From an uncultured Clostridia bacterium (GTDB lineage: Bacteria > Bacillota > Clostridia > TANB77 > CAG-508), in assembly GCA_963556825.1 (NCBI GenBank), contig CAUWAM010000002.1, positions 53,135 to 117,134 of the forward strand: a stretch of DNA of 64,000 nt, given 5' to 3'. This document shows positions 1 through 64,000 of the stretch, piece after piece. Positions within the stretch are counted from its first letter, which is position 1, and each line of letters starts with the position of its first letter. The translations under genes were made by a program, and so were the position numbers. The notes below the pieces were generated by a model. The model was given only the letters and a program-made list of their open reading frames with translations, did not search any database and was not told the DNA's origin.

Positions 1-94
1 TTTCTCCTTTTTAGAATTTTTCCTCATTTTGTTGATATTTATGCAAATATATTATATAATATTTGTATTATTTATAGAGACTTGGAGGTAAATT

Positions 95-1381
95 ATGATT
101 GATATAAAATTTTTAAGAGAAAATCCAGATATGGTGAAACAAAACATAAAAAACAAATTTCAAGATCATAAACTTCATTTAGTTGATGAAGTTATAGATT
201 TAGATAAAAAAAATAGAGAAGTTAAATTAAACGGGGATAATTTAAGAGCTGAAAGAAAATCTTTAAGTGCTGAAATTGGTAATCTTATGAGAAATGGAAA
301 AAAAGATGATGCTGAAAAATTAAAAGCTAAAGTTCAAGAAATAAATTCAGAACTCGAAGAAAATGAAAAATTAGAATCTGAATATGCAGATGAGATTAGA
401 ATTAGAATGATGAAAATACCAAATATTATGGATGCATCTGTTCCTATCGGAAAAGATGATAGTGAAAATGTTGAAGTTGAAAGATTTGGAGAAGCTAAAG
501 TTCCATCTTATGAAATTCCACATCATGCAGATATTATTGCAAGATTTAATGGATTAGATAAAGAATCTGCTGGACGTACAAGTGGTGTTGGTTTCTACTA
601 CCTAATCGGAGATGTTGCTAGATTACATGAGTCAATGCTTGCATATGCTAGAGATTTTATGATTAACAATGGTTTCACTTATGCAATTCCACCTTTTATG
701 ATTCGTAGCGATGTTGTAAATGGTGTTATGAGCTTTGAAGAAATGGATGCAATGATGTACAAAATAGAAGGTGAAGATTTATTCTTAATTGGTACATCTG
801 AACATTCTATGATAGGAAGATTTAAAGAACAATTAATAAGAAAAGATGAATTACCTATATGTATGACATCCTATTCTCCATGTTTTAGAAAAGAAATTGG
901 TTCTCATGGTTTAGAAGAAAGAGGATTATATCGTGTTCATCAATTCGAAAAACAAGAAATGATAGTTTTATGCGAACCAGAAGATTCAATGCAATGGTAC
1001 AATAAAATGTGGAAATTAACTGTTGAACTATTTAGAAGTTGGAATGTTCCAGTTAGACAATTAGACTGCTGTTCAGGAGATTTAGCAGACTTAAAAGTTA
1101 AATCATGTGATATTGAAGCATGGAGTCCAAGACAACAAAAATATTTTGAAGTTTGCAGTTGTTCTAACTTAGGAGATGCACAAGCTAGACGTTTAGGAAT
1201 ACGTGTAAAAAACGAAAAAGGAAATTATTACTTACACACATTAAACAATACTGTTGTAGCAACACCAAGAGGACTAATTGCAGTATTAGAAAACAATTAT
1301 AATGAAGATGGAAGTGTAACAATTCCAGAAGTTTTAAGACCATATATGGGTGGAACAGAGAAAATAGTTCCAAAAAAATGA
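95..1381 (+). CDS. serS: seryl-tRNA synthetase
   Basis: 428-aa ORF with an N-terminal coiled-coil arm (MIDIKFLRENPD...). Class II core motifs (FRKEIGSHG, TLNNTVVATPRG). ggagg RBS upstream. Confidence 0.95.
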   Translation: MIDIKFLRENPDMVKQNIKNKFQDHKLHLVDEVIDLDKKNREVKLNGDNLRAERKSLSAEIGNLMRNGKKDDAEKLKAKVQEINSELEENEKLESEYADEIRIRMMKIPNIMDASVPIGKDDSENVEVERFGEAKVPSYEIPHHADIIARFNGLDKESAGRTSGVGFYYLIGDVARLHESMLAYARDFMINNGFTYAIPPFMIRSDVVNGVMSFEEMDAMMYKIEGEDLFLIGTSEHSMIGRFKEQLIRKDELPICMTSYSPCFRKEIGSHGLEERGLYRVHQFEKQEMIVLCEPEDSMQWYNKMWKLTVELFRSWNVPVRQLDCCSGDLADLKVKSCDIEAWSPRQQKYFEVCSCSNLGDAQARRLGIRVKNEKGNYYLHTLNNTVVATPRGLIAVLENNYNEDGSVTIPEVLRPYMGGTEKIVPKK

Positions 1382-1432
1382 TACAAAATGAGCAAGTCCC
1401 AAAATGTTTCATTTTAAAAAAGGAGTTTTTAA

Positions 1433-2014
1433 ATGATAGTAAATAATCCAAAATTCGAAGTTTCAGCAGTTAAACCTGCTCAGTACCCAACAAATAATTT
1501 TCCTGAGGTTGTTTTAGTTGGAAAATCTAATGTTGGAAAATCTAGTTTTATAAATACTATGATAAATAGAAAAAAATTAGCTAGAACAAGTAGCGAACCT
1601 GGTAAAACAAGACAAATTAATTTTTATAATATTGATGAAAAGTTTTATTTTGTTGATTTACCTGGTTATGGTTTTAGTAAAATGTCTAAAAAAGAACAAG
1701 AACAAGTTGGTAATTTTATCGAAGAATATCTTTTTAATAGAGAGCAAATTGCATTAATTATTTTTTTAGTAGATATTCGCCATTCACCAACTGCAAATGA
1801 TAGATTAATGTATGATTACGTTATTCGTTCTGGTCTTCCTTTCATCATTTTAGCAAATAAGGCTGATAAAATTGCAGTTACAAAAGTATCTACTGAGGCT
1901 AATAAATTACAAAGAACCTTAAACCCAATTGGTGATATTCCTACTTTTCCATTTTCTTCTGAAAGAAAAGTTTATATGGATGATGTTTGGAATGAAATTG
2001 AAAAATATATTTAA
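1433..2014 (+). CDS. engB: ribosome biogenesis GTPase EngB/YsxC/YihA
   Basis: G1 GKSNVGKSS, G3 DLPGYG, G4 NKADK; 193 aa, typical size. Confidence 0.9.
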   Translation: MIVNNPKFEVSAVKPAQYPTNNFPEVVLVGKSNVGKSSFINTMINRKKLARTSSEPGKTRQINFYNIDEKFYFVDLPGYGFSKMSKKEQEQVGNFIEEYLFNREQIALIIFLVDIRHSPTANDRLMYDYVIRSGLPFIILANKADKIAVTKVSTEANKLQRTLNPIGDIPTFPFSSERKVYMDDVWNEIEKYI

Positions 2015-2017
2015 AAA

Positions 2018-2054
2018 CTCTGTCAAAAAGGGTTACCCTTTTTGACAGAGTTTT
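2018..2054. terminator. bidirectional intrinsic terminator
   Basis: Perfect 15-bp stem ctctgtcaaaaaggg/ccctttttgacagag with a 3-nt loop, flanked by A and T runs. Lies between convergent genes. Confidence 0.75.
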
Positions 2055-2074
2055 ATATAGCTTTTTATTATTTT

Positions 2075-2365
2075 TTAGCAACAGCATTTACATTTGTTTT
2101 TTTTATTTCTTTTTCTGTTACATATTAACAATATTATTGACAATATGAAAAGTAATCCAAGAATTACTGCTAATACTATTACAGCTGGTAATGCCACAAA
2201 TATTGTTGGACTTATTAACGTTCCAATTATTAGACCAATAACTATTGCAAAAGATGTTAACAATATTATAGATACTAGTCCTAAACATTTTATATTATTG
2301 CATTTATCTTCTTTCTTTTCATAGCAAAATATATTATCTTGTGGTTCCATAAAAGTCACCTCCAA
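2075..2365 (-). CDS. small membrane protein with Cys-rich C-terminus (…KCKCCC)
   Basis: 96-aa ORF with two long hydrophobic segments. No family recognised. Confidence 0.45.
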   Translation of the reverse strand: MEVTFMEPQDNIFCYEKKEDKCNNIKCLGLVSIILLTSFAIVIGLIIGTLISPTIFVALPAVIVLAVILGLLFILSIILLICNRKRNKKNKCKCCC

Positions 2366-2427
2366 TATAACACTTGTTATTTTAGTGTTATATTATATAT
2401 TATGCCAAATTTTATAAAATGTTGTAT

Positions 2428-2634
2428 CTAATTGTCTTTTTCTACTTTTTTTGTAATCACTTTTAATGCTTTTTCTCTAGGTAACATTACTATATGCCCG
2501 CATCCTTGGCATTTTAATTTAAAGTCCACCCCTATTCTAGTTATTTCCCATAATTTACTTCCACATGGATGTTGTTTTTTTGTTCTAACTATATCGCCTA
2601 TTTCATATTTATTATATTCCATATTATTCCTCAA
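2428..2634 (-). CDS. DUF951-like small protein
   Basis: 68 aa; YEIGDIVRTKKQHPCGS…W.I.R.G.D…KC..CGH pattern typical of DUF951. Confidence 0.6.
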   Translation of the reverse strand: MRNNMEYNKYEIGDIVRTKKQHPCGSKLWEITRIGVDFKLKCQGCGHIVMLPREKALKVITKKVEKDN

Positions 2635-2638
2635 CTTT

Positions 2639-4294
2639 TTATAATAAATTAATAACTTTATTAAATCTTTGTAACATTCTTTCTTTTCCTAATATTTGCA
2701 TAATTTCATACATATCTGGTGTATTTGTTCTTTTTGTTAATGAAATTCTTAATACTGTACTTACATCTCCAACATGAGCCTTATACATATCAGGATTTGC
2801 TTTAAATTCTTTTACCTCTTTTGCATATCCCATTTCACCAGCTAATTCTTTTATTTTATCAAACCATGTTTGTTTATCATCATTTTCATCATAATATTTT
2901 TCTACATATAATTTTAAGATTTTTGAAATTGATTCTTTATCATTTATAACTTGATATGGATATTCATTTTTATCTTTTTCAAATTTTTCGTCATACATAT
3001 AAGAAATATTTTCTTTAACTTCTGACCATTTTGAAATATCTTTTCTAGGCTTTTTATTTCCTCTTTCTATTCCAAATATTTTTAAGGCATATTCTTTATT
3101 TTCTAACAATTTTTCTAGTTCTTCATCATACTTTTTAGCCCATAAATTAGCATTTTCATACACTTCTTCTGCTGTCATTTTTGATATTACTGTTTTTGAT
3201 ACGTCTAACAATTTAACCATATCAAATAATGCTCCACTAACACTCATTTTATTTAGTTGCAATTCAAATTCATCCATTGATTTATCTGGATTAGCTCTTC
3301 TCCAATTTTCAAAATTAGAATTTGCAATATTTAACAAGTATTCTTTAACAGCTTCTGATGGTATTCCTTCTTCTGCATAATAACTTACTGCTGCTTCTGG
3401 ATCTTTTCTTTTACTTAATTTTCTTTTATTTCCATTATCATTTTTCATTATTGGTGCAATATGTGCATATTTCGGTGACTTAAATCCTAATTCATGGAAT
3501 AATTGTAAATGTAAGGGTACAGATGATAACCATTCATCTCCTCTTATTACATGTGTTGTGTGCATTAGGTGATCATCAACTGCATGTGCAAAGTGATATG
3601 TTGGTAATCCATCTGCTTTTATAATTACTATATCTTGGTCATTTTCGGGAAAATCTACATTCCCCTTTATAACGTCATGATGTTTAATTTTTCTATCTTC
3701 TCTTCCTGGTGATTTAAATCTTATTATATAATTCTCGCCATTTTGAATTCTTTTAATTGATTCTTCGACTGGAATTGTTCTACATTTTGCCCAAACTCCA
3801 TAATAACCAGGTCTAATTTTTGCCATTTCTTGTTTTGTTCTTATTTCTTCAACTTCTTCTGGAGTACAGAAACATGGATATGCTTTCCCTTGTGCTATTA
3901 AATATTTAGCATATGCTTGATAAATTTCTTTTCTTTGACTTTGTTTATATGGTCCGTAATTTCCTTTTCCTTCATTTTCTGAAGTCATTCCTTCGTCTGG
4001 TTCAAATCCAAATTCTTTTAATGAGTTTACTATTCCAATTATTCCATTTTCTACTTCTCTTTTTTGATCAGTATCTTCTATTCTTAAAAAGAAAACTCCT
4101 TTTGTTTGATTGGCTAATTTTCTAGCTATTAAACCTTGATACAATCCTCCTATATGAACAAACCCTGTTGGGCTTGGAGCAAATCTCGTTACTATTGCTC
4201 CTTCTGGTAAGTTTCTTTCTTGGTATTTATTTTCATAATATGATATTTCCTGTGCTTCTGGAAATATTAAATTTGCTAAATCTTTATAATCCAT
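2639..4294 (-). CDS. gltX: glutamyl-tRNA synthetase (long form)
   Basis: Class I HIGH-type motif (APSPTGFVHIGG) and KMSKS-type motif (KLSKRK); 551 aa. Confidence 0.9.
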   Translation of the reverse strand: MDYKDLANLIFPEAQEISYYENKYQERNLPEGAIVTRFAPSPTGFVHIGGLYQGLIARKLANQTKGVFFLRIEDTDQKREVENGIIGIVNSLKEFGFEPDEGMTSENEGKGNYGPYKQSQRKEIYQAYAKYLIAQGKAYPCFCTPEEVEEIRTKQEMAKIRPGYYGVWAKCRTIPVEESIKRIQNGENYIIRFKSPGREDRKIKHHDVIKGNVDFPENDQDIVIIKADGLPTYHFAHAVDDHLMHTTHVIRGDEWLSSVPLHLQLFHELGFKSPKYAHIAPIMKNDNGNKRKLSKRKDPEAAVSYYAEEGIPSEAVKEYLLNIANSNFENWRRANPDKSMDEFELQLNKMSVSGALFDMVKLLDVSKTVISKMTAEEVYENANLWAKKYDEELEKLLENKEYALKIFGIERGNKKPRKDISKWSEVKENISYMYDEKFEKDKNEYPYQVINDKESISKILKLYVEKYYDENDDKQTWFDKIKELAGEMGYAKEVKEFKANPDMYKAHVGDVSTVLRISLTKRTNTPDMYEIMQILGKERMLQRFNKVINLL

Positions 4295-4296
4295 AT

Positions 4297-4611
4297 TTAT
4301 TCTCCTATTTTAAATTCTTCAATCTTTGTTTTTATTTCTTTGACATTATGCCCGCTTTTTATTCCTATTTCAAACATTTTTAAAATTAATTTTTCTTTTT
4401 TGTTGTATTTTTTACTCAATTCTTTTACTACATTTAATATTGTATTATTATTCGTAAGTACTCTATATCTTTTGCAAATTAATTTATAATTCGCTTTTAA
4501 ATGGCTGTAATCTTTAGCTATTATAATATGTTTTTCTTTATTTGTAAATATTTTTCCTTCTTTTCTTTCAAAAACTTTTCCTTTTCTTATAATTTCTTTT
4601 GTTCTCTCCAT
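4297..4611 (-). CDS. hypothetical basic protein, abuts gltX start
   Basis: ORF 4297..4659. Start is more likely the internal MERTKEII. Ends 2 nt before the gltX ATG. Confidence 0.4.
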   Translation of the reverse strand: MERTKEIIRKGKVFERKEGKIFTNKEKHIIIAKDYSHLKANYKLICKRYRVLTNNNTILNVVKELSKKYNKKEKLILKMFEIGIKSGHNVKEIKTKIEEFKIGE

Positions 4612-4641
4612 AATACTATTCCTCTCTTTTGTAAATATAAT

Positions 4642-4670
4642 TTGACAATTTACGCTCAAAAGGTTATACT
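4642..4670 (+). promoter_or_regulatory. sigma-A-like promoter TTGACA-17-TATACT
   Basis: TTGACA 4642-4647, 17-nt spacer, TATACT 4665-4670. No plus-strand ORF follows, only a terminator about 40 nt downstream. Confidence 0.35.
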
Positions 4671-4708
4671 TTAATTACAATATACTCTCTTGAGTGAATT
4701 GTGTATGA

Positions 4709-4748
4709 AAAGAGATGTTTAGATTCGCAGTCATGGCATCTCTTTTTT
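4709..4748. terminator. intrinsic terminator hairpin (bidirectional)
   Basis: aaagagatg…catctcttt stem, followed by TTTTTT on plus and TTTT on minus. Confidence 0.6.
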
Positions 4749-4863
4749 GTATATTTATTATATATGCTTATTTATTCATTGTCAAAACCCGTTTTCGACA
4801 AAAAAAAGCCTGTATATATTGAAAATACTACAAACTTTTTTTGAAAAAAATTTTTAACTTTTT

Positions 4864-5208
4864 TTATATCTCTGATTTTATTCTACTTCTTAAATCGTGC
4901 CAATTAATTCCTGTTATATATTTTAAACTCTCTGAACATAATAAATGTTTTTCTTTTGCATATTTATTCCATTTATCTATAGTTGGATACTTTGAAAAAA
5001 CTTTTGTTATTTTCCTTAATATCTTCATTGACTCTATATATTTTATATACATTATACTATCTTCAGAATATTGTATTTCATTTCTATAATATGAATTTAC
5101 TAGCTCATCAAATTTATTACTTATCTTTTTTGTTTCTTCTGAATTTAATCCATATTTTTCTATTGATATATGTAATCTATTTCTTAAATTTTCAAATCTA
5201 TCTCTCAT
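4864..5208 (-). CDS. Spo0E-like aspartyl-phosphate phosphatase family protein (N-terminal domain)
   Basis: N-terminus RFENLRNRLHISIEKYGLNSEETKKISNKFDELVNSYY resembles the Spo0E helix-hairpin. There is an extra C-terminal extension. Confidence 0.45.
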   Translation of the reverse strand: MRDRFENLRNRLHISIEKYGLNSEETKKISNKFDELVNSYYRNEIQYSEDSIMYIKYIESMKILRKITKVFSKYPTIDKWNKYAKEKHLLCSESLKYITGINWHDLRSRIKSEI

Positions 5209-5372
5209 TATTATTTCCTCTATTTTTCTTTGCTATATTTTTTATTCTAACATAATATTTTATAAAAAAACAGGAACTTTTTGTGTTATTTCGTCGAATA
5301 TTTTGAAAATAAAAAAACACTCTAATCTCTAGTAATTTTTTTATTTGTAAGTAATTATATACCTATATAAAA

Positions 5373-5410
5373 CAAAAAAAAAGGTAAATTGAAATTTATC
5401 AACTTACCTC
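5373..5410 (-). terminator. terminator after lysis cassette
   Basis: Minus strand reads GAGGTAA…TTACCTT followed by T9. Confidence 0.45.
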
Positions 5411-5415
5411 TTTTT

Positions 5416-6165
5416 TTATCTAACTCCACCTGTCCATTTAGCAAATCCTATTTTGTAATTTCCTGTTCCTGTTACATTATATCTTACAATTGCTCTTCCA
5501 TTAAATATTCCAAAACAATCACATTCTTCATATGAGCTTAAACTTCCTATTACTTTTGTTAAACTTGTATCTGCATATATTATCTCTTTTGTTGAACCAT
5601 TTTTATATCTTCTCACTGGTTCATCACTCCCTTCAACTTCTGTTACTACTTCATTAGTTTTAGCTTGTCCTATTTTATTTAATACATCATTTTTTAATTG
5701 TATCCAGGCCTGTTCATTTCTTACATAGTATCTTGGGCATTCTTTTCCTGTTACATCATAATGTCTTATTATTGCATCTATACCTAAATTATATTTTTTA
5801 CATATATGAGCACTTAATTCTACTAAACTATTGTATGTATTGTCATTGAATTTTCCTTCCCAATCTGGGTGGCAATCCTCTATTCCTATTGATTTTCTAT
5901 TCATAGAGTAACTACCGCTATGGAAAGCAACTTCATCTTCTGGAATACATCTTATTATTTCGCCATTTAATCCAATTATATAATGAGATGAAGCATATGT
6001 CTTATGTGATGTTGCTAAACTATCAAAATAATTTCTGTTGCCTAGTGCTGAACTTCCTGCATTTCCTACCCAATGAATAACTATTTTTTCAATCTTATTT
6101 AGTTTTTCTCCACTTCTTGAATATGGGTTTACAGTTAACAACCTTTCTTCAATTTTACTTTCCAT
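5416..6165 (-). CDS. N-acetylmuramoyl-L-alanine amidase endolysin (Amidase_2/PGRP fold) with C-terminal wall-binding domain
   Basis: IVIHWVGNAGSSA, HYIIGLNGEIIRCIPEDEVAFHSG and HYDVTGKECP motifs. Sits directly after the holin-like ORF. Confidence 0.9.
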   Translation of the reverse strand: MESKIEERLLTVNPYSRSGEKLNKIEKIVIHWVGNAGSSALGNRNYFDSLATSHKTYASSHYIIGLNGEIIRCIPEDEVAFHSGSYSMNRKSIGIEDCHPDWEGKFNDNTYNSLVELSAHICKKYNLGIDAIIRHYDVTGKECPRYYVRNEQAWIQLKNDVLNKIGQAKTNEVVTEVEGSDEPVRRYKNGSTKEIIYADTSLTKVIGSLSSYEECDCFGIFNGRAIVRYNVTGTGNYKIGFAKWTGGVR

Positions 6166-6167
6166 AA

Positions 6168-6365
6168 TTATTTCTCCTTATTATTTACTGCTTTTTGCCC
6201 TAATAAATATGTTCCAATAACACCTTGTACTACTGCAATAACTTGTACAGTTTAAATTGCATATGGTATTGTTATACCTTCTACTGCATTTATTCCTGCT
6301 ACTAATGCACTTATTATTGCTAATATGTTTGTTGTATATTTTGCTATTTTTTTTATTTTTTCCAT
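6168..6365 (-). pseudogene. small two-TM holin-like gene interrupted by in-frame TAA
   Basis: MEKIKKIAKYTTNILAIISALVAGINAVEGITIPYAI * TVQVIAVVQGVIGTYLLGQKAVNNKEK. Stop at 6252-6254. The ORF ends 2 nt before the endolysin ATG. Confidence 0.6.
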
Positions 6366-6384
6366 AGTGTTACCTCCCACCTTT

Positions 6385-6705
6385 CTAAATAAATCTGCTT
6401 AATCCTAATGTAAAAGCTATTGCTGTTAATATTATTCCAATAAAAAAAGAAACCACTTTGCTTTTTATTTGCTTTTTAGTTTCTTCATAGTCCTTTGCAG
6501 GCTTTTCTTCTATTATTTTTAATCGTTCATTCATTTTGTTTTGGTCTTCTCTCATTGCTTTCATTTCTTTTGCTATTTCTCTTACACTCATTGTTAATTC
6601 ATATATATTTTCAACTTTATTTTCAATAGTATCTATTCTTTTTATATTTGATTTTGAACGTTGTTCGTTTTCAACTAATCTTTCTAGAATTTCTGTATCT
6701 TGCAT
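6385..6705 (-). CDS. XhlA-like lysis accessory protein (coiled coil plus C-terminal TM)
   Basis: 106 aa with a charged coiled coil then VVSFFIGIILTAIAFTLGL. Position upstream of holin/amidase matches the PBSX xhlA-xhlB-xlyA arrangement. Confidence 0.6.
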   Translation of the reverse strand: MQDTEILERLVENEQRSKSNIKRIDTIENKVENIYELTMSVREIAKEMKAMREDQNKMNERLKIIEEKPAKDYEETKKQIKSKVVSFFIGIILTAIAFTLGLSRFI

Positions 6706-6723
6706 TGTCTACACCTCCATTTA

Positions 6724-8918
6724 TTATTTGGTTCTTTTCCATACAAATACAGCTATGTATGGAATTGCATGTGTGTGTGAATTTACACTATGTGTGTGAT
6801 TAGACAATGTATGTGTATGCCCTTTTCCTCCACCAGTAGAACCTGTATTTTCTCTATTGTTTGTATCGACTCCTCCTCTATTGGTTCCTGCTGAATATAC
6901 TCCTGAAATTTTTTTAAACATTGTATGGGTATGTGAAGGTATTTGATCTATTGTTAAAACTGTACTTCCTGTTGTATTTGTACTTGGTCCTCCAGTACTT
7001 CCACTTGATGCGCCTGTGTTTGTACCTGTTATACTAGATTGACCATAACTAGTACTAGCTCCATACAAGAAACCACTTTTTATCCTTTCCCATGTTCCTC
7101 CAAATAAAGTTGATGGATTTGTACTATTTATACTCATATATATTGAACCAACAGGGTATATCTTATTTACTATCGCACTTGCTAAATTTGTTCCTAATCC
7201 TGTAGCATTTATCTTTCCATTTACCTGTAATTTACTTCCTTCATTTGTATCATATTTTTGCCCTATTGCAATATTATTTTTATATACAGCTATTGCTGGA
7301 TTTCCACTTCCTAAAATAATTGTAGTAGTTGTTGTTGATAATTTATCAGATATAGTTAACTTAATATCATAAGAATTAGAAACGTCAAATCCATCTGTTC
7401 CTTTATCTCCTTGAATATTTAAACTACCAGTTATTTTGTTTTCAGAAATAGTATAAGTTAGTGTTGTTTTTCCTTCTATCCAATTTGAATTTGAAGTTGT
7501 TTTATAACTATATTTACAACTTGTAACTGCATTTGCTACACTACCAAAATTCGAATTCCAAAACTCTCCTTCAAATTTTAATGTTGTTATTGTACCAATG
7601 TTATTTTGTCTTGTTGCTGACAATGATTTTATTTTTATATTATTATAATTTTTTATAGTTGCTGTTTTACTTACTTTTGTACTATTACCTCTACTGTCTT
7701 CCGCATATATATCTATAACATTTGTATCTATTGCTGGTATTGACATATTCACATCAGCATTAGAACTATAATTAACATTTGCATTTTTACTTCCTATTAG
7801 CATTTTATAACTTTTCATTGTAGCACTATTTTTTGATACTGCTTTATTTGTTGCACTTATAATTGCCTTTACATTAGAATATCCCTTTACTAATATTTGA
7901 TTATTTCCTGTTAAAGCAGTTATTGTAGTATTTGTATCTTGATATATAAAATTGCTAAATGTCGGATTACTATTTACTACTGTAAACGTAAAATCTTTTG
8001 AATTTGTATAAGATTTTCCATTTTGAGCAGTTGTTATAACATATCTTGCTTTGTATGTATTACTATTAGGTGTTAGTGAGTATATTTTTGCTGCTGTCGG
8101 TGTTATTGATTTGCTTGCACCTATTACTGTTCCATAATCAATAATACTTGTATTATCTGTTTTACATAATTTTAAACTTATACTAGCTCCGCTTGGATTG
8201 TTCCAAGTTATTGTATGACTACTTCCAATATTAACATTAGGCACTGAACTTAATGTAGCAATTTGATGTGTTGTAACTTCTATTGTATTAGACTCACTAT
8301 ATAATTGACTATCTAATCTTTTTACCTTTATTTTAAAATTATATTTAGTATTTGGAGATAATCCAGTTATATTTATTGGAGAAGTTAAGGCATAACCACT
8401 TTCCCAATCTCCTCCATTTTTACTAACCCATATCCCATCTATTGTAGAATCTGATGAATAATTAAGTTTAACACTATTTACAGTCTTTGAGTGTAGAGAA
8501 ATACTTGCTTTCGCATATCTAGGAATTGTAGATAATTGTAAATTTCCACTCGGATAAAAATCACCTGGGGAATATGTATGAGATTGAAAGTCTATAACAG
8601 CACTACAATTATAGTCTTTGTTCCATCAGAATTATGAGCTATTGTCATTGTTCCTTCTGCAAATGTTATTACTCCATTATGTCCTAAACTGTATTGCCCG
8701 CTTCCGTTTTTTACTATATTTCCATTTATTGTTATACTATAACTTGCATTTAATGCACTAAATCTACCAGAATTACCAGAAATTAATTGTAATCTGTATC
8801 CAACATTTGAAGTATTAGAAGCTATGTCATAGCTATTTTCCCAAACACTTAATTTTCCTGTGTAATATTTTGCATATGTACCACCACTACTACCACCATT
8901 TTGTGTAAATTCTGCCAT
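6724..8918 (-). pseudogene. tail fibre / receptor-binding protein (DUF859-like N-terminus, HxH-rich C-terminal tip), frameshifted
   Basis: ORF 8592..8918 (…TIAHNSDGTKTIIVVLL*) continues in the -1 frame, which is open from 8625 to 6724 (…NCSAVIDFQSHTYSPGDF…). C-terminus is GGTWERI…HTHT…GHTHTLSNHTHSVNSHTH. Confidence 0.75.
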
Positions 8919-8922
8919 CTAT

Positions 8923-10797
8923 TTAACCTCCTAACCCTGTAATCCAAGTTTGATTTCCTATTTGTTGAATTAATAATAAATTTATTTTTGCTTGTTCTTT
9001 TACTTCAAGTTGTTTTGTGTAAACACCTTTATCTGTCATTTCAGCTACTCTTTCATCTGTTGAACTATTAAATGTTCTGTTTCCATCTGCATCAATTCTT
9101 GTATATGTATTCTTAGTACTTGAATTTACTTGAATACCTTTTCCTATTTCAACTGTATCTGTTCTTGTTTCATTTGAATTTTGTTGCCAAATAGATTTTT
9201 CTATTCCTAATGAGACCATTAAATCCGAAATATAATAAGAACTTTCTGTATCACTACCTATTTCGATTTTTATATTATTACTTGTAATTTCAATAGGTAT
9301 TACTTTTTCAATCCAAGTATTTATATTTCCATCTAATTTGTACTCTGTTGTATCATTTATTTTTATATAACCTGTTGCATCTGTTTTTAATTTATAATAG
9401 TTGAAACTTATAACATATTGCCCATTTTTTACTATTTGTGCTTGCACTGATATTCCCTTATTTATTACATATCCTTCATCACTAACATTATTTTGTTGAA
9501 CATTAGTATCTGTATATTCTTCTAAAGTTGCACTATCTTTTTCTGTTGAACCTCTCCAATATTCTTTAGAATAGAAAAATAAATTTCCTCCCCCAGTTTC
9601 TTTAGATTGTAATGTTATACCTTCTATACTGTGTTTTAATTCATTTACTCTTTCTATTAATTCTTCTTTTGTTGCAACTTTTTGTGTAAATCCATCTATA
9701 TCTTGTTCTACTTTTGTTATTTTTTCTTGCTGTTCAGAAGTTTCTTGAACTAATTGAGTTATCTTCCCATCAATTTGATTTATTTCACTTTGAACTCTTT
9801 TTATTTTGTTAGAATTACTTTGTTTTGTTTGCATACTTTCTTGTTCTGTTTTAGCTTGTACATTATTTTTTATACTTGCCTTAAATTTACCAGCATATTT
9901 TAATTCACCTTGGTATAAAATCTTTTTACCATCTACAACTAATATATCTCCTATATCGTAAGCTGGATCTATTATTGTCTCTCCTTCAAATGTATATACT
10001 TCAAATTCTTTTATTTGATTATAAATATTTTCTACCTGTTCACTATCAACTATATACATATTATTGGGGTCAATAAATACTGTTGCATATGTTTCATATC
10101 CGAATTTATAATTTTGTATTCCATCTTCATATGAAACTCTGCTGACTTTAAATTTATCTCCCCAAGTAAAATCACCAAACAAATTGATATCAAAATTAAC
10201 AGTATCCTCTCCAAAAGTTTTTATATACAACTTTCCATCTCTTCCTATTACAGCAAATCCGCATGCTTGTTCTGCTATGTAACCTAAATATGTTCTTGCT
10301 GTTACTGTATTATCATATACTGATATTTGCTTGTTACAATTAAGAAAAGTAGTAGAACCTAACTCTACTCCTACTTTTTCACATATATCTTTTAAAACTT
10401 CTAACATTATTTTTGGATATGTTAAATTACTACCATCATATTTTGTATCTTCAAATTTCTTCATATAATCTGTGGCTTTTATTTTCACTTTAAATTCATC
10501 ATCTTCTATAGTTTGAATCGAAAAATACCCTATTGGTACTATTTCATCATCTACACCTGTTTCCACATATACCTCATTATAAATCTCTGGTAAATCTCTT
10601 TTGTCTATTTCAAATTCAATATCTATTTCAGGTGTACAACCCAAACAAAATTCATTATTATTAAATAATTCAGATGTTGAACTAAAATCTATAATATGAT
10701 TTGGTTCAATTTTATTTCCATCTATGTATATATTTAATTCATGTTGTGTTGAATCTTCTAGTACTTTATCTTTGTAATTTTGACTTATATTATACAT
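8923..10797 (-). CDS. tail-associated lysin / tail tip protein (Tal, prophage endopeptidase-tail-like N-terminus)
   Basis: 624 aa, positioned after the Dit-like gene. Central coiled coil (QSEINQIDGKITQLVQETSEQQEKITKVEQDIDG). Confidence 0.65.
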   Translation of the reverse strand: MYNISQNYKDKVLEDSTQHELNIYIDGNKIEPNHIIDFSSTSELFNNNEFCLGCTPEIDIEFEIDKRDLPEIYNEVYVETGVDDEIVPIGYFSIQTIEDDEFKVKIKATDYMKKFEDTKYDGSNLTYPKIMLEVLKDICEKVGVELGSTTFLNCNKQISVYDNTVTARTYLGYIAEQACGFAVIGRDGKLYIKTFGEDTVNFDINLFGDFTWGDKFKVSRVSYEDGIQNYKFGYETYATVFIDPNNMYIVDSEQVENIYNQIKEFEVYTFEGETIIDPAYDIGDILVVDGKKILYQGELKYAGKFKASIKNNVQAKTEQESMQTKQSNSNKIKRVQSEINQIDGKITQLVQETSEQQEKITKVEQDIDGFTQKVATKEELIERVNELKHSIEGITLQSKETGGGNLFFYSKEYWRGSTEKDSATLEEYTDTNVQQNNVSDEGYVINKGISVQAQIVKNGQYVISFNYYKLKTDATGYIKINDTTEYKLDGNINTWIEKVIPIEITSNNIKIEIGSDTESSYYISDLMVSLGIEKSIWQQNSNETRTDTVEIGKGIQVNSSTKNTYTRIDADGNRTFNSSTDERVAEMTDKGVYTKQLEVKEQAKINLLLIQQIGNQTWITGLGG

Positions 10798-10807
10798 TTA
10801 TAGCCTC

Positions 10808-11230
10808 CTATAAATTTGCATTTTTTGAAGCTTGTTTTTGAGCTTCTGTTAGTTCTTTTTGCGTCAAATTAAATGAACACTTCCATCTTGTTTTGGAAGT
10901 GTTCGTATTTAATTCTGTATCTATCATTTCTACTTTTCTTTTTGAAACTCTAAATTTTGCTCCTTCTAAAAATCCACCATTAATAACAGGCACTTTTACA
11001 TCTAGTATAAGTGGATTTTTATATGTCTTTTGTATAAGTTGTTCTGCTTCTTCTTCTGAATTTAACTCCCAAGCCATAGAGAGGTTTAACATTCCTATAG
11101 CTATGGGATTATCTATTATTGCTCCTGTTTTTTTACTTGTATAACTATCGTTGTCTGTATCTTCTATATCTGCATTATATGATGAGGGTGTTGGTAAATT
11201 TTCTGTTTTTCCATGTTCTCTCCATAACAT
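10808..11230 (-). CDS. putative distal tail protein-like component
   Basis: Called from synteny only (between TMP and Tal). 140 aa is short for a Dit. Confidence 0.35.
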   Translation of the reverse strand: MLWREHGKTENLPTPSSYNADIEDTDNDSYTSKKTGAIIDNPIAIGMLNLSMAWELNSEEEAEQLIQKTYKNPLILDVKVPVINGGFLEGAKFRVSKRKVEMIDTELNTNTSKTRWKCSFNLTQKELTEAQKQASKNANL

Positions 11231-11289
11231 TATTAATCACCTCCAATAAAAAAAGACAGGAATTAATCCTTGTCTTTGCTTTCATCATT

Positions 11290-11706
11290 CTATTTAATTT
11301 GTGCATTTTCTCTTATTATTATTTCCAATATACTCAAACATTTTTGGGCTTGTAGATAAGATTCTTTATACTTTTTACTTTTTTTCTCCAATCCTATATG
11401 TATTCCTGTTTTTAAAAAAGGTATAATAATAAATGGGTTATTTATATCATTTGTTCTAATTTCAATATCTAATTTAGTAATTAACTTCGTATTTGTTCCT
11501 ACTAACAAATTGGTATTTCGTACTTTAGAACCTATTGTATTTTCTATCCCATCTTCAACTAATCTAACATCCAATATTTTAGAAAAATCAATAATATTAT
11601 TATCTACAATAATTTTCTTTTCAGTATGATTTATAAAAAATCCATCCGCTAATTTATTATAATTAATTGGAACATCATTTTTTTTATTATTTCTAAAAAT
11701 TCCCAT
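11290..11706 (-). CDS. hypothetical moron protein inserted between TMP and Dit-like gene
   Basis: Strong RBS aggaggtaagg before MGIFRNNKKN. An 86-bp AT-rich spacer upstream suggests its own promoter. No family recognised. Confidence 0.5.
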   Translation of the reverse strand: MGIFRNNKKNDVPINYNKLADGFFINHTEKKIIVDNNIIDFSKILDVRLVEDGIENTIGSKVRNTNLLVGTNTKLITKLDIEIRTNDINNPFIIIPFLKTGIHIGLEKKSKKYKESYLQAQKCLSILEIIIRENAQIK

Positions 11707-11834
11707 ATTCCTTACCTCCTGTTGTAGTATATCATTATAATATTGCAAAATTTGTCGAAACTTGTTTTATTTTATTAAATATCAAAATTTATTATTTGTA
11801 TATAACACATTTGTGATTTAACTGTAACACATAC

Positions 11835-13625
11835 TTAATTACCCACAGTTACTATTGTATTTTTTCCAGTTCTTCTAGTTCTTGAATTTATATAATCTAT
11901 TGTATCATCAAATATTTCTTTTCCTAAATATTGTATTGTTACATGTAATGGTTGTCCATTATTACTATTAAAATCTGATAATACCTCTTCAAATGTATCT
12001 CTCATTATGTTTTGTGGTGTAACAATTTCTGGATTTGATTTAGCTCCTGAGTATTCTCCTGCTATTATTGCTGTTGCTTCTGTTAATACTCCACCTTTTG
12101 CCAATCTTGGTAATGAAATTGTACTTATTTGTAAATTTATAGGGTCTAATCCTATTAAAGAACCTACTGCATTTGCTACACTACTTATTCCTGATAAAAG
12201 TTTATTTATACCTTTTATTGTTCCATTTACAAAACCTTCTATACCACCTAGTATAAAATTGATTACACTTTTTATACCTGACCAAATTCCATTCCACACA
12301 TTGTTTACAACTTTTGAAATAGTATTCCAAACATTAGACCATATTTCTTGAATTTTCCCTAAAACAAATTTTATAGTTTCCCATATTTTATTTATTATCG
12401 GTGAAATAATATTCCATATTCCTTGAAATACTTTTGAAATCAACTGCCAAATCCAATTAAATATTTGAGAAAATATATTCCAAATTGAGTTCAATATTGT
12501 CGATAAAATATTCCAAATCGACTGAAATATTGTTGATATTATTTGCCATATTGCATTTACTATTGGTGATACAATGTTCCATATTGCCTCAAATACTGTT
12601 TTAACTAAATTCCAAATAAATCCTAATATTGTTGATATTACATTCCAAATTGCTTCAAATATGAAGGATACTTGGTTCCATAAATTTGTAAAAAAGCCTA
12701 CTACAGCATCTATTACAGTTTTTACTGTCTTTTTTAACCAGTTCATAATATTATCCCAATTAATGATAGCTACTACAATTAATGCAATAACTACTATTAT
12801 AGCTATTATTTTAAGAATAAATGGTATCATTTTACCATTTAATATCGAAAAAGAATCTGTAAGTATTTCTGTAGCTGTTGACCATATTTTATAAGCGATA
12901 CTCAACACACCTATAGCTATCGCAATTCCTAATATTATTTCTGCTATTATTGGATTTTCGACTACCCATTTTAATATATCTACCATACCACTTAATATAT
13001 CTAATGCAACTGTTCCTATATTTTGTCCTATATTAGATAATGCGTCAACCAATGGTTGCCAATCTATTTCTGCTAATTTTTCTGATATTACCCTGAATTT
13101 ATCTGAACAATTATTTAACCAATCTTGAAATCCTTTACTTAGTACAACATTATTAATTGCTCCTAATAAATTATTAAAAGCTTTTGATAAATTTTGTACT
13201 ATAGCATCTCCATTACCATTATAATTCCATGCAATTGAAAAACTCTCTTCTATATTATAAGCTTCTATCATAGATTTATCAATTTTTGGAGTTATTACAT
13301 TTAACTTAATTTGTCGAGCATTTATTTTTTCTTGTAGACTATCAATTTGCTTTTGTATTTGACTTATTTGATTTTGTGCATTTTTATTGTTTACTTTTAT
13401 TGCTATTTCATTATTTGCAGAACTATTTTTTAAATCTTGCATTTTCTTTTTCATAAAATTAACTGCTTGATGTAATTTGCTTGTCATTGTTTTTGTATCT
13501 ACTTTTGAAAAAGCATCTTGTACTTGTTTTACTATTTTATTTATAGTAGGTACAATTTTCTCAAATTCTTTTAATGCTTTTTCTACTTTTGCTGTTACAA
13601 TAATTTCAATTTCTTCTGTTGACAT
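11835..13625 (-). CDS. tail tape measure protein
   Basis: About 596 aa, with an N-terminal coiled coil, a hydrophobic core and a run of 11-residue W-containing repeats. RBS aaaggagga before MSTEEIEI. Confidence 0.85.
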   Translation of the reverse strand: MSTEEIEIIVTAKVEKALKEFEKIVPTINKIVKQVQDAFSKVDTKTMTSKLHQAVNFMKKKMQDLKNSSANNEIAIKVNNKNAQNQISQIQKQIDSLQEKINARQIKLNVITPKIDKSMIEAYNIEESFSIAWNYNGNGDAIVQNLSKAFNNLLGAINNVVLSKGFQDWLNNCSDKFRVISEKLAEIDWQPLVDALSNIGQNIGTVALDILSGMVDILKWVVENPIIAEIILGIAIAIGVLSIAYKIWSTATEILTDSFSILNGKMIPFILKIIAIIVVIALIVVAIINWDNIMNWLKKTVKTVIDAVVGFFTNLWNQVSFIFEAIWNVISTILGFIWNLVKTVFEAIWNIVSPIVNAIWQIISTIFQSIWNILSTILNSIWNIFSQIFNWIWQLISKVFQGIWNIISPIINKIWETIKFVLGKIQEIWSNVWNTISKVVNNVWNGIWSGIKSVINFILGGIEGFVNGTIKGINKLLSGISSVANAVGSLIGLDPINLQISTISLPRLAKGGVLTEATAIIAGEYSGAKSNPEIVTPQNIMRDTFEEVLSDFNSNNGQPLHVTIQYLGKEIFDDTIDYINSRTRRTGKNTIVTVGN

Positions 13626-13655
13626 TTTTATTCCTCCTTTCATATATTTTTTAAT

Positions 13656-13686
13656 AATAAAAAAACACCTACATAAGTAAGTGTTT
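13656..13686 (-). terminator. intrinsic terminator immediately upstream of TMP
   Basis: Minus strand AAACACTTAC-TTAT-GTAGGTGTTT (10 bp including a G-U pair) followed by T7. Confidence 0.65.
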
Positions 13687-13704
13687 TTTATTTATACTTC
13701 ATAT

Positions 13705-14102
13705 CTATATAACTTCATTTCTTACATTTTGTTCTTTTGCTTTTTCCCATTTTTCTATTAATATCATCATTTCTTCTTTGGAATGATTTACATATTTCAA
13801 AACTATCGTTTGCATTTTATCTTTTATATATATTTTTCCAAAATTAAAAATATTATCTACTGCAGTTATATTTACTATTCTATATAATGGTACTATTTTT
13901 TGTTTTTTATTAATTACACCTGTTTCTATTATTAATTTTTCATTATTATAATAATATCTGCAATTTTTTAAAATAAAATAGTAGCATAATGGCACTATAA
14001 GAATTAAAAACATAGCCCCCCACTTGCAAGAGTCATTAATATCCCTAAAACAAGCCAAAAAACAAACCAAAACTTATTAATTTCAATGTTATAATAATTC
14101 AT
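13705..14102 (-). pseudogene. bacterial PH-domain (bPH_2/YdbS-like) membrane protein split at a poly-G tract
   Basis: ATG at 14102 with RBS aaaggag gives MNYYNIEINKFWFVFWLVLGILMTLASGG then a stop. One extra G in the G6 tract (14016-14021) would join it to …AMFLILIVPLCYY…LIIETGVINKKQKIVPLYRIVNI…. Confidence 0.6.
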
Positions 14103-14114
14103 TCTTTGCTCCTT

Positions 14115-14555
14115 TTATTTTAATCCAAATTGTGCTTTTGATGTTACTTTACCATTTTGAAAAGTAATATTAGCATTTGCTCCTATGCTTCCTTCCCCAT
14201 ACCATGAATACATTGTAGTTTTTATATTTGCTATTTCTGATTCAGATAAGACTGTCCCTTCTTCTCCTATTATTTCTACTACTTGATCATAAGTCATTCC
14301 TGTTTCGATTTTATTGAATTTTTCAAGAGTTAATTTTTCTTGTTTTTGTTCAACTGCTGTATTTGTTTGATTTGAATTATTAGTTTTATTTCCACTTCCA
14401 CTAGCAACTGCTATTGCACCTATAACTATTACTATCAATATAAAAGTTATAACTTTATGTTTTACAAAAAAATTCCTTTGGTCTTTACCACATTTAGGAC
14501 AAACTCCTTTTGAACTTACTTCTGCTCCACATTCTTTACAGTTTTTTAATGACAT
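14115..14555 (-). CDS. zinc-ribbon / TM / DUF3862-like exported protein
   Basis: CKECG…CPKCG, then a TM segment, then a C-terminal LTLEKFNKIETGMTYDQVVEIIG… domain. Confidence 0.55.
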   Translation of the reverse strand: MSLKNCKECGAEVSSKGVCPKCGKDQRNFFVKHKVITFILIVIVIGAIAVASGSGNKTNNSNQTNTAVEQKQEKLTLEKFNKIETGMTYDQVVEIIGEEGTVLSESEIANIKTTMYSWYGEGSIGANANITFQNGKVTSKAQFGLK

Positions 14556-14733
14556 AAATATTCCTCCTTTTATTTTAATCTAAAAAGTTATGTCAGCAAA
14601 TTTCGACATACTTTTTATTTTTACTATTTTATAATATAATAAAATATATTTTTTGTATGTAATACAAACGTAATTCAAATGTGTTGCATACGTATTTTAC
14701 CAAATTGTTTATAATTGATGTTAGGAGGTCACT

Positions 14734-14922
14734 ATGAATAGTTTTAAAATACCTATAATCCCATCAACAACTCAACGTTCTATTAGATTTCCAAATGATT
14801 TAATTGATGATGTAGAAAAAGCAATTCGAGGAAAAGAGACTACATTTACTGCATTTATTGTTGCTGCAACTAGACACGCAATAGATGAATTAAATAATAA
14901 TAATCATGATGATTTAACGTAA
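14734..14922 (+). CDS. ribbon-helix-helix (CopG/Arc-like) small DNA-binding protein
   Basis: QRSIRFPNDLIDDVEKAI…FTAFIVAATRHAIDEL pattern. aggaggt RBS. Divergent from 14115..14555. Confidence 0.5.
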   Translation: MNSFKIPIIPSTTQRSIRFPNDLIDDVEKAIRGKETTFTAFIVAATRHAIDELNNNNHDDLT

Positions 14923-14924
14923 AA

Positions 14925-14970
14925 TTAATAAGAACATCTGTATACTTTGTATAGCTTATGTTCTTATTAA
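14925..14970. terminator. bidirectional terminator
   Basis: 13-bp stem ttaataagaacat/atgttcttattaa, with T runs on both sides. Confidence 0.6.
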
Positions 14971-15320
14971 TCTTTTTCAGCTTTCATTAGATTTCTCATT
15001 CTTTGTATAATTTCTTCTGGAGATTGTAATTTTTGCTCTTCTTCTTTAAATAATTCTTTATAACTATCTCTAATTGGTACTATTTTTGGATTTCTACTCA
15101 TACTATCTGCCCTTATAAGTTTATTTGTTACCGCTTCTTGTAAATTAATTTCGCGTTTTAAATCATCAATTATTTTTACAAGATGTGTTTGACAATATGC
15201 ATTTACTTCTGAATATCTACTATTCCAAAACTCATGAGGTTTCATATCAAAATAATAAGCTAAAGGCTCTATTGAATATATTAACTCAATTAAATTATGA
15301 ACCTCTTTAATTTTTTCCAC
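14967..15320 (-). CDS. tail assembly chaperone, T-like part
   Basis: Position between the G-like ORF and the TMP side. Lies in the -1 frame relative to 15329..15790. Confidence 0.45.
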   Translation of the reverse strand: MEKIKEVHNLIELIYSIEPLAYYFDMKPHEFWNSRYSEVNAYCQTHLVKIIDDLKREINLQEAVTNKLIRADSMSRNPKIVPIRDSYKELFKEEEQKLQSPEEIIQRMRNLMKAEKD

Positions 15321-15328
15321 TATATCAT

Positions 15329-15790
15329 TTAGGCCTCGTAGCCTTGAAATCCCTGTTCTTGAAATTGTCTCTCTGCTATTTTGCTCATTGCATTTTCTGC
15401 TGATTTTTGAACTAAATCGTTCATATTCATTGTTGATAAAGGATTTGATGTCATTTCTTTTAGTTCTTTCTTGCTCATTTTCTTTTTGAAAAAACCCTCT
15501 TCATTTAATGCCTCTGCAATCTTTCCATAAATATCATTTGCTGTTATATTTTCTTTTCTGCAATCATCTATAAAATCATATACTTCATCTGAAGATGTAA
15601 ATGCACTTTTACCATCCTCTGTTTCGGCTAATTTAAATATAATTTTTGATAGTGCTTCTAAATCAATTATTGAATATGCTTTTGTAAAAGCTTCTTCAAA
15701 ATTTTTATTTTTTAATATGTTAGACATATCTACTATCTTTCTTGTTTTTAATACTAAATTAATTGTTTTATTTTTTGTTTCTATAATCAT
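15329..15790 (-). CDS. tail assembly chaperone, G-like
   Basis: 153-aa acidic protein directly downstream of the major tail gene. Confidence 0.5.
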   Translation of the reverse strand: MIIETKNKTINLVLKTRKIVDMSNILKNKNFEEAFTKAYSIIDLEALSKIIFKLAETEDGKSAFTSSDEVYDFIDDCRKENITANDIYGKIAEALNEEGFFKKKMSKKELKEMTSNPLSTMNMNDLVQKSAENAMSKIAERQFQEQGFQGYEA

Positions 15791-15846
15791 TTTTATCCTC
15801 TCCTTTGCAAAAGAGAGGGTTATATTTCAAACCCTCAATATTTTAA

Positions 15847-16305
15847 TTATTCAGCTGTAGGAAATCCTTTATTTTCCTTTATTTCTGAACTTCTATATAT
15901 AGTTAATTTTGATTTTAACATATCATCTATAGCAATTTCACTCATTCCAATATAGCATGTTCCTGTAAAGTACCATGTTAATGGTTTTCCTTCTTCTAAT
16001 GCTGTACTTTCTGGTAATTGGATTGCCCAATATCCGTTTGTTTTTGCTGTTTGAAGTGCTTTTAATTCATCATATTGATCTTCTTTAAATAATATTTCTA
16101 TTTCTATGTTTTCTGCTTTTTGTCTTCCTTCAGCTTGTCTTTCATCTGGAATATCTAAAGCACTGTATGTAATTCCTTCTGGTGCTTTTAAAAATTCTGG
16201 TATGCTTTGTACAAAAGCTACCTGTTTTCTTTTTGCTTCATCCTTTAAATCTTCTAATGTATCGGCATGAAATAATTTTGTCATTGTACTTGTTTTTGGT
16301 TCCAT
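15847..16305 (-). CDS. major tail protein (TP901-1/phi13-like size class)
   Basis: 152 aa; called from synteny upstream of the chaperones. Confidence 0.55.
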   Translation of the reverse strand: MEPKTSTMTKLFHADTLEDLKDEAKRKQVAFVQSIPEFLKAPEGITYSALDIPDERQAEGRQKAENIEIEILFKEDQYDELKALQTAKTNGYWAIQLPESTALEEGKPLTWYFTGTCYIGMSEIAIDDMLKSKLTIYRSSEIKENKGFPTAE

Positions 16306-16379
16306 TTTAATTCCTCCTTATTATTCTACAATTTTGTCTTGCAATTACTCTTATATCATATTTTCATTATCAAAAATAT

Positions 16380-16640
16380 TTAAAAATTCAGATTCAAATG
16401 CTGTATATTGTATTGATATTGTAATCTTTCTTCCTCTGATTTTTCTTGTTCTTTTTTATCTTTCCATTTTTTTTGTGCTGTTTGAATAGCTTTTTGAACT
16501 CGTCTGTCAAATTCTGCTTGATTTTTTCTATCTTTTAAGAAATCATCAAATGTTACAGGATTATTATTTGCTCCCGCCGGTTCATTATTTGCCCCAGTAT
16601 TAGCATTATTTAAATTTGTACTATTATCTTGTCCTTTCAT
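16380..16640 (-). pseudogene. truncated head scaffolding protein (DUF4355-like N-terminus only)
   Basis: TFDDFLKDRKNQAEFDRRVQKAIQTAQKKWK… resembles a scaffold N-terminus. Ends after 86 aa, about 70 bp before the major tail gene, with no capsid gene between them. Confidence 0.45.
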
Positions 16641-16650
16641 TTTTTACCTC

Positions 16651-16689
16651 TTTCTAGCCCCAGCCATTGTATTTCTACCCCAGCTATTG
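16651..16689 (-). repeat. tandem direct repeat CAAT(A/G)GCTGGGG(C)TAGAAA x2 just upstream of scaffold remnant
   Basis: tttctagccccagccattg (16651-16669) and tttctaccccagctattg (16672-16689). Locally GC-rich. Confidence 0.6.
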
Positions 16690-16826
16690 CTTTTTGTTAT
16701 TTTGTTTATTCTATAAAGCCTAACTACAATCAAAACGGCATAAAAATAAGAGCCTGTCGACTTGACTCTTTAATTTATAATTATAAAAATTTTAATAACT
16801 TATTTATTTTTTCTTTAATGTCATGT

Positions 16827-17087
16827 TCATTCTTTTATTAAACACCTATCTTTAATCTTATATGGACAAAATACCTTACCTTCTCTAAGATTTGTAATTT
16901 CTAAAAAAGAACAGTTTTTACACTGTTCTGGTAATTCATCTTTTATTTGTTTTAGCTTATAATTGTCTTCATACTTTTGCTTTTCTTCTATTATATTTAG
17001 TACTTCTTTACAATTATCTAATTTACATATTTTACACTTCTTATTTCCATTTGGACATACTTTATTATCTATTAAACATTGAACCAT
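16827..17087 (-). CDS. Cys-rich small protein (10 Cys)
   Basis: 86-aa ORF with CxxxxxxCxxC-type spacing. No family recognised. Confidence 0.4.
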   Translation of the reverse strand: MVQCLIDNKVCPNGNKKCKICKLDNCKEVLNIIEEKQKYEDNYKLKQIKDELPEQCKNCSFLEITNLREGKVFCPYKIKDRCLIKE

Positions 17088-17182
17088 ATGTTATTCCTCT
17101 TCTGTGCATATTAATTTATTGTCTATTCTTTTTGATATTTTTATCTGCGACTTTTTAACTTATACTAATTTTACCACATTTT

Positions 17183-17614
17183 TTAATCATTTACCGCCAA
17201 GTTTCCGCCAAGTTTTTTTAATTCATTATGTACTGCATATATCAACTCTTGATTTCTCCTTTCAAATGTTCTTTCAGACATTCCAGTTTCAATTACTTCC
17301 CATTTTGATTTGCATAATATGTAATATTTATCAAATATTATTTTGCAATCTTTATTTGTTAATTCTAGCGCTTGTACTACTGCTTTATATTCTTTTATAG
17401 ATTTCTGTAATTGCGTATTTTCTTCCAATTTTATAACACTATTTAAAACATTGTCACTTACATTGTATTGAGCTCTAGGCATTCCATCCAACTTTTGACT
17501 ACTTATACTCAATATGTCTGATCTTATGTTCAATATATTGATGCAATTATATTTGTATCTTTTTAAACATCCTTTTGAATAATTATATTCTTCTCTACTC
17601 AACTTTTTATTCAT
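17183..17614 (-). CDS. phage late transcriptional activator, ArpU/RinA-like
   Basis: 143 aa. Position is before the structural genes. C-terminal GMSERTFERRNQELIYAV HTH-like segment. Confidence 0.5.
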   Translation of the reverse strand: MNKKLSREEYNYSKGCLKRYKYNCINILNIRSDILSISSQKLDGMPRAQYNVSDNVLNSVIKLEENTQLQKSIKEYKAVVQALELTNKDCKIIFDKYYILCKSKWEVIETGMSERTFERRNQELIYAVHNELKKLGGNLAVND

Positions 17615-17808
17615 TTGTGCCCCCCTTGTTTATTCTTTATACTCTCTCTTATTAATTCATCTTTGAAACTATCTAATATTTTATATGCTCTATTTAATTG
17701 AGCTTGACTTTGCTTTCTTTTTGTTATATCTATTAAATTTATATCCTCTAATTCAGTCATTGTGTTTATTACTATATTATATATGTGATTTATTGTCATT
17801 TGTGTCAT
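17611..17808 (-). CDS. hypothetical phage protein
   Basis: 65-aa ORF; stop overlaps the next start (ATGA). Confidence 0.4.
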   Translation of the reverse strand: MTQMTINHIYNIVINTMTELEDINLIDITKRKQSQAQLNRAYKILDSFKDELIRESIKNKQGGHK

Positions 17809-17835
17809 CTCGCTTTCAATTATTTATTTCTATTA

Positions 17836-18084
17836 CTAAAAATGTTCTTCTTTTATATCGAAATATATATCATCAATTAATTCTTCTACTATGTCTAACA
17901 TTTTTATGTTTTTGCATATATCGTTTGATTTTCCTATATTTCTTATTTTTAATAACTTTTCGTATATACTTTGTTTTGCTTTATAATTTTCTTTTTTTAA
18001 TGCCTTTATTATTTCTTCTTGTTGGTCTATTATACTTCTTTGTTCTCTATTTTTATTTTTAAAATAATTTTTATTATCTATCAT
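17836..18084 (-). CDS. hypothetical phage protein
   Basis: 82-aa ORF with ggagg RBS. Confidence 0.4.
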   Translation of the reverse strand: MIDNKNYFKNKNREQRSIIDQQEEIIKALKKENYKAKQSIYEKLLKIRNIGKSNDICKNIKMLDIVEELIDDIYFDIKEEHF

Positions 18085-18220
18085 CTTTTCCTCCTATTTT
18101 CCTTTTCTTTTTAATGCTTTCTATCCATTTTTCAAATTTACTTTTTATAATCATATAATTCCATTTTAATTTTGGCGCAATTTGTGCTAGTACTAATTTT
18201 TCTACTTCATCATCTTCCAT
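18074..18220 (-). CDS. small first ORF of leftward (lytic-side) operon
   Basis: 48 codons, MEDDEVEKLVLAQIAPKLKWNY…. RBS gaaggtga. Overlaps the next gene's start. Confidence 0.3.
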   Translation of the reverse strand: MEDDEVEKLVLAQIAPKLKWNYMIIKSKFEKWIESIKKKRKIGGKDDR

Positions 18221-18252
18221 TTTTTCACCTTCTTTCTTTATAAATATCAACT

Positions 18253-18489
18253 TTGGTTAATTTTTTTTAACTCTTAATTGTAAAAAATATATCTATGAAA
18301 ATTTAATTTATCATAATATAGCTATTAATAATATTGTTAATTGATTTTTCGTACATTTCTATATTTTTTTATTTACGCCTCATCTTTTTGGTTATTTTTT
18401 TTTAACCACTCATATTATATATAATAAATAAAATTGTGTCAATAGTTTTGGTAAATTTTTTTTAACTTTTTGTTGACTTTTTTTAACCC
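18253..18489. promoter_or_regulatory. four operator-like half-palindromes TTGGTTA-T8/9-TAAC in the divergent repressor region
   Basis: 18253-18271 ttggttaattttttttaac. 18391-18408 ggttatttttttttaacc (perfect GGTTA-N8-TAACC). 18449-18466 ttggtaaattttttttaac. 18473-18489 ttgactttttttaaccc. Confidence 0.6.
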
Positions 18490-18501
18490 TTGTTATATAC
18501 T
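18473..18501 (+). promoter_or_regulatory. repressor promoter TTGACT-17-TATACT
   Basis: TTGACT at 18473-18478 and TATACT at 18496-18501. Overlapped by the fourth operator-like copy. Confidence 0.5.
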
Positions 18502-18523
18502 ATATTTAGGAGGTTTTTTATTT

Positions 18524-19243
18524 ATGTTTGATAAAATAAAATTCGCACAAATATTAAAAAATATAACAGATACTTATGTAAGTCAAAGGGATTTTTCTAA
18601 GAAATCTGGAATAAATAGAACATATCTTTCACAATATGCTAATATAAAGCTTGAAGAACCACCAAAGCCAAAAATTTTAGAAAAATTAGCTGATGCTTCT
18701 AATAACATAACTACATATGATGAACTTATGCAGGTCTGTGGCTATACCTATGTAACTACTCTTGACAATTCATCATTTGGAATTAATCCTGAATATTGGA
18801 AAATGATATTTGGAAATATTGAAAAAATAGAACTTACTCAAAAAGGCTCTACATTTTTTGCTTATTTTCTAGATAAAATATATAAGGAATTTCAAAAAAA
18901 TAATAATGAACAATTTATTATGAATTTCGATCCACAATCATTAATTCCACAAACGGATAATATTGAAGAATATACTGAATACATTAAAATTTTTTGTTTT
19001 ATTCTTTGTTCTTTTATGAGTACCAATGTTCTAAATATAAATGAAATAGAAAAAAAACAATTGCTTTCTAATATACAAGACTTATTAGAAACTACTCCTC
19101 TTCTAATAGAATTTGATGAGAAATCTGATAGTTTTAAATATACTAATATAAATACAGAAGGATTAGATGAAAATGATATTGAAGAATTAAAGAGATTTGT
19201 TGAGTTTTTAAAAACAAAAAAAAATAAAAACAATCTTCATTAA
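18524..19243 (+). CDS. XRE-family HTH repressor (CI-like) with C-terminal domain
   Basis: aggagg RBS. MFDKIKFAQILKNITDTYVSQRDFSKKSGINRTYLSQYAN is an HTH_3-type motif. Divergent from the phage genes. Confidence 0.8.
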   Translation: MFDKIKFAQILKNITDTYVSQRDFSKKSGINRTYLSQYANIKLEEPPKPKILEKLADASNNITTYDELMQVCGYTYVTTLDNSSFGINPEYWKMIFGNIEKIELTQKGSTFFAYFLDKIYKEFQKNNNEQFIMNFDPQSLIPQTDNIEEYTEYIKIFCFILCSFMSTNVLNINEIEKKQLLSNIQDLLETTPLLIEFDEKSDSFKYTNINTEGLDENDIEELKRFVEFLKTKKNKNNLH

Positions 19244-19254
19244 TTACAAAAAAG

Positions 19255-19285
19255 AAATACCAATGCATTAAAAACATTGGTATTT
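19255..19285. terminator. bidirectional terminator between repressor and rnj
   Basis: aaataccaatg/cattggtattt 11-bp stem. Confidence 0.7.
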
Positions 19286-19295
19286 CAATATTCTA

Positions 19296-21128
19296 TTACA
19301 CTTCCATAATAATTGGTATAATCATCGGATTTCTCTTTGTTTTTACAAATATATAATCTCTTAAATTTTCTCTAACAGTAGACTTAATTGTTGACCAATC
19401 ACGAATTTCTTTTTCTTCACATTTTTTAATTTCATGTCTTACAACACTCTTTACGTCATCCATTAAATTTTCTGATTCTCTAACATATACAAATCCTCTT
19501 GAAATAACATCAGGTCCTGCTACTACTTCCCCTGTTGAAGAGTCCATTGTTAATACTATTATTATTAATCCATCTTGTGATAAATGTTGTCTATCTCTTA
19601 ATACTATATTTCCAACATCTCCAACTCCAAGTCCATCTACTAATACTCTTCCATTTGGAACCATTCCTGTAAGTTTGGCTTCATCTTCACTTATTTCTAC
19701 AACTCTTCCATTTTCCATTAATACGATGTTTTTAGCTGGTATTCCCATACTCTGAGCTGTTTCGGCATGAGCCATTAATTGTCTATATTCTCCATGTACT
19801 GGTATAAAATATTTTGGTTTAGTCAATGCAAAAATTAATTTTTGTTCTTCTTGGCAAGCATGTCCAGATACGTGAACATCTGCTAATGCACTATATACAA
19901 CCTCTGCTCCAATTTGCATTAAATCATCTATTACCTTTGAAACTAGTTTTTCATTTCCTGGGATTGGATTTGCTGAAATAATTACTAAATCATTAGGTGT
20001 TATTTTAACTTTTCTGTGATCTCCTGAAGCCATTCTTGTTAGTGCTGACATTGTTTCTCCTTGACTTCCTGTTGTAATTATTACTAATTGTTCATCATTA
20101 TATGTTGACATCATATCTATGTCAATAAATAAGTCTTCTGGACAATCTATATATCCTAATTCTCTTGCTGTATTTATCATATTTATCATACTTCTGCCAC
20201 ATATTGCTATTTTTCTTTTGTATTTTACTGCTGAATTTACTATTTGTTGAACTCTATGAACGTTTGATGCAAATGTAGCTACTACTATTCTTTTTGTACA
20301 TCCATCAAATAAGTTATCAAATACTGGTCCTATTGAACTTTCAGACATCGTAAATCCTTTTCGTTCAGCATTTGTACTATCTGACATTAATGCTAATATT
20401 CCTTCATTTCCTAATTCTGCAATTCTTCCAAAGTCCATTATTTTCCCATCGATTGGTGTATAATCAACTTTGAAATCACCTGTGTGTAAAACTGTTCCTA
20501 TAGGTGTTTTTATTGCTAACATTACTGAATCTGGTATACTATGTGTACTTCTTATAAATTCTACTTTAAAGTTCTTTCCTAATGTTATTGTTTCTCCTTG
20601 CATTACTTCTATTAGTTTAGAACTTCTTAATATTTTATGTTCTTCTAATTTATTTCTAATTAATCCCATTGCTAGTCTTGGTGCATATACTGGAATATTT
20701 ATTTGTTTTAATATATATGGTACACTTCCTATATGATCTTCGTGTCCATGTGTTATTATTAATCCCTTTATTTTATCTACATTTTTTTGTAAATATGTGA
20801 TATCTGGTATTACTAAATCTATCCCCAACATATCATCTTCTGGGAATGATAAACCACAGTCTACTACTATCATTTCATCTTCATATTCAAAAACTGTTAT
20901 ATTTTTACCAACTTCGTGTAATCCTCCTAATGGAATAATTTTTAATTTTCCTTTTTTGAATATGCTATCTTTGCTTGTTTTAGTTTTTCTTGTTTCTTTT
21001 GTTTCTTTTATATCTCTAGTTTTTCTTGTTGTTTTTGTATTTTTTGTTGCTCCTATATTTTTTCTTGGAGCTCTTGGCTTTCTTTGTGTTTTTTCTTCTT
21101 TCTTTTTGTCTATATTCTCTTGTGTCAT
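19296..21128 (-). CDS. rnj: ribonuclease J
   Basis: Metallo-beta-lactamase HGHEDHIG motif, beta-CASP layout, 610 aa. About 55-aa K/T/R-rich N-terminal extension. Confidence 0.9.
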   Translation of the reverse strand: MTQENIDKKKEEKTQRKPRAPRKNIGATKNTKTTRKTRDIKETKETRKTKTSKDSIFKKGKLKIIPLGGLHEVGKNITVFEYEDEMIVVDCGLSFPEDDMLGIDLVIPDITYLQKNVDKIKGLIITHGHEDHIGSVPYILKQINIPVYAPRLAMGLIRNKLEEHKILRSSKLIEVMQGETITLGKNFKVEFIRSTHSIPDSVMLAIKTPIGTVLHTGDFKVDYTPIDGKIMDFGRIAELGNEGILALMSDSTNAERKGFTMSESSIGPVFDNLFDGCTKRIVVATFASNVHRVQQIVNSAVKYKRKIAICGRSMINMINTARELGYIDCPEDLFIDIDMMSTYNDEQLVIITTGSQGETMSALTRMASGDHRKVKITPNDLVIISANPIPGNEKLVSKVIDDLMQIGAEVVYSALADVHVSGHACQEEQKLIFALTKPKYFIPVHGEYRQLMAHAETAQSMGIPAKNIVLMENGRVVEISEDEAKLTGMVPNGRVLVDGLGVGDVGNIVLRDRQHLSQDGLIIIVLTMDSSTGEVVAGPDVISRGFVYVRESENLMDDVKSVVRHEIKKCEEKEIRDWSTIKSTVRENLRDYIFVKTKRNPMIIPIIMEV

Positions 21129-21418
21129 ATTTTCTCCTCTCTTTCATTTTATAAAATTTATTTGGAATTTTATTAAATCCTTTTATCGTTTAAATCTTTC
21201 ATTTAAATAAAAAATGAAAGCACAAATAATTTATTATAATCTCTTTACTTATAATAATTTCCTTTTTATTCAATTTTTAATCCGTTCTTGTTATTTTACT
21301 TTTCTCTTTAAAATATTTAAACTTTTTAGGTTTTAAAAAAATCTCATTTCTTTGCCCTTTGGCAATGTCTTGATTATTATACTATAAAATTTAAGAAAAG
21401 TCAAATTTTCCCAGTTAC

Positions 21419-21453
21419 AAAGAACTCTCATACATTTCCGTATGAGAGTTCTT
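21419..21453 (-). terminator. terminator after spoVT
   Basis: 13-bp stem aaagaactctcata/tatgagagttctt. Confidence 0.55.
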
Positions 21454-21459
21454 ACTATT

Positions 21460-22015
21460 TTATATTTCCATTTGACTTGCTAAAAATGTTGCTGCAGATT
21501 GTGCTACTTTTTTTTCTACTTCATTCATTTTAGCATTTGAATCTTTTGACATTAATATTACTGTTCCAATTGTATCTCCATTTGAAATTATAGGATATAC
21601 AATTTGTGCATTATATTTTCTTTGATTATTATCATTTTTTGTAATTGGCATTGCCATATCACTATTTTCTTTGCTTGCATACACTTCTTTATCATCCATT
21701 AATTTTTCTAATTCTTGGCTTATATCTTGCTCTAAAAATTCTTTTTTAGAACCACCTGCTACAGCAATTATTGAATCTTTGTCTGTAATACATGCAATAT
21801 GTCCTGTTGTTTTCGCTAATGTTTCAGCATATCCTGTTGCAAATTCTGATAATTCTCCAATTGGAGAATATTTTTTTAATATTACTTGTCCTTCTCTGTC
21901 TGTAAAAACTTCAAGTGGATCTCCGTTCTTTTATTCTTAATGTTTTTCTTATTTCTTTTGGTATTACTACTCTACCTAAATCGTCTATTCTTCTTACAAC
22001 ACCTGTTGCTTTCAT
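21460..22015 (-). pseudogene. spoVT: stage V sporulation regulator SpoVT (AbrB-type N-domain plus GAF-like C-domain), frameshifted
   Basis: MKATGVVRRIDDLGRVVIPKEIRKTLRIKE then RRST*. Removing one base (g at 21925) restores GDPLEVFTDREGQVILKKYSPIGELSEF… through to the 21460 stop. Confidence 0.8.
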
Positions 22016-22140
22016 AATTTTCCTCCTTTAATTTCAAGTCTATTATTATTATCTCAAAAGAGGAAATTTTTATACATTTTTATTCATTTTTTAAATTCAA
22101 TTGTACGATCCACAAGATAACTGTATTTATCTGGACTATC

Positions 22141-23490
22141 CTAATATCTAATTATATCTTTTCTCCTATATATAGCTAGTATAAGAGCAATACACACTAT
22201 ATCAACAACTAAGCTTAATCCTCCATAAGATACAAATGGAATTTTTGAAGATATTTGTATTCCTATTGTTAAATTCATTAATATATTTATCAAGCTTTCT
22301 ATTATAAAATATCCTCCAAGTCCTATTATTATAAATTTTCCATAATTATCTTTTATTATTTTACTATTATATAATATTTTAGTTGAAAATATTAATATTA
22401 GGGAAATTATTGCAATAGCTGGTATTATACCATAATGTGCTATAATAGAAACTAATGCATAGTCAGTTCCTTCATCAAAAATATCTAAAACATTACTTAA
22501 ATCTTCTGCTTCACCAATTGGTTTTGCTGAGTTTAATATTAACCTTTGTTGTAATGGAAGCCATCCTGAACCATAAACATCTTTTTCTGGATAAATATAT
22601 GCTGTAATTCTATTTTGTATATATGGATATTGTATAAATATCTTAAATATACATATTATAACTAATACCGTTATTATAGAATATAATATTATTAAATATT
22701 TTTTCTTTTTCTCTGATTTTTTTATTATTCCTATTGTTGTTAAAATAATATATATTAATGATAATATTATACAAGATGATAATGATGGTATATACATTAA
22801 TAGTAATACAGATATTATACTTAATGTAAATATTTTTATAAAATCTTTGTTAATAATTATTTCACAAAATTCAAATGTATTATTTTTGTCATATTTATTA
22901 ATAAATCCAGCAAATGCTATGATATATAAAGGAACTACTATACTTTCAATTGATATTGTTATATTGAATATTTGCAGATATGCTTTTCCATTTATATATC
23001 CACACATTACTGTTAAACCTAAAATTGTTATAATTGTTGCAAAAGCATAGATATAGTTTGAATATTTTTTAATCTTTCTGTAATCAAAAAAATATATTCC
23101 TATTCCTAATAAAATTCCTATTCCTAAATAAATTATAGTTTTTATAAGATAATTTATTTCATTTCCATCAGTCAATATAGTCTGTGTTTTTATAAATGAT
23201 ACTAATATTCCAAATGATATTAATGATATTACTAACAATATTAATGACCAATCTACTCTAGGTTTATGTATTTTATTTAATTTTTTTCCTATTTCTATAG
23301 GTTCTCCCATTTGTTTTACTGCTATATCTTCAGCTTTATTTTCTTCAATTCCTTTTTTTATCTGTTCTTGTTTTATTTCTTCCATATGATTTTTTAGTTC
23401 TTCTGTAATTTCATTTTGTATTGGTTTGTATTTTATTTCATAGCAGACTTTTTCTATAAAATCCTTAATTTGCAAATACAACACCTCCAA
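22141..23490 (-). CDS. SEDS-family (FtsW/RodA-like) protein with N-terminal DUF1700/HAAS-like helical domain
   Basis: C-terminal KIPFVSYGGLSL and EGTDYALVSII (TD motif) match SEDS signatures. The N-terminal 75 aa are soluble and helical (…EELKNHMEEIK…MGEPIEIGKKL). Overlaps the padR stop; start may be the TTG at 23475. Confidence 0.65.
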   Translation of the reverse strand: MEVLYLQIKDFIEKVCYEIKYKPIQNEITEELKNHMEEIKQEQIKKGIEENKAEDIAVKQMGEPIEIGKKLNKIHKPRVDWSLILLVISLISFGILVSFIKTQTILTDGNEINYLIKTIIYLGIGILLGIGIYFFDYRKIKKYSNYIYAFATIITILGLTVMCGYINGKAYLQIFNITISIESIVVPLYIIAFAGFINKYDKNNTFEFCEIIINKDFIKIFTLSIISVLLLMYIPSLSSCIILSLIYIILTTIGIIKKSEKKKKYLIILYSIITVLVIICIFKIFIQYPYIQNRITAYIYPEKDVYGSGWLPLQQRLILNSAKPIGEAEDLSNVLDIFDEGTDYALVSIIAHYGIIPAIAIISLILIFSTKILYNSKIIKDNYGKFIIIGLGGYFIIESLINILMNLTIGIQISSKIPFVSYGGLSLVVDIVCIALILAIYRRKDIIRY

Positions 23491-23803
23491 TTACTTTGTT
23501 TACTCCATCACTAAAAACTTTCCATTCTTTTTGTTTTTCTTTTAATAAATCTCTTCCCTTTTTTGTAATTGAATAATATTTTCTTTTTTTGCTTGTTGTT
23601 TCATCCCAATATGATGTTATATAGTTTTTTCCTTCTAATAAATGTAATATTGGATATAATGTTCCCTCTTTTAATTCAAATATACTTTCTGATTTTTTCT
23701 GTAACTCTTTTATCATTTGGTATCCATACATATTTTCATTTTCTAACAATTTTAATATCAGCATTGTAGTGCTTCCCTTTAATAATTCTTTGTCAATTTT
23801 CAA
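23465..23803 (-). CDS. PadR-family transcriptional regulator
   Basis: LKGSTTMLILKLLENENMYGYQMIKEL…EGTLYPILHLLEGKNYI winged-helix signature. Confidence 0.85.
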   Translation of the reverse strand: MKIDKELLKGSTTMLILKLLENENMYGYQMIKELQKKSESIFELKEGTLYPILHLLEGKNYITSYWDETTSKKRKYYSITKKGRDLLKEKQKEWKVFSDGVNKVIGGVVFAN

Positions 23804-23844
23804 AACTATCTACCTCCTTAAAATAACAAACACCTAGATATCCG

Positions 23845-23860
23845 ATGTATTTTTATACAT
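23845..23860. promoter_or_regulatory. PadR-type operator ATGT-N8-ACAT
   Basis: ATGTATTTTTATACAT, 42 bp upstream of the padR start. Confidence 0.5.
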
Positions 23861-23901
23861 TGTATATCTAGGTATTATTTTTGTCAATACTTTTTTATTA
23901 T

Positions 23902-24606
23902 TTATTTATTATTTATTATTTTATCTGCATCTTCTTTTGATAAATATTTATATTTTACCATTTTGCTTAATACTTGCTTTTGCCTTTGTTTTGCAAGTTC
24001 TAAATTTTTTGTTGGTGCGTAAACTGAGGGTGCATTAGGTATTCCTGCAAGCATTACACTTTCGTAATCAGTCATATTTATAGGTTCTTTACCAAAATAA
24101 TGTCTACTTGCTTCTTTTACAGTATAACAATTATCTCCAAAAAAACTTGTATTTATATATAATTCTAAAATTTCATCTTTAGAATAATTTTTTTCAATTT
24201 TAAATGCCATAAAAACTTCAGCAAATTTTCTTTGTATTTTTTTCTCTTGAGTAAAATATATATTTTTAGCTAATTGTTGAGTTATAGTACTTCCACCTTC
24301 TACAAAACTCATCGCTTTTATATCATTAAACACTGCTCTTCCTATTGCAATTATATCTATTCCATTGTGTTTATGAAATCTATGATCTTCTACTGCAATT
24401 ACTGCCTCTTTATATATCCTCGGAATTTCATCTAATTTTGTATAATTTTTTTTATTTTTTATTTCCAATATTTTATCTTCTATGCTTATTGTTTCTATTG
24501 CTTTTTTATACATATCATAACCTTGTACCCCAAAGTATCCTATTATGATAATACATATAGTTATTATAATTATTATTACTTTTTTTATTACTTTCATTTC
24601 TATCAC
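23902..24606 (-). CDS. monofunctional peptidoglycan glycosyltransferase (GT51)
   Basis: N-terminal TM segment; EDHRFHKHNGID and GGSTITQQLAKN motifs. Confidence 0.85.
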   Translation of the reverse strand: MIEMKVIKKVIIIIITICIIIIGYFGVQGYDMYKKAIETISIEDKILEIKNKKNYTKLDEIPRIYKEAVIAVEDHRFHKHNGIDIIAIGRAVFNDIKAMSFVEGGSTITQQLAKNIYFTQEKKIQRKFAEVFMAFKIEKNYSKDEILELYINTSFFGDNCYTVKEASRHYFGKEPINMTDYESVMLAGIPNAPSVYAPTKNLELAKQRQKQVLSKMVKYKYLSKEDADKIINNK

Positions 24607-24649
24607 CTAATTTTATTTTACTATTACAAAGTGACTAATAAATGACTTT

Positions 24650-25021
24650 TTAAAATATTTGATTTTTTATGTCTCTATCGTAATCATAATCAAAATATTG
24701 ATTAAATACTTTTTCTTTTATATCTTCATCATATAATACTTTGTTTACGAAGTAGTTTCCTAAACTAAATATTCCTGTAAAAAATAGAACTACTAACATT
24801 AAAATAATACTTATAAAATCTATTTTTACTTTGATATTTGATTTACTATTTAAATATATTATTTCAATTCCTAATCCTATTAATATTATTGGCCATAACA
24901 TTAATAAATATCTAAAAAAGTCAAATCTTGTAAATGTCATTATCAATACTGAAATTCCTATTATTATTAACATTATTCCAAATGTATATGTACCTACTCT
25001 TCTTTCCTGTTTTTCTTCCAT
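24650..25021 (-). CDS. small multi-TM membrane protein (LiaI/LiaF-like N-terminal style)
   Basis: 123 aa with 3-4 hydrophobic helices. Confidence 0.4.
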   Translation of the reverse strand: MEEKQERRVGTYTFGIMLIIIGISVLIMTFTRFDFFRYLLMLWPIILIGLGIEIIYLNSKSNIKVKIDFISIILMLVVLFFTGIFSLGNYFVNKVLYDEDIKEKVFNQYFDYDYDRDIKNQIF

Positions 25022-25030
25022 TACATCCTC

Positions 25031-25507
25031 CTATTTATTTGAAATCATCTTAGTTCCAATTCCTATTGTAATTAATGATACAATTATTGATGGGAAATAC
25101 ATTCTAATTGTTCTTATTGTATTTATTAGCCATTCTATTTCTGTTTCTTTTGCTATTCCGTATAATACATTATTTAAAAGTAAATATGTTCCTACTAAAA
25201 TAACTCCTACTCCTAGTAATTTATTTCCTTTTATTTTATCAAAGTCAAATCCTTTTAAAATATAATCATCTTCTATTTGTTCATCTGTCCCGATTGAATT
25301 TCTAATATTATATGTGTCGAAAAAGCTGTATGCCATTACCACTAAAAATGGGATTATAAATATTACAGTTTCAAGCATTGTTGCTAATATAAATAATACT
25401 CCTGCAATACACATGATTGATAATCCTCTTTTCATATATTTTTGGTACATTTGACCCGCACCTGGGATAAAACTAAAACAAAATGTTAAAAATCCGTTCT
25501 TTTTCAT
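25031..25507 (-). CDS. membrane protein
   Basis: Start probably MKKNGFLTF. IPGAGQMY motif; multi-TM. Confidence 0.4.
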   Translation of the reverse strand: MKKNGFLTFCFSFIPGAGQMYQKYMKRGLSIMCIAGVLFILATMLETVIFIIPFLVVMAYSFFDTYNIRNSIGTDEQIEDDYILKGFDFDKIKGNKLLGVGVILVGTYLLLNNVLYGIAKETEIEWLINTIRTIRMYFPSIIVSLITIGIGTKMISNK

Positions 25508-25857
25508 TATTTTTCCTCCTCTTCTTTTTCTATTGGGGTTGTTGCCCATTTACAAAAATCACTTATTTTTTCATTTATAGATATTGTTGTTTTTGGTGTA
25601 TCTTCTTCCTGCTGATAAAATTTCATTTCATCATTTTTTATAAAATCCATTCTGCAAACTGCCAAAGAAAATATTAAGCAAGCTGCAATTTTACAAACAT
25701 CTGCATATTTATTTTTCTTTTTTCTATTTATTTTTGATAGTATATTTTGTGCTAAATTTGATGGACTTTGTATTTCTTTTTTTTCTATATGCTTTATGTA
25801 TTTTTCTAAATATTCATCATTTTTTAATATCTTATCTATATCTTCTAATTTATTCAT
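25507..25857 (-). CDS. putative anti-sigma factor (single TM)
   Basis: Start overlaps the sigma gene stop. Central TM segment VCKIAACLIFSLAVC. Confidence 0.45.
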   Translation of the reverse strand: MNKLEDIDKILKNDEYLEKYIKHIEKKEIQSPSNLAQNILSKINRKKKNKYADVCKIAACLIFSLAVCRMDFIKNDEMKFYQQEEDTPKTTISINEKISDFCKWATTPIEKEEEEK

Positions 25858-26363
25858 AAAATCCGCTCCTTTCTTAATATTTCCTTTAGTAATTTTTTTC
25901 CCCTGGTTATCTGAACTTTTAATGTTCCCTTTGTTGTTTTTTGCATTTTTGCTATTTCATCTAATGAGTATTCTTCTATGTAATATTGTTTTAATATTGT
26001 ATTATATGGCTTTTTGAGTTCTTGTATTTTTTGTCTTATAAAATTGTTTTTATCTTGCTTTATTAATTCTTCTATAAAATCTTCTTGTAAATTAAATTCT
26101 TCTATGTTTGATATATTTTCAATAACTGTATTTTCCTTTCTTTTACTTGATTTTAAATAGTCTTTGCATTTATTTAAAACAATCTTACACAATATGTTTT
26201 TTATTTCGTTTTCTTGTAATTTTTTATATTCTTTAAAATGAGAATATAAACTCAAATATGCTTCTTGTACTAAATCTTGTGAATCTTCTTGGGAAGATGT
26301 CATATCTATTGCAATTTTATATGCTAAATTTGTATATTTATTTACTATTTCTTCAAATTTCAT
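25854..26363 (-). CDS. ECF-type sigma-70 family factor
   Basis: Region 2 (DSQDLVQEAYLSLY) and region 4 HTH (YSLDEIAKMQKTTKGTLKVQITRGKKLL). Confidence 0.8.
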   Translation of the reverse strand: MKFEEIVNKYTNLAYKIAIDMTSSQEDSQDLVQEAYLSLYSHFKEYKKLQENEIKNILCKIVLNKCKDYLKSSKRKENTVIENISNIEEFNLQEDFIEELIKQDKNNFIRQKIQELKKPYNTILKQYYIEEYSLDEIAKMQKTTKGTLKVQITRGKKLLKEILRKERIL

Positions 26364-26467
26364 CTTTCCCCCTTTCGCTTCACTTCGTTTCGCTCATCGC
26401 CATCCAAAATTTTTTTTCAAATTTAAGTGATTATATTTTATATAACGATTTTGTTTTTTAATAGTTA

Positions 26468-26503
26468 ACAAAAAGAGCAAATTTTTTATTTAATCTGCTC
26501 TTT
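26468..26503 (-). terminator. terminator after KAP NTPase gene
   Basis: aaagagca/tgctcttt stem followed by T5 on the minus strand. Confidence 0.6.
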
Positions 26504-26514
26504 TGTTTAATCTA

Positions 26515-28497
26515 CTATTCTTTATTTTTTTCTTCTTTTTTTGGTAAAAAGCTACTTATCTTGTACTTGTCTAAAATAATTCCTAAGCTATTAGAAAATT
26601 CTTTAAGCATAACAATTTTTATTGATTGATCTTTTCCTTTTAAATAGTCATCTATAACTTGTTTTAATAGTTTAATATTTTTCATTTCAGGTTCTATTTG
26701 TCTTGTATATTCTTCTGATCTTTTTAATAATTTTTCTTTTATTAAAACTATATCTTCATTACTTGCACAGGAAATTCTTTGGAATAATTGATATACATCG
26801 TAATATTTAAATATTGGTATGTCCATACACTCTCTATCAAATTTTTCATAGAATTCTTCCATTCTCATAGGAATACATTTAAATATTAATTCAGCTTTTT
26901 CTTTATACATTTTATCTAATAATTGATTATTTAGTATGTGAAAATGTTTTATTATTTCATCCATGTCTTCTTCAAATTGTTCTATGGCAATTTTTGATAA
27001 TTCATCTTCAACATTTGCACAATATTTTGACTTTAAAGATGATATATTCATACCATTAAAAAACACACTTTTTAATGTTTTTATATCATAATCTATAAGC
27101 CCTTTTCTTGAGAAATAGCTAAAATATGCATAAATTTTCACAGTATCAATAAGTTCTATATTTCCTTGATTTACTTCTTCTAGTACCTCTTTTATAACTT
27201 TTCCAAATTCATCATCAGATATTTTCCAGTACTCTTCTGTAAGTAGTCTCTTATATCCAGGTAGATTTTCTGTATCTACTGTATTTCTTATAGTTTCCAT
27301 ATTTTCTTTAAATAATTTCATATCAAATATTCTTGTCCTTACATAATATTCAATAAATTTAAAGAATCTATATTCTGCTTTAAAATTGTAATAATAATTA
27401 TTGTCAAATTCTTTTATATAAAATTGTCTGTTATCCATTAATATTCTTGATGATACTAATAATGATTTATATTCTTCATTATCTTTTACATTTATAAATT
27501 TGTCCTTTGTTATTTTTCCTGCTTTTATTTCAAATGAAATAGCTATTGTAAATATAAGCATTGTTTGCATTATTCTATTATTTATATTTGGATAATTCTT
27601 TTCTACCATTTCATATATTTTTTGAAAATCATTTAATGCGTGTTTTAAAATCCTTAAGTTTCTTGTTCCACTTCTTTCAAATGTTAATATAATTAATCTT
27701 GTATTTTCCCTTAAAAATCTTATTAACTCTGGGTCATTTTCATATCTCATCAAAATTCCATTAATTATATAATCAAATTTTGGAGCATATTCAAATGTTT
27801 CGCCAATTAATTTTTCTTTAATTCTTTCATAATCATTTGCTTTATCAAAAACATGCTCAATTTTATTTTGAATTTTTTCAACCATTGGTTTATCTGTTGT
27901 GTTTAATTCTCCTTGCTTGTCTAATAGATATGTCGCAATAAAAGTTTTCATTTCTAAGTTAGAGCTTTTTAATTTAGTTGATAATTCTTTTTCATTACAT
28001 ATAATAATTGTTTTTATGTGGTCATGTTCAACAAAGTTATTTATATACCCCAAAATATCTATAACATCAACATTTGCTCTTTCTAAGTCATCAAAACATA
28101 AAACTTTGTCATCTGTTGAAAAAAATTCCCCGTAATTTAATTTATCTCCATTTTGTGTTACACCGAAAAAATTTGCCATGTCTAATCCTGTTTTTGCATA
28201 TTCTGGTATTGTTGTCTGACCCGTTTGTTCCATGAATTTCCTTAAATTTTTGTCCATTAATTGAGTTGTTTCTATAAATATTTTTTTGCTTATATCTTCT
28301 AAGTTTGAAATTCCATACAAGGACATGTAAATAGTTGTATATCTTTTACCATTTAATTGCATTGTTTCTATTTTTTTTCTAATTTTGTTATTCCAAAAAT
28401 GAGTTTTTCCAACACCCCATTCTCCGTTTATCATTATCGCATAATCTGTATAATCAGACCTTACATAATCTAATATGCTTTCAACTAAATCTTCCAT
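26515..28497 (-). CDS. KAP-family P-loop NTPase
   Basis: Walker A NGEWGVGKTHFW. Walker B-like VLCFDDLER. About 660 aa. ggagg RBS before MEDLVESI. Confidence 0.75.
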   Translation of the reverse strand: MEDLVESILDYVRSDYTDYAIMINGEWGVGKTHFWNNKIRKKIETMQLNGKRYTTIYMSLYGISNLEDISKKIFIETTQLMDKNLRKFMEQTGQTTIPEYAKTGLDMANFFGVTQNGDKLNYGEFFSTDDKVLCFDDLERANVDVIDILGYINNFVEHDHIKTIIICNEKELSTKLKSSNLEMKTFIATYLLDKQGELNTTDKPMVEKIQNKIEHVFDKANDYERIKEKLIGETFEYAPKFDYIINGILMRYENDPELIRFLRENTRLIILTFERSGTRNLRILKHALNDFQKIYEMVEKNYPNINNRIMQTMLIFTIAISFEIKAGKITKDKFINVKDNEEYKSLLVSSRILMDNRQFYIKEFDNNYYYNFKAEYRFFKFIEYYVRTRIFDMKLFKENMETIRNTVDTENLPGYKRLLTEEYWKISDDEFGKVIKEVLEEVNQGNIELIDTVKIYAYFSYFSRKGLIDYDIKTLKSVFFNGMNISSLKSKYCANVEDELSKIAIEQFEEDMDEIIKHFHILNNQLLDKMYKEKAELIFKCIPMRMEEFYEKFDRECMDIPIFKYYDVYQLFQRISCASNEDIVLIKEKLLKRSEEYTRQIEPEMKNIKLLKQVIDDYLKGKDQSIKIVMLKEFSNSLGIILDKYKISSFLPKKEEKNKE

Positions 28498-28584
28498 TTT
28501 ATTACCTCCATGTTCCAAAAGGGACTATTCTTTTTGGGACATTTTTGTCCTACTGTGGAAATGTCTTAATCTTTTGTTTCATAA

Positions 28585-29274
28585 TTAATCTTTGGCCAGT
28601 ACTAATATCCCTATTTTTCTAGGATTCCCTTGTCTTAATATTTTGCTACATTCATTTACTGTGCTTCCTGTCGTATAAATATCATCAATTAATAAAACAT
28701 TTTTATTCTTTATTAATTGTTTATTTTTTAGTTCATAAACTCCTTGTATATTTTGTATTCTATCTTCTTTGTTTAATTTACTTTGTTCTACTATATTTTT
28801 TGTTTTTATTAAGCAATTATTCACTAATTCCAAATTAGTATGTTTTGATATTTCTTTTGTTATTAATAAACTTTGATTATATCCTCTTGTTTTTTGTCTA
28901 TTATTGCTTATTGGAACTGGTATTATTGTATCATAATTTTTCATATTTTCAAATATTTTTTTATTTTTTAATAAAAAAATTGCAAATGTTTTATATAAAT
29001 ATGATTTGTCATTAAATTTATAATCTATTATTAGTTTTCTTATTTGACCTTCATACCTAAATATGTACATTAATTCATTGAAATATTTATCTTCTATTTC
29101 TACACCATCCCTGATTATTTGACTTTCTGATTGTCCATTTAATTTTATTTCACATTTTTTACATAATGAATTTTTATCTATTCTTCCACATATTCCACAC
29201 GTTGGGGGAAAAATTAGATTTGAGACACTTGGGACAGTCTTAATTTGTCTCATATTTTTGTCGAATATTATCAT
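28585..29274 (-). CDS. comFC: ComF family protein (ComFC-like phosphoribosyltransferase)
   Basis: N-terminal CGICG…CKKC zinc finger. PRT motif VLLIDDIYTTGST. The 5' end of the ORF overlaps the left repeat of the transposon unit, so the true start is uncertain. Confidence 0.8.
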   Translation of the reverse strand: MIIFDKNMRQIKTVPSVSNLIFPPTCGICGRIDKNSLCKKCEIKLNGQSESQIIRDGVEIEDKYFNELMYIFRYEGQIRKLIIDYKFNDKSYLYKTFAIFLLKNKKIFENMKNYDTIIPVPISNNRQKTRGYNQSLLITKEISKHTNLELVNNCLIKTKNIVEQSKLNKEDRIQNIQGVYELKNKQLIKNKNVLLIDDIYTTGSTVNECSKILRQGNPRKIGILVLAKD

Positions 29275-30260
29275 TTTTGATTTTTTTCCTTCCTACTTAT
29301 ATAAAATTCCTGCACTTTTATATAATTTCGAAATTTGTTACAATCTTGCTTTATCTTTACTTTAGCTTTCTATATAATTGGGCTCTGCTGATATTTAAGA
29401 TTTTAGCAATGTCTTTCTTTTTAAATTCATATTCATTTGAAATTAGATAAGAAATAAATTGTTTGATTAGTATATTGTCTTTTTGAATTTGATTTAATTT
29501 TATATTTTTTTGAATTAAAAAATTTTCTAGTACTTCTTCTAGATTAATATTATTTTTGTCTAAATTTAAAGGTTCATAATTAATAGATTTAATTATTTTA
29601 ACATAATCTTTTTCGTCATTAAAAATAATTTTTAATACATTTTCATTAACATTTCCTCTTTTATTTATATAATCTTTGTATGATGAAAATTTATACTCTT
29701 GCTCATTCTTTGATATTCCAGCTTTTACTGGGTTCATATGTATATATTTTATACATTTAAATAAATATTCTTTATTATAAATTGCTTTTGAGTTAAACCT
29801 ATTTCTAAAAACATATCCTACCCTGTTTTTTGTTTTATTGTAATGAATTGCATATTCTGTATTTGTTTCTTTCATAAATAAACTTATATTTTGTATATTT
29901 TCTGAAAATGTTAATATATGTGCATGATTATCCATTATACAATATGATATTATTAAAATTGAATATTTTTCACTGTATTTTTTCATTAATTCAATATATT
30001 TGCACTTTTCACTTTCACTTTCAAAAATATATTCTTTGTTAATACCTTGAACCAAATTATGAATAAATGCACTACCTATTAGTTTTCTTGATTTTCTTGG
30101 CAATATTTGTACCTCCTTAAAATATTTTATACTACTATAGTATATAACATTGTTATGTATTATAGTATATTTTTTATGTTAATTCAAGTATATTTCATCG
30201 CATTTTTCGACCTTATTCAACATGAAAAATGAGACAATTTAGGACTGTCCCAAATGTCTC
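29221..30260. mobile_element. REPtron-like unit: Y1 transposase flanked by a 30-bp inverted palindromic repeat
   Basis: 29221-29250 gagacacttgggacagtcttaatttgtctc versus the reverse complement of 30231-30260 gagacatttgggacagtcctaaattgtctc (27/30 identical). Each copy is internally palindromic (gagaca…tgtctc). Confidence 0.6.
29357..30103 (-). CDS. IS200-like / REP-associated tyrosine (Y1, HUH) transposase with C-terminal HTH
   Basis: HUH motif MDNHAHIL, catalytic-Tyr region YIHMNPVKAG, C-terminal DIAKILNISRAQLYRKL. Confidence 0.8.
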   Translation of the reverse strand: MPRKSRKLIGSAFIHNLVQGINKEYIFESESEKCKYIELMKKYSEKYSILIISYCIMDNHAHILTFSENIQNISLFMKETNTEYAIHYNKTKNRVGYVFRNRFNSKAIYNKEYLFKCIKYIHMNPVKAGISKNEQEYKFSSYKDYINKRGNVNENVLKIIFNDEKDYVKIIKSINYEPLNLDKNNINLEEVLENFLIQKNIKLNQIQKDNILIKQFISYLISNEYEFKKKDIAKILNISRAQLYRKLK

Positions 30261-30265
30261 ATTTT
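30227..30265 (-). terminator. recD2 terminator (coincides with the right repeat)
   Basis: 11-bp perfect stem aaaatgagaca/tgtctcatttt followed by a T run on the minus strand. Confidence 0.6.
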
Positions 30266-32474
30266 AAATTCCAAGCCTGTGTTTCTTTTTTTGCTATCAA
30301 CATTTTGAATCATATAATTTACTACTCTATCACTTCCAATTATAATTAATAACTTCTTAGCTCTTGTGATTCCCGTATATAGTAAATTTCTAGTTAATAG
30401 CATCGGAGTTGATTGTGGAGCTAGCATTATTACTACATCAAATTCACTTCCGTTGTGCTTTATGTATTGTTATTGCATAGCTATGTTCTATTTGTTCAAG
30501 ATCCGTATATTCATACCATGCAACTTTTTCATCATCAAATTGTATTTTTATAACTTTTTCTTTTTCATCAATTTCTATTATTGTTCCAATTTCTCCATTA
30601 AATACTCCTGTTCCCAAATCAATTTTTCCGTCTTTTTCCTTTTCCCATGTAATGTCATAATTGTTTTTTACTTGCATTACTCTATCTCCGATTCTATATG
30701 TTACACCTCCACTTGTTTTTTCTGGTAATTCTTCTAAATTTGGATTTAAAACTGATTGTAATGCTCTATTTAGTTCTCTCGTCCCTAATGGTCCTTTTTT
30801 TGTTGGTGTTAATACTTGTATATTTCTGAAAAAGTCATAATTTCCAAATTTCTCTAATCTTCCTGTTGATAAACTTATTACTTCTTGTAATATTTTTTCT
30901 GTCAAGTTTTGCTTTATGAAAAAGAAGTCTTCTTTTGTGTCTTCTTCTAAATCTTCATCTCCATTTTTAATAAATTCTAATCCATTATTTACTCTATGAG
31001 CATTTAGAATAATTTTACTTTTTGCAGCTTGCCTAAAAATCTTGTCCAATTTAACAGTATTTATTACTTCAGAATTTATTAAATCTTTTAATACACTTCC
31101 TGGTCCTACTGATGGTAATTGATCAATGTCTCCTACTAATATTAATTTTGTACCTTGATATATACATTTTAATAAATAATTTATTACAAACATATCTACC
31201 ATAGAAAGCTCATCTACAACAATTACATCTGCATCTATTGGTGCTCCCTCATAATTACTATGACTTATATATATTCCATCATCATCTAATTTTCCAAGTC
31301 CTAATAATCTATGTAATGTTGATGCCTCTTTGTCTGTTGCTTCAGTCATTTTTTTTGCTGCTCTTCCTGTTGGAGCTGCAAGTACAACTTTTTTGTTTTT
31401 TTCTTCATATAAATCTATAATTGTTTTTATAATTGTTGTTTTACCTGTTCCTGGTCCACCAGTTATTATTGTAACATTCTTTTCGTTTATTGCTTTTATT
31501 GCTTCTTTTTGTTTTTCTGATAATTCTATTTTTGATTTTTCTTCTACTTTTTTTAACGCTTTGTCTATATGTTCTATTTTTTTCATATTTTTGCTATTAT
31601 CTAATCTAATTATTCTTTTTGCAATTTCTTCTTCTACTTTATAAAAATTGTATAGATAAATCCATTCTATTCCATCTCTTTTTTCTATAACAATTTCTTC
31701 TTTTGCTTTTAGTCCTATTAACTTATCTTCTATACATTCTATCGTTACATCTAATAATGTTATTACAAATTCAATTAGATTTTCTTTTATAACACATGAA
31801 TGTCCATTATAAGTTGCTTTAATTAATGCATATTTTATACCACTCTCTACTCTTTTTTGGTTTTCATAGCTTATTCCTAAATTTAATGCCATTGAATCTA
31901 TTTGCTTAAAATCTACTCCTCTTGCTATATCTATTAAAACATATGGATTTTCTTCGATTTTTTCTATTGCATTAACCCCTAAAAGATTATAAACTTTTTT
32001 GGCATGTTCTGCTCCTATTTTAAATCTTTCTAAAAATCCAACAATTTGCCACACTTCCCAATTTTCTAAAAAGCTATGTGACATTTCTATTGCCTTGTTT
32101 TTTGTTATTCCTTTTATTTCAGCTAGTTTTTCTGGTTCAAATTTGAATACATTAATTGTATCTTCTCCAAATTTTTTAATAATTTTTTTTGCTGTTACTT
32201 CTCCAATTCCTCTTACATTACCATTCCCTAAATATCTTTCTAATGCTGATAATGTTTCTGGCATTATTTTTTCAAATGTATCAACTTTAAATTGTCTACC
32301 ATAATCTTTATGTTCAACAAATTTTCCAATTAATTTTAGAGTATCACCACTTGTTATAAATGGTAGATACCCTACTATTGTTAATAATTCGTCCTCAGTT
32401 TCAAATGTTGATATTGTATAGCTATTTATTTCATTTTGATATATTATGTCTGCTACTTCGCCTTTGATTTCCAA
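30239..32474 (-). pseudogene. recD2: RecD2-type ATP-dependent DNA helicase, frameshifted near C-terminus
   Basis: Walker A GGPGTGKTT. …AITIHKAQ then RK*. Removing one base (g at 30452) restores QGSEFDVVIMLAPQSTPMLLTRNLLYTGITRAKK…. Confidence 0.85.
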
Positions 32475-32498
32475 TGTTTTCTCTCCTATTTATTTTTA

Positions 32499-33776
32499 TT
32501 AGAATATTCTTAAAATATCATTGTATGTGATATATAATGATAATGCGATTAACAATGAAAATCCTATTAATTGTATATTTATTTCTGTTTTTTCATTTAA
32601 TGGTTTTCTACGAATCGCTTCTATTATAAGTAATAATATTTTTCCTCCATCTAGTGCTGGAATTGGTAACAAATTTGTAACACCTAATGATAAAGATATT
32701 AGTGCTAACATATATACAAATTCTCTAAATCCATTTGTTTTTGCTACAACTTCTGAAATTCCAACAGGTCCCATCATTTGGTCTATACTAACTCCTCCTG
32801 TAAACAACATTTTTATATTATCTAAAATTGAAAATGCAAATTTTTTAGTTTCCATTCCTCCATATATTATGTGATTTATGAAATTTTTATCTGATTGTTT
32901 TAATGTAACTCCTAAATAATATGAAGATACATAGTCTGGTGTTAGTTCTATTGTTATTTCTTCTTTGTTTCTTTGAAGTGTTAAAGTCATTGTGTTTAAT
33001 CCTTTTTCTTGCATAATTTCTACTAATTTGTTGACATCTCCATTTATGTCTTCCCCATTAATTTTAATTATTTTGTCATTTGATTTTATTCCTTGTTTTT
33101 CTGCTGAACTTCCTTTTTCAACAGATAATATTTTACAATTATTATCTAAATACATTCCTGTACTTTTATTTTTTATTTCTGTAGGTTTTATATTATATTC
33201 TAATATTTCATTATTTCTTTTTATTTTAATATTTACAATTTCTCCATTGGATTCTTCCATAACTGAATTTAAGTCATTTTTGCTTTTTATTTTTTTACCA
33301 TCTAATTCAATTATTTTATCTCCTTGATTAATCCCTATTTCTTCTGCAACATAATCATTTATTGTTCCATCAACTTCATTTGTTATATAAGTATTAGAAC
33401 TTGACATTAAAACGAAATATACTACAAGACCAAATATAATATTTACTGTTGCTCCTGCTAATACTATTGCAATTCTTTTTGGAATACTTGCTTTTGAAAA
33501 AGAACCTTCATTTTCTGATCTTTCTTCTTCACCTTCCATACTACAAAATCCACCTAATGGTATTAATCTTAATGCATATTTTGTTTCTTTCCCTTGTTTT
33601 TTCCATATTGTTGGTCCAAAACCAATCGCGAATTCATTTACTTTTACCTTACACAATTTTGCAACTATTAAATGTCCTGCTTCATGAATTAATATTAAAA
33701 ATCCTAATAAAAATATTATTTTTATGGCTGATATTATTATTGTCAAATTTCCTTCCTCCTTTAACACTTTTAACAA
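32499..33776 (-). CDS. rseP: RIP site-2 metalloprotease RseP/RasP
   Basis: HEAGH motif, PDZ region, C-terminal NLLPIPALDGG. Confidence 0.85.
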   Translation of the reverse strand: MLKVLKEEGNLTIIISAIKIIFLLGFLILIHEAGHLIVAKLCKVKVNEFAIGFGPTIWKKQGKETKYALRLIPLGGFCSMEGEEERSENEGSFSKASIPKRIAIVLAGATVNIIFGLVVYFVLMSSSNTYITNEVDGTINDYVAEEIGINQGDKIIELDGKKIKSKNDLNSVMEESNGEIVNIKIKRNNEILEYNIKPTEIKNKSTGMYLDNNCKILSVEKGSSAEKQGIKSNDKIIKINGEDINGDVNKLVEIMQEKGLNTMTLTLQRNKEEITIELTPDYVSSYYLGVTLKQSDKNFINHIIYGGMETKKFAFSILDNIKMLFTGGVSIDQMMGPVGISEVVAKTNGFREFVYMLALISLSLGVTNLLPIPALDGGKILLLIIEAIRRKPLNEKTEINIQLIGFSLLIALSLYITYNDILRIF

Positions 33777-33815
33777 AAGAAGGATTATTAGACCTTCTCT
33801 ATGTAATCCCTCTTT

Positions 33816-34628
33816 TTAAAGTATTATAAATAATAAATAAGCAAATGGTGCTAAAAATAATACGCTATCAATTCTATCTAACATTCCACCATGTCCTGGT
33901 AATAAATTGCTATAATCTTTTATATCAACATATCTTTTTATACAAGATGCTGAAAAATCTCCTATTTGTCCAATTAAACTTAATACAATTCCTATTATTA
34001 TAATATAAATATATGAATAATTAAATTGGAAATATGTATTTAATATGAAAGTATATAATATCATTATTAAAACTGCACCAATAGTTCCTGCAATACAACC
34101 TTCTATTGATTTTTTAGGGCTTACTTTGCTAAATTTATGTTTTCCAAATTTTTTGCCAATTAAATATGCAAATACATCTGTACCCCATGCTGCTATTAGT
34201 ATATATCCCATTAATAATTTCCCATTTTGCATTGCATCAATTAATGTTAAAAATGATATAAATACTGGAATATAACATATTCCTAAAAGTGTATAACTCA
34301 TATCTTTAAATGATACTTTCATATCTGTTGCTATTATGCTTGCAAATAATAATAACATTACCATTGGTAAAAACATCATTATTGATATTAACATATTTTG
34401 TTGTGGTATGACATTAACAATTGCAACTACTAAACAGCTAAGATATGCTACCCATTTTATCGGATTACAAACTTTTGATATTGCTTTTATGTATTCATTC
34501 ATTGCTACTAAAGATATAATTGCAAATATAATTCCAATTATGTATTTATTTGGTATTAAAAACATAATTGCTACTAATATAGCAACTATAAATCCTGATG
34601 TAATTCTTTTTAAATCCATTTTCTTCAT
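33816..34628 (-). CDS. cdsA: phosphatidate cytidylyltransferase
   Basis: Multi-TM protein with GHGGMLDRIDS signature. Confidence 0.85.
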   Translation of the reverse strand: MKKMDLKRITSGFIVAILVAIMFLIPNKYIIGIIFAIISLVAMNEYIKAISKVCNPIKWVAYLSCLVVAIVNVIPQQNMLISIMMFLPMVMLLLFASIIATDMKVSFKDMSYTLLGICYIPVFISFLTLIDAMQNGKLLMGYILIAAWGTDVFAYLIGKKFGKHKFSKVSPKKSIEGCIAGTIGAVLIMILYTFILNTYFQFNYSYIYIIIIGIVLSLIGQIGDFSASCIKRYVDIKDYSNLLPGHGGMLDRIDSVLFLAPFAYLLFIIL

Positions 34629-34648
34629 TCCTTTGTTTTTTATTTTTA

Positions 34649-35356
34649 CTATTTTGCTCCAAATTTTCTATTTCTGTGTTGATATATTTTTATAGCTTCT
34701 TCTAAATCTTCTTCCTTAAATTCTGGCCAATATTTTTCTATAAATAAAAATTCTGAATATACTAATTGCCAAGGTAAGAAATTGCTTAATCTTATTTCTC
34801 CACTTGTTCTTATTAATAAATCTGGGTCTGGTTGACCTTGGGTATATAAATAATTAGAAATTGTTTCTTCTGTTATATTATCTATATTTAATTTATTTTC
34901 TTGTACTTGTTCAACTATATTTTTTATAGCTTTTAAAATTTCATCTCTTCCACCATAATTTAATGCTATATTGAAAGTAATTCCAGTATTATCTTTTGTT
35001 CTTTCCATACATTTTGAAATACTATTTTTCATTTTTTCAGATAATCCATCTCTACTTCCAATTATTTTTACTTTTATATTTTCAGAATCTGCTCTTTTAC
35101 TATAATCATCTAAATAACTTTGGAATAATGACATTAAAGTTTTAACTTCCTCTTCTGCTCTTTTCCAATTTTCTGTTGAAAAAGCATATACTGTTATATA
35201 TTTTATTCCTCTTTTATTTGCATATCTTACTATTTTTTCTAGTGTTTTTGCTCCTTCTTTATGTCCAAAACTTACTGGCATTCCTTTTTCTTTAGCCCAT
35301 CTTCTATTTCCATCCATTATAATTGCTATATGTTTTGGTAAATTCTCTTGTTCCAT
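34649..35356 (-). CDS. uppS: undecaprenyl-diphosphate synthase
   Basis: HIAIIMDGNRRWA and RTSGEIRLSNFLPWQ motifs. Start at MEQENL has an RBS. Confidence 0.9.
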   Translation of the reverse strand: MEQENLPKHIAIIMDGNRRWAKEKGMPVSFGHKEGAKTLEKIVRYANKRGIKYITVYAFSTENWKRAEEEVKTLMSLFQSYLDDYSKRADSENIKVKIIGSRDGLSEKMKNSISKCMERTKDNTGITFNIALNYGGRDEILKAIKNIVEQVQENKLNIDNITEETISNYLYTQGQPDPDLLIRTSGEIRLSNFLPWQLVYSEFLFIEKYWPEFKEEDLEEAIKIYQHRNRKFGAK

Positions 35357-35394
35357 TTTGCCCCCTATCAATAGCTTCAAAAATTTGATAACTA

Positions 35395-36285
35395 TTATTT
35401 GTTTCTTTCTTTAATATATATTGCAAGTTGTTTTAAAAATTCTGCTTTTTCTCCATATTGTTCTAATTCTTCTATTGCTTCTTTTGTTATTTTATCTAAC
35501 TCAAGTTTTGCACCTTCTAAGCCAAATTGAGATACATATGTACATTTTCCTAGTTCTTTATCATTCCCAACTGGTTTACCTGTTATTTGTGAATCTCCCT
35601 CTTCTGATAAAATATCATCTTTTATTTGAAATGCCAATCCTATTTTATCAGCATATATAGAAAGTTTTTTAATATCTTCTTCACTTGCCCCTGCAATAAT
35701 TGCCCCCATTCTTACACAAAGTTTTAGTAATGCACCTGTTTTATTAACATGTATATATTCTAATACTTCTTGTGATATTTGTTTTCCCTCTAATTCTGTG
35801 TCAATATATTCTCCTGCAATCATTCTATCAACTGCTTTTGAAAACTCATTAAAAGCTCTTACTTTATTATTCAAATCTTGTGAATCTATATCTTTTAAAA
35901 GTTCATTACTTATTACAATATATGCTTGGTTTAATAATCCATCGCCTGCAAGAATTGCTGTTGCTTCATTAAATTTTTTATGGTTTGTCAATTTTCCATG
36001 TCTAAAATCATCATTATCTATTCCTGGTAAATCATCATGAATAAGTGAAAAATTATGTACCATTTCTATTGCCATTGCATATGACATACATTTTTCATAG
36101 TCTTTTTTAAATAATTCGTATGTTGCAATTACTAAAATTGGTCTTAATCTTTTCCCTCCTGCCATTAAGCTATATTCCATTGATTCATTTAATGTTTGCT
36201 CTGGACAATTTTCTTTTTTAATATATTTTTCTAATTGCTTATTTACTATTTCTTGATACTTTTTTAAATTTTCTTTAAATTCCAT
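35395..36285 (-). CDS. ispA: polyprenyl (farnesyl/geranylgeranyl) diphosphate synthase
   Basis: FARM motif HDDLPGIDNDDFRHG and second Asp-rich motif KDDILS. Confidence 0.8.
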   Translation of the reverse strand: MEFKENLKKYQEIVNKQLEKYIKKENCPEQTLNESMEYSLMAGGKRLRPILVIATYELFKKDYEKCMSYAMAIEMVHNFSLIHDDLPGIDNDDFRHGKLTNHKKFNEATAILAGDGLLNQAYIVISNELLKDIDSQDLNNKVRAFNEFSKAVDRMIAGEYIDTELEGKQISQEVLEYIHVNKTGALLKLCVRMGAIIAGASEEDIKKLSIYADKIGLAFQIKDDILSEEGDSQITGKPVGNDKELGKCTYVSQFGLEGAKLELDKITKEAIEELEQYGEKAEFLKQLAIYIKERNK

Positions 36286-36325
36286 TTTGATAGCATGTTA
36301 GTTTAACTAACATTCCCCTTTCTTA

Positions 36326-36874
36326 CTATACTGACATCACTTCTTTTTCTTTATCTGCTAAAATTTTATCTATTTCTTCAACACTTTTATCTGTTAATTT
36401 TTGAATTTCATTTTCAGCTTGTTTTAATTCATCTTCTGTCATATTTCCTTCTTTTTGTTCTGCTTTTGCTGTTTCAATTCCATCTCTTCTAACTGCTCTT
36501 ACAGCTACTTTGGCTTCTTCTGCCATTTTTTTAATATCTTTTACTAAATCTTTTCTTCTTTCTTCAGTTAATTCAGGGAAAGCTAGTCTTATTACTTTTC
36601 CATCATTATTTGGATTAATTCCTATATCTGATGCTAAAATTGCTTTTTCGATTTCTTTTAACACGCTCATATCCCATGGTTGAATAACAATTAACCTAGC
36701 TTCTGGTACAGAAACTCCTGCTACTTGATTTATTGGTGTTGGCGTTCCATAATAATCTATTTTTACTTTATTTAATATCGCTGGGTTTGCCCTTCCAGCT
36801 CTAACCTCTGCTAATTTCTCACTATATACGTTTATTGTTTTATTCATCTTTTCTTTTATATTTGTATAATCCAT
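36326..36874 (-). CDS. frr: ribosome recycling factor
   Basis: 182 aa; typical frr sequence (…LAEVRAGRANPAIL…). Confidence 0.95.
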   Translation of the reverse strand: MDYTNIKEKMNKTINVYSEKLAEVRAGRANPAILNKVKIDYYGTPTPINQVAGVSVPEARLIVIQPWDMSVLKEIEKAILASDIGINPNNDGKVIRLAFPELTEERRKDLVKDIKKMAEEAKVAVRAVRRDGIETAKAEQKEGNMTEDELKQAENEIQKLTDKSVEEIDKILADKEKEVMSV

Positions 36875-36890
36875 AATATTTCTCTCCTTT

Positions 36891-37598
36891 TTATTTTACT
36901 AAAGTTCCAATATGTTCACCTTTAACTGCTCTTACTATATTTTCTGGATCTGCTATTCCAAAAACCAATAATGGAATATTGTTATCTCTACATAATGCTG
37001 TAGCTGTTGAATCCATAACTTTTAAATCTTTTTCTAAAACTTCTAAATATGATATTTTGTCATATCTTTCTGCATTTGCATCTAATTTTGGATCAGCTGA
37101 ATATACAGCATCTATTGCTTTTCCTAATAAAATTATGTCTGCATTAATTTCTGTTGCTCTTAATACAGCTGCTGTATCTGTTGTAAAATATGGATGTCCT
37201 GTTCCACAAGCAAATATTACAACTCTACCTTTTCCTAAATGCTTTTCTGCCTTTCTAATTATAAATGGTTCTGCAATTTCTCTCATTTCGATTGCTGTTT
37301 GAACTCTTGAATTTACTCCTCTTGCTTCTAATGCATCTTGTAGAGCTAATCCATTCATTGCTGTTGCAAGCATTCCCATATAATCTGCTGTTGCTCTTTC
37401 CATTTGATGTCCATTTCTTCCTCTCCAGAAATTTCCTCCTCCTACAACGATTCCAACTTCAACTCCCATTTCTGTTACTTCTTTTATTTTATCACATATT
37501 TTTCCAATTGTTTCAGCGTTTACTCCTGTTTTGTTCTCTCCTGCTAGTGCTTCTCCACTTAGTTTTAAAAGCACTCTTTTGTATTTGGCTTTTGACAT
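36891..37598 (-). CDS. pyrH: UMP kinase
   Basis: [25 protein letters not shown]. Confidence 0.95.
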
Positions 37599-37736
37599 TT
37601 TTCCACTCTCCTTAAATATCTTTTTTATAATCGTATTCTATCATATATTTTTTTAAAAATATACCCTTTTGAGGAAATTTTTGGAATTTAATTTTTAATT
37701 TGCTTTTTTTAGTTATAAAATAGATTTTACAAAATA

Positions 37737-37770
37737 AAAAAGATAAAGTTTATTACAACATTATCTTTTT
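37737..37770 (-). terminator. terminator closing the pilin-like island
   Basis: AAAGATAA…TTATCTTT followed by a T run on the minus strand. Confidence 0.55.
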
Positions 37771-37844
37771 ATCAACTATTTATATTCGAAATTGATTGAT
37801 AGCTTGATGTTTCATTTTCAACTTCTTTTGTTTTTATAATATTA

Positions 37845-39164
37845 TTAATATTTATATCCTATTATTTTTACAGGAATACAAGTAAAATTAACTTTGTTTG
37901 TACTTCCCCAATAACTTGCTTTAGCTTTAAATGCAGTATAATTTACATATTCAAAATTTCTTTTAACTACTTTGTTCGAATATCCTGATCCTGATATTAA
38001 AGCAAAAGTATAACCTTTATAAACTCTTTGGACCTCATAATCTGGTTCAGTATTATAAAACTTAAATATAACATCAAAATAGTCATAATTGTCATTTGCC
38101 AAATTTATTATTTGTCCTTCCTCAAAAGACTTATATTCTTTATCTGGATTTTCCCATAAAGTTTGTCCTACTACTTGTGAATCTCCTGTTTCTTGTACTG
38201 TCATGTAATTATCAATATAACTTTCATATTTATAGCCTATTATTTTTACAGGAATACAAGTCTTATTATTTTTGCTTGTACTTCCCCAATAACTTGCTCC
38301 AGCTTTAAATGTAGTATCATTTACATATTCAAATTTTCTTCTAGCTACTTTGTTCGAATATCCTGATCCTGATATTAAAGAAAAAGTATAACCTTTATAA
38401 ACTCTTTGGACATAATAATCTGGTTCAGTATTATAATACTTAAATATAACATCAAAATAGTCATAATTGTCATTTGCTAAATTTATTGTTTGTCCTTCTT
38501 CAAAAGAGTTATATTCTTTATCTGAATTTTCCCATAAAGTTTGTACCACTACTTGTGAATCTCCTGTTTCTTGTGCTGTCATGTAATTATCAATATATCT
38601 TTCATATTTATAGCCTATTATTTTTACAGGAATACAAGTCTTATTATTTTTGCTTGTACTTCCCCAATAACTTGCTCCAGCTTTAAATGTAGTATCATTT
38701 ACATATTCAAATTTTCTTCTAGCTACTTTGTTCGAATATCCTGATCCTGATATTAAAGAAAAAGTATAACCTTTATAAACTCTTTGGACATAATAATCTG
38801 GTTCAGTATTATAATACTTAAATATAACATCAAAATAGTCATAATTGTCATTTGCTAAATTTATTGTTTGTCCTTCTTCAAAAGAGTTATATTCTTTATC
38901 TGAATTTTCCCATAAAGTTTGTACCACTACTTGTGAATCTCCTGTTTCTTGTGCTGTCATATAATTATCAATATATCTTTCATAATCATTTAATATTTTC
39001 TCTTCATTTTTTGTTGCATTTTCTGTTGCATTTTTTGCTTGTTTGGCATTTTCAAATAATCCTGTGTTTGTTATTGCTTGTATGCTTATTCCTGCTAATA
39101 TTAACAACAAAATTATTGTTATTACTAATGCTACAAGTGTTATACCTTTACTTTCACTTTTCAT
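37845..39164 (-). CDS. pilin-like-leader surface protein with three 126-aa tandem domains
   Basis: MKSESKGITLVALVITIILLLILAG leader, with RBS ggggga before the second ATG. Followed by 3 x 126-aa repeats. Confidence 0.7.
   Translation of the reverse strand: MKSESKGITLVALVITIILLLILAGISIQAITNTGLFENAKQAKNATENATKNEEKILNDYERYIDNYMTAQETGDSQVVVQTLWENSDKEYNSFEEGQTINLANDNYDYFDVIFKYYNTEPDYYVQRVYKGYTFSLISGSGYSNKVARRKFEYVNDTTFKAGASYWGSTSKNNKTCIPVKIIGYKYERYIDNYMTAQETGDSQVVVQTLWENSDKEYNSFEEGQTINLANDNYDYFDVIFKYYNTEPDYYVQRVYKGYTFSLISGSGYSNKVARRKFEYVNDTTFKAGASYWGSTSKNNKTCIPVKIIGYKYESYIDNYMTVQETGDSQVVGQTLWENPDKEYKSFEEGQIINLANDNYDYFDVIFKFYNTEPDYEVQRVYKGYTFALISGSGYSNKVVKRNFEYVNYTAFKAKASYWGSTNKVNFTCIPVKIIGYKY
37848..38981 (-). 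repeat. 3 x 378-bp in-frame tandem repeat
   Basis: Units are 38604-38981, 38226-38603 and 37848-38225. The first two look identical wherever I compared them at nucleotide level and encode identical protein. The third is diverged. Confidence 0.9.
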
Positions 39165-39218
39165 TTTCCATTCCCCCATTTTTATATTTATATTCTTTTA
39201 AATTGTTATTTTTTAAAG

Positions 39219-39279
39219 TCAAAAAGATAGCAATATTAACTTGTACCTAATTTTGATTTAAGTATAATATTCCTACCTT
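39219..39279 (-). terminator. leader hairpin plus T-run (attenuator-like), copy A
   Basis: Minus strand AAGGTAGGAATATTATACTT-(loop)-CAAGTTAATATTGCTATCTT then TTT. About 20-bp AT-rich stem with one mismatch and one bulge. Confidence 0.4.
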
Positions 39280-39352
39280 TTATTTTATTATTTACTAAAC
39301 CACCTATGCGTGTGTATATGTATATTCCCGCAACGATTATAGCGTTTTTCAT
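39236..39352 (-). CDS. candidate 38-codon leader ORF, copy A
   Basis: MKNAIIVAGIYIYTRIGGLVNNKIKGRNIILKSKLGTS. Weak RBS aaggaaaa. Its stop codon lies inside the 3' arm of the hairpin. Confidence 0.3.
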   Translation of the reverse strand: MKNAIIVAGIYIYTRIGGLVNNKIKGRNIILKSKLGTS

Positions 39353-39494
39353 TTTTATTTTCCTTTTCTTTTGTTTTGTTTCACTTTTAATATAAGTTAT
39401 ATTATCATATGTTATATATTTTTGTCAAGTAATTTATTCTAGAAGTATAGCATTTTGTTGTTAGTAAACAAGAAACCTCCCCTTTAATATAATT

Positions 39495-40832
39495 CTACTT
39501 AATATAAAGTACCACACGGAAACCGATGCCATGATGAGTGTGCATAACGGGGCAAACGCCGTAGCGGCGGCACGCAGGATCTCCGCTAGAATTGTCAAGG
39601 TAATCGCCTCCACGAATCACGCGGTATTGACCACTAGTTGCATGATGTGAATCTTCTTCTGTCCACTCCCATAAGTTACCTGCTATATCAAATATATGAT
39701 ATTTCTCTGTTGTTGCACTTGCACCTGTTGTTAATAAATCTCCTTTGTTTTCGTTACTAGTTACATAATCCTTTGTAGTAGATGTTTCTGTACTACCAAA
39801 CACTGGTAAGTACCAATAATTAGAAGAATAATATGCTGTTGCTTTTCTTCCTGTATATTCTATTGCTGTATTCTTATAATTTCCCCAAGAACTACTATTT
39901 GTCATATCAGAACTTGTTAAGTCTGTTTTATTTATTAATGTATTTAATATTACATCCCATTGTGTTCCTGTAATCAAACCACTACTTACATAATTGTTAT
40001 TATACATACTTTCTGCATTTGCTTTTGAATGTGTCCAATCTACAAAGTTCCAAGGTGCTAACCCTGCTTTACTTTGTGGTATTTTATATACATTATATAC
40101 TTGGTTATGTCCTGCACTTTTTTGTGTAGAAGTAAACTCTGACATATCACTCGCAAGTCCTGCTTCATATCTTCCTACATAAAATCCACCATATTTTTCT
40201 ATTTGTGATAATTCTGCTTTTGGTATTGTTGTATCCCATCCAGCATTTTGTTTTTCCCAAGATGTTTTTGTATATGCACTTGTTGAACAAGGTATCCATA
40301 CAAATTGATTTCCTGTTAAACTTGTTGTATATGCATATGTTGTTTTGTCTGTTGTTCCATCATATTTATCTGCTTCATTATCTGATATTATTACACCTGT
40401 ATCAAGATTTCCACCTACATAATAAAATCCGTATGGTACAGGTACGCTTTCTCCACCACCTACTGATACTGCATATACTGTTGCTACTTTTGTAACTTCT
40501 GTTGTTTCTAATCCATTGCTTGTTTTTATATATTTAACTGTTTCCGTTCCCCATTCATTTGGTAATTTTACTATTGTTCCTAGATCTTGTGGATCTTCTG
40601 TCGTATTTTCTGGTAAGTCTTTGTTATACTCTGCTAATTGTTTTTCTAATTCATTCAAACTTTGTTCTTCTGCAATTTGTGCATTAATATATTCTTGTTT
40701 TGCTTGTTGTGCTCTATTTATCAAGCCATTATCCCCCATTAGAGTTGCAATTGTTATTCCTGCTAATATTAACAACAAAATTATTGTAATTACTAACACT
40801 ACAAGTGTTATACCTTTACTTTTATTTTCCAT
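39495..40832 (-). CDS. pilin-like-leader protein with C-terminal FGE/SUMF1 (C-type-lectin-fold) domain
   Basis: MENKSKGITLVVLVITIILLLILAG leader. GGFYVGRYEAG, GNLWEWTEE, RGG…IGFRVV motifs. Confidence 0.8.
   Translation of the reverse strand: MENKSKGITLVVLVITIILLLILAGITIATLMGDNGLINRAQQAKQEYINAQIAEEQSLNELEKQLAEYNKDLPENTTEDPQDLGTIVKLPNEWGTETVKYIKTSNGLETTEVTKVATVYAVSVGGGESVPVPYGFYYVGGNLDTGVIISDNEADKYDGTTDKTTYAYTTSLTGNQFVWIPCSTSAYTKTSWEKQNAGWDTTIPKAELSQIEKYGGFYVGRYEAGLASDMSEFTSTQKSAGHNQVYNVYKIPQSKAGLAPWNFVDWTHSKANAESMYNNNYVSSGLITGTQWDVILNTLINKTDLTSSDMTNSSSWGNYKNTAIEYTGRKATAYYSSNYWYLPVFGSTETSTTKDYVTSNENKGDLLTTGASATTEKYHIFDIAGNLWEWTEEDSHHATSGQYRVIRGGDYLDNSSGDPACRRYGVCPVMHTHHGIGFRVVLYIK
39508..39640 (-). 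other. candidate DGR variable region (VR1)
   Basis: About 56% G+C by hand count over 39511-39630, in an AT-rich gene. 23 of 26 codons between RGG and IGFR are NNY. Confidence 0.4.
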
Positions 40833-40880
40833 TTTAGTCCTCCTTTTCTTTTTTTACTTTTAATACATATTTTTCCCTAC

Positions 40881-41990
40881 TTAATCTGATAATTTCAGTT
40901 GAACACTAGACTGAAGAGAAACTAGCGGGCAAAACGCACGATTGTGGTTAAAATTGCTGTAGTCCACATTGTTCACATTGCCCCCCAGAACAAACATCAC
41001 AGCGATATCGTTGCTAGATGAGGGAGATGCTAACCAGTAATATTGGTTACTTCCTGGCCAATACATGCTGTCTATTTGACTATCTGTTTGTACTGTATAA
41101 TTTGATGTATTAGTATAGTATCCATCTACTGCTTTTGAATTTGTTGTAGGACCAACTCCATATCCATAATTGCTACTATTATATGGATATTTATAAAATA
41201 ATCTTGTTCTTGGTGATGTTTCTGTTCTTTCTGTATTATCTGGTGTAGCATTTGTTAGATTATAATGAGTATTGAAACCATCCATCATCATTTCCAAACT
41301 TGGTGCCCCTACTATATAATTTACTTTACTTCCTATTTCTGTACTTGCTCCTGATGTTACTAAACCTTCCCAATTATTTGTATTTGTTAGCCATGTTACT
41401 GCTTTCATATTAGAATTAATAGATTTAGGTGGCGTTACTCCTGGCTTATATAATTCTGGATTTAAATTTCTTATTTTTATATTTTCTGCTGTATCAAAAC
41501 TTATATCTGTCATTGGCAAATTATAATTATTTGAAGTACAATCTGCTTTTAAGTATACTGTTCCTGCTCCATCTTTAAATTTATTGTCAAAATCAATATA
41601 ATATAGTCTATATGTTGTAGAAAATGTATAATTACTTGAACCTACTTCTACACTTTCCGTCCCACCTACGGTTTTATAATTTGTTACCTTTTTTCCTAAA
41701 TATTGTCCAAAGTTATCTTTGGTTAATATTACTTTACTTCCATTTGCTAGTGTTACTTCTACTCCACTTCCGCTATTTCCACCGTCTTGTTCTGTTATAT
41801 AGTCTGATAAATTTGAAAGCATTTGTTCTTCCTCTTGGGCTGTTTTTTTATATTCATCTATAGTTTTTTGGGCTTTAGCGATTATGCCTCCATCTGTCAT
41901 TTTTCTTATTACTACTGCTGACAAAATTAATAATATTACTATTGTGATTACTAACGCTACGAGTGTTATCCCTTTACTTTTATTTTCCAT
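40881..41990 (-). CDS. pilin-like-leader protein with DUF1566-like C-terminal module
   Basis: MENKSKGITLVALVITIVILLILS leader, with ggagg RBS before the internal ATG. C-terminus is YWLASPSSSNDIAVMFVLGGNVNNVDYSNFNHNRAFCPLVSL. Confidence 0.65.
   Translation of the reverse strand: MENKSKGITLVALVITIVILLILSAVVIRKMTDGGIIAKAQKTIDEYKKTAQEEEQMLSNLSDYITEQDGGNSGSGVEVTLANGSKVILTKDNFGQYLGKKVTNYKTVGGTESVEVGSSNYTFSTTYRLYYIDFDNKFKDGAGTVYLKADCTSNNYNLPMTDISFDTAENIKIRNLNPELYKPGVTPPKSINSNMKAVTWLTNTNNWEGLVTSGASTEIGSKVNYIVGAPSLEMMMDGFNTHYNLTNATPDNTERTETSPRTRLFYKYPYNSSNYGYGVGPTTNSKAVDGYYTNTSNYTVQTDSQIDSMYWPGSNQYYWLASPSSSNDIAVMFVLGGNVNNVDYSNFNHNRAFCPLVSLQSSVQLKLSD
40929..41012 (-). other. candidate DGR variable region (VR2), Asn-codon rich
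   Basis: About 47% G+C by hand count over 40921-41030. AAT/AAC/GAC/TAC/AGC/CAC/TGC codon run. Confidence 0.3.
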
Positions 41991-42046
41991 TTGCTCTTCC
42001 TCCATCATTTTTATATTTTCATCGTTTTAAATGTTGTTTTTTAACG

Positions 42047-42107
42047 TCAAAAAGATAGCAATATTAACTTGCACATGCTTTTGATACAAGTATAATATTC
42101 CTACCTT
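42047..42107 (-). terminator. leader hairpin plus T-run (attenuator-like), copy B
   Basis: Same arms as copy A (42088-42107 and 42052-71), a different loop, and a T5 run following. Confidence 0.4.
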
Positions 42108-42134
42108 TTATTTTATTATTTCTTTTTTTATTTA

Positions 42135-42200
42135 CTAAATTACCTGTGTGTGTGTGTGTGTGTGTGTGTGTACTCCCTCAACGATTATAGCGTTTTTCAT
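42135..42200 (-). CDS. leader ORF copy B, currently truncated by repeat-dependent frame
   Basis: MKNAIIVEGV(HT)4QVI* with (CA)13. The frame homologous to copy A would continue to a TAA at 42064-42066. Confidence 0.3.
   Translation of the reverse strand: MKNAIIVEGVHTHTHTHTQVI
42145..42170. repeat. (TG)13 / (CA)13 dinucleotide microsatellite
   Basis: 26 nt of perfect TG repeat. The homologous position in copy A is a degenerate gcgtgtgtatatgtatat. Confidence 0.95.
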
Positions 42201-42267
42201 CTTTATTTTCCTTTTCTTTTGTTTTATTATTCATATTGAAAACTTACTTCAAAAGTATCTTTTTCAA

Positions 42268-43146
42268 TTATTTTAATTGGTTCATTACTTCTTCTGCGAA
42301 GTTTTCTTCTTTTTTCTCAATTCCTTCACCTTTTTCAAATCTAGCAAATGAAATAATTTCTGCATCTTTTTCTGTTAATAATTGAGAAACTTTTTTGTTA
42401 GGATCTTTTACAAATGGTTGATCTACTAAACAAATTTCTTCATAGAATTTTCCAATTCTTCCTTGAACGATTTTTTCAGCTATTGCTTCTGGTTTTCCTT
42501 CGTTCATTGTTTGTATTTTTAAAATTTCCATTTCTTTTTGTACTCTTTCAGCTGGTACTTCGTCTTGTTTTACATATTCTGGTCTAGCTGCTGCTATTTG
42601 CATGCATATGTCTTTTGCAACTTCTTCTGTTCCTTTTGACATGTTTACTAAAACAGCGATTTTTCCATCACCATGGATATATTTTGCAACTAATCCTTCT
42701 GATTCAAATCTTGCAAATCTTCTTATTGATAGGTTTTCTCCTATTGTAGCAATTTTACCAACTAATGCTTCTTGAACTGTTTTTCCTTCTTCGAATTCTG
42801 CTGGTTGTGCTAATAATTCTTCAACATCTTTTGGATTTTTATCTACTACTTGTTTTGCTACATTTAAAACAAATGCTTTGAATTCAGCATTTTGTGCAAC
42901 GAAGTCTGTTTCTGAATTCACTTCTACTATTGCTCCAACTTTTCCATCTTCTGAAATGCAAGCTTCTACTAATCCTTCTGCTGCAATTCTTCCAGATTTT
43001 TTAGCTGCTTTTGCAATTCCTCTTTCTCTTAATAATTCCATTGCTTTTTCCATGTCTCCATCTGTTTCTGTTAAAACTTTTTTGCAGTCCATCATTCCTG
43101 CACCTGTTTTTTCTCTTAGTTCTTTTACTAAACTTGCTGTAACCAT
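42268..43146 (-). CDS. tsf: elongation factor Ts
   Basis: MVTASLVKELREKTGAGMMDCKKVL…; 292 aa. Confidence 0.95.
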   Translation of the reverse strand: MVTASLVKELREKTGAGMMDCKKVLTETDGDMEKAMELLRERGIAKAAKKSGRIAAEGLVEACISEDGKVGAIVEVNSETDFVAQNAEFKAFVLNVAKQVVDKNPKDVEELLAQPAEFEEGKTVQEALVGKIATIGENLSIRRFARFESEGLVAKYIHGDGKIAVLVNMSKGTEEVAKDICMQIAAARPEYVKQDEVPAERVQKEMEILKIQTMNEGKPEAIAEKIVQGRIGKFYEEICLVDQPFVKDPNKKVSQLLTEKDAEIISFARFEKGEGIEKKEENFAEEVMNQLK

Positions 43147-43269
43147 TTTTTTATTCCTCCTTATAAATATCTTTTATTTTATAATAAAATACCTAATTTT
43201 AAAGGGCTAGCTTGCTACGTCCGAATATCATCGCACGAGCGTTGCTCGCCCTTTCTATAATTTTTATAA

Positions 43270-44040
43270 TTATTCTTCTTCGCTAGCTGCTACAACTTCT
43301 TCCATTGATGCTGGTTCTTCTGAGATTTCTTCTGCTACTTCTTGAGCTTCGAAACTTTCTCCTTGTTTTCCTTCGATTATTGCATTTGCCATAACGTCTG
43401 CTATTAATTTAACTGCTCTTATAGCATCGTCATTTCCTGGTATAGCATAATCTACATCTTCTGGATTACAGTTTGTATCAACTAATCCAATTACTGGTAT
43501 ATTTAATTTTCTAGCTTCTAATATTGCTATTCTTTCTTTTTTAGGATCTACTAAGAATATAACTCCTGGTAATTTGTCCATTTCTTTGATTCCACCTAAG
43601 TTTCTTTCTAGTTTTTCCATTTCTTTTTTAAGTAATATTACTTCTTTTTTAGGTAACACTTCAAATGTTCCATCTTCTTGCATTGCTTCTAAGTCTTTTA
43701 ATCTTTGTACTCTTGCTCTGATAGTATCGAAGTTTGTTAACATTCCTCCTAACCATCTTTGATCAACATAGTACATTCCAGATTTGATTGCTGCTTCTTT
43801 CATGCACTCTTGTGCTTGTTTTTTAGTTCCTACGAATAGAACTGTTTTTCCTTCTTCTGCTTGTTCTTTTAAGAAAGCATAAGCTTCATCTAATTTTTTA
43901 GATGTTTTTTGTAAATCGATTATATGGATTCCGTTTCTAGCTTGGAATATATATTCAGCCATTTTAGGATCCCATCTTCTTGTTTGATGTCCAAAGTGAA
44001 CACCTGCTTCAAGTAATTGTTTCATTGCAACTACTGCCAT
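43270..44040 (-). CDS. rpsB: 30S ribosomal protein S2
   Basis: [27 protein letters not shown]. Strong RBS gggagga before the 44040 ATG; the tool's start at 44073 is less likely. Confidence 0.95.
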
Positions 44041-44148
44041 TTTAAATTCCTCCCTTTTTGTTTTTACTTCCATAAAGTTCTACATTTAAACCGGACCAAT
44101 TCTTGGCACACCCTTTTAAACTTGCTTTATGTGATTAATACGTTTTCT

Positions 44149-44177
44149 ATTATACCAACATTTTCCAATAAATGCAA
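44149..44177 (-). promoter_or_regulatory. rpsB promoter TTGCAT-17-(TGg)TATAAT
   Basis: -35 at 44172-44177, -10 at 44149-44154, with an extended TG. Confidence 0.6.
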
Positions 44178-44186
44178 GTGTTTTTT

Positions 44187-45125
44187 TTATTTTTCTGCTT
44201 CTTCATCAATTTTTTCTTCAACTTGTTGTGTATTTTCTATATATGTTTTTACATTTTTTGTTGGTCCTAAAATAACTTTCATGTCATTTTTAAAACTTTT
44301 TTTAGGCCCTTCGCAATTTATTTTTATATTATTTTCTATTTCTCTAGAATCCATATCTAAAATTAATGTTTCTAATCCATCATCAATAATCTTTTTTATT
44401 GTTCGAAAATATTTTATGTCATTTTCTTGTAAAACACCATTATATATATTATTTAAGTATTGATAATAATATATGTACTTTTTTTCAATTAATTGTTGTT
44501 TTTCTTTTTTGTATTCTTCTTTGGATATTCTACCTTCTTTAATTTTTAAATCTTTTAAATATTCTTCAATTTGTTTTATAGCATAATCTTTTAAAAATCT
44601 ATTTTCAGAAATATTTATTATTATTTCTTCTTTTTCCCAAAAAGGTAAACACTGTAAGTCTCCTTCAAAACACAACCTTGTTTGAAGATTTTGTATATTT
44701 TTTAACGTTATTCCATATTCGCATTTCCTGAATGCTTCATATTTATCGTTTTTAAATATACTTGGTTCTATAACTTGTTCTTCTTCGAATTCTTCATTGT
44801 ATTTGATTGTATTTCTTGATACATACCTTAAAGATTGAAATGCCTCTACTATATAATCATTTATTGTATTTAAAATTGTTGTTGTGTCTCCCAATTCCAT
44901 TCCGGAATTATCATTTTGTATATATTCATTTATAATAGAATATATTTTTCTAAAATGCTCTTGTTCTTTTTCAAATAGATTTTTTAATATTGGATTTTCC
45001 AAAATCATATTTTTATCAAATTTTATTCCCTGATTTTCTTTTTCTGCAATATCTATAAAATAAGATACAATTTTATGATTTATTGATAATACATAATCTA
45101 AACTTTTACTTATTTCATCTTCCAT
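44187..45125 (-). CDS. hypothetical protein
   Basis: About 312 aa from MEDEISKSL with RBS aaggaga. No family recognised. Confidence 0.45.
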   Translation of the reverse strand: MEDEISKSLDYVLSINHKIVSYFIDIAEKENQGIKFDKNMILENPILKNLFEKEQEHFRKIYSIINEYIQNDNSGMELGDTTTILNTINDYIVEAFQSLRYVSRNTIKYNEEFEEEQVIEPSIFKNDKYEAFRKCEYGITLKNIQNLQTRLCFEGDLQCLPFWEKEEIIINISENRFLKDYAIKQIEEYLKDLKIKEGRISKEEYKKEKQQLIEKKYIYYYQYLNNIYNGVLQENDIKYFRTIKKIIDDGLETLILDMDSREIENNIKINCEGPKKSFKNDMKVILGPTKNVKTYIENTQQVEEKIDEEAEK

Positions 45126-45203
45126 TTTTAGTCTCCTTAAATTTTTATGTATTTTATCATATTTTTTGATACTTTTCAACACTTTGTTTATTTTTTATGT
45201 AAA

Positions 45204-45644
45204 TTAAATTTTATTATTTTTAATATCTTTCAAAAATTTTTCTTTTATTTCTGGTGGCATTAATGGAATTTTTTCAATATCTTCTCTTTTTACTATTTCA
45301 GGCAAATATTTTCCACTATCTATATATTTAGGATTATTTGAAAATTCTGGTCCTGTTCCAGTTCCAAATTTTCCGCTTACATATTCGCATAAATAATAAA
45401 TTGTTGTTTGATTAAATTTTTCCGAATATTCTTCATATAATTTTTTTATTATTTTTACATTAATTCCGAATTCTTCTTTTATTTCTCTTATGGTTCCTTC
45501 TTCGTATGTTTCTTCTCCTTCTCTTCCTCCTCCGGGAAATACATAGTATTCTTGTTTATCTGGATTTTTTATTACATCTTTTCGATGCATTAAAGCAAAA
45601 CCATCTTCCATTGGTATTATTCCTGCTAATCTTATTCTTTGCAT
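45204..45644 (-). CDS. NUDIX hydrolase
   Basis: Nudix box GGGREGEETYEEGTIREIKEEFG. Confidence 0.8.
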   Translation of the reverse strand: MQRIRLAGIIPMEDGFALMHRKDVIKNPDKQEYYVFPGGGREGEETYEEGTIREIKEEFGINVKIIKKLYEEYSEKFNQTTIYYLCEYVSGKFGTGTGPEFSNNPKYIDSGKYLPEIVKREDIEKIPLMPPEIKEKFLKDIKNNKI

Positions 45645-45814
45645 ATCACTCTCTCCTTTTTATTTTTTCTAATTATATTCTTTTGTTTTTTTACAGTCAA
45701 TACTTTTATTATTATCTGATTTTTTGCCAAATATTTTTTCAATTTTACTTGAATTTTTTTCTAATTTATTATAGTATATATAGAAATAAAAGAGAGATTA
45801 CTAAGGAGGAAAAA

Positions 45815-46555
45815 ATGCCAAAAAAAATAGAAGAAACTAAAGAAACAAAAAGCAAAAAAACTACAACTAAAACTCAAACCAAGACAAAAACAAAAAAAGT
45901 TGCTTCATCTACAACTTCTAAAAAAACAAGTGCTAAAAAAGCAACTGCTAAAAAAACAACAAAAAAATCAACTTCAACAAAAAAAGTAGTAAAACCTACA
46001 ACTGTTGAATATTATGATTTACCTTATACATATAATAAAACAGTAGTAAAAGTTTTATCACAAACACCAAAAACATTATTTGTATATTGGGAAATTTCAG
46101 ATGATGATAGAAAAAATTTCAAAGAACAATATGGGGATAATTTTTTTGAAACAACAAAGCCTGTTTTAATTATTCATAACAAAACTTTAAATTATAGTTT
46201 TGAAGTTGAAATAAATGATTTTGCAAATAGTTGGTATTTACATGTAAATGATAGTAAATCAGATTATAAAATAGAACTTGGTAGACGTTATTTTAATAAT
46301 ACTAGTAATTCAAATAATTATGTATATGTTTCATCTTCAAATGAAATAGAAGCTCCAAATGACCATATTTTATTTGATAAAGCACAAAACATGGTTTATT
46401 TTAAAAATGTAAAAACAAATGTCAATACAAAAAAAGATGTAACTAGTTTATCTTTCATTAGAAATATGGGAAAAATCTATAATATTTATGATTTATATAA
46501 AAAGATTTATAAAAATGAAAATCCATTTTCTAGTTCATCTTCTCAATTCAAATAA
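45815..46555 (+). CDS. DUF4912-like protein with K/T-rich N-terminus
   Basis: aaggagg RBS. YYDLPYTYNKTVVKVLSQTPKTLFVYWEISDDD. Paired with the following GH57 gene. Confidence 0.65.
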   Translation: MPKKIEETKETKSKKTTTKTQTKTKTKKVASSTTSKKTSAKKATAKKTTKKSTSTKKVVKPTTVEYYDLPYTYNKTVVKVLSQTPKTLFVYWEISDDDRKNFKEQYGDNFFETTKPVLIIHNKTLNYSFEVEINDFANSWYLHVNDSKSDYKIELGRRYFNNTSNSNNYVYVSSSNEIEAPNDHILFDKAQNMVYFKNVKTNVNTKKDVTSLSFIRNMGKIYNIYDLYKKIYKNENPFSSSSSQFK

Positions 46556-46584
46556 TATAAATACTATTATAAAGGAGAATTATA

Positions 46585-48171
46585 ATGCAACAAAAAAAAG
46601 GTTATGTTAGTTTTGTATTACATGCTCACCTTCCATTTATTCATCATCCTGAGAGTGATGATTACTTAGAAGAATCTTGGTTATACGAAGCTATATCTGA
46701 AACATATATTCCATTACTTACAAATTTTCAAAAACTAGTTGATGAAGGGGTGGATTTTAGAATCACAATGTCTATGACTCCTCCTCTTCTTTCTATGTTA
46801 GATAACAAATTATTACAAAGAAAATATATTAAATATTTAAAAAAGTTAATAGAACTTTCTAAAAAAGAAATTAAAAGAACGTCTTATGATGAAAGATTAA
46901 ACAAACTTGCTCATTACTATTTCGACAGATATTCTAATGATTTATACTTATTTAAAGATGTTTATAAATGTGACTTAATTAGTCAATTTAAACACTTTCA
47001 AGATATTGGTGTTTTAGAAATTATTACTTGTGGTGCTACACACGGCTATTTTCCAATTTTATATGTAAATGAAAAAACTGTAAAAGCCCAGATTGCTGTT
47101 GGTGTTCAAACTTATAAGAAATATTTTGGCAGACAGCCTCGTGGTATTTGGCTTCCTGAATGTGGCTATGTCCCAGAAGCTGATAAATATCTAAAGGATT
47201 TTGGTATTGAATATGTTATAACAGAATCTCATGGTATCTTGTATGCTGATCCTACTCCTATTTATGGCACATTTGCCCCAATCGTTTCTCCTGAAGGTGT
47301 TGTAGCTTTTGGACGTGACATTGAATCTTCTAGACAAGTTTGGAGTTCTATAAATGGTTATCCTGGTGATTTTAATTATAGAGAATTTTATAGAGATATT
47401 GGTTATGAAGCTGATTACGACTACATAAAACCTTATATTGCACATAATGGTGTTAGAGTTCATACTGGTATAAAATATTATAGAATTACTGGAAAAACTG
47501 AACAAAAAGATTATTATGATATTCAATGGGCTAAAGATTCTGCTGAAAAACAAGCTGGACATTTCTTAGATTGCAGAACAAAACAAATAAATGATTTAGC
47601 TCCTTATATGGATAAACCTCCTATTATTCTTTGCCCATATGATGCAGAGCTTTATGGTCATTGGTGGTATGAAGGTCCATACTGGTTATATATTTTATTT
47701 AAGAAAATTTATTATGATGATTGCAATTTCAAATTAATAACACCATCAGAATATATTGATAAATACCCAGAAATTCAAGTTTCTTCCCCATGTCGTTCTA
47801 GTTGGGGTGCAAATGGTTATAGTGAAGTTTGGCTTAATCCTTCTAATGATTATGTACATAAACACCTTCATGTTGCCGGTGATAAAATGTGTGAACTTGC
47901 TAATTTGTATCCAAATGCTAAAGGGTTGAAGAAAAAAGCTTTAAATCAATGTTCTAGAGAATTATTATTAGCTCAAAGTAGTGATTGGCTATTTATTATA
48001 ACAAATGGAACTATGGTTGATTATGCAAAAAAACGTATAAAAGATCATATTGGCAGATTTACAAAACTATATAATCAAATAAAAGCAGACAATATTGATG
48101 AAGAATTTTTAAAAGATATTTCAAAAAAGGATTGTGTTTTTCCTGATATTGATTATCAAATTTATAAATAA
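46585..48171 (+). CDS. GH57-family 1,4-alpha-glucan branching enzyme-like protein
   Basis: GYVSFVLHAHLPFIHHPE, WLPECGY, CPYDAELYGHWWYEG. Confidence 0.8.
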   Translation: MQQKKGYVSFVLHAHLPFIHHPESDDYLEESWLYEAISETYIPLLTNFQKLVDEGVDFRITMSMTPPLLSMLDNKLLQRKYIKYLKKLIELSKKEIKRTSYDERLNKLAHYYFDRYSNDLYLFKDVYKCDLISQFKHFQDIGVLEIITCGATHGYFPILYVNEKTVKAQIAVGVQTYKKYFGRQPRGIWLPECGYVPEADKYLKDFGIEYVITESHGILYADPTPIYGTFAPIVSPEGVVAFGRDIESSRQVWSSINGYPGDFNYREFYRDIGYEADYDYIKPYIAHNGVRVHTGIKYYRITGKTEQKDYYDIQWAKDSAEKQAGHFLDCRTKQINDLAPYMDKPPIILCPYDAELYGHWWYEGPYWLYILFKKIYYDDCNFKLITPSEYIDKYPEIQVSSPCRSSWGANGYSEVWLNPSNDYVHKHLHVAGDKMCELANLYPNAKGLKKKALNQCSRELLLAQSSDWLFIITNGTMVDYAKKRIKDHIGRFTKLYNQIKADNIDEEFLKDISKKDCVFPDIDYQIYK

Positions 48172-48177
48172 TTTTTT

Positions 48178-48205
48178 ATGTCCCAAGTAATTTTACTTGG
48201 GACAT
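48178..48205 (+). terminator. hairpin after GH57 gene
   Basis: atgtcccaagtaa…ttacttgggacat; weak T tail. Confidence 0.45.
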
Positions 48206-48286
48206 ATTTCATATAAAAAAAAATCTCATATAATAAGGTATAACTTTTAAAAGTTTAGTAGATACTAATTTAGAAAGGAGATTTTC

Positions 48287-49162
48287 ATGAAATCAATATG
48301 TATTAAAACCAATGATACTCACTTACTAAATTACCTACTAAATGAATTTGATTATATCGAAATTGACAATGTTTATATTTCTACTAATAAATTTAAAAAT
48401 TATAAAAATATAATTGTTCATTATACTGGTAATGATAATTATACTTTTATTCATGAAGTTTCCTGTATTCTTTCTTGTTTTGTAATTGATGAAATTGAAG
48501 AAAGTATTTTAAAAAAATTAATTTTAAGAAATTATTTTTATTTTGAAACTTTAGAAAAAAAAGAAATTTTAGATATTTGCTATGATATTTTTACCGATAA
48601 ATTTAATGAATATTTTGACAAAAAGTATAATTGTTTAATTAATGATTTTTCTTCTTACTTATCAGAACATAAATCCATTATACTTTCTGGTTTTATTAAT
48701 TTTAGAATTAAAGATTATATAAAAATATTAGAAACTATTGTTGATGAAGCTGTTAATTCTTATGTTATAAAAAAAGAATATATGGAATTTGTCTCACTTC
48801 TAAGGTTATATATTAATTCTCAAGAATCTAATTGCAAAATAGTACATTTAATTTATTCTAATGAAACTTCTATTTTGCTGGATGAAAATAAAAATATTAT
48901 AAATCCAAATCGTGATTTTTTGAAAGCAAAATATTTATCTGATATAACTTTTTCATCAAATGATTATGCTTTAAATACTTTACTTAATTTGATACCTAGA
49001 AAAATATATATTCACTTATTGGACAATTATGTTGATGAATTTGTGCATACTTTAGGTCTAATTTTCGATAACAATGTTGAAATTTGTACTGATTGTGAAA
49101 TTTGTAAATTATATAAAAATAAAAAATTGAAACTAAGTAATAATATTATTAAAAATAAATAA
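48287..49162 (+). CDS. putative sporulation protein YtxC-like
   Basis: 291 aa; GFINFRIKDY and EYMEFVSLLRLYINSQ resemble the YtxC family. Call is uncertain. Confidence 0.4.
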   Translation: MKSICIKTNDTHLLNYLLNEFDYIEIDNVYISTNKFKNYKNIIVHYTGNDNYTFIHEVSCILSCFVIDEIEESILKKLILRNYFYFETLEKKEILDICYDIFTDKFNEYFDKKYNCLINDFSSYLSEHKSIILSGFINFRIKDYIKILETIVDEAVNSYVIKKEYMEFVSLLRLYINSQESNCKIVHLIYSNETSILLDENKNIINPNRDFLKAKYLSDITFSSNDYALNTLLNLIPRKIYIHLLDNYVDEFVHTLGLIFDNNVEICTDCEICKLYKNKKLKLSNNIIKNK

Positions 49163-49165
49163 ATT

Positions 49166-49207
49166 AAAAGCAGGTAACATTTAAAAATGTTATTTCCTGC
49201 TTTTTTT
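49166..49207. terminator. bidirectional terminator
   Basis: aaagcaggtaacat…atgttatttcctgcttttttt. Confidence 0.6.
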
Positions 49208-50141
49208 ACATTGCCATATTTATACCCTTTGCCACAACTTCACTCATATTTTCAATCAAGTCATCTATTTCTTTAGGTGTAACAATCAAATTATATTCTT
49301 TCGGCATTAATGTTTCTTTTATGGTTTCGTAATTATCTTGTTCTTTTAATTGATTTAAGTATTCATTTGATTTTGCATCTTCTTGTAATTTTGTTATGAA
49401 TAAATCTAAACAATCATTTACTAGCACTGCTGTTTCAACAACTGTCGGAATCCCAATTGCAATTACAGGTATCCCTAATGTTTGCTGACTTAATTCTGCT
49501 CTTGTATTACCAACTCCTGCCCCTGGAACTATTCCTGTGTCTGATAATTGTATTGTACTACTTATTCTTTCTATACTTCTTGAAGCAAGTGCATCTATTA
49601 CTATAACTAATTTTGGATTAATATTATCAACGATTCCTTTCAAAATTTCTAATGTTTCAATTCCTGTTGTTCCTAATACTCCTGGGGATATTGCACTTAC
49701 CATTCTTGTTCCTTCTTCTACATATTGTGGTAAATAGTTTATTATGTGTCTTGTAACTTCTATTTCATTTATAACTTTTGGTCCTAAAGCATCTGGTGTA
49801 ACATAAATATTTCCAAGTCCTACTACTAATATTTCTCCTTGTTTGTCTATATGTGAGTCTATTATTTTTTTTAATTCGTTTGATAAAATTTCTGCTGATT
49901 TTTCTATATCTTCATCTTGTGCTATTTTTAATTGTTTTATGTCTATTGTTATATAATTTCCTATAGGCTTCCCTATTGCATTTTGTCCCTCTTCATTTGT
50001 TATTTTTACTCTTTCTACTGATATATTTTCGTTTAATTCTTCTTTTTCACTTTCTATTCCATTTATTTCATTTTCTATACTATTTGCTTTTTTGAATAAG
50101 TCTCTTCTTTCTGATGCTAAATCTGTTCTAAAATTAAACAT
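49206..50141 (-). CDS. gpr: germination protease
   Basis: FRTDLASERRDL, GLGNIYVTPDALGP. Confidence 0.85.
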   Translation of the reverse strand: MFNFRTDLASERRDLFKKANSIENEINGIESEKEELNENISVERVKITNEEGQNAIGKPIGNYITIDIKQLKIAQDEDIEKSAEILSNELKKIIDSHIDKQGEILVVGLGNIYVTPDALGPKVINEIEVTRHIINYLPQYVEEGTRMVSAISPGVLGTTGIETLEILKGIVDNINPKLVIVIDALASRSIERISSTIQLSDTGIVPGAGVGNTRAELSQQTLGIPVIAIGIPTVVETAVLVNDCLDLFITKLQEDAKSNEYLNQLKEQDNYETIKETLMPKEYNLIVTPKEIDDLIENMSEVVAKGINMAM

Positions 50142-50256
50142 AAAAACCAACTCCTACTTTTTAGTATTTGTTGGTTTTTAATTTTTATTCATTTTTATCA
50201 GTTTTAAAAAGCGAATAAAAAATTAAGAGCCCTAAACAAGGGCTCCATAGGAATTT

Positions 50257-50694
50257 TTATTTATTTCTCGATACTATTTTTCTAATTGTTTTTTCTTCGT
50301 ATTCAAGTATTTCCTTATTTTTCTTAAAAAACTCTTTTCTAGCTTTTAATCCTTTAAGATACTGTTCACTCCTTTTTCTTAATTTTGGAGTATTAAGGAT
50401 ATAATCTCTCCATTGCTTGTATATAGGTTGATCATGTATTGAAATTAGTGCACCTTCAACTTTAGGTGTTGTCCTATTTCCAAAATATACATAACCTGTT
50501 ATATTTTCAACAGCTGTTCTAAATATCCAATATGGTTCAAGTATTGTTGTTTCACTTTCGATTAATTCATCGATATTATTTTTTAATAAATTTTCATCAA
50601 CAATAATCAATCTCACAATATTTTCTTTTTCTATAACAGCAATTTTATCTCCATAACAAACAATTCTCCGTAAGTCCCTTTCCTTTGATGCCAT
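50257..50694 (-). CDS. hypothetical protein
   Basis: 145-aa ORF with no family recognised. Confidence 0.4.
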   Translation of the reverse strand: MASKERDLRRIVCYGDKIAVIEKENIVRLIIVDENLLKNNIDELIESETTILEPYWIFRTAVENITGYVYFGNRTTPKVEGALISIHDQPIYKQWRDYILNTPKLRKRSEQYLKGLKARKEFFKKNKEILEYEEKTIRKIVSRNK

Positions 50695-50756
50695 AAAAAA
50701 TCCCTCCTAAAATAATAATATATAATTATTATAACATATTTTTCTTCACTTTTCAA

Positions 50757-52367
50757 TTAATAGATTCCAATAACATTTCCATTACTATCTATATTTATAT
50801 TTTCTGCAGCTGGAATCTCTGGTAATCCCGGCATTGTCATTATTTTTCCAGCTAATGCAACAATAAATCCAGCTCCTGATTTTAGTTCAATATCTCTTAT
50901 TGTTATTGAAAATGGTTCTTTACATTCTAAATTTTTACTATCATCTGAGAATGAATATTGAGTTTTTGCAATGCATACAGGTAAATCTGTATATCCTAAC
51001 TTTTCTATTTTTTCTATTTTTTTTAAAGCTTCCTGTGTAAATTTCACTTCTGATGCTCCATAAATTTCTGTTGATATTTTTGATATTTTTGTTTTTATAT
51101 CTTCATTTAAATTATATATATATTGGAATTGTTCTTTTTGTTCTGTTAAGCCAACTATTTTTTGTGCTATATCAACAGCTCCTTCTCCTCCTTTTTTAAA
51201 GCTGTCTACTAAACTAATTTGAATATTTTTTTCTGCTAATGTTTCTTTTAAAATTCTTATTTCTTCTTCTGTATCTGTATCAAATTTGTTTATTGCTACA
51301 ATTACATTTAATCCAAATTTTTCTTTTATATTTTTTATATGTTTGAATAAATTATTCATTCCTCCATGATATTTTAGTGCTTTTATTGTTGCAACAATTA
51401 CTACTGCATCTGGTTTTATTCCTGCTTTTCTACACTTAATATTTAAAAATTTTTCTGCTCCTAAATCTGCTCCAAATCCTGCTTCTGTTACTGTATATTC
51501 CGCTAATTTCATTGCTAATTTTGTTGCAATTATGCTATTACATCCATGTGCTATATTTGCAAATGGTCCTCCATGTATTATTGCTGGTGTATGTTCTAAT
51601 GTTTGTACTAGATTTGGTTTTATTGCATCTTTTAATAGTACAGCCATTGCACCTTCTGCTTTTAGTTCTTTTGCATATACTGGTTGTTCTTTTGAGTTGT
51701 AACCAATTATTATATTGCCTAATTTTTGTTTTAATTCTTCAATATTCTCAACCAAGCATAATATTGCCATTATCTCTGATGCTACTGTTATATCGAATGA
51801 ATCTTCTCTTACTACTATCTTTTTTTCGCCTGAAAGTCCTGTTTCTATTTTTCTTAGCTGTCTATCATTTAAATCTACACATCTTTTCCATCTAACATTT
51901 TGTATGTCTAATTTATTTCCATAATATATATGGTTGTCTATCATTGCTGACAATAAATTATTTGCAGATGTTATTGCATGAATATCTCCTGTGAAATGCA
52001 AATTTATATCTTCCATTGGTGCAACTTGTGAATATCCTCCACCTGTTGCTCCACCTTTCATTCCAAATACTGGTCCTAATGAGGGTTCTCTTAATGTTAA
52101 TATAGATTTTTTCCCTATTTTGTTTAATCCATCTGCAATTCCTATAGATACTGTTGTTTTACCCTCTCCTAATGGTGTAGGGGTTATTGCTGTTACTAAG
52201 ATTAATTTTCCATTTTTTTTATTTTCTAAGTCTTTATATACATTACTTGAAATTTTAGCCTTGTATTTTCCATAACATTCAAGGTTACTTTCATCTATAT
52301 TTATTTTTTCTGCAATATCTGTTATTTTTTCTAATTTTACATTGTTAGAAATTTCTATGTCTGTCAT
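50757..52367 (-). CDS. fhs: formate-tetrahydrofolate ligase
   Basis: TPTPLGEGKTT P-loop. 536 aa, colinear with Fhs. Confidence 0.95.
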   Translation of the reverse strand: MTDIEISNNVKLEKITDIAEKINIDESNLECYGKYKAKISSNVYKDLENKKNGKLILVTAITPTPLGEGKTTVSIGIADGLNKIGKKSILTLREPSLGPVFGMKGGATGGGYSQVAPMEDINLHFTGDIHAITSANNLLSAMIDNHIYYGNKLDIQNVRWKRCVDLNDRQLRKIETGLSGEKKIVVREDSFDITVASEIMAILCLVENIEELKQKLGNIIIGYNSKEQPVYAKELKAEGAMAVLLKDAIKPNLVQTLEHTPAIIHGGPFANIAHGCNSIIATKLAMKLAEYTVTEAGFGADLGAEKFLNIKCRKAGIKPDAVVIVATIKALKYHGGMNNLFKHIKNIKEKFGLNVIVAINKFDTDTEEEIRILKETLAEKNIQISLVDSFKKGGEGAVDIAQKIVGLTEQKEQFQYIYNLNEDIKTKISKISTEIYGASEVKFTQEALKKIEKIEKLGYTDLPVCIAKTQYSFSDDSKNLECKEPFSITIRDIELKSGAGFIVALAGKIMTMPGLPEIPAAENINIDSNGNVIGIY

Positions 52368-52402
52368 TTTGTGTCCCTCCTTTTATTTTTAAAAAAGTGG
52401 AA

Positions 52403-52843
52403 TTAAGCAATTAATCCCACTATAACTCCTATCAAAGCACCTACAATTACTTGTATTGGTGTATGTCCTAACACTTCTACTAATCTTTCTGATACTTGTA
52501 CTCCTGATAATCCTGGAGTTTCTACAATTTTGTTTAATAAAACTGCTTGTTTTCCAGCAGCTCTTCTTACTCCACAAGCATCATACATAACAACAAACGC
52601 AACTATTAATGCTAATGCAAATATTGGTGTATTTACTCCCTCATATTTTCCTATTAGTGTTGCAAGTCCTGTTACAATTGCTGAATGAGAACTTGGCATT
52701 CCACCTGCTCCCATAATTCTTTTAAAGTTAAATTTTTTTGTTGTTACTAAATCATATATAACTTTAAATAATTGAATTGAAAACCACAATAAAAATGGTA
52801 TATATATATATTTATTTTGAATAAATCCCATTACATTGTTCAC
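52403..52843 (-). CDS. divergent PAP2 / DUF212 (YuiD-like) membrane protein
   Basis: GGMPSSHSAIV and HTPIQVIVGALIG motifs. Confidence 0.75.
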   Translation of the reverse strand: MNNVMGFIQNKYIYIPFLLWFSIQLFKVIYDLVTTKKFNFKRIMGAGGMPSSHSAIVTGLATLIGKYEGVNTPIFALALIVAFVVMYDACGVRRAAGKQAVLLNKIVETPGLSGVQVSERLVEVLGHTPIQVIVGALIGVIVGLIA

Positions 52844-52864
52844 TTTATTAATCCCCTTTTCTCA

Positions 52865-53086
52865 CTATTCTGCTGTAAAATTTTCTTCTTCTACATTACC
52901 ATCATTTTCTAATAATATAGTAATTTTCTTTTCAGCTTCTTCTAGAATTTTATTGCATTCTTTTGAAATTTTTATCCCTTCCTCAAATTTAGATATTGAA
53001 TCATCTAAATTTAATTCTCCTTTTTCTAATTCTGTAACTATTTTTTCTAAATCTGCCATATTTTCTTCAAAATTTGCTTTTGCCAT
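52865..53086 (-). CDS. xseB: exodeoxyribonuclease VII small subunit
   Basis: 73 aa; FEENMADLEKIVTELEKGELNLDDSISKFEEG. Confidence 0.85.
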   Translation of the reverse strand: MAKANFEENMADLEKIVTELEKGELNLDDSISKFEEGIKISKECNKILEEAEKKITILLENDGNVEEENFTAE

Positions 53087-53109
53087 AATTCTCTTCCTTT
53101 TCTTTTTTA

Positions 53110-53637
53110 TTATTCTGTAACTACTCCTGTTTTTACATTAACTTGATAAACTGTTACAACATTTCTATCATTTTGATTTCTTACTGTTACTTCAAATATT
53201 TCATCTGATTTTCTTTCAGATTCAAAAGAATATGAATCTACATTTATTCCCCATTCTTTTTTTGCCAATTCAATAGCAGTTTTTTCGTTATTTGCTGATG
53301 TATTTTCTTTTTTACTTTCTTGTTCTTCTTTTCCTACAACTGTAGTACCTGATGAATTTATTGTATTTGTATTTTCTGTATTTGTTGTTTCATCTACTAT
53401 TTTATTATTTTGTTCTTCTATAACTTCATTTGATACATTATTTTCTATTGTATTATTTTCTTCTACATTATTTTCTTCTTTATTAGAATTTAAATATTCA
53501 TCTATTATTGAAGTGTTATTTTGAGTCATATTTGTTGATGTTTCTTTACTTTTACTTGTTCTGATTCCTACTATTATGCCTGTTGCTATAGCTACAACAA
53601 CTATACTTCCTATTAATATCTTTGTTCCGTTTGTCAT
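53110..53637 (-). CDS. membrane-anchored N/E-rich protein with PepSY-like C-terminus
   Basis: N-terminal TM segment, low-complexity linker, C-terminal AIELAKKEWG…TVYQVNVKTGVV. Confidence 0.45.
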   Translation of the reverse strand: MTNGTKILIGSIVVVAIATGIIVGIRTSKSKETSTNMTQNNTSIIDEYLNSNKEENNVEENNTIENNVSNEVIEEQNNKIVDETTNTENTNTINSSGTTVVGKEEQESKKENTSANNEKTAIELAKKEWGINVDSYSFESERKSDEIFEVTVRNQNDRNVVTVYQVNVKTGVVTE

Positions 53638-53682
53638 TTTTTATTCCTCTCTTCTGTTTTTTATCTATAGAATTTATACTTA

Positions 53683-54876
53683 TTATAAGATTTTTGCGTC
53701 TTGTTGTCCGTCATTAAATCTTAATTTTATTTTATCTCCTGTATTCAATTGTTTCGAGCTTTTTATAATATTGTTGTTCTTTTCTACAAGTGAATATCCT
53801 CTTGTTAAAGTTTTTAATGGACTCAATGCATCTAATTTAGATACCAATTCTACATATTTCGTTTTTTCTTCTTTTTGTTTTATTTTTATAGTATTTTCTA
53901 ATCTTTTAATATAATTATCTATTTTCAAGTAATTATCATTTATGTTTCTAATTGGTTCTTTAAATATTCTACTTGACATACATTTTTCATATCTAAGTTT
54001 CATTATTTCAACTTTTTTTATAAGAGACATTCTTAGTCTATTTTGATATATATTTATTTTTTGTTTTATTTCATATATATCCGGAACAGCTAATTCAGCT
54101 GCTGCAGATGGTGTCGGTGCTCTTAAGTCTGCTACAAAATCTGATATAGAAAAGTCTGTTTCGTGTCCAACTGCTGAAATTATTGGTAATTTAGAATTGT
54201 AGATTGCATGTGCTACAATTTCTTCATTAAATGGCCATAAGTCTTCTAATGATCCTCCACCTCTAGCTAATATTAAAACATCTGCTAAATTATTTTCATT
54301 CATAAACCTTATTCCATCAGCAATTTTTTCTGCAGCACCATCGCCTTGAACTGGAACTGGGTATAATCTAATTTGTACATTTGGATTTCTACGTGTACTT
54401 ACATTTATTATATCTCTAATAACTGCCCCTGTTTGCGATGTTAACACGCCTATTACTTTAGGCATCATAGGAATTTTTTGTTTATGTCTTTCATCAAAAT
54501 AACCTTCTTCATCTAGTCTTTTTTTCAATTCTTCATATTTTTTATATAAAATTCCTACTCCATCTTCTTGCATTGCTTTTACATATATTTGGTAAATTCC
54601 GTCTCTTTCAAAAACAGATACTTCACCTAAAATAAAAACTTTCATTCCGTCTTTTGGCATAAAATCCAATTTTTGTGCATAACTTTTGAACATTATACAC
54701 TTTATTAATGAGTTTTCATCTTTTAGAGTGAAGTACATATGACCTGTGTAATGATTTTTAAAGTTTGATATTTCACCTTTTATGAGCACATTGTTTAAAT
54801 ATTCGTCATCTGCTATTTTACTTTTTATATAACTATTTAATTCACTAACAGTTATAGCCATATTTTCATAATTCAT
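53683..54876 (-). CDS. xseA: exodeoxyribonuclease VII large subunit
   Basis: 397 aa with an N-terminal OB fold (ISNFKNHYTGHMYFTLKD) and ARGGGSLEDLW. Confidence 0.9.
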   Translation of the reverse strand: MNYENMAITVSELNSYIKSKIADDEYLNNVLIKGEISNFKNHYTGHMYFTLKDENSLIKCIMFKSYAQKLDFMPKDGMKVFILGEVSVFERDGIYQIYVKAMQEDGVGILYKKYEELKKRLDEEGYFDERHKQKIPMMPKVIGVLTSQTGAVIRDIINVSTRRNPNVQIRLYPVPVQGDGAAEKIADGIRFMNENNLADVLILARGGGSLEDLWPFNEEIVAHAIYNSKLPIISAVGHETDFSISDFVADLRAPTPSAAAELAVPDIYEIKQKINIYQNRLRMSLIKKVEIMKLRYEKCMSSRIFKEPIRNINDNYLKIDNYIKRLENTIKIKQKEEKTKYVELVSKLDALSPLKTLTRGYSLVEKNNNIIKSSKQLNTGDKIKLRFNDGQQDAKIL

Positions 54877-54879
54877 AAA

Positions 54880-55284
54880 TTACATATCCTTTACTATGCT
54901 TGCTAAAATTCCATTTACAAAGTTTTTAGATTTATCTTCTCCATATTTTTTGGCAAGCTCTACTGCTTCATTTATTGCAACTTTATATGGAGTCTCTGTA
55001 TATTTTATTTCATAAATTGCAAGTTTTAAAACAGATAAATCCATTTTTGAAATTCTATTTAATTTCCAATCTGATTTCAGATTTGTTTCTATATTTTTTA
55101 GTATTTCTTGTTCATTTTCTTGAATTCCTAATATGGCATTTTTTATATATTTTTTTGCTTCTTGGTCTACTATATTATTACTTTCAAAAAATAATTGTAT
55201 TTGTTCTTCTAAATTATTGTATTGTTGTATTTCCAAACTATATATTAATTTAAAAGCATTTTCCCTACTTATTGTTCTATTCAT
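54880..55284 (-). CDS. nusB: transcription antitermination factor NusB
   Basis: 134 aa; [10 protein letters not shown] and FVNGILA motifs. Confidence 0.9.
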
Positions 55285-55301
55285 TTTTCATTCCTTACCT
55301 T

Positions 55302-55505
55302 TTATATTTTGTCTATAAAATCTTTTGTTTTTGTTTTTACTTCTTCTTTATTTTGTTGTACATAATTTCCCACAAATGCACCTGCTAGAATTAGTAATAT
55401 TCCAACTATAACTTCATATAATCTAGTTAATAAGATTACAATTGCAACAATTACACCAATAATTGCTCCTCTATATTTAATTAAAAAATTTTTTATATCT
55501 TCCAT
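55302..55505 (-). CDS. DUF2273 small membrane protein
   Basis: 67 aa, two TM segments, part of the conserved Asp23 cluster. Confidence 0.6.
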   Translation of the reverse strand: MEDIKNFLIKYRGAIIGVIVAIVILLTRLYEVIVGILLILAGAFVGNYVQQNKEEVKTKTKDFIDKI

Positions 55506-55529
55506 TTTTTTGCTTCCTTTCTTTTTTAT

Positions 55530-56093
55530 TTATGCTTGTTCTATTTTACTTGTTTTTTCTTGGATAGCTTTTTTTATTGTAATATTTACTTCTTTAACTT
55601 CTAAATCAGCAGATTGTTTTACTTTTTCTTTTATTTTATTTTGTAAATCTACTGTTAAATCTTTTATTATTGTTTCTGAACTTACAACTAAATTAACATA
55701 TATATTTACATTGTTATTTTTATCTAATTCAACTCTAGAAGATATTTCTTTAGCTTCTCTATATTCTTTTGTTACTGCATCTACTAAATTTTCTATTGTT
55801 TCTTTAGATATCATTAATTTTCCATTATCATTTGCAAGTAATACTCCTTGTTTATCTTTTTGTTGTTGTTTTGAAGTTGGGTCAAAGAATATGCATCTTA
55901 TTGATAATAAGATAAATACAATACTTACTCCTAAAATTATTTTTGATGATGTGTCTGATATTAATAACGTTTTTGCTAAATCCAATACAATATTTATATC
56001 TAACCATCCAAATACTAATAAACATAATATAACTGACATTATTAATATTATATTTGAATATAATATTAGTGTGATTTTTTCTATAATTTTCAT
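55530..56093 (-). CDS. amaP: alkaline shock response membrane anchor protein AmaP-like
   Basis: Position after asp23; N-terminal TM segments. Confidence 0.55.
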   Translation of the reverse strand: MKIIEKITLILYSNIILIMSVILCLLVFGWLDINIVLDLAKTLLISDTSSKIILGVSIVFILLSIRCIFFDPTSKQQQKDKQGVLLANDNGKLMISKETIENLVDAVTKEYREAKEISSRVELDKNNNVNIYVNLVVSSETIIKDLTVDLQNKIKEKVKQSADLEVKEVNITIKKAIQEKTSKIEQA

Positions 56094-56122
56094 TTCTTTT
56101 ACCTCTCTTTTCCCTTTTGTTT

Positions 56123-56581
56123 TTATTGTTCTTTTTCTTCTTTATTTTCTTTTTCTACTTGTTCAGTAGTTTTTTCTTCTGTCTTTTTAGCTACGTCTGT
56201 ATTTACACCTTGAACATGTACATTGACTTCTTCTACTTGAAATCCTGTCATACTTTCAACTGCTTTTTTTACTCTGTTTTGAATTTCAAAAGCTACATCT
56301 GGAATTCTTGAACCATATTCTACTATGATATTTACATCTATTTTTGCTGTTGTTTCTGTTTTGTCTACTTTTATTCCTTTTGCTAAATTTTTCTTTCCAC
56401 TAAATACTTCTGAAATTCCTCCTGCAAATCCTCCTGCCATTCCTGAAACGCCTTGTACTTCTGATACAGCTACACCTGCAATTACAGCAATAACATCTGT
56501 TGATATTTCTATACCGTTTTCTTTTTTTACTTCCTCTTTTATTTTTTGTTCATTTTCTTGATTTTCTTTTTCTTCATTCAT
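56123..56581 (-). CDS. Asp23/Gls24 family envelope stress protein
   Basis: VIAVIAGVAVSEVQGVSGM…; charged tails. Confidence 0.85.
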   Translation of the reverse strand: MNEEKENQENEQKIKEEVKKENGIEISTDVIAVIAGVAVSEVQGVSGMAGGFAGGISEVFSGKKNLAKGIKVDKTETTAKIDVNIIVEYGSRIPDVAFEIQNRVKKAVESMTGFQVEEVNVHVQGVNTDVAKKTEEKTTEQVEKENKEEKEQ

Positions 56582-56692
56582 GAAAATTACCTCCTTTTAT
56601 ATCTAATTTTTTCTTTAATTTTATACAAGAAAAAAAGATATACTTATTTATGTTATAAGTATATCAATTTTTGGCATTTTTTACAACCTTTT

Positions 56693-57658
56693 TTATTGAA
56701 AAACTTCAAATTCTTCTATAATATTTCCTCTTAAGAAATCTCCAATATTCATTCTTTTTGCATTTTCTCCTTGAATTTCTAAAACCTTTAAGATTCCTTC
56801 TTTAGTTTTTATAAAAAGTCCTTCTTTTTGATTTGAAGTAATTACTGTTCCGTTTTTGATTTCTTTGTAATTTTCCATAATTATTTCATTTTTACTTGCA
56901 ATATCTACTTTCCAGAATTTTATTTTTTTTTCATTTAAGAATGTATATGCTCCCATAATTGGATTCAATCCTCTTACAAGATTTTTTATATCTTGTGCTG
57001 TTTGATTTTCCCAATCTATTTTTGACATTTCCCTATTTAACATTGGAGCCATTGAAAAATTTTCTCCTTGTTTTTCCCTTGGTGCTGTTCCTTTTTCTAT
57101 TTGTTTTAAAGTTTCTACTAATAATTTTCCACCGATTTTTGAAAGTCTATCCCATAATTCTCCTGTTGTTTCATTTTCTCCAATTTCTATTTTTTCTTTT
57201 AAAATCATATCTCCTGTGTCCATTCCAACATCCATATACATTGTCGTAACACCTGTTTCTTTATCTCCATTTAAAACAGCCCATTGAATTGGAGCAGCTC
57301 CTCTATATTTAGGCAGTAATGAACCATGTACATTTATACAACCATATTTAGGAATTTCTAATATTTCTTTTGGCAAGATTTTTCCATATGCTACAACACA
57401 AATGGCATCAGGATTTAATGAATTTATTTTTTCAATAAATTCTTCATTATTTTTAACTTTTTCTGGTTGATAAATTGTTAGATTTTTTTGTAACGCAAAT
57501 TCTTTTACTGGAGATGCAACCATTTTCATTCCTCTTCCTTTTGGCTTGTCAGGATTAGTAACAACTCCTAAAATTTCATAACCAGCATTATAAACCGCTT
57601 CCAAACTATTTCTTGCAAAGTCTGGTGTTCCCATAAACAGTATTTTAAACATTGACAA
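56693..57658 (-). CDS. fmt: methionyl-tRNA formyltransferase
   Basis: ILFMGTPDFA, NVHGSLLPKYRGAAPIQWA. Confidence 0.95.
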   Translation of the reverse strand: MSMFKILFMGTPDFARNSLEAVYNAGYEILGVVTNPDKPKGRGMKMVASPVKEFALQKNLTIYQPEKVKNNEEFIEKINSLNPDAICVVAYGKILPKEILEIPKYGCINVHGSLLPKYRGAAPIQWAVLNGDKETGVTTMYMDVGMDTGDMILKEKIEIGENETTGELWDRLSKIGGKLLVETLKQIEKGTAPREKQGENFSMAPMLNREMSKIDWENQTAQDIKNLVRGLNPIMGAYTFLNEKKIKFWKVDIASKNEIIMENYKEIKNGTVITSNQKEGLFIKTKEGILKVLEIQGENAKRMNIGDFLRGNIIEEFEVFQ

Positions 57659-57662
57659 CCTC

Positions 57663-58139
57663 CTAATTTTCTGGTTCTACATATTCTAAAGTTCCTGGCA
57701 CAATTTTATCAATAAATACATCTCCATTTAAATGATCTAACTCATGGCATATGGCTTGTGCTAATAGTTCTTTAGCTTTAACTCTAATTCTCTTTCCAGT
57801 TCTGTCAGTATATTCAGCTACAACCTCTTCTGGTCTCATAACTTTAGCAAATTTATTAGGAAAACTTAAGCACCCTTCTTCAACTTCTCTTTCTCCCTTT
57901 GTTTTAATAATAATTGGATTAATTAAAATAATAGGACCATTATCATCATAAATATCTATTACAACAAGTCTTTTTAAAATGCCTACTTGAACAGCAGCAA
58001 GACCAACACCATTGTATTTATGCATTGTTTCAATCATGTCATCAATTAATATTTGTAGTTTATCATCTATTACTTCAACTTCTCTGGATTTCTTTTTTAG
58101 AATTTCGTCTCCTTCTAATCTTAATTTTCTAATAGCCAT
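57663..58139 (-). CDS. def: peptide deformylase
   Basis: GVGLAAVQVG, EGCLSFP, HELDHLNG. Confidence 0.95.
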   Translation of the reverse strand: MAIRKLRLEGDEILKKKSREVEVIDDKLQILIDDMIETMHKYNGVGLAAVQVGILKRLVVIDIYDDNGPIILINPIIIKTKGEREVEEGCLSFPNKFAKVMRPEEVVAEYTDRTGKRIRVKAKELLAQAICHELDHLNGDVFIDKIVPGTLEYVEPEN

Positions 58140-58162
58140 TTTTTACTCCTCCTTTACATTAT

Positions 58163-60400
58163 TTAAGTCATATTATTGGGATTTACATCAATAGTTATTT
58201 TTGTATTTTTGTAATTTTTTTCATATATTTCTTTTAATATATCATTAAAACTTTTGTTAGCTTCTTCGGTCATTTTTCCCTTAATAATAATTCTCCATCT
58301 AAATTTATTTTGTATTTTGTCTATTGGTGATGGCATTGGTTTAAATACTTTAAATTGGTTTTTATTTATTCTATTTTCTAATTTTTCAAATATTTCTTGC
58401 GAGCTTTTCTTTATCTCATCTTCACTTGTACTATTAAACCCAATTACTATTATATCGCAAAATGGTGGATATTTCAACTGTTTTCTTAGTGCTATTTCTG
58501 TTTCATAAAATCTTTCATAACTTTGTTTTTTTGCTTCTTGTATGCTAAAATTCTCCGGATTGTATGTTTGTATTATAACTTTTCCTGGTAATTTTTCTCT
58601 TCCTGCTCTTCCTGCAACTTGTGTTAATATTTGAAATGTTCTTTCTGTTGCTCTGTAATCATCTATATTCAAAGAACTATCTGCTGCTATTACTCCAACT
58701 AATGTTACTTTTGGAAAGTGATGTCCTTTTACTACCATTTGTGTTCCTATTAATATATCAATATCTTCATTTTTGAATTTGTTTAAAATTTCTTCATGTG
58801 AATTTTTCTTAGTTACTGTATCTACATCCATTCTTATTGTTTTTGCTTGTGGAAATTGTTTATGAATTTCTTGTTCTAATTTCTGTGTTCCTGTTCCAAA
58901 ATACCTTATCTTATCACTACCACATTCTGGACATATTTTTACTAGTTTTTCTTCATAACCGCAATAATGGCATTTTAATTTATTTTCATAACTATGATAT
59001 GTCATACTTATATCACAATTCTTACATTTAACAGTGTACCCACAATTCCTACACATAATAAATGTTGAGTATCCTCTTCTATTTAGAAATAAAATTGTTT
59101 GTAATTTATTTTTTAAATTTTCTTCTATAGATTTATATAATTCCATGCTAAGCATTGACCTGTTTCCATTTGCTAATTCTTGTTTTAAATCTATTATTTC
59201 TACTTTTGGAAGTTCAGAATTATTAGCTCTTTTTGTTAATTCTAATAATGTTATTTTTTTTTGTTCTTTGGCCTGATAATATGTTGTTAAATCAGGTGTA
59301 GCACTTCCAAACACTAATGGAATTTTATTTTCTTTTGCTATTTTTTTTGCAATTTCTTTGGCATTATATTTAGGTGTTGATTCAGATTTATAAGAACTAT
59401 CATGTTCTTCATCAATTATTATAATTCCTAAATTTTGTACTGGTGCAAATACAGCAGACCTTGCACCTATTATGATTTTTGCTTTTTTTTCTTTTATTCT
59501 TTCCCATTCATCATGTCTTTCACCTATTGATAATTTGCTATGTAAAACTGCAATTTGTTCTTTTCCAAATCTTGCAATAAATCTATCTAGCATTTGTGGT
59601 GTTAGTGAAATTTCTGGAACTAAAACTATGGCGGTTTTATCTTTTTCAATTACTTCTTGTATTAATTGTAAATATACTTCTGTTTTTCCAGAACCTGTTA
59701 CTCCATATAATAAAAATTGTTCAAATTTATTTTTTTCTATTGAATTTTGAATTTTTTCAAATACTATTTCTTGTTCACATGTTAATTGTAATTTTTCATT
59801 TTGTTTTATATTTTTATTTATTAGTGGATTTCTTTCAATTTTCTTTTCAGTAATTTCTAAATATCCATTTTTAACTAATGTATTTACAATAGCTCTTGAG
59901 CAATTTGTGAATACTTCTATATCAGTTACTGTACAGCCCTCATTGTCTTTTATAAAATTCAATATTCTTTTTTGCTTTTCTGATTTTATTTTTCCAGATT
60001 CTATACTAAATAATATTTCATCAAAATTCCTTTTTAGATATACCACATTTATTTTTTTATCTTGTACTCTATTTTTTACATTTTTGTTTCTTGTTCCTGG
60101 CGTTTGCATTAATTTTATACATTCTGATACATTGCAAAAGTATCTATTTGCCATCCAATTTGCAAGTTCTATTTGTTTGTCTGTTAATCCATTTTCTACT
60201 TTTACTATATCTTTTATTTCAAATTGTGATTTTTCTTTTATTTTTACAACATGTGCTTCTTCAAAATTTTTCATTTTTCCAAATGGAACTAATACTTTAG
60301 TTCCTACAAATACTATATTTTCAAATTCTTTTGGAATGTTGTAGTCAAATGTTCTATTTAATTTTTTTGCTGAACTATTTATTATTACTTCTGCTACCAA
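58163..60400 (-). CDS. priA: primosomal protein N' (replication restart helicase)
   Basis: Walker A GVTGSGKTEVY, DEEHD box, Cys-rich zinc region CRNCGY…CKNC…CHYCG…CPECG. TTG start. Confidence 0.9.
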   Translation of the reverse strand: MVAEVIINSSAKKLNRTFDYNIPKEFENIVFVGTKVLVPFGKMKNFEEAHVVKIKEKSQFEIKDIVKVENGLTDKQIELANWMANRYFCNVSECIKLMQTPGTRNKNVKNRVQDKKINVVYLKRNFDEILFSIESGKIKSEKQKRILNFIKDNEGCTVTDIEVFTNCSRAIVNTLVKNGYLEITEKKIERNPLINKNIKQNEKLQLTCEQEIVFEKIQNSIEKNKFEQFLLYGVTGSGKTEVYLQLIQEVIEKDKTAIVLVPEISLTPQMLDRFIARFGKEQIAVLHSKLSIGERHDEWERIKEKKAKIIIGARSAVFAPVQNLGIIIIDEEHDSSYKSESTPKYNAKEIAKKIAKENKIPLVFGSATPDLTTYYQAKEQKKITLLELTKRANNSELPKVEIIDLKQELANGNRSMLSMELYKSIEENLKNKLQTILFLNRRGYSTFIMCRNCGYTVKCKNCDISMTYHSYENKLKCHYCGYEEKLVKICPECGSDKIRYFGTGTQKLEQEIHKQFPQAKTIRMDVDTVTKKNSHEEILNKFKNEDIDILIGTQMVVKGHHFPKVTLVGVIAADSSLNIDDYRATERTFQILTQVAGRAGREKLPGKVIIQTYNPENFSIQEAKKQSYERFYETEIALRKQLKYPPFCDIIVIGFNSTSEDEIKKSSQEIFEKLENRINKNQFKVFKPMPSPIDKIQNKFRWRIIIKGKMTEEANKSFNDILKEIYEKNYKNTKITIDVNPNNMT

Positions 60401-60621
60401 TTTTTTCTCCTTTAGTCTCTTTTTTGTATGTTTATTTTACTATATTTTTTTATTTAAAGCAATAAAATTTCATTTTTTGCTATATGCCTTTAGCTCATCT
60501 TCATTAATTTTAAAATTCTAAAAGTTTTTTAATTTTATTTTTTTACAAAATTCTATTAATTTTTTATAATTTTTATGATATACTGTTTTGTAAAATATAA
60601 ATTTTAAGGAAGTATAATTTT

Positions 60622-61485
60622 ATGAATGATGAAAGATTTAAAACTACTAAAAAAGCCGGAATATATGGTATTGTTGGAAATATATTTTTGTTGATTATAA
60701 AAGCTATAGTTGGTTTTGTTTTTAAAAGTCAAGCTATGATTGCTGATAGTTTTAATAGTGCTGGAGATATTTTTGCTTCACTTATGACTTTTATTGGAAA
60801 CCGAATTGCAAGTGTTCCAAATGATGAAGATCACAATTTTGGTCATGGAAAAGCTGAGTATATTTTTTCTATGTTTATTGGAATTTCAATGATATTTGTT
60901 GCTGCCAAATTACTTTATGATTCTATTAGCACATTAATTTTAGGAAGCAATTTACAATTTTCTTGGTTTTTAATTTTAGTTTGTATTGTAACTATAATTG
61001 TAAAGTTTTGTCTATTTTTGTATACAAAAAAAGCCGCGAGAAAATATCACAATATTTTGTTAGAATCAAATATGAAAGATCATAGAAATGATTGTATTGT
61101 TACAACTTTTACTTTAATTTCAGTTTTATTTACTTTATTTGGTATTTATTGGTTTGATGGTGTTGTTGGTATTGGTATTTCTATTTGGATAGGTTATACT
61201 GGAATTTCTATATTTTTAGAAAGTTATAATGTTTTAATGGATGTTTCTATTGATGAGAAAACTAAAGATTTAATTTTAGATATTGCTCATAGTTATAAAG
61301 ATATTAAAAATATCGATAATATTTCTTCCACTCCTGTTGGTTCTCAATATATGGTTTTTATTACTATTGGAGTTGATGGCAATATGTCTACTTTTGATAG
61401 CCATATTCTTGCTAATAGTTTAGAGGAAAATGTAAGTGAATTGGATAATGTTTATAATGCCATTGTTCATGTTGAACCAAAATAA
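60622..61485 (+). CDS. cation diffusion facilitator family transporter
   Basis: Six TM segments, DSFNSAGD and HNFGHGKAEY motifs, C-terminal cytoplasmic domain. Confidence 0.85.
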   Translation: MNDERFKTTKKAGIYGIVGNIFLLIIKAIVGFVFKSQAMIADSFNSAGDIFASLMTFIGNRIASVPNDEDHNFGHGKAEYIFSMFIGISMIFVAAKLLYDSISTLILGSNLQFSWFLILVCIVTIIVKFCLFLYTKKAARKYHNILLESNMKDHRNDCIVTTFTLISVLFTLFGIYWFDGVVGIGISIWIGYTGISIFLESYNVLMDVSIDEKTKDLILDIAHSYKDIKNIDNISSTPVGSQYMVFITIGVDGNMSTFDSHILANSLEENVSELDNVYNAIVHVEPK

Positions 61486-61488
61486 GTA

Positions 61489-61528
61489 ATATAGTCATGC
61501 AATTTATTATAACATTGCATGACTATAT
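61489..61528. terminator. bidirectional terminator
   Basis: 15-bp perfect stem atatagtcatgcaat/attgcatgactatat. Confidence 0.7.
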
Positions 61529-61545
61529 ATTAACAAAATTTCAAA

Positions 61546-62997
61546 TTATTGTTTAAATCTTATTTTATCAATTTCATAATTACTTTTTATTTCTTTTTGA
61601 CTTAATTCTCTGTTATATATTCTTATTGCCCCAAGTTTCATTTGACAAAACAATGCATCTCCTGCTCTAGAACCTAAATATATTGGATAATTTAAAAATT
61701 TGGTATTAGATATATCATAATTGTTACCACTACTCTCATTTAATTTTATGTATTCACTATCTTTATAAAGTTCAATAAATGAATTATATTTTTTATTTGT
61801 ATTTATAATTGCCGTATAAACACTTAATGTTTTAGGTTCAAAAACATTATCTCCAGTATATTTTAAATTATATCCCCTTTCATGATGATATGTAATACGT
61901 ATATTATTAATTCCCCCTTCATTAATAGTAATACCATATCCAGTATTATTTTCATTCCAATTTCTTGAGGATTCAAAAATCATTTGTGTTTTTTGATTAT
62001 CACTTATATCCAACAATACAAATTGAACTGTTATAACATTACTTTCTTTATAATCAACTTCAGATATTGTCTTTGCAAAATCATCAATACCATCAAATGA
62101 TAAATATTTATCCCCCCAGATTGCTCCTGTTATTTGAGCATCATTATTACTTTGACTCAGATCTTTCCATATAGTAGTATCTGAACTATGTTCATTTTCT
62201 CCTAAATTATTTATTGCATCATAAGATAATATAAGACTATCTGAAACATACTCATTATAAAGAGTCATTGACTTCATTCCTAATGAAACTTCATCTCCAT
62301 GAACAACACTTATCGTATATTCTCCTGGCTCATTAATATAAAAAGTTAATTCATTTGAAGTTTCCCAAAAATCATTTGTTATCAATTTATATTTAATCTG
62401 CCAATTACTAACATATCCATCATATTTAATGTTTGATACCTCTACTTTCCACCTATTTCCCTCTTTTTGTGTATTAATTTCAAAACTTCCTGTTTGTGGA
62501 TTTTTATTATTATATTCAACATTATACTGTCCATTTTCTAATTGCTCAGTCATATAATATACTTTATCTTTGTATTCAAAACCAATATAACTAACAACAT
62601 ATCTTTTTTCCACATTAATAAGATATGGTCTTGTTACACTATCTAATTCTAAATTTTCTTTTATCCATTCCTTACTACAATATCTAAAACCATTTTTTAC
62701 TTGTTCTATTTCTTCATTTGTTTTATCTTTATATATAATTTTTTTTATTTCATCTATTTCTAATACTGATATTTGATTATCAGTTAATTTTTCTCCTATA
62801 TCTGTTTTATTGTTTTGATTTAATTCATTCACTTTTGTCTGCATAACTTTTAATTCTGAGGTAAATTCATTATATGCTGCATAATCAATGGCTTGTTTCC
62901 AAGAAATTATACCAACAGATGCTAATATTAATAATATGATTATCATTACAACTAACACCATTAATGTTATCCCTTTTTCTTCTTTTATTTTTTTCAT
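61546..62997 (-). CDS. pilin-like-leader protein with C-terminal LamG/concanavalin-like domain
   Basis: aggagga RBS. MKKIKEEKGITLMVLVVMIIILLILA leader. C-terminal …LSFDGIDDFAKT…IRIYNRELSQKEIKSNY. Confidence 0.7.
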   Translation of the reverse strand: MKKIKEEKGITLMVLVVMIIILLILASVGIISWKQAIDYAAYNEFTSELKVMQTKVNELNQNNKTDIGEKLTDNQISVLEIDEIKKIIYKDKTNEEIEQVKNGFRYCSKEWIKENLELDSVTRPYLINVEKRYVVSYIGFEYKDKVYYMTEQLENGQYNVEYNNKNPQTGSFEINTQKEGNRWKVEVSNIKYDGYVSNWQIKYKLITNDFWETSNELTFYINEPGEYTISVVHGDEVSLGMKSMTLYNEYVSDSLILSYDAINNLGENEHSSDTTIWKDLSQSNNDAQITGAIWGDKYLSFDGIDDFAKTISEVDYKESNVITVQFVLLDISDNQKTQMIFESSRNWNENNTGYGITINEGGINNIRITYHHERGYNLKYTGDNVFEPKTLSVYTAIINTNKKYNSFIELYKDSEYIKLNESSGNNYDISNTKFLNYPIYLGSRAGDALFCQMKLGAIRIYNRELSQKEIKSNYEIDKIRFKQ

Positions 62998-63020
62998 TGG
63001 TTTCCTCCTATACAAAAATT

Positions 63021-63065
63021 GCTTTTTTGCGAGATGCATATATAAAACTCCCAACGCAAAAAAGC
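63021..63065 (-). promoter_or_regulatory. 5' leader hairpin upstream of the LamG pilin-like gene
   Basis: 11-bp perfect stem GCTTTTTTGCG/CGCAAAAAAGC with a 23-nt loop, followed by AATTTTTG on the minus strand. Confidence 0.35.
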
Positions 63066-63119
63066 TCCTTATTGCAATTTATTATACATTTTTAATTGTA
63101 ATTTTGCTAATAAATTTAT

Positions 63120-63195
63120 TGGCTGGGGATATGTGATTCGAACACATGCATCCTGGAGTCAGAATCCAGTGCCTTACCAACTTGGCTAATCCCCA
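63120..63195 (-). tRNA. tRNA-Gln (anticodon CUG)
   Basis: 76-nt cloverleaf folded by hand: acceptor TGGGGAT/ATCCCCA, anticodon arm CTGGA-TTCTGAC-TCCAG, T arm ATGTG-TTCGAAT-CACAT, G73, encoded CCA. Confidence 0.85.
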
Positions 63196-63248
63196 ACATT
63201 AATTTTATATTACCACAATTTCAAAAATTTGTCTATTAAAAAATCAAA

Positions 63249-63283
63249 ATAAAAAAAACTATGCTCAAAGATGAGCATAGTTT
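63249..63283 (-). terminator. terminator after ChW-repeat gene
   Basis: aaactatgctca/tgagcatagttt stem followed by T8 on the minus strand. Confidence 0.65.
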
Positions 63284-63294
63284 AATGTAGTTTA

Positions 63295-64000
63295 TTATTT
63301 CATATTATAAGTTCCAACATCTTTATTCCATTGATTAATAATATATTGTTTTTCAGTTTTAGGAACTAATGTAATTCTAAATGCAGACATTGGTATTTTA
63401 TGGTCATATGTACATTCAGTTCCATCTGAACAAGCTTTAACCCATCCAAAATTATTAACTAATATTTGATAAATAATAGAATACTGTGAATAATCTTTTA
63501 GTTTCATAGTAATACCAGAAATACCATATTTATATTGAGAAGCAATTTCACCTGGTATTGGATTTTTAGAATTACTATCTGTATTCAGATAACCATTTAT
63601 TCCGCTTCCTCCAAATTGAAAATATTTTTTAGAATTTATTGTTACTAAATCATTAGATTTCATTGATTTAAATAGTTCTTTTCCTGGATTATATCCATAT
63701 TTGTATTTCAATCCAGAAGTTGTACATTTTCCATAACTTCCTTCTCCCCAATACGTATAAATATATGCATTTGCTTGCACAAAGTCATCATCAACATTTC
63801 CTGTTATATTAAATGCTAATGCTTCAGTTCTATATACAGGATTTACTTTTATTGCATCTTTACCTGCAACATCATAATTTCCATATCCAAAAGACCAACC
63901 TACACATGAGTTATGAGATGCATATATTACATTGATATATGTAGCTTGTGTAATATTCACTTCTACATTTGAAGAATTTCCTGCATAGTCCATAATTGGT
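63295..64000 (-). CDS. ChW (clostridial hydrophobic W) repeat surface protein, C-terminal part; open to the window edge
   Basis: Repeated Y.SH…GW……G…G motifs (YASHNSCVGWSF, YQILVNNFGWVKACSDG). The frame is still open at 64000. Confidence 0.55.
   Translation of the reverse strand, partial: PIMDYAGNSSNVEVNITQATYINVIYASHNSCVGWSFGYGNYDVAGKDAIKVNPVYRTEALAFNITGNVDDDFVQANAYIYTYWGEGSYGKCTTSGLKYKYGYNPGKELFKSMKSNDLVTINSKKYFQFGGSGINGYLNTDSNSKNPIPGEIASQYKYGISGITMKLKDYSQYSIIYQILVNNFGWVKACSDGTECTYDHKIPMSAFRITLVPKTEKQYIINQWNKDVGTYNMK

Follow-up and report, generated by a model that had tools for sequence, protein, structure and literature searches.

The window (the whole 64-kb stretch of DNA that was analysed) carries two paralogous leaders, A and B, both of which, like all the other features described here, lie on the minus strand. 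Leader B is located downstream of the elongation factor gene tsf, and each leader precedes pilin-like genes:

42268–43146, minus strand: tsf, encoding EF-Ts, upstream of leader B (Pfam EF_TS, E 8.5e-76)
40881–41990, minus strand: pilin-like gene 1, 369 aa from MENKSKGITLVALVITIVILLIL (weak N-terminal matches to N_methyl/GspG, below cut-off; 369 aa in L046 and L047)
39495–40832, minus strand: pilin-like gene 2, 445 aa, with an FGE-sulfatase-like C-terminus (Pfam PF03781, E 6.4e-7)
37845–39164, minus strand: pilin-like gene 3, 439 aa from MKSESKGITLVALVITIILLLIL, with a 126-aa internal tandem repeat present three times (439 aa in L051 and L052)

The true starts of the pilin-like proteins are probably at 39164 and 41990, not at the first ATGs of the listed ORFs. 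A prepilin-type motif, KG/ITLVALVITIIILLIL, is present with Ala, not Glu, at position +5, and matches to Pfam N_methyl (18.3 bits, cut-off 21.2) and TIGR01710 GspG (14–16 bits, cut-off 88.85) fell below the cut-offs. Gene 1 has 1018 homologues, none of them named among the 120 matches listed, and no pilus machinery was detected among the 19 window ORFs scanned. Gene 2 lies 48 nt past gene 1 and has no leader of its own; thus it is presumably co-transcribed under leader B.

The gap between tsf and pyrH is an insertion hot-spot whose contents differ among related strains, some of which have a canonical tsf terminator with pyrH directly after it. A scan of the minus strand between tsf and leader B (42200–42268) identified no terminator-like site, and no promoter for copy B was called between tsf and the leader, where inspection by eye gave weak matches only. 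Transcription of copy B is assumed to be, and probably is, read-through from rpsB-tsf.

Two paralogous leaders and their hairpins

The leaders can be aligned over approximately 215 bp, which extend from AAAACAAAAGAAAAGG as far as the start codon of the pilin-like gene, with blocks of identity interleaved with divergent blocks, in agreement with an earlier note on this DNA that described the two regions as paralogous. Three conserved blocks each have two exact occurrences in the 64-kb window, with 0 mismatches and a chance expectation of ≤0.04. Both leaders contain a Shine–Dalgarno (SD) sequence, AAGGA, 8 nt 5' of an ATG, followed by a short ORF and then by a hairpin consisting of an A-tract, a stem and a T-tract:

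39331–39352 and 42179–42200, minus strand: conserved block pair, exact match in the 64-kb window
39260–39279 and 42088–42107, minus strand: conserved block pair, exact match in the 64-kb window
39218–39243 and 42046–42071, minus strand: conserved block pair, exact match in the 64-kb window
39401–39428, minus strand: sigma-70-type promoter of leader A, TTGACA-16-GATAAT (11 of 12 matches; relatives have promoters at the equivalent place)
39361–39365, minus strand: SD sequence AAGGA of leader ORF A
39236–39352, minus strand: leader ORF A, 38 aa, MKNAIIVAGIYIYTRIGGLVNNKIKGRNIILKSKLGTS, with its TAA (39236–39238) in the 3' arm of the hairpin
39222–39281, minus strand: terminator-like hairpin A, T run at 39221–39225 (dG −17.0 kcal/mol, z −4.0)
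42209–42213, minus strand: SD-like AAGGA of leader B (read from the sequence; an equivalent AAGGAG is kept in relatives)
42050–42109, minus strand: terminator-like hairpin B, an A-tract and an interrupted stem, T run at 42049–42053 and then GAC (dG −22.5 kcal/mol, z −5.9)

The hairpins were assessed by RNA folding and comparative analysis. Folding predicted an interrupted stem of approximately 20–25 pairs with a CTTTTTG end in both copies, and the MFE and centroid folds of both whole leaders contained one dominant hairpin. The second and third conserved blocks had been read in the earlier note as a stem followed by a T run; the stem is borne out by folding, but the T run lies partly within it, paired with the upstream A-tract. 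The apical part, noted previously as a divergent loop, does differ in sequence between A and B, although pairing is kept in both. Few G-C pairs occur in the AT-rich window hairpin, which has a G.G mismatch that is common to the closest relatives and a U-run of only 5 nt.

Leader hairpins were not called by a simple terminator scan, because of a loop of >8 nt and the small number of G-C pairs. Rfam 15 gave no match at the gathering score in the window and none at E≤1 in 39100–42300. Matches to the GCTATC/GATAGC motif upstream of homologues were rare, indicating that the hairpin sequence is not the conserved element, and scanning was therefore turned to repeats. A long-range pairing between the conserved CCTTG and a downstream CAAGG was present in L100 and absent in the window, and was dropped.

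Repeat tract, reading frame and alleles of copy B

Leader B contains the sole long perfect dinucleotide tract of the 64-kb window, and leader A has a decayed counterpart:

42145–42170, minus strand: (CA)13 repeat, (TG)13 on the plus strand, putative phase-variable element (TRF 13.5 copies, 100 % matches)
42135–42200, minus strand: leader ORF B in its present frame, 21 aa, MKNAIIVEGVHTHTHTHTQVI, predicted OFF (TAG-TAA double stop)
42064–42200, minus strand: read-through leader ORF B, predicted ON, 44 aa at 12 units and ending in GNLVNKKRNNKIKGRNIILVSKACAS (from the L049 allele and the frame table)
39305–39326, minus strand: decayed repeat tract of copy A, ATATACATATACACACGCAT (from the alignment to copy B)

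With 13 units, leader ORF B ends at a double stop 11 nt past the tract, 25–29 nt 5' of the first paired base of the hairpin, and so stops early as the earlier note had it. Two of the three frames of copy B stop at +6 and +11 and the remaining one at +82; the hairpin occupies +40 to +92. The read-through frame, which ends at a TAA (42064–42066) inside the 3' arm, needs a unit number that is a multiple of 3. The decayed tract of copy A is fixed in the read-through frame, and L007 has a similar decayed tract. An ORF identical to leader ORF A was called as a gene on 13 contigs (10 among those listed), and its stop inside the 3' arm is placed as the earlier note described.

Copy B alleles were obtained from exact-protein look-ups of tsf and the 38-aa ORF. 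The copy B locus was found on six contigs whose flanks are identical over the 230 nt compared and which differ in the tract alone. Five independent contigs have (CA)13 and the 21-aa ORF, while contig L049, from another sample, has (CA)12 and a 44-aa ORF that runs to the TAA in the hairpin. An exact-flank metagenome scan returned 0 matches to further copy B alleles, and tsf variants of related strains had tsf-pyrH sites that were empty or differently filled, with no further leader alleles. The 12-unit allele is the single variant found at copy B and may represent a strain difference or a repeat assembly error instead of a switch inside one population.

Tract lengths in relatives were (CA)7–25 or (GA)10–20, and repeat number was variable in six of seven clusters of near-identical relative leaders among the metagenome hits. 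The (CA)13 tract of copy B is most likely a phase-variation switch, in which changes in repeat number would toggle the genes on and off. This central point was missing from the earlier note: the CA tract suggests stochastic phase variation, not a metabolite-sensing attenuator.

An attenuator sensing histidine and threonine was considered and rejected. Relatives with (GA)n tracts encode Glu-Arg in place of His-Thr, which makes specific amino-acid sensing unlikely.

A leader family in gut Clostridia

A leader-blind, protein-guided search produced 42 loci of pilin-like genes in MAGs of gut Clostridia. Tracts of (AC)8–14 or (AG)10–17 were present in 18 loci among those listed. All of these tracts lie on the gene strand and, with the exception of L010, they precede the matched pilin-like gene; L010 and L044 are the same contig region. 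The 5' part of the relatives' leaders shows homology to leaders A and B alike (nhmmer, E 1e-7 to 1e-13). In this leader-blind set, two frames stop 6–35 nt past the tract, while the third runs for 60–190 nt and ends 8–15 nt before the stem end. The segment before the tract is conserved at the nucleotide level as CSTTG-N5-GTA, with Leu always encoded by CTT in the leader-blind set (26 % GC genome), and this conservation may point to a further function of the segment.

A metagenome scan was performed with the pattern AANCSTTGNNNNNGTA(SA)6 alone, which contains neither SD nor ATG, and yielded at least 120 loci. An SD and an ATG in the frame of the tract were found for 95 of 116 matches, as compared with 5 and 7 for two control frames. 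These counts bear on a suggestion in the earlier note that GCTATAAT, within its first conserved block, is a −10 box and the ORF fortuitous; the box would then belong to the pilin promoter and the CA tract would lie in a 5' UTR. A perfect TATAAT is present at this position in both window copies, and the closest relative, L174, has TAGAAT at the same place. However, no −35 match accompanies it, the hexamer of most relatives (TGAAAG, TAAAAC or the like) lacks the final T and is not −10-like, and canonical promoters are found upstream of the leader SD, both in copy A (TTGACA-16-GATAAT) and 45–75 nt upstream of the leader ATG in relatives. Together with the retention of SD, ATG and frame, these observations run counter to the promoter interpretation, which is very improbable.

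The placement of the stop codon relative to the hairpin was also compared with expectation. Of 49 non-fusion leaders for which a terminator was called, 24 have their stop 8–27 nt short of the stem end, versus 6.1±2.3 (maximum 14) expected from dinucleotide shuffles. This placement recurs in several hairpin families with different stem sequences, and in most of the leaders that have it the stop codon falls within the loop or where the 3' arm begins. One alternative is that translation of the leader matters without any occlusion of the hairpin: naked RNA downstream of OFF-frame stops would be exposed to Rho-dependent termination or RNase, ribosomes in the ON frame would protect it, and the hairpin would be a stabiliser or a processing site. 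The frame logic gives an identical on/off outcome under this explanation, and OFF-frame stops do leave 60–190 nt of naked RNA. Nevertheless, it does not account for the precision with which, in several hairpin families that differ in stem sequence, the stop falls 8–27 nt short of the stem end, nor for the A-tract/U-tract terminator signature on every hairpin. RNA that is A-rich and C-poor, as the leader RNA is, provides a poor Rho substrate given what is known of rut sites. Protection from Rho or RNase is accordingly an unlikely basis for the switch.

Comparative analysis of the window-type hairpin and its relatives gave a consensus structure of 22 pairs, five of which have compensatory changes. 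In one subfamily hairpin, 99.3 % of cells were paired and 11 of 18 pairs varied via G.U wobble only. The wobble and compensatory changes suggest that the hairpin acts as sense-strand RNA. If the inverted repeat instead acted as DNA, whether as an operator bound by a dimeric regulator or as the target of a recombinase or invertase, the conservation of a long palindrome in both copies would be explained, and a small gene encoding a Spo0A_C-like DNA-binding protein does lie upstream in L002. Against this, arm sequences differ among leader families while pairing is kept, wobble-type changes pair in the sense-strand RNA only, and no recombinase gene adjoins the leaders at the loci read, where the only such gene is one for a phage-type integrase approximately 4 kb upstream of the L002 leader. 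A DNA-level role is thus highly unlikely. An inverton or recombinase site was specifically rejected because of the absence of a recombinase gene beside the leaders read and the wobble-type pairing changes.

Fusion of the same cassette, in the same frame, to the N-terminus of a pilin was identified in L024, L036, L071, L101 and L179. The existence of fused versions is compatible with the leader ORF being the relic 5' end of a once-fused phase-variable pilin gene that was cut off by a recombined-in cassette, in which case the hairpin would be the terminator of the relic or of tsf and the downstream genes would be driven independently. The varied contents of the tsf-pyrH hot-spot in related strains fit such a history, as do promoter-like sites between the hairpin and the gene in some relatives. 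In L007 and L013, 300–600 nt and a promoter-like site separate the hairpin from the pilin gene, indicating a weaker coupling of hairpin and gene in these two loci. In the window, however, only about 55 nt lie between the U-run and the pilin start, and the promoter scan called no site there. A relic would not be expected to keep the SD, the ATG, an open frame and the stop-in-hairpin geometry across approximately 37 diverged leaders, and copy A is identical base for base on 13 contigs. Overall, a relic origin is improbable.

Well over 100 loci share the design, frequently several in one genome; they come from uncultured low-GC Clostridia in the guts of humans, rabbits and other hosts. The ON frame was found in about seven of 37 attenuator-type leaders. 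In L005 and a third leader group the ORF continues well beyond the hairpin, and some of the same pilin-like proteins adjoin diversity-generating retroelements. On balance, the evidence leans towards these leaders constituting a large, apparently undescribed contingency-locus system of uncultured low-GC gut Clostridia, built on a portable cassette with two interchangeable modes. The cassette of this reading would comprise an SD, a peptide M..x(S/T)(L/V)x(A/G)V and then (CA)n or (GA)n, and would head many surface-protein genes per genome. The first mode would be an in-frame fusion within the N-terminal presequence before the pilin-like G/ITL motif, and the second a separate upstream ORF whose stop codon falls within or beside the loop of an intrinsic terminator.

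A proposed slippage-driven switch and comparable systems

Each leader probably works as a stochastic on/off switch in which a slippery repeat is coupled to transcription termination that depends on translation. The ORFs, frames, hairpins, repeat polymorphism and family-wide conservation are evident from the sequences; termination at the hairpin, ribosome occlusion and an ON/OFF phenotype are inferred. Transcription would start upstream of the leader, from the promoter at 39401–39428 for copy A and probably by rpsB-tsf read-through for copy B. A ribosome would load at the leader SD and ATG and translate (CA)n as His-Thr repeats, with the number of units setting the reading frame past the tract. 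In two frames, a stop within 6–11 nt would release the ribosome approximately 25–30 nt before the hairpin, so that the A-tract/stem/U-tract hairpin would form behind RNA polymerase, causing termination and leaving the pilin-like genes OFF. In the third frame, reached in copy B when the number of units is divisible by 3, the ORF would remain open across the 5' arm and stop in the 3' arm, approximately 10 nt before the stem end; the ribosome would then sit on the 5' arm, with its footprint reaching the 3' arm, and the blocked hairpin would permit polymerase read-through, turning the genes ON. Slipped-strand mispairing at replication would alter the number of units and generate a heritable, reversible flip. 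In the window, copy B (genes 1 and 2) is predicted to be OFF at 13 units, while copy A (gene 3), having lost its perfect repeat, would be fixed in the ON frame.

The melting of the hairpin by a translating ribosome had been put forward in the earlier note, and its predictions at the sequence level, namely an SD and ATG in the tract frame, the position of the stop and the different outcomes of 12 and 13 units, agree with what was found. By analogy, the model gains from Streptococcus gallolyticus, in which the same mechanism has been demonstrated experimentally (PMC3894217). The pil1 and pil3 loci of that species have a leader peptide with GCAGA repeats and terminators of dG −18.7 and −28.2 kcal/mol, and start-codon, stop-codon and terminator-deletion mutants support ribosome-induced destabilization of the terminator (Danne, Dubrac, Trieu-Cuot and Dramsi 2014, PMC3894217). 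The window leaders resemble pil1/pil3 in having a promoter, an SD and ATG, a repeat-bearing leader ORF, a terminator of similar strength and downstream pilus or pilin genes. In both systems the frame determines whether the ORF ends at least about 28 nt short of the hairpin, with low expression, or reaches into or past it, with high expression (predicted for the window leaders); there are two loci per genome and repeat number differs between strains.

The two systems differ in several respects. Their sequences are not homologous, since neither the leader peptide nor the hairpin is related to what was published for S. gallolyticus, and the repeat unit is 2 nt (CA or GA) here and 5 nt (GCAGA) in pil1/pil3. 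One of three frames is predicted to be ON here, whereas S. gallolyticus is OFF when in frame and makes long peptides in either of the out-of-frame states. The downstream proteins have type-IV-pilin-like N-termini, in contrast to the sortase/LPXTG pilins of pil1/pil3, and in most leaders the stop codon falls within the loop or where the 3' arm begins. The cassette is also kept across a very large family and can be fused in frame to the structural gene. Finally, the streptococcal switch was tested experimentally, whereas the clostridial one is predicted from sequence. Membership in a pil1-type class of switches would consequently be by mechanism and not by descent, and the switch logic appears to have arisen independently of S. 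gallolyticus.

Other regulatory leaders share individual elements of the proposed switch. In UTP-sensitive attenuation of Escherichia coli pyrBI, the leader ORF spans the attenuator hairpin and a trailing ribosome prevents the terminator from forming. No alternative antiterminator hairpin is needed there or in the proposed switch, but the signal in pyrBI is polymerase pausing at low UTP, which is physiological and graded, as opposed to a heritable change in repeat frame. The trp, his and thr attenuators need a ribosome that stalls at regulatory codons and two hairpins, antiterminator and terminator, that exclude each other. Like the window leaders, these attenuators combine a short leader peptide with a terminator hairpin and couple translation to transcription; the window leaders, however, have one strong predicted hairpin and no competing antiterminator, and in comparison with trp and his the downstream genes encode surface proteins instead of biosynthetic enzymes and the His-Thr codons are not kept.

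Phase variation through in-frame repeats in regions encoding signal or leader peptides is known from Neisseria, with CTCTT in opa and poly-G in pilC. The general class of in-frame repeat phase variation is reviewed in PMC3894217. The fused relatives, with the tract in the N-terminal presequence, resemble opa and pilC, in that frame changes would turn the protein on or off, while the window copies are unfused and their tract would exert its effect by way of a terminator and an ORF that stands apart, upstream of the gene. In the leader of Clostridioides difficile cwpV, an invertible element makes a terminator in one orientation. Here, too, a member of the Clostridia has an intrinsic terminator that varies in phase ahead of a surface-protein gene, within its leader, but switching operates by site-specific DNA inversion, without repeat slippage or leader translation.

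Within the literature searched, pil1/pil3 was the one documented case in which slippage of a repeat within a leader ORF gates an intrinsic terminator, and no description of the gut Clostridia leader family was found. A switch of this kind, combining a leader ORF and a terminator, was absent from a 2025 review of phase variation.

If the reading of these leaders as a large contingency-locus system is correct, ribosome-gated, slippage-driven terminators would be a widespread regulatory principle of the gut microbiome and not a curiosity of one streptococcus. The design would supply a rule, based on nothing but sequence, for reading ON/OFF states from metagenomes, and gene callers will miss or miscall such leaders and frame-shifted fused genes. 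As a compact and portable device, the switch would be testable in surrogate Firmicutes. Abundant uncultured commensals are predicted to vary pilin-like surface proteins stochastically, with most copies OFF, which would have a bearing on immune evasion, phage receptor variation and colonization.

Gene order and paired leaders

The organism is a spore-forming Firmicute, marked by genes for germination protease and YtxC in the window, which has a GC content of ~26 %. Three pilin-like genes and two leaders lie between tsf and pyrH as follows.

43270-44073, minus strand: rpsB
42268-43146, minus strand: tsf, between rpsB and leader B
42145-42170, minus strand: (CA)13 tract of leader B
40881-41990, minus strand: pilin-like gene 1, after leader B
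39495-40832, minus strand: pilin-like gene 2, C-terminus FGE-sulfatase-like
39428-39401, minus strand: promoter TTGACA-16-GATAAT, ahead of leader A
39236-39352, minus strand: leader ORF A, 38 aa, AAGGA 8 nt ahead of the ATG
37845-39164, minus strand: pilin-like gene 3, three 126-aa tandem repeats, after leader A
After pilin-like gene 3, minus strand: pyrH, frr, uppS and cdsA, in this order

All three pilin-like proteins start with K-G-I-T-L-V-A-L-V-I-T-I and a hydrophobic helix, an N-terminus that looks like that of a type IV pilin or pseudopilin. N_methyl and GspG scores were below threshold, and the term 'pilin-like' therefore describes the proteins without assigning them to a family. A search with gene 1 gave 1018 homologues, nearly all of them from gut metagenomes, and none of the 120 matches listed was named. 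The tandem 378-bp repeats of gene 3 (37848-38984, 96 % identity) are a likely source of surface-protein length variation. An ORF of 502 aa with a Laminin_G_3 (concanavalin-like lectin) domain (61546-63054) possibly encodes another surface protein.

The gap between tsf and pyrH is a site of variable insertions (window 37599-42267; related strains L181 2380-2571 and L191 2380-2820). In related strains tsf is followed by a terminator and directly by pyrH, or the gap is occupied by another pilin-like gene (Big_2) that lacks a repeat leader. In the window it holds an island of two leaders and three genes, and a terminator scan found no terminator between tsf and leader B.

Leaders A and B align over ~215 bp and are paralogous, as the earlier note had proposed, and each of its three conserved blocks occurs exactly twice with no mismatches. 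The inverted repeat that it described folds as RNA into one dominant hairpin in both leaders; it has an A-tract and ~20-25 pairs in an interrupted stem, and ends in CUUUUUG (copy A, -17.0 kcal/mol, z -4.0; copy B, -22.5 kcal/mol, z -5.9). ORF A ends at a TAA within the 3' arm, with the stem end ~10 nt further on. Copy B with 13 CA units encodes 21 aa and is closed, 11 nt past the tract, by a double stop (TAG-TAA). No Rfam family matched the leaders.

Further contigs of the window strain were obtained from metagenomes by exact-protein look-ups with the window EF-Ts and the 38-aa ORF. The (CA)13 allele was found on five independent contigs (L001 and L048 being one contig). Contig L049 carries (CA)12 and is identical to the (CA)13 contigs over the rest of the 230 nt compared; its sample differs from those of L046 and L047, within a project common to all three. 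The (CA)12 allele opens a 44-aa ORF, also predicted by the gene caller, that ends …GNLVNKKRNNKIKGRNIILVSKACAS* at the same hairpin TAA as copy A. The copy B tract is polymorphic and toggles the leader ORF. Copy A, with its degenerate tract ATATACATATACACACGCAT, was identical on every contig read.

Leaders in relatives and metagenomes

A scan guided by protein and blind to the leader, covering one genome for each species, returned 42 loci in MAGs of uncultured gut 'Clostridia', 'Erysipelotrichaceae' and 'Clostridium sp.', with many paralogs within each MAG. Tracts of (AC)8-14 or (AG)10-17 were present in 18 of the loci listed, on the gene strand in every case and upstream of the matched pilin-like gene in all but L010, whose contig region is also that of L044. 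Most loci read shared the order promoter, AAGGAG, ATG, 8-12 codons with a final GTA, repeat, a stop-rich TTTAGTAAA-like box and a large A-tract/stem/T-tract hairpin. The 5' part of these leaders is homologous to window copies A and B (nhmmer). In the relatives and copy B, two frames end 6-35 nt past the tract; the third remains open for 60-190 nt, in a context of ~75 % A+T, and ends 8-15 nt ahead of the stem end.

Ends of the long-frame stop and of the stem (nt after the tract) in loci of relatives and in window copy B
L010: stop 168, stem 176
L012: stop 190, stem 203
L013: stop 141, stem 154
L018: stop 70, stem 80
L020: stop 70, stem 80
L029: stop 151, stem 166
L032: stop 124, stem 134
Window copy B: stop 82, stem 92

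Locus L007 carries a pair of decayed tracts, of which only one is in the open frame; this parallels window copy A. Locus L002 has the same leader plan without a repeat and with a different hairpin. Its homologue (P0002, 64 % identical) adjoins bAvd and reverse-transcriptase genes, markers of a diversity-generating retroelement (DGR; L002 6674-8516). The FGE-sulfatase fold, present in window gene 2 (39495-40832), is commonly targeted by DGRs, and the pilin-like family may therefore combine phase variation with targeted hypermutation.

Two further features were observed in the relatives. Four paralogs of MAG CANRBO (Lapin-028__bin4; L024, L029, L036 and L037) share a +1 frame break ~35 codons into the pilin-like gene (...ATT/TTA-C-GGA-GAT-AAT-GG..., read CGG AGA TAA), where intact paralogs encode L-G-E-N-G; programmed +1 frameshifting, gene conversion that spread a pseudogene feature, or an error of assembly could account for it. 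Between leader terminator and pilin-like gene, L021, L028, L032 and L037 have one or two copies of a GC-richer, structured repeat of ~128 nt (TATTATAGTTTTTGCGCCTTGCTGTCGCAAATTCC...CTATAATA; dG about -33 kcal/mol; for example L028, about 2712-2840), which had no Rfam match at E <= 1 and looks MITE- or REP-like.

Metagenomes were scanned with the pattern AANCSTTGNNNNNGTA(SA)6 only, which includes no start signal, giving at least 120 loci, mostly from human gut assemblies. Among the matches listed, 95 of 116 had an SD and an ATG from which the GTA frame was open into the tract, compared with 5 and 7 for the other two frames. This does not support the alternative reading that block i contains a -10 box and that the ORF is fortuitous. 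Of these matches, 49 leaders were non-identical, were not fusions and had a terminator call; in 24 of them the long-frame stop lay 8-27 nt (mostly 11-17 nt) ahead of the stem end, against 6.1 +/- 2.3 (maximum 14) in 200 dinucleotide shuffles. In most of these leaders the stop fell in the loop or at the very start of the 3' arm. Repeat number varied in six of seven clusters of near-identical leaders among the matches listed (e.g. 10/14/15/15/16 and 8/18/18/25), and about 7 of 37 attenuator-type leaders listed, less than one third, are now in the open frame. Nearest to the window leader among these matches was L174 (MKNARILAGV-(CA)16-…DTG*; basal stem AAGATAGGAATATTA…TAATATTGCTGTCTT), followed by L138, L094 and L146.

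Directly ahead of the repeat, CSTTG, five bases and GTA are conserved in all leaders beyond the need of the peptide (window 42171-42186 and 39327-39338). Leaders from the protein-guided search, on which this observation is based, the metagenome pattern itself fixing CSTTG, always use CTT for this Leu, where TTA is expected at a genomic GC content of 26 %.

A consensus of 22 pairs is common to six window-type hairpins, with compensatory changes at five pairs and one-sided wobble at several, and the apical helices differ in sequence with pairing kept in both. Pairing holds in 99.3 % of cells of the GCTATGTGTTTTAG subfamily, where 11 of 18 pairs vary one-sidedly, always from A.U or G.C to G.U. 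On the opposite strand, or in a cruciform of the DNA, these changes would give C.A mismatches, which argues against a palindrome serving as a protein-bound DNA site and points to a hairpin that acts as RNA of the sense strand.

Predicted switch and known systems

The repeat polymorphism that toggles the ORF, the stop geometry and the conserved pairing support the earlier proposal that a ribosome finishing the leader ORF melts the hairpin. In the predicted switch, slippage of the repeat would set the leader-ORF frame. In the open frame, the ribosome would reach the hairpin and block its formation, and polymerase would continue into the pilin-like genes; in the other two, it would leave 25-30 nt upstream and the terminator would form. 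The ORFs, their frames, the repeat polymorphism, the conserved structure and the stop geometry are seen directly in the sequences, from which termination, ribosome occlusion and the phenotype are inferred. No tsf terminator lies ahead of leader B, and hairpin B probably also terminates the rpsB-tsf transcript in the OFF state.

Such logic has been proved for the pil1 and pil3 sortase-pilus operons of S. gallolyticus, in which a stem-loop of -18.7 kcal/mol follows a leader peptide ORF with GCAGA repeats (Danne et al. 2014, PMC3894217). Expression is low with a leader peptide that ends 28 nt or more upstream of that hairpin and high with one that ends within or after it, as confirmed with start-codon, stop-codon and terminator-deletion mutants (PMC3894217). 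The mechanism predicted here is shared with pil1/pil3 but the sequence is not: the repeat is a dinucleotide, one frame in three is ON rather than two, the genes controlled are type-IV-pilin-like, the stop lies in or next to the loop in most leaders, and the family is large, with a conserved cassette that is also used in fused form. Literature searches found no further example of such a repeat/leader-ORF/terminator switch, and a 2025 phase-variation review does not mention this type. Direct ribosome occlusion occurs in E. coli pyrBI, the nearest physiological analogue of the occlusion proposed here. Attenuation of the trp/his type does not fit, since an antiterminator is lacking and the amino acids encoded by the repeat are not conserved. 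Strong comparative support exists for a predicted, novel form of a switch type that is already known but barely documented.

Reach of the cassette

Leaders of this type also precede genes that are not pilin-like. An attenuator-type leader lies ahead of small membrane proteins at L100, L134, L178, L148 and L150; the product at the first three reads MKKVKTIIVIILLILLLPIIIVN... and by eye looks like a signal peptidase with a membrane anchor. In a third leader class, MQKIANRVSLGAV-(CA)9-13 (L061, L070, L098, L099, L106, L113, L126, L159, L165, L176 and L180), the long frame encodes 62-109 aa, crosses a strong hairpin (+57 to +115) and stops ~90-215 nt past it.

At ten loci (L024, L036, L071, L072, L101, L103, L131, L145, L175 and L179), the cassette is fused in the same productive frame to the pilin-like N-terminus, for example MKKQYDESLGAV(HT)24DILKNKK-GITLVALV, and at other loci it continues into different N-terminally anchored proteins. 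The cassette is therefore a general, predicted phase-variation module for surface proteins of the clade, of which the window holds the split version, an upstream ORF working with a predicted terminator.

What the first reader, a model, noticed from the sequence alone, without database searches (positions are those of the whole stretch)
40929..41012. Second candidate DGR variable region on a DUF1566-like scaffold, still rich in AAY codons
The adjacent upstream gene (40881..41990) ends with YWLASPSSSNDIAVMFVLGGNVNNVDYSNFNHNRAFCPLVSL. This matches the DUF1566/Lcl-type pattern YW.S…A..V.F..G…(N-rich)…VR.V used by many DGR targets. The patch is about 47% G+C by hand count. Its codons are AAT GTG AAC AAT GTG GAC TAC AGC AAT TTT AAC CAC AAT CGT GCG TTT TGC, an AAY-dominated run like a lightly diversified VR (close to template). 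Two different CLec-type VR scaffolds in one operon would be a multi-target DGR arrangement displayed on pilin-like anchors. I do not know of a described example of that combination.
Basis: partly seen in the sequence, partly recalled or inferred. Interest (0 to 1): 0.7.

Follow-up and report, generated by a model that had tools for sequence, protein, structure and literature searches.

The report
Orphan DGR variable region, pilin-like adhesin
The 3' end of this pilin-like surface-protein gene is a real variable region of the kind written by diversity-generating retroelements, but no template repeat or reverse transcriptase lies within reach and the sequence is identical in four other assemblies, so it looks like a stranded or dormant target rather than an active hypermutation site.

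Summary
Gene 40881..41990 (-) ends in ...YWLASPSSSNDIAVMFVLGGNVNNVDYSNFNHNRAFCPLVSLQ.... This patch and the neighbouring gene's 3' end are the only two 126-nt stretches with GC >= 0.44 in the 64 kb.

The DGR reading holds at family level. More than 1000 homologues keep a fixed scaffold with hypervariable positions between. In the three cassettes I fully aligned, the homologue sits in target - accessory - bAvd - TR - RT order. Two of these have VR/TR mismatches that are almost all at TR adenines (17:1 and 22:1). The window keeps the invariant 3' element CCGCTAG-T-TTCT, with the VR-type T.

For this locus the defining parts are missing. There is no TR, RT or Avd in the 64 kb, nor in 10 kb to the left or 4 kb to the right. 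The VR fits no known family TR (20 adenine-site against 14 other mismatches, plus a 9-nt deletion and a 9-nt duplication). Both VRs are identical in four other assemblies.

The two adjacent VRs belong to two separate DGR lineages, whose RTs are 39% identical. They are not one multi-target DGR. The C-type-lectin fold (DUF6273 / Lcl_C-like) is only weakly supported.

Verdict: a DGR-derived VR that is orphaned or quiescent, and a new member of a known kind.

The parts
40881..41990 (-). Gene for a 369-aa pilin-like surface protein. The mechanical ORF extends to 42008. It belongs to a family of more than 1000 proteins from uncultured gut Clostridia that serve as DGR targets.
   Evidence: ORF. RBS and start codon. 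Exact product P0121 on 7 contigs. 1018 homologues at about 50% identity. AF2 model with pLDDT 86.
41907..41990 (-). Prepilin-like N-terminus MENKSKGITLVALVITIVILLILSAVVI: a class III signal-like motif plus a hydrophobic helix. Position +5 after the Gly is Ala, not Glu.
   Evidence: Pfam N_methyl E = 0.0017, 18.3 bits against a cut-off of 21.2. 64 of 69 members match N_methyl at E <= 1. The family profile hits pilins in the PDB (geopilin E = 0.013, MshA, PilA5).
40911..41036 (-). VR-equivalent segment (126 nt, WLASPS...CPLVSLQ). It is collinear with the verified VR of L001 (6590-6715) and with that VR's TR.
   Evidence: Alignments. GC 46% against 31% for the rest of the gene. Hypervariable columns in the family alignment.
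40915..40937 (-). IMH-like 3' element GCGTTTTGCCCGCTAGTTTCTCT. It is identical in 6 VRs from other loci whose proteins are about 50-64% identical to this one, and it carries the VR-type T where TRs carry C.
   Evidence: CCGCTAG[T/C]TTCT is invariant in 16 VR/TR sequences: all 12 VRs have T and all 4 TRs have C. Synonymous sites of the 5' WLASPS motif vary freely.
39495..40832 (-). Adjacent pilin-like gene (445 aa) with an FGE-sulfatase-type C-terminus. It is a homologue of a second, separate DGR target family.
   Evidence: Pfam FGE-sulfatase E = 6e-7. Family hypervariability. The 77%-identical homologue P0244 sits next to bAvd and RT on a conjugative element.
39508..39623 (-). VR1-equivalent segment of the neighbour gene (RVIRGG...GFRVV). 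It is the other GC island of the window.
37845..39179 (-). Third pilin-like gene of the tsf-pyrH insertion. It carries three 378-nt tandem repeats and no VR. It is context only, and it is the only part of the locus that differs between assemblies.

Best explanation
Gene 40881..41990 (-) encodes a surface protein anchored by a type IV-pilin-like N-terminal helix. Its C-terminal domain resembles the DUF6273 / Lcl_C branch of C-type-lectin-like DGR target domains. The last roughly 42 codons (40911..41036) are a DGR variable region by descent.

In related genomes this segment is rewritten from an adenine-rich template repeat. A DGR reverse transcriptase does this, working with bAvd and a MutS_I-type accessory protein. 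Those cassettes ride on integrative or mobilisable elements or sit in chromosomes.

In this genome segment the VR stands alone. It keeps the conserved 3' IMH-like element and the GC-rich, template-derived codon usage, but no TR, RT or Avd is within reach. It matches no known TR of the family, it has acquired a 9-nt deletion and a 9-nt tandem duplication, and it is fixed across independent assemblies.

The most likely state is therefore an orphaned or currently quiescent DGR target. It was diversified in the past, or acquired already diversified, and is now a stable allele of a putative adhesin.

Shown: family-level DGR linkage, absence of the cassette locally, and invariance across assemblies. 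Inferred: adhesin function, surface or pilus-tip display, and present inactivity.
For: Family-level DGR linkage:
- The family alignment has a fixed scaffold, YWLASPSA-x5-V[ML]xV-x4-GGxV-x9-AFCPLVSL, with hypervariable positions between.
- P0002 (64% identical) lies in target - 174 aa - bAvd - TR - RT order. Its VR/TR pair is 86% identical, with 17 of 18 mismatches at TR adenines.
- L007/L010 is the same kind of pair, with 22 of 23 mismatches at adenines and an intact 323-aa RT.
- L006 and L018 are further cassettes.
- CCGCTAG-T-TTCT is invariant at synonymous sites and the window carries the VR-type T.
- The two VRs are the only GC >= 0.44 islands in the 64 kb.

Absence of the cassette here:
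- No repeat of the VR anywhere in the window.
- No RT, Avd or accessory protein by tblastn with either lineage's proteins.
- None in the 10 kb to the left or the 4 kb to the right on the source contig.

Evidence that the VR is static:
- The exact protein is on 7 contigs and its 90% cluster has only 2 members.
- In four other assemblies both genes and both VRs carry no substitutions. Three (ERZ926642, ERZ27227038, ERZ926610) are identical over 7.4-21 kb outside the repeat gene; ERZ1764592 also carries a 48-nt in-frame deletion at 41797-41844.
- At best the VR differs from known TRs at 20 adenine sites and 14 other sites, and it carries a 9-nt deletion and a 9-nt tandem duplication.

Precedent: remote and leftover DGR targets are documented in Treponema denticola (PMC4891356).
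Against: - The rest of the genome could not be searched. The source contig alone has about 105 kb more on the left and about 36 kb more on the right, and DGR cassettes of this family ride on mobile elements that may be binned elsewhere.
- The compared assemblies are almost clonal, with no SNPs outside one repeat gene. Their identity therefore says little about slow or episodic diversification.
- The perfect IMH-like element and the undecayed GC-rich codons in a low-GC genome (26% mean for 126-nt windows) argue that the VR was written recently or is kept competent.
- A cognate TR carrying the same indels would erase the 'non-adenine mismatch' argument.
Confidence: 0.6

Rival explanations
1. VR2 is an active remote target. 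A DGR cassette elsewhere in the same genome (for example on an integrative or conjugative element) carries a TR with the same 9-nt deletion and duplication, and it rewrites VR2 in trans through the conserved IMH-like element.
For: - The IMH-like 23-mer is intact, with the VR-type T.
- GC-rich template-type codons are retained.
- Family members are often found away from any RT (L004, L008, L011, L022). Some lineages have nearly identical scaffolds with VRs only 61-66% identical (P0091, P0108, P0117).
- Cassettes sit on mobile elements.
- Remote targets are known in T. denticola.
Against: - No TR or RT in about 78 kb around the gene.
- The VR is identical in all four other assemblies, and the 90% cluster holds no VR variant.
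- The assemblies do not break at the VR.
- No TR seen so far has the window's indel pattern.
Confidence: 0.25
2. Present-day variation of this C-terminus comes from recombination or gene conversion between paralogues rather than from retrohoming. The VR moves as a block between scaffolds.
For: - 27 pairs of family members share an identical VR while their scaffolds are only 73-99.7% identical, for example P0010/P0014 at 73%.
- Several paralogues can sit on one contig (three in L022).
- The conserved flanks (WLASPS and CPLVSL) would support homologous exchange.
Against: - Recombination cannot create the adenine-specific pattern seen in cassette-linked members.
- No second family member or silent copy exists in the window.
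- This mechanism can add to the DGR origin but cannot replace it.
Confidence: 0.07
3. The patch has nothing to do with a DGR. It is an ordinary Asn-rich C-terminus of a low-GC organism and the resemblance is chance.
For: - Asn enrichment over the whole 42-codon VR is not significant (P = 0.086).
- There is no TR in the window.
- The window protein has no Pfam hit to DUF1566/Lcl_C.
Against: - 64%-identical and other homologues sit in verified cassettes.
- A 23-nt DNA element is identical across proteins only about 50-64% identical.
- The GC island is at the 0.2% tail of the window.
- Hypervariability is confined to this segment.
Confidence: 0.03

Closest known systems
Remote and 'leftover' DGR target genes of Treponema denticola (tvpA family; PMC4891356)
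   Same: VR-bearing target genes lie far from, or entirely without, the RT/TR core. They are recognised by similarity to TRs known from other strains and are interpreted as remnants of DGR gain and loss.
   Different: In T. denticola the orphan VRs still match a known TR type (19 of 21 changes at adenines). Here no known TR fits (20:14). The scaffold is pilin-anchored rather than a lipoprotein, and the hosts are uncultured gut Clostridia.
DUF6273-domain DGR targets of Firmicutes gut phages (tentaclins, Faecalibacterium prophages; PMC10743442, PMC11792537)
   Same: The best structural matches of the AF2 model are DUF6273 proteins (BFVD, probability 0.97-0.99). In those proteins the VR maps to the C-terminal end of a CLec-like domain and forms beta-hairpins. 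Here the VR also falls on confidently modelled strands 323-373.
   Different: Those are phage tail or decoration proteins. This one is a cellular protein with a prepilin-like N-terminus. Pfam DUF6273 is reached only below threshold, in 7 of 69 family members (best E = 0.01), and not by the window protein. TM-scores are low (0.2-0.27).
Lcl_C / DUF1566 (PF07603) C-type-lectin DGR targets such as Legionella LdtA
   Same: The motif logic is the same: YW-x-[AS]S ... V-x-V ... G ... then a hydrophobic-Cys-Pro strand at the very C-terminus, with an Asn-rich template. A sub-threshold Lcl_C hit in P0021 maps residues 296-344 onto model positions 63-111 of 117, which is the VR region.
   Different: No member reaches the gathering score (best E = 0.088) and the window protein has no hit at E <= 1. 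The N-terminal anchor is different.
DGR-diversified pilus adhesins of Bacteroides Type V pili (bioRxiv 2024.11.15.621889)
   Same: The concept is the same: a DGR diversifies the ligand-binding domain of a pilus-associated protein in a gut commensal.
   Different: That is a different pilus system (Type V, lipoprotein-type assembly) and a different phylum. Those DGRs are shown to be active. Here the pilus association is inferred from the N-terminus only, and activity is not shown.
Bordetella phage BPP-1 Mtd/Brt DGR
   Same: The cassettes of the homologues have the canonical parts: Avd, TR, RT, adenine-specific mutagenesis, and a conserved element at the 3' end of the VR that differs from the TR at a diagnostic base.
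   Different: No GC-rich hairpin is detectable downstream of the VR (z-scores around 0). There is an extra MutS_I-type accessory gene. The hosts are cellular or mobile elements rather than a phage.

Membership tests
DGR variable region (active target) | A cognate template repeat whose differences from the VR are almost all at TR adenines | tested here: not met
   No copy of 40881-41100 exists anywhere in the 64 kb. Against the TRs of L001, L010 and L018 the best model gives 20 adenine-site and 14 other mismatches, compared with 17:1 and 22:1 in verified pairs.
DGR variable region (active target) | A DGR-clade reverse transcriptase (usually with Avd) in the same genome | tested here: not met
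   tblastn with the RT, bAvd and accessory protein of both lineages finds nothing in the window. Gene tables for the 10 kb to the left and 4 kb to the right show none. A genome-wide test is not possible with these tools.
DGR variable region (active target) | Sequence heterogeneity confined to the VR between closely related genomes or within populations | tested here: not met
   Both genes and both VRs carry no substitutions in four other assemblies, and the 90% cluster has no VR variant. Power is limited because the strains are near-clonal. Reads are not available.
DGR target family (by descent) | Homologues located in target-Avd-TR-RT cassettes with adenine-specific VR/TR mismatches | tested here: met
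   L001-L003, L007/L010, L006 and L018. P0022/P0125 and P0043/P0126 share the same longest-contig lengths, which hints that each pair lies on one contig.
DGR target family (by descent) | Conserved IMH-type element at the 3' end of the VR, distinct from the TR version | tested here: met
   GCGTTTTGCCCGCTAG-T-TTCTCT at 40915..40937. CCGCTAG[T/C]TTCT is invariant in 16 sequences, with T in all 12 VRs and C in all 4 TRs.
DGR target family (by descent) | Hypervariable residues confined to a C-terminal patch on an otherwise conserved scaffold | tested here: met
   Family alignment. Pairs with 99% scaffold identity but VRs 61-66% identical.
Lcl_C / DUF1566 (PF07603) | Match to the Pfam model at the gathering score | tested here: not met
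   The window protein has no hit at E <= 1. 7 of 69 members hit below threshold, best E = 0.088. The P0021 hit scores 10.7 bits against a cut-off of 34.9.
DUF6273 (PF19789) | Match to the Pfam model at the gathering score, or clear structural equivalence | tested here: inconclusive
   7 of 69 members hit below threshold, best E = 0.01. Foldseek against BFVD puts DUF6273 proteins on top (E = 3e-4, probability 0.97-0.99), but TM is 0.2-0.27 and rmsd 11-13 A because the query has several domains.
C-type lectin fold | Significant structural match to solved CLec domains | tested here: inconclusive
Type IV pilin / pseudopilin | Prepilin N-terminal cleavage/methylation motif followed by a hydrophobic helix, with Glu at +5 | tested here: inconclusive
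   N_methyl scores 18.3 bits against a cut-off of 21.2, E = 0.0017. 64 of 69 members match at E <= 1. PDB pilins are hit at E = 0.013-0.7. Position +5 is Ala, not Glu (sequence). No pilus machinery genes were found among the ORFs scanned at 50.7-64 kb.

The most novel reading that the evidence does not exclude
Resident chromosomal pilin-like adhesin genes may act as standing 'landing pads' for DGR cassettes that travel on integrative or conjugative elements.

On this reading, the strictly conserved IMH-like end keeps each resident VR writable. Any incoming element that carries a compatible TR and RT could then re-diversify the host's own adhesins in trans. The window would show two such pads side by side, one for each of two unrelated mobile DGR lineages, inserted between tsf and pyrH.

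The evidence does not exclude this:
- Cassettes of both lineages sit on mobile elements.
- RT-less family members are common and keep the invariant 3' element.
Probability: 0.15. Interest if true: 0.7.

Novelty: new member of a known kind. Interest (0 to 1): 0.35.

Why it matters
DGRs are densest in gut microbiomes, yet most catalogued targets are defined by an adjacent RT. This locus shows that a large family of pilin-anchored putative adhesins in uncultured gut Clostridia (more than 1000 proteins) is DGR-linked. It also shows that many members, including this one, sit far from or without any cassette. RT-anchored surveys will therefore undercount them, and a raw-sequence reader can over-call them as active.

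It gives a simple DNA-level marker, CCGCTAG-T/C-TTCT, that tells VRs from TRs in this system. If the stranded VRs are still writable by mobile cassettes, that would be a way for a mobile element to remodel host adhesins. As it stands, this locus is an ordinary, probably inactive relic.

Tried and rejected
- TR search inside the window, with the repeat finder and two blastn settings: nothing.
- RT, Avd and accessory-protein search by tblastn with both lineages' proteins: only chance hits. The best, E = 0.056 at 15069-15446, lies in a phage-tail-like gene block with no RT.
- Exact-pattern scans with GCGTTTTGCCCGCTAGNTTCTCT. GTDB genomes gave 6 loci, none from the window's species. JGI metagenomes and IMG/VR gave none.
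- Hunt for the strain's own RT through RT homologues. There are 2391 hits. The two with a similar source profile (P0172, P0123) come from other samples. I abandoned this as a lottery.
- Extending the window: 10 kb to the left and 4 kb to the right hold housekeeping genes and genes with no Pfam assignment, with no RT or Avd.
- A hairpin downstream of the VR, as in BPP-1: folding energies are no better than shuffles in 8 loci.
- Promoter and terminator scan: counts equal those of shuffled sequence, so it is uninformative.
- Annotated plasmids (PLSDB) and phages (INPHARED): no homologue of the protein.
- Looking up PRJEB4391 for the habitat: the search matched only longer accession numbers.

Full report
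**1. The observation**

The window holds an ORF at 40881..42008 on the minus strand. A GGAGG ribosome-binding site lies 8 nt upstream of the ATG at 41990, and the public protein collection holds exactly the 369-aa product (P0121).

The C-terminus reads ...YYWLASPSSSNDIAVMFVLGGNVNNVDYSNFNHNRAFCPLVSLQSSVQLKLSD, and the quoted codons are exact. The full segment 40911..41036 is 46% GC. The rest of the gene is 31%, and 126-nt windows across the 64 kb average 26%. Only 0.2% of 126-nt windows reach that value, and all of them fall in this patch or in the 3' end of the next gene, 39461-39697.

Asn enrichment is significant in the 14-codon core (6/14, P about 9e-4). It is not significant over all 42 codons (7/42, P = 0.086).

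**2. What the family is**

A search of the protein collection gave 1018 homologues. Most are full length at about 50% identity, and none has a precomputed Pfam domain. Their alignment shows a rigid scaffold, YWLASPSA-x5-V[ML]xV-x4-GGxV-x9-AFCPLVSLKS. The x positions take mostly the residues that adenine changes in AAY codons can reach.

The closest homologue on a long contig is P0002, 64% identical. It lies in the order target, 174-aa accessory gene, bAvd, a 126-nt repeat of the target's 3' end, then an RVT_1 gene. This block sits inside an element with an integrase and a Mob_Pre relaxase. The VR and TR of that locus differ at 18 positions, 17 of them adenines in the TR. The one exception is T against C in CTAG-T/C-TTC.

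I scanned GTDB genomes with the shared 23-mer GCGTTTTGCCCGCTAGNTTCTCT. It returned six loci, five from uncultured Clostridia/Clostridium MAGs and one on a 2.7-kb contig binned as Candidatus Saccharibacteria.
- One contig carries both a VR (L007) and a TR (L010) next to an intact 323-aa RT. 22 of the 23 mismatches are at adenines.
- L006 carries another full cassette. Its TR did not match the scan pattern and was found by blastn.
- L018, reached through an RT homologue (P0123), is a further cassette.

The family is therefore a bona fide DGR target family.

Across 16 VR and TR sequences the 3' core CCGCTAG[T/C]TTCT never varies, even at synonymous sites. All 12 VRs have T and all 4 TRs have C. 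By contrast, every four-fold site of the equally conserved WLASPS motif varies. This behaves like an IMH / IMH* pair. The window has the element intact at 40915..40937, with the VR-type T.

**3. What is, and is not, in this window**

- No second copy of the VR exists in the 64 kb, under the repeat finder or permissive blastn.
- tblastn with the RT, bAvd and accessory protein of this lineage, and with the RT and bAvd of the neighbour's lineage, finds nothing. The best chance hit lies in a phage-tail-like block with no RT.
- The window corresponds to positions 115,507-179,506 of a 219,893-bp ENA contig. A further 10 kb to the left holds housekeeping genes. The 4 kb to the right holds genes with little or no Pfam assignment, and no RT or Avd.
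- The gene sits with two other pilin-like genes between tsf and pyrH.

Compared with the family's TRs, which are about 90% alike across cassettes, the window VR needs a 9-nt deletion before the GG motif and a 9-nt tandem duplication (AATGTGAAC|AATGTGGAC) after it. Even then it shows 20 adenine-site and 14 other mismatches. It was not written by any TR seen so far.

**4. Is it being diversified now?**

The exact protein is on 7 contigs. Its 90%-identity cluster has only one other member, which differs by an N-terminal 48-nt in-frame deletion and not in the VR.

Three loci, from ERZ926642, ERZ27227038 and ERZ926610, are identical to the window over 7.4-21 kb apart from the tandem-repeat gene 37845..39179. 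The fourth, from ERZ1764592, also carries that 48-nt in-frame deletion at 41797-41844. Both VRs are base-for-base identical in all four. The neighbour's protein is alone in its cluster, on 7 contigs.

An active DGR would be expected to give VR variants on such a clonal background. None is seen. The strains are so close that slow or episodic activity cannot be excluded, and I had no reads.

Elsewhere in the family both behaviours occur:
- Scaffolds 99% identical with VRs 61-66% identical (P0091, P0108, P0117).
- Identical VRs on scaffolds only 73-90% identical (for example P0010/P0014), which suggests block transfer or long stasis.

**5. Fold and anchor**

AlphaFold2 with 69 homologues gave a confident model: pLDDT 86, above 90 over most of residues 81-375 (ORF numbering from 42008), with the VR on strands 323-373.

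- Foldseek against the PDB gave only weak hits. Several are C-type lectin domains, but at E >= 1.8.
- Foldseek against BFVD ranked DUF6273 phage proteins on top (E about 3e-4, probability 0.97-0.99, low TM), with DUF1566 proteins further down.
- Pfam scans of 69 members gave sub-threshold hits to DUF6273 (7 members, best E = 0.01) and Lcl_C (7 members, best E = 0.088). The window protein had none.
- One Lcl_C hit maps onto the VR region.

DUF6273 is described as a CLec-like DGR target domain of Firmicutes phages, with the VR at its C-terminal end (PMC10743442, PMC11792537). The 'DUF1566-like CLec scaffold' reading is therefore plausible but not demonstrated.

The N-terminus is pilin-like. N_methyl scores just below threshold, 64 of 69 members match it, and PDB pilins are hit at E = 0.013. 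Position +5 is Ala rather than Glu. From general knowledge of GspK/PilX-type minor pilins, that fits a tip subunit, but this is inference only.

**6. The 'two scaffolds, one DGR' idea**

The neighbour gene, 39495..40832, has an FGE-sulfatase-type C-terminus. Its family shows its own hypervariable pattern, and a 77%-identical homologue lies next to bAvd and an RT on a conjugative element.

That RT is only 39% identical to the RT of the VR2-type cassettes. The two VRs share no sequence, and the two domains show no profile similarity.

So the window holds two stranded targets of two different DGR lineages. It is not one multi-target DGR.

**7. Mechanism and verdict**

Most likely (about 0.6): a DGR-derived VR in a pilin-anchored putative adhesin, now orphaned or quiescent. 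That it is DGR-derived I put at about 0.9.

Main rival (about 0.25): an active remote target of a cassette elsewhere in the genome.

Orphan and remote targets are documented (PMC4891356). Pilin-type and pilus-adhesin targets have been listed or shown (PMC11661182; bioRxiv 2024.11.15.621889).

I file it as a new member of a known kind, of modest interest. The more interesting unexcluded reading is that such resident VRs stay writable by DGR cassettes arriving on mobile elements.

Noticed in passing
L020:12804-14713 (gut metagenome contig, homologue of window gene 39495..40832): Downstream of the DGR RT, a gene-free stretch holds a tandem array (period 317 nt, 5.9 copies) of six different adenine-rich, TR-like copies of the VR. 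The expressed VR is fully explained only as a mosaic of them (0 unexplained positions). The best single copy gives 10 adenine-site and 3 other mismatches. A multi-TR array with mosaic use is not something I found described in the papers I searched.
   Followed up: partly
L018:2138-2260 and L018:3650-3775: Both the TR and the VR of this cassette carry an in-frame TGA (GTATGA where relatives have GTGATG). The target gene is therefore called truncated at 353 aa inside its own VR. The stop appears to have been written from the template. The VR is also 3 nt shorter than the TR.
   Followed up: no
L001:8162-9121 (same in L002 and L003): The RT of the cassette nearest to the window gene is split by an in-frame stop into 160-aa and 132-aa ORFs in three independent samples. 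Its VR/TR pair still shows a clean adenine-only pattern.
   Followed up: no
L006 (reverse strand) VR against TR: The VR is 6 nt longer than its own TR and has non-adenine mismatches. VR/TR indels therefore occur even where the cassette is adjacent.
   Followed up: no
window 37845-39179 (-): The third pilin-like gene has three 378-nt tandem repeats, each encoding a roughly 126-aa unit. It is the only region that differs between otherwise identical assemblies. Blocks of about 18 substitutions swap between repeat copies, which points to gene conversion among the repeats or to assembly ambiguity.
   Followed up: partly
window 39194-39380 and 42022-42228: The intergenic region upstream of gene 40881..41990 is duplicated at 89% identity upstream of the third pilin-like gene. 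It includes a TG-rich tract ((TG)n upstream of gene 40881..41990, a degenerate version in the other copy) and a promoter-like TTGACA-16-GATAAT at 39428-39401. A 38-aa ORF is called there in related contigs.
   Followed up: no
window 41797-41844: A 48-nt in-frame deletion polymorphism (16 aa in the helical linker after the pilin-like helix) is present in the ERZ1764592 assembly (L005).
   Followed up: yes
window about 5400-19300: A phage-tail-like gene block, with a 602-aa tape-measure-like protein, Gp10_C, DUF859 and Amidase_2 hits, and small regulators. It contains no RT. It may be a defective prophage or a tailocin.
   Followed up: partly
window 61546-63054 (-): A fourth protein with the same pilin-like N-terminus (65% nucleotide identity over 82 nt) but a Laminin_G_3 / concanavalin-like C-terminal domain and no VR. 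Several small genes with no Pfam assignment follow it on the neighbouring contig (L015).
   Followed up: no
L022:3195-9134: Three paralogues of the VR2 family lie within 6 kb, each with a different VR. The contig ends 71 nt after the last one. Multiple targets per genome seem common in this family.
   Followed up: partly
Family proteins P0006, P0010, P0013, P0014 and other groups: 27 pairs of family members share an identical, fully diversified VR while their scaffolds are only 73-99.7% identical. This suggests the VR block moves by recombination or stays fixed for long periods.
   Followed up: partly
L001:6774-7298 and L018:2652-3101: The accessory gene between the target and bAvd in VR2-type cassettes carries a MutS_I domain hit in L018. 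L020 has a MutS_I gene about 2 kb downstream of its TR array.
   Followed up: no

Follow-up and report, generated by a model that had tools for sequence, protein, structure and literature searches.

Can a dinucleotide repeat that lies outside any structural gene switch the expression of surface proteins, and by what route might it do so? The question is raised by a 64 kb stretch of DNA (the window), in which a perfect (TG)13 tract at 42145-42170 precedes a group of genes encoding pilin-like proteins. An earlier note had called the tract highly unusual in this sequence, and both its extent and its rarity are borne out by direct reading and by Tandem Repeats Finder, which reports it as 42145-42171, period 2, 13.5 copies and 100% matches, the sole period-2 array among 138 rows for the window. 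Neither the 26-mer itself (up to three mismatches; shuffle expectation 0.00) nor the (CA)6 12-mer (up to one mismatch; shuffle expectation 0.14) has another match in the window.

The repeat, its leader and the surrounding genes

The genes concerned are arranged on the minus strand in the order rpsB (44073-43270), tsf (43146-42268), the leader containing the repeat (leader A), a 369 aa gene, a 445 aa gene, a promoter with a paralogous leader (leader B) and a 439 aa gene, 3' of which lie pyrH, frr, a polyprenyl synthase gene, uppS and cdsA. The first of the three inserted genes (40881-41990), which has a GGAGG 8 nt 5' of its ATG, begins with the pilin-like sequence MENKSKGITLVALVITIVILLIL; the second (39495-40832) combines a pilin-like N-terminus with an FGE-sulfatase-type C-terminus and a GC-rich end resembling a variable repeat (VR), and is probably co-transcribed with the first, given the 48 nt gap that follows the latter; and the third (37845-39164), behind leader B, is composed of a pilin-like N-terminus and three 126 aa tandem repeats. 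All three start with the hydrophobic residues K-G-I-T-L-V-A-L-V-I-T-I. The likeness to pilins is tentative: the Pfam N_methyl model scores 18.3 bits, below its cut-off of 21.2, matches to PilE1 in the PDB are weak (E-values 0.11 to 0.23), and the motif KG/ITLVAL has Ala rather than the Glu found at +5 in prepilin motifs of the G/FTLxE type. A look-up of the 369 aa protein returned no contigs beyond those already known.

The description of the downstream genes as two VR-bearing genes is not confirmed, as only 39495-40832 has the FGE-sulfatase-type, VR-like C-terminus. Within the window, the search lends no support to this gene being the target of a diversity-generating retroelement: no second copy of the 3' end of the VR (up to three mismatches) and no matching repeat family were found in the window, no reverse transcriptase domain was found in that part of the window's ORFs that was scanned, and five assemblies, drawn from three projects, show no difference in the VR-like stretch. 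A template repeat and reverse transcriptase could be encoded elsewhere in the genome.

The window also encodes the germination protease Gpr, RNase J1 (19296-21128) and RecD2, and YtxC adjoins the leader region on a matching contig. Tsf is 86-87% identical to proteins of metagenome-assembled genomes named 'Clostridia bacterium' and 'Clostridium sp. 27_14', and a Tsf identical to that of the window is present in kitten faecal metagenomes (PRJEB4391). To judge from these genes, the host is an uncultured clostridial gut bacterium of 26% GC, the presence of Gpr and YtxC marking it as a likely spore former.

Leader A contains a small ORF, preceded by a Shine-Dalgarno-like AAGGA (42209-42213, minus strand) 8 nt 5' of its ATG. 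Read on the minus strand from 42200, it consists of ATG AAA AAC GCT ATA ATC GTT GAG GGA GTA, (CA)13 and GGT AAT TTA G, such that the repeat starts at codon 11 and, having a 2 nt unit, shifts the frame with each unit gained or lost. When the leader was translated in silico with between 8 and 18 units, three outcomes were obtained, depending on n mod 3. With 3k units, the peptide continues as GNLVNKKRNNKIKGRNIILVSKACAS to a TAA at 42064-42066 (the long frame); with 3k+1 units it ends in QVI, and with 3k+2 units in HR (the short frames). The 13-unit allele of the window is hence a short frame of 21 codons (42135-42200; MKNAIIVEGVHTHTHTHTQVI) stopping at the TAG at 42137-42135, in agreement with the earlier note, which had also been right that 12 or 15 units extend the ORF.

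The repeat ends 155 nt 5' of the ATG of the first structural gene (41990) and lies within a separate ORF, which rules out phase variation through an in-gene repeat; the short frame ends about 155 nt, and the long frame 74 nt, before the start of that gene. A role as a promoter spacer, between the hexamers TTGAGG and TAATTT, was likewise rejected, since the tracts observed would space the hexamers 23-49 nt apart and the real promoter is further upstream: across the leader family the promoter ends approximately 45 nt upstream, and the repeat begins 30 nt downstream, of the leader ATG. Small palindromes in the 5' part of the ORF (AACG...CGTT) were dropped as candidate structures, since the family does not preserve them.

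The paralogous leader B has a promoter at 39399-39428 (minus strand), consisting of TTGACA and a TG-extended TAATAT separated by 18 nt, followed by an intact ORF of 38 codons (39236-39352), which is colinear with the long frame of leader A, as the earlier note had stated, and is found on 12 contigs. In place of the repeat, leader B has a degenerate alternating purine-pyrimidine tract (ATATACATATACACACGCATA; 39325-39305), and the ORF is fixed in the long frame. The two leaders are nearly identical between approximately 42240 and the gene start, so conservation between them is in itself uninformative on coding. What separates them is an 8 nt difference in the repeat tract and a single 12 nt indel. 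The indel had been taken as a sign that the frame is translated; it is real, but Tandem Repeats Finder identifies it as a 12 nt tandem duplication (42107-42134), making it weak evidence for coding by itself. A consensus promoter was not found for leader A itself, which may depend on read-through from rpsB-tsf.

The terminator-like hairpin and the leader stop codons

How the three frames may bear on the downstream genes is suggested by a feature absent from the earlier note, namely the position of the leader stop codons relative to a terminator-like hairpin. In leader A this element (AAAAGGTAGGAATATTATACTT...AAGTTAATATTGCTATCTTTTT; 42109-42049, minus strand) comprises an A-tract (42109-42106), an imperfect stem of around 23 bp running from G42105 to C42054 and a U-tract (42053-42049), with a folding energy of -22.5 kcal/mol (z -5.4 relative to shuffles). 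The equivalent element of leader B (39221-39281, minus strand) folds with -17.0 kcal/mol (z -3.8), and none of 200 shuffles folded as well as either hairpin. Substitutions between the two copies of the hairpin are confined to the loop. The long frame of leader A stops at its TAA 43 nt into the 61 nt element, in the 3' arm, whereas the two short frames stop 28 and 33 nt short of it. The stop of ORF B (39238-39236) is similarly found in the 3' arm, and a long-frame stop inside the hairpin recurs in four relatives identified below (L020, L022, L023 and L024) and in the CA-type leaders from gut metagenomes.

Comparison of 16 distinct hairpin sequences indicated that the structure itself is maintained. 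Of the aligned cells, 92% are paired, compared to 39-56% with slid partners, and double-sided changes, such as U-A to C-G and U-A to A-U in the upper stem, affect five pairs and 17 cells. The observed pairing, number of double-change cells and covariation score were each reached by none of 500 shuffles, and five double-change pairs by 38 of 500; as the lower 3' arm was fixed by the search pattern, only the 5' arm and upper stem were free to vary in this comparison. A covariance model built on these hairpins matches A and B with 83.8 and 82.8 bits, respectively; in 180 kb, including the whole window and relatives without the leader, its matches are all leader hairpins. A simple scan of the window for terminators did not flag the leader hairpin, presumably because its bulges fall outside the rules of the scan, and an Rfam scan of the window at the gathering score returned tRNA only, with no riboswitch or known leader family. 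The modelled arrangement of A-tract, stem and U-tract looks like an intrinsic terminator.

In a fold of the entire 251 nt leader, hairpin A persists, the CA tract is unpaired and no alternative antiterminator structure is evident. The downstream ribosome-binding site lies about 50-60 nt from the hairpin and is not predicted to be sequestered, and no convincing promoter was seen on reading the sequence between the hairpin and the downstream gene. These features bear on whether the leader frame might act after transcription, by altering the stability, processing or ribosome loading of the downstream mRNA without any effect on termination; the hairpin could, for example, be a target for RNase III or RNase J, or a stabiliser unfolded by translating ribosomes. 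A double-stranded stem of this length would suit such a role, the window encodes an RNase J1, and the 5' untranslated region (UTR) of Haemophilus influenzae hmw1A provides a precedent in which a hairpin is processed by RNase III in a manner dependent on a simple sequence repeat (PMC12721329). This explanation is nonetheless considered unlikely, as the A-tract, stem and U5 are arranged as in a classic intrinsic terminator, the CA tract is predicted to be unpaired and outside the hairpin, unlike the hmw repeat, and the ribosome-binding site is both distant and accessible. Termination at the hairpin is the reading preferred in what follows.

The leader family and variation in the repeat

A protein search with the two leader peptides identified five other called ORFs. 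One (P0001) is the 12-unit form of leader A. In a related strain (L020 and L021), (CA)3 is present at the site of leader A behind tsf, with identical flanks and different downstream genes. L022 has (CA)15 in a diverged leader with its own promoter, and L023 and L024 are leaders with few or no repeats. As a sample of called ORFs is biased towards open frames, metagenomes were scanned with a 19-mer taken from the 3' arm of the hairpin. This gave 60 matches, of which some 25, mostly in human gut assemblies, were real leaders. These fall into four groups: the CA type; a GA type, in which (GA)n occupies the codon position of the CA tract in an ORF encoding an unrelated peptide ahead of a signal-peptide protein; two repeat-poor types (L038 and L064); and a hairpin alone, directly after the end of a gene and with no leader ORF (L069). 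By contrast with these real leaders, the 13 matches of the 18-mer AAAACGCTATAATCGTTG in a collection of genome contigs were all due to chance, in unrelated high-GC or non-leader contexts, and the terminator 19-mer yielded two chance matches and no leader in viral contigs.

Every leader in the family has an ATG with GGAG or AGGA 7-10 nt upstream, and a promoter of the TTGNCA...TGnTAATAT type lies upstream of all but leader A and L023. Genes downstream of family leaders also begin with KGITLVALVIT, one of them carrying DUF6273. The relation of the frame to the hairpin is less uniform. The longest frame of the GA subfamily does not enter the stem but ends 13 nt short of it, and the two repeat-poor relatives recovered without ORF bias break the long frame, with L038 stopping 8 nt and L064 26 nt before the stem.

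From these sequences we infer that the leader ORF is translated. The frame after the repeat is open for 22-27 codons in very AT-rich sequence; the indels that follow the repeat in leader B (-12), L028 (+3), L023 (-3) and L024 (+3) are multiples of three; and the occurrence of two dinucleotide units at the same codon implies that the frame matters and not the sequence. The proposal that this frame is or was translated thus stands as regards the start codon, Shine-Dalgarno sequence and open frame, all of which are kept, and is weakened by L038 and L064 and by the poor conservation of the peptide apart from one segment, K(G/D)RNI, which is the 5' arm of the hairpin. Such a pattern would be expected were the act of translation, and not the peptide, of importance.

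The same observations make it highly improbable that the product toggled by the repeat is the long leader peptide itself (38-46 aa, rich in Lys, Asn and Ile) instead of the downstream genes. Gene callers do report the ORF in several assemblies, and protein searches recover homologues of it; on the other hand, substitutions between subtypes are mostly replacements (a hand count for L025 and L031 gave six replacement and two silent codon changes), the one conserved segment is explained by the hairpin, the peptide of the GA subfamily is unrelated, and no Pfam domain is recorded for any leader ORF.

Another explanation would deny the leader any function at all, with the repeat being neutral noise in a dispensable UTR, the hairpin the terminator of the tsf operon and the ORF a product of chance. 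Hairpin A does follow tsf with no strong promoter in between, the L069 hairpin directly follows the end of a gene with no leader ORF, and a poorly conserved peptide would be unsurprising. Yet long dinucleotide tracts, of two different units, recur at the same codon in diverged leaders within DNA otherwise lacking them, the hairpin sits between promoter and gene in leader B and its relatives, and the ATG, Shine-Dalgarno sequence and open long frame are conserved, leaving little room for this account. A leader that functions through its translation and its hairpin is the favoured interpretation of the family.

The earlier note had proposed that repeat units be counted in related genomes, and their number does vary among assemblies and strains. 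In kitten gut assemblies of the window's own strain, five of six contigs have 13 units and one has 12; this difference within the kitten colony rests on the single 2.9 kb contig L005, from another kitten sample of the same colony, and such assembly counts are consensus lengths. The variation is far more pronounced in the gut CA type, where nine contigs with flanks at least 97% identical over around 300 nt have 8, 11, 11, 13, 13, 15, 16, 16 and 19 units; two of the contigs, L042 and L061, have the same flank haplotype and are distinguished by repeat number alone (11 as against 16). The GA subfamily has (GA)11, 11, 14, 18, 18 and 20. Length differences this large cannot be assembly noise, and the tract mutates far faster than its surroundings. 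The finding of CA and GA tracts at the same codon indicates that the sequence of the unit is free to change, while its length is never a multiple of three.

The proposed switch and its relation to known systems

A precedent for reading these observations together is found in the pil1 and pil3 loci of Streptococcus gallolyticus, where a (GCAGA)n repeat in a leader ORF sets the site at which ribosomes stop (PMC3894217). Stops at least 28-39 nt before a stem-loop of -18.7 kcal/mol lead to low pilus expression, and stops within or just before it to high expression, a model proven with ATG, stop-codon and terminator-deletion mutants (PMC3894217). Since the stops in leader A, at 28-37 nt ahead of the hairpin or within it, agree with those of S. 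gallolyticus, leader A is read here as an analogous, non-homologous system: it is probably a repeat-gated leader-peptide attenuator that acts as a phase-variation switch. The proposal of a phase-variable leader is supported both by the variation in repeat length in related genomes and by the geometry of frame and hairpin.

The transcribed 5' leader would be ordered as a small ORF with Shine-Dalgarno sequence and ATG, a dinucleotide tract at codon 11, an A-rich spacer and an AU-rich hairpin with U-tract, with the ORF preceded by a promoter in leader B and its relatives. Slipped-strand mispairing would alter the number of CA units, each of which shifts the frame. For two of every three repeat numbers, the ribosome would stop 28-37 nt before the hairpin, allowing it to form, so that transcription would mostly end there, leaving the genes OFF or expressed at a low level. 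With 3k units, the ribosome would pass through the 5' arm and loop and stop in the 3' arm, blocking the terminator and turning the pilin-like genes ON. The 13-unit allele of the window would accordingly be OFF for 41990-40881, and probably for 40832-39495, while alleles of 12 or 15 units would be ON. Leader B, having lost its repeat, would be fixed in the read-through frame and therefore ON.

That the hairpin terminates transcription, which frame is ON and that expression is affected we infer. The assignment of the long frame as ON is based on the S. gallolyticus precedent and on the repeat-less leaders (leader B and the (CA)3 allele of L020) being in the long frame. The polarity might be reversed, with the short frames ON and the long frame OFF, for example if ribosomes in the 3' arm destabilised the transcript or blocked a downstream element. 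Short frames predominate in 12 of 13 gut CA-type contigs and five of six contigs of the window's strain, as would be natural if they represented the ON state. However, leader B and the (CA)3 allele, neither of which slips readily, would then be permanently OFF, the experimentally dissected S. gallolyticus analogue works in the opposite way, and no mechanism is evident, all of which render this an improbable alternative to the long frame being ON. The long frame is present in one of the 13 gut CA-type contigs (a binomial P of approximately 0.04, calculated by hand on samples that are not independent), and if this frame is ON, most sampled gut CA-type populations are OFF. Caution on the ON direction is warranted by this low count, by the longest GA frame falling 13 nt short of the stem and by leader A being without a clear promoter.

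Antitermination mediated by ribosomes would be weakened where RNA polymerase outruns them, as it can in Bacillus subtilis. The S. gallolyticus case demonstrates that such antitermination can still work in a Firmicute (PMC3894217).

The leaders occur in uncultured low-GC Clostridia common in cat and human gut metagenomes, and the family includes both fixed and variable paralogues and two repeat units. A broader and more tentative suggestion, which we regard as a possibility rather than as the likely outcome, is that the leader serves as a portable on/off cassette before many different surface-protein genes of an abundant, uncultured clostridial lineage with small genomes in mammalian guts, and in at least one operon is superimposed on hypervariation of the ligand-binding tip driven by a retroelement. 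The targets of such a cassette would include signal-peptide proteins as well as pilin-like ones whose C-terminal domains differ. Were this the case, a single surface structure would be both stochastically switched and diversified. The arrangement provides a signature for searching metagenomes, namely a ribosome-binding site ahead of a small ORF, a repeat with a unit length not divisible by three and a terminator holding the stop codon of one frame. This class of regulation is hidden at present through gene callers reporting the leader ORF only in its long frame. The value of n mod 3 would furthermore be a marker, legible in individual reads, of whether surface structures are ON or OFF in unculturable organisms, and the leader would constitute a compact and easily tested part for synthetic biology.

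The closest known counterpart is the S. gallolyticus pil1/pil3 system, with which the clostridial leaders share a promoter, a leader ORF with ribosome-binding site, a repeat within it whose unit is not a multiple of three, a stem-loop of similar stability (-18.7 kcal/mol, as against -17 to -22.5 kcal/mol) and a surface-appendage gene. In both, the stop of short leaders precedes the hairpin by at least 28-39 nt and that of long leaders lies within or adjoining it, repeat number differs among isolates and the device occurs at two loci in one genome. The two nevertheless have no sequence homology, and differ in repeat unit (CA or GA, rather than GCAGA) and number (3-20 units, rather than 13-23). 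The S. gallolyticus genes encode sortase-assembled pili, whereas those behind the clostridial leaders have pilin-like N-termini and, in one instance, an FGE-sulfatase/VR-like C-terminus. Two of the three frames are long, or ON, in S. gallolyticus, compared to one of three in the clostridial leader, the host of which is an uncultured, spore-forming, low-GC gut lineage rather than a streptococcus.

The leader of pyrBI in Escherichia coli is an example of ribosome-mediated transcription attenuation. As in trp and pyrBI, the position of the ribosome on a leader ORF would decide whether the terminator hairpin forms; in those operons a metabolite is sensed through ribosome stalling or RNA polymerase pausing, whereas the input here would be a heritable, stochastic change in the length of the DNA. 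Repeats located within genes include the CT tracts in the signal-peptide regions of sabA and oipA in Helicobacter pylori and the CTCTT repeats of Neisseria opa. These resemble the clostridial repeat in that, as described in one account (PMC2715451), slipped-strand mispairing in a unit that is not a multiple of three shifts the frame and so switches a surface protein. By contrast, the clostridial repeat lies in a separate upstream ORF, such that the structural protein is never frameshifted and control would be transcriptional.

The cwpV invertible switch of Clostridioides difficile, reportedly described by Emerson and colleagues in 2009, is said to operate through site-specific inversion by a recombinase. 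It too is a case of clostridial surface-protein phase variation through the formation or loss of an intrinsic terminator in the 5' leader, but is distinguished by the use of inversion in place of a microsatellite and by the lack of a leader peptide. H. influenzae hmw1A similarly has a transcribed repeat in the 5' UTR of an adhesin gene, along with a long UTR hairpin; its heptanucleotide repeat, however, forms an arm of the hairpin and has an effect graded with length (PMC12721329), while the clostridial repeat is unpaired, lies in an ORF and is predicted to act with a period of three. A search of the literature found repeat-gated leader-peptide attenuation described in one organism only, S. 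gallolyticus. The clostridial leaders suggest that the same logic has arisen independently, from unrelated sequence and with the shortest unit capable of shifting a frame.

Gene content between tsf and pyrH

Judging from gene content in related contigs, the tsf-pyrH interval (42268-37600 in the window, 5800-8700 in L020 and 4879-6174 in L089-L098) is a variable cassette site. It is occupied in the window by three pilin-like genes; in L020, from a related strain, by genes encoding 524 aa and 191 aa products, preceded by the same leader with a (CA)3 tract; and in the human-gut relatives L089-L098 by a DHH-family gene, without the leader. Between pyrH and frr, a 9 nt unit, CAAAAAGAA, lies immediately 5' of the frr ribosome-binding site (approximately 6930-6990 in L089-L096), and varies from two to four copies among these human-gut relatives, which are otherwise identical.

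Repeats and the VR-like stretch in the window

A 12 nt tandem duplication (unit TTTATTTTATTA, 2.3 copies) is found at 42107-42134 in leader A, the minus strand leader containing the (CA)13 tract, and accounts for the '12 nt, four-codon' indel that the earlier note described between it and the paralogous leader B. Behind leader B, the minus strand gene at 37845-39164 contains three tandem copies of a 378 bp repeat (37848-38984) sharing 96% identity, such that the encoded pilin-like protein carries a 126 aa domain three times. A 33 nt periodic repeat of approximately 5.7 copies (12372-12662) is also present within a 602 aa minus strand ORF at 11835-13643.

The genes behind leader A had previously been described as bearing variable regions (VRs). 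A GC-rich, VR-like stretch encodes part of an FGE-sulfatase-type C-terminus (39495-39620, minus strand); it is 100% identical across five independent assemblies, no second copy of its 3' end, as a template repeat would supply, was found in the window, and no reverse transcriptase domain was found among the subset of window ORFs scanned. Elsewhere, the minus strand ORF at 6724-8244 encodes a 506 aa protein with a phage baseplate Gp10 C-terminal domain.

Pilin-like genes and leader variants

A fourth gene (61546-63054, minus strand) encodes an N-terminus of the same pilin-like type as the other three. Its upstream region, which includes a tRNA gene, is unrelated to the leaders, and contains neither the leader ORF nor the terminator-like hairpin.

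Among related metagenome loci, the same hairpin type occurs in L069 (360-480) immediately 3' of a gene end, without a leader ORF. In L064 (1886-1960) an (AAATAAT)3 repeat separates leader ORF from hairpin. In L029 and L063 the dinucleotide tract is interrupted, reading (CA)5 TA (CA)5, and hence should be less prone to slippage.
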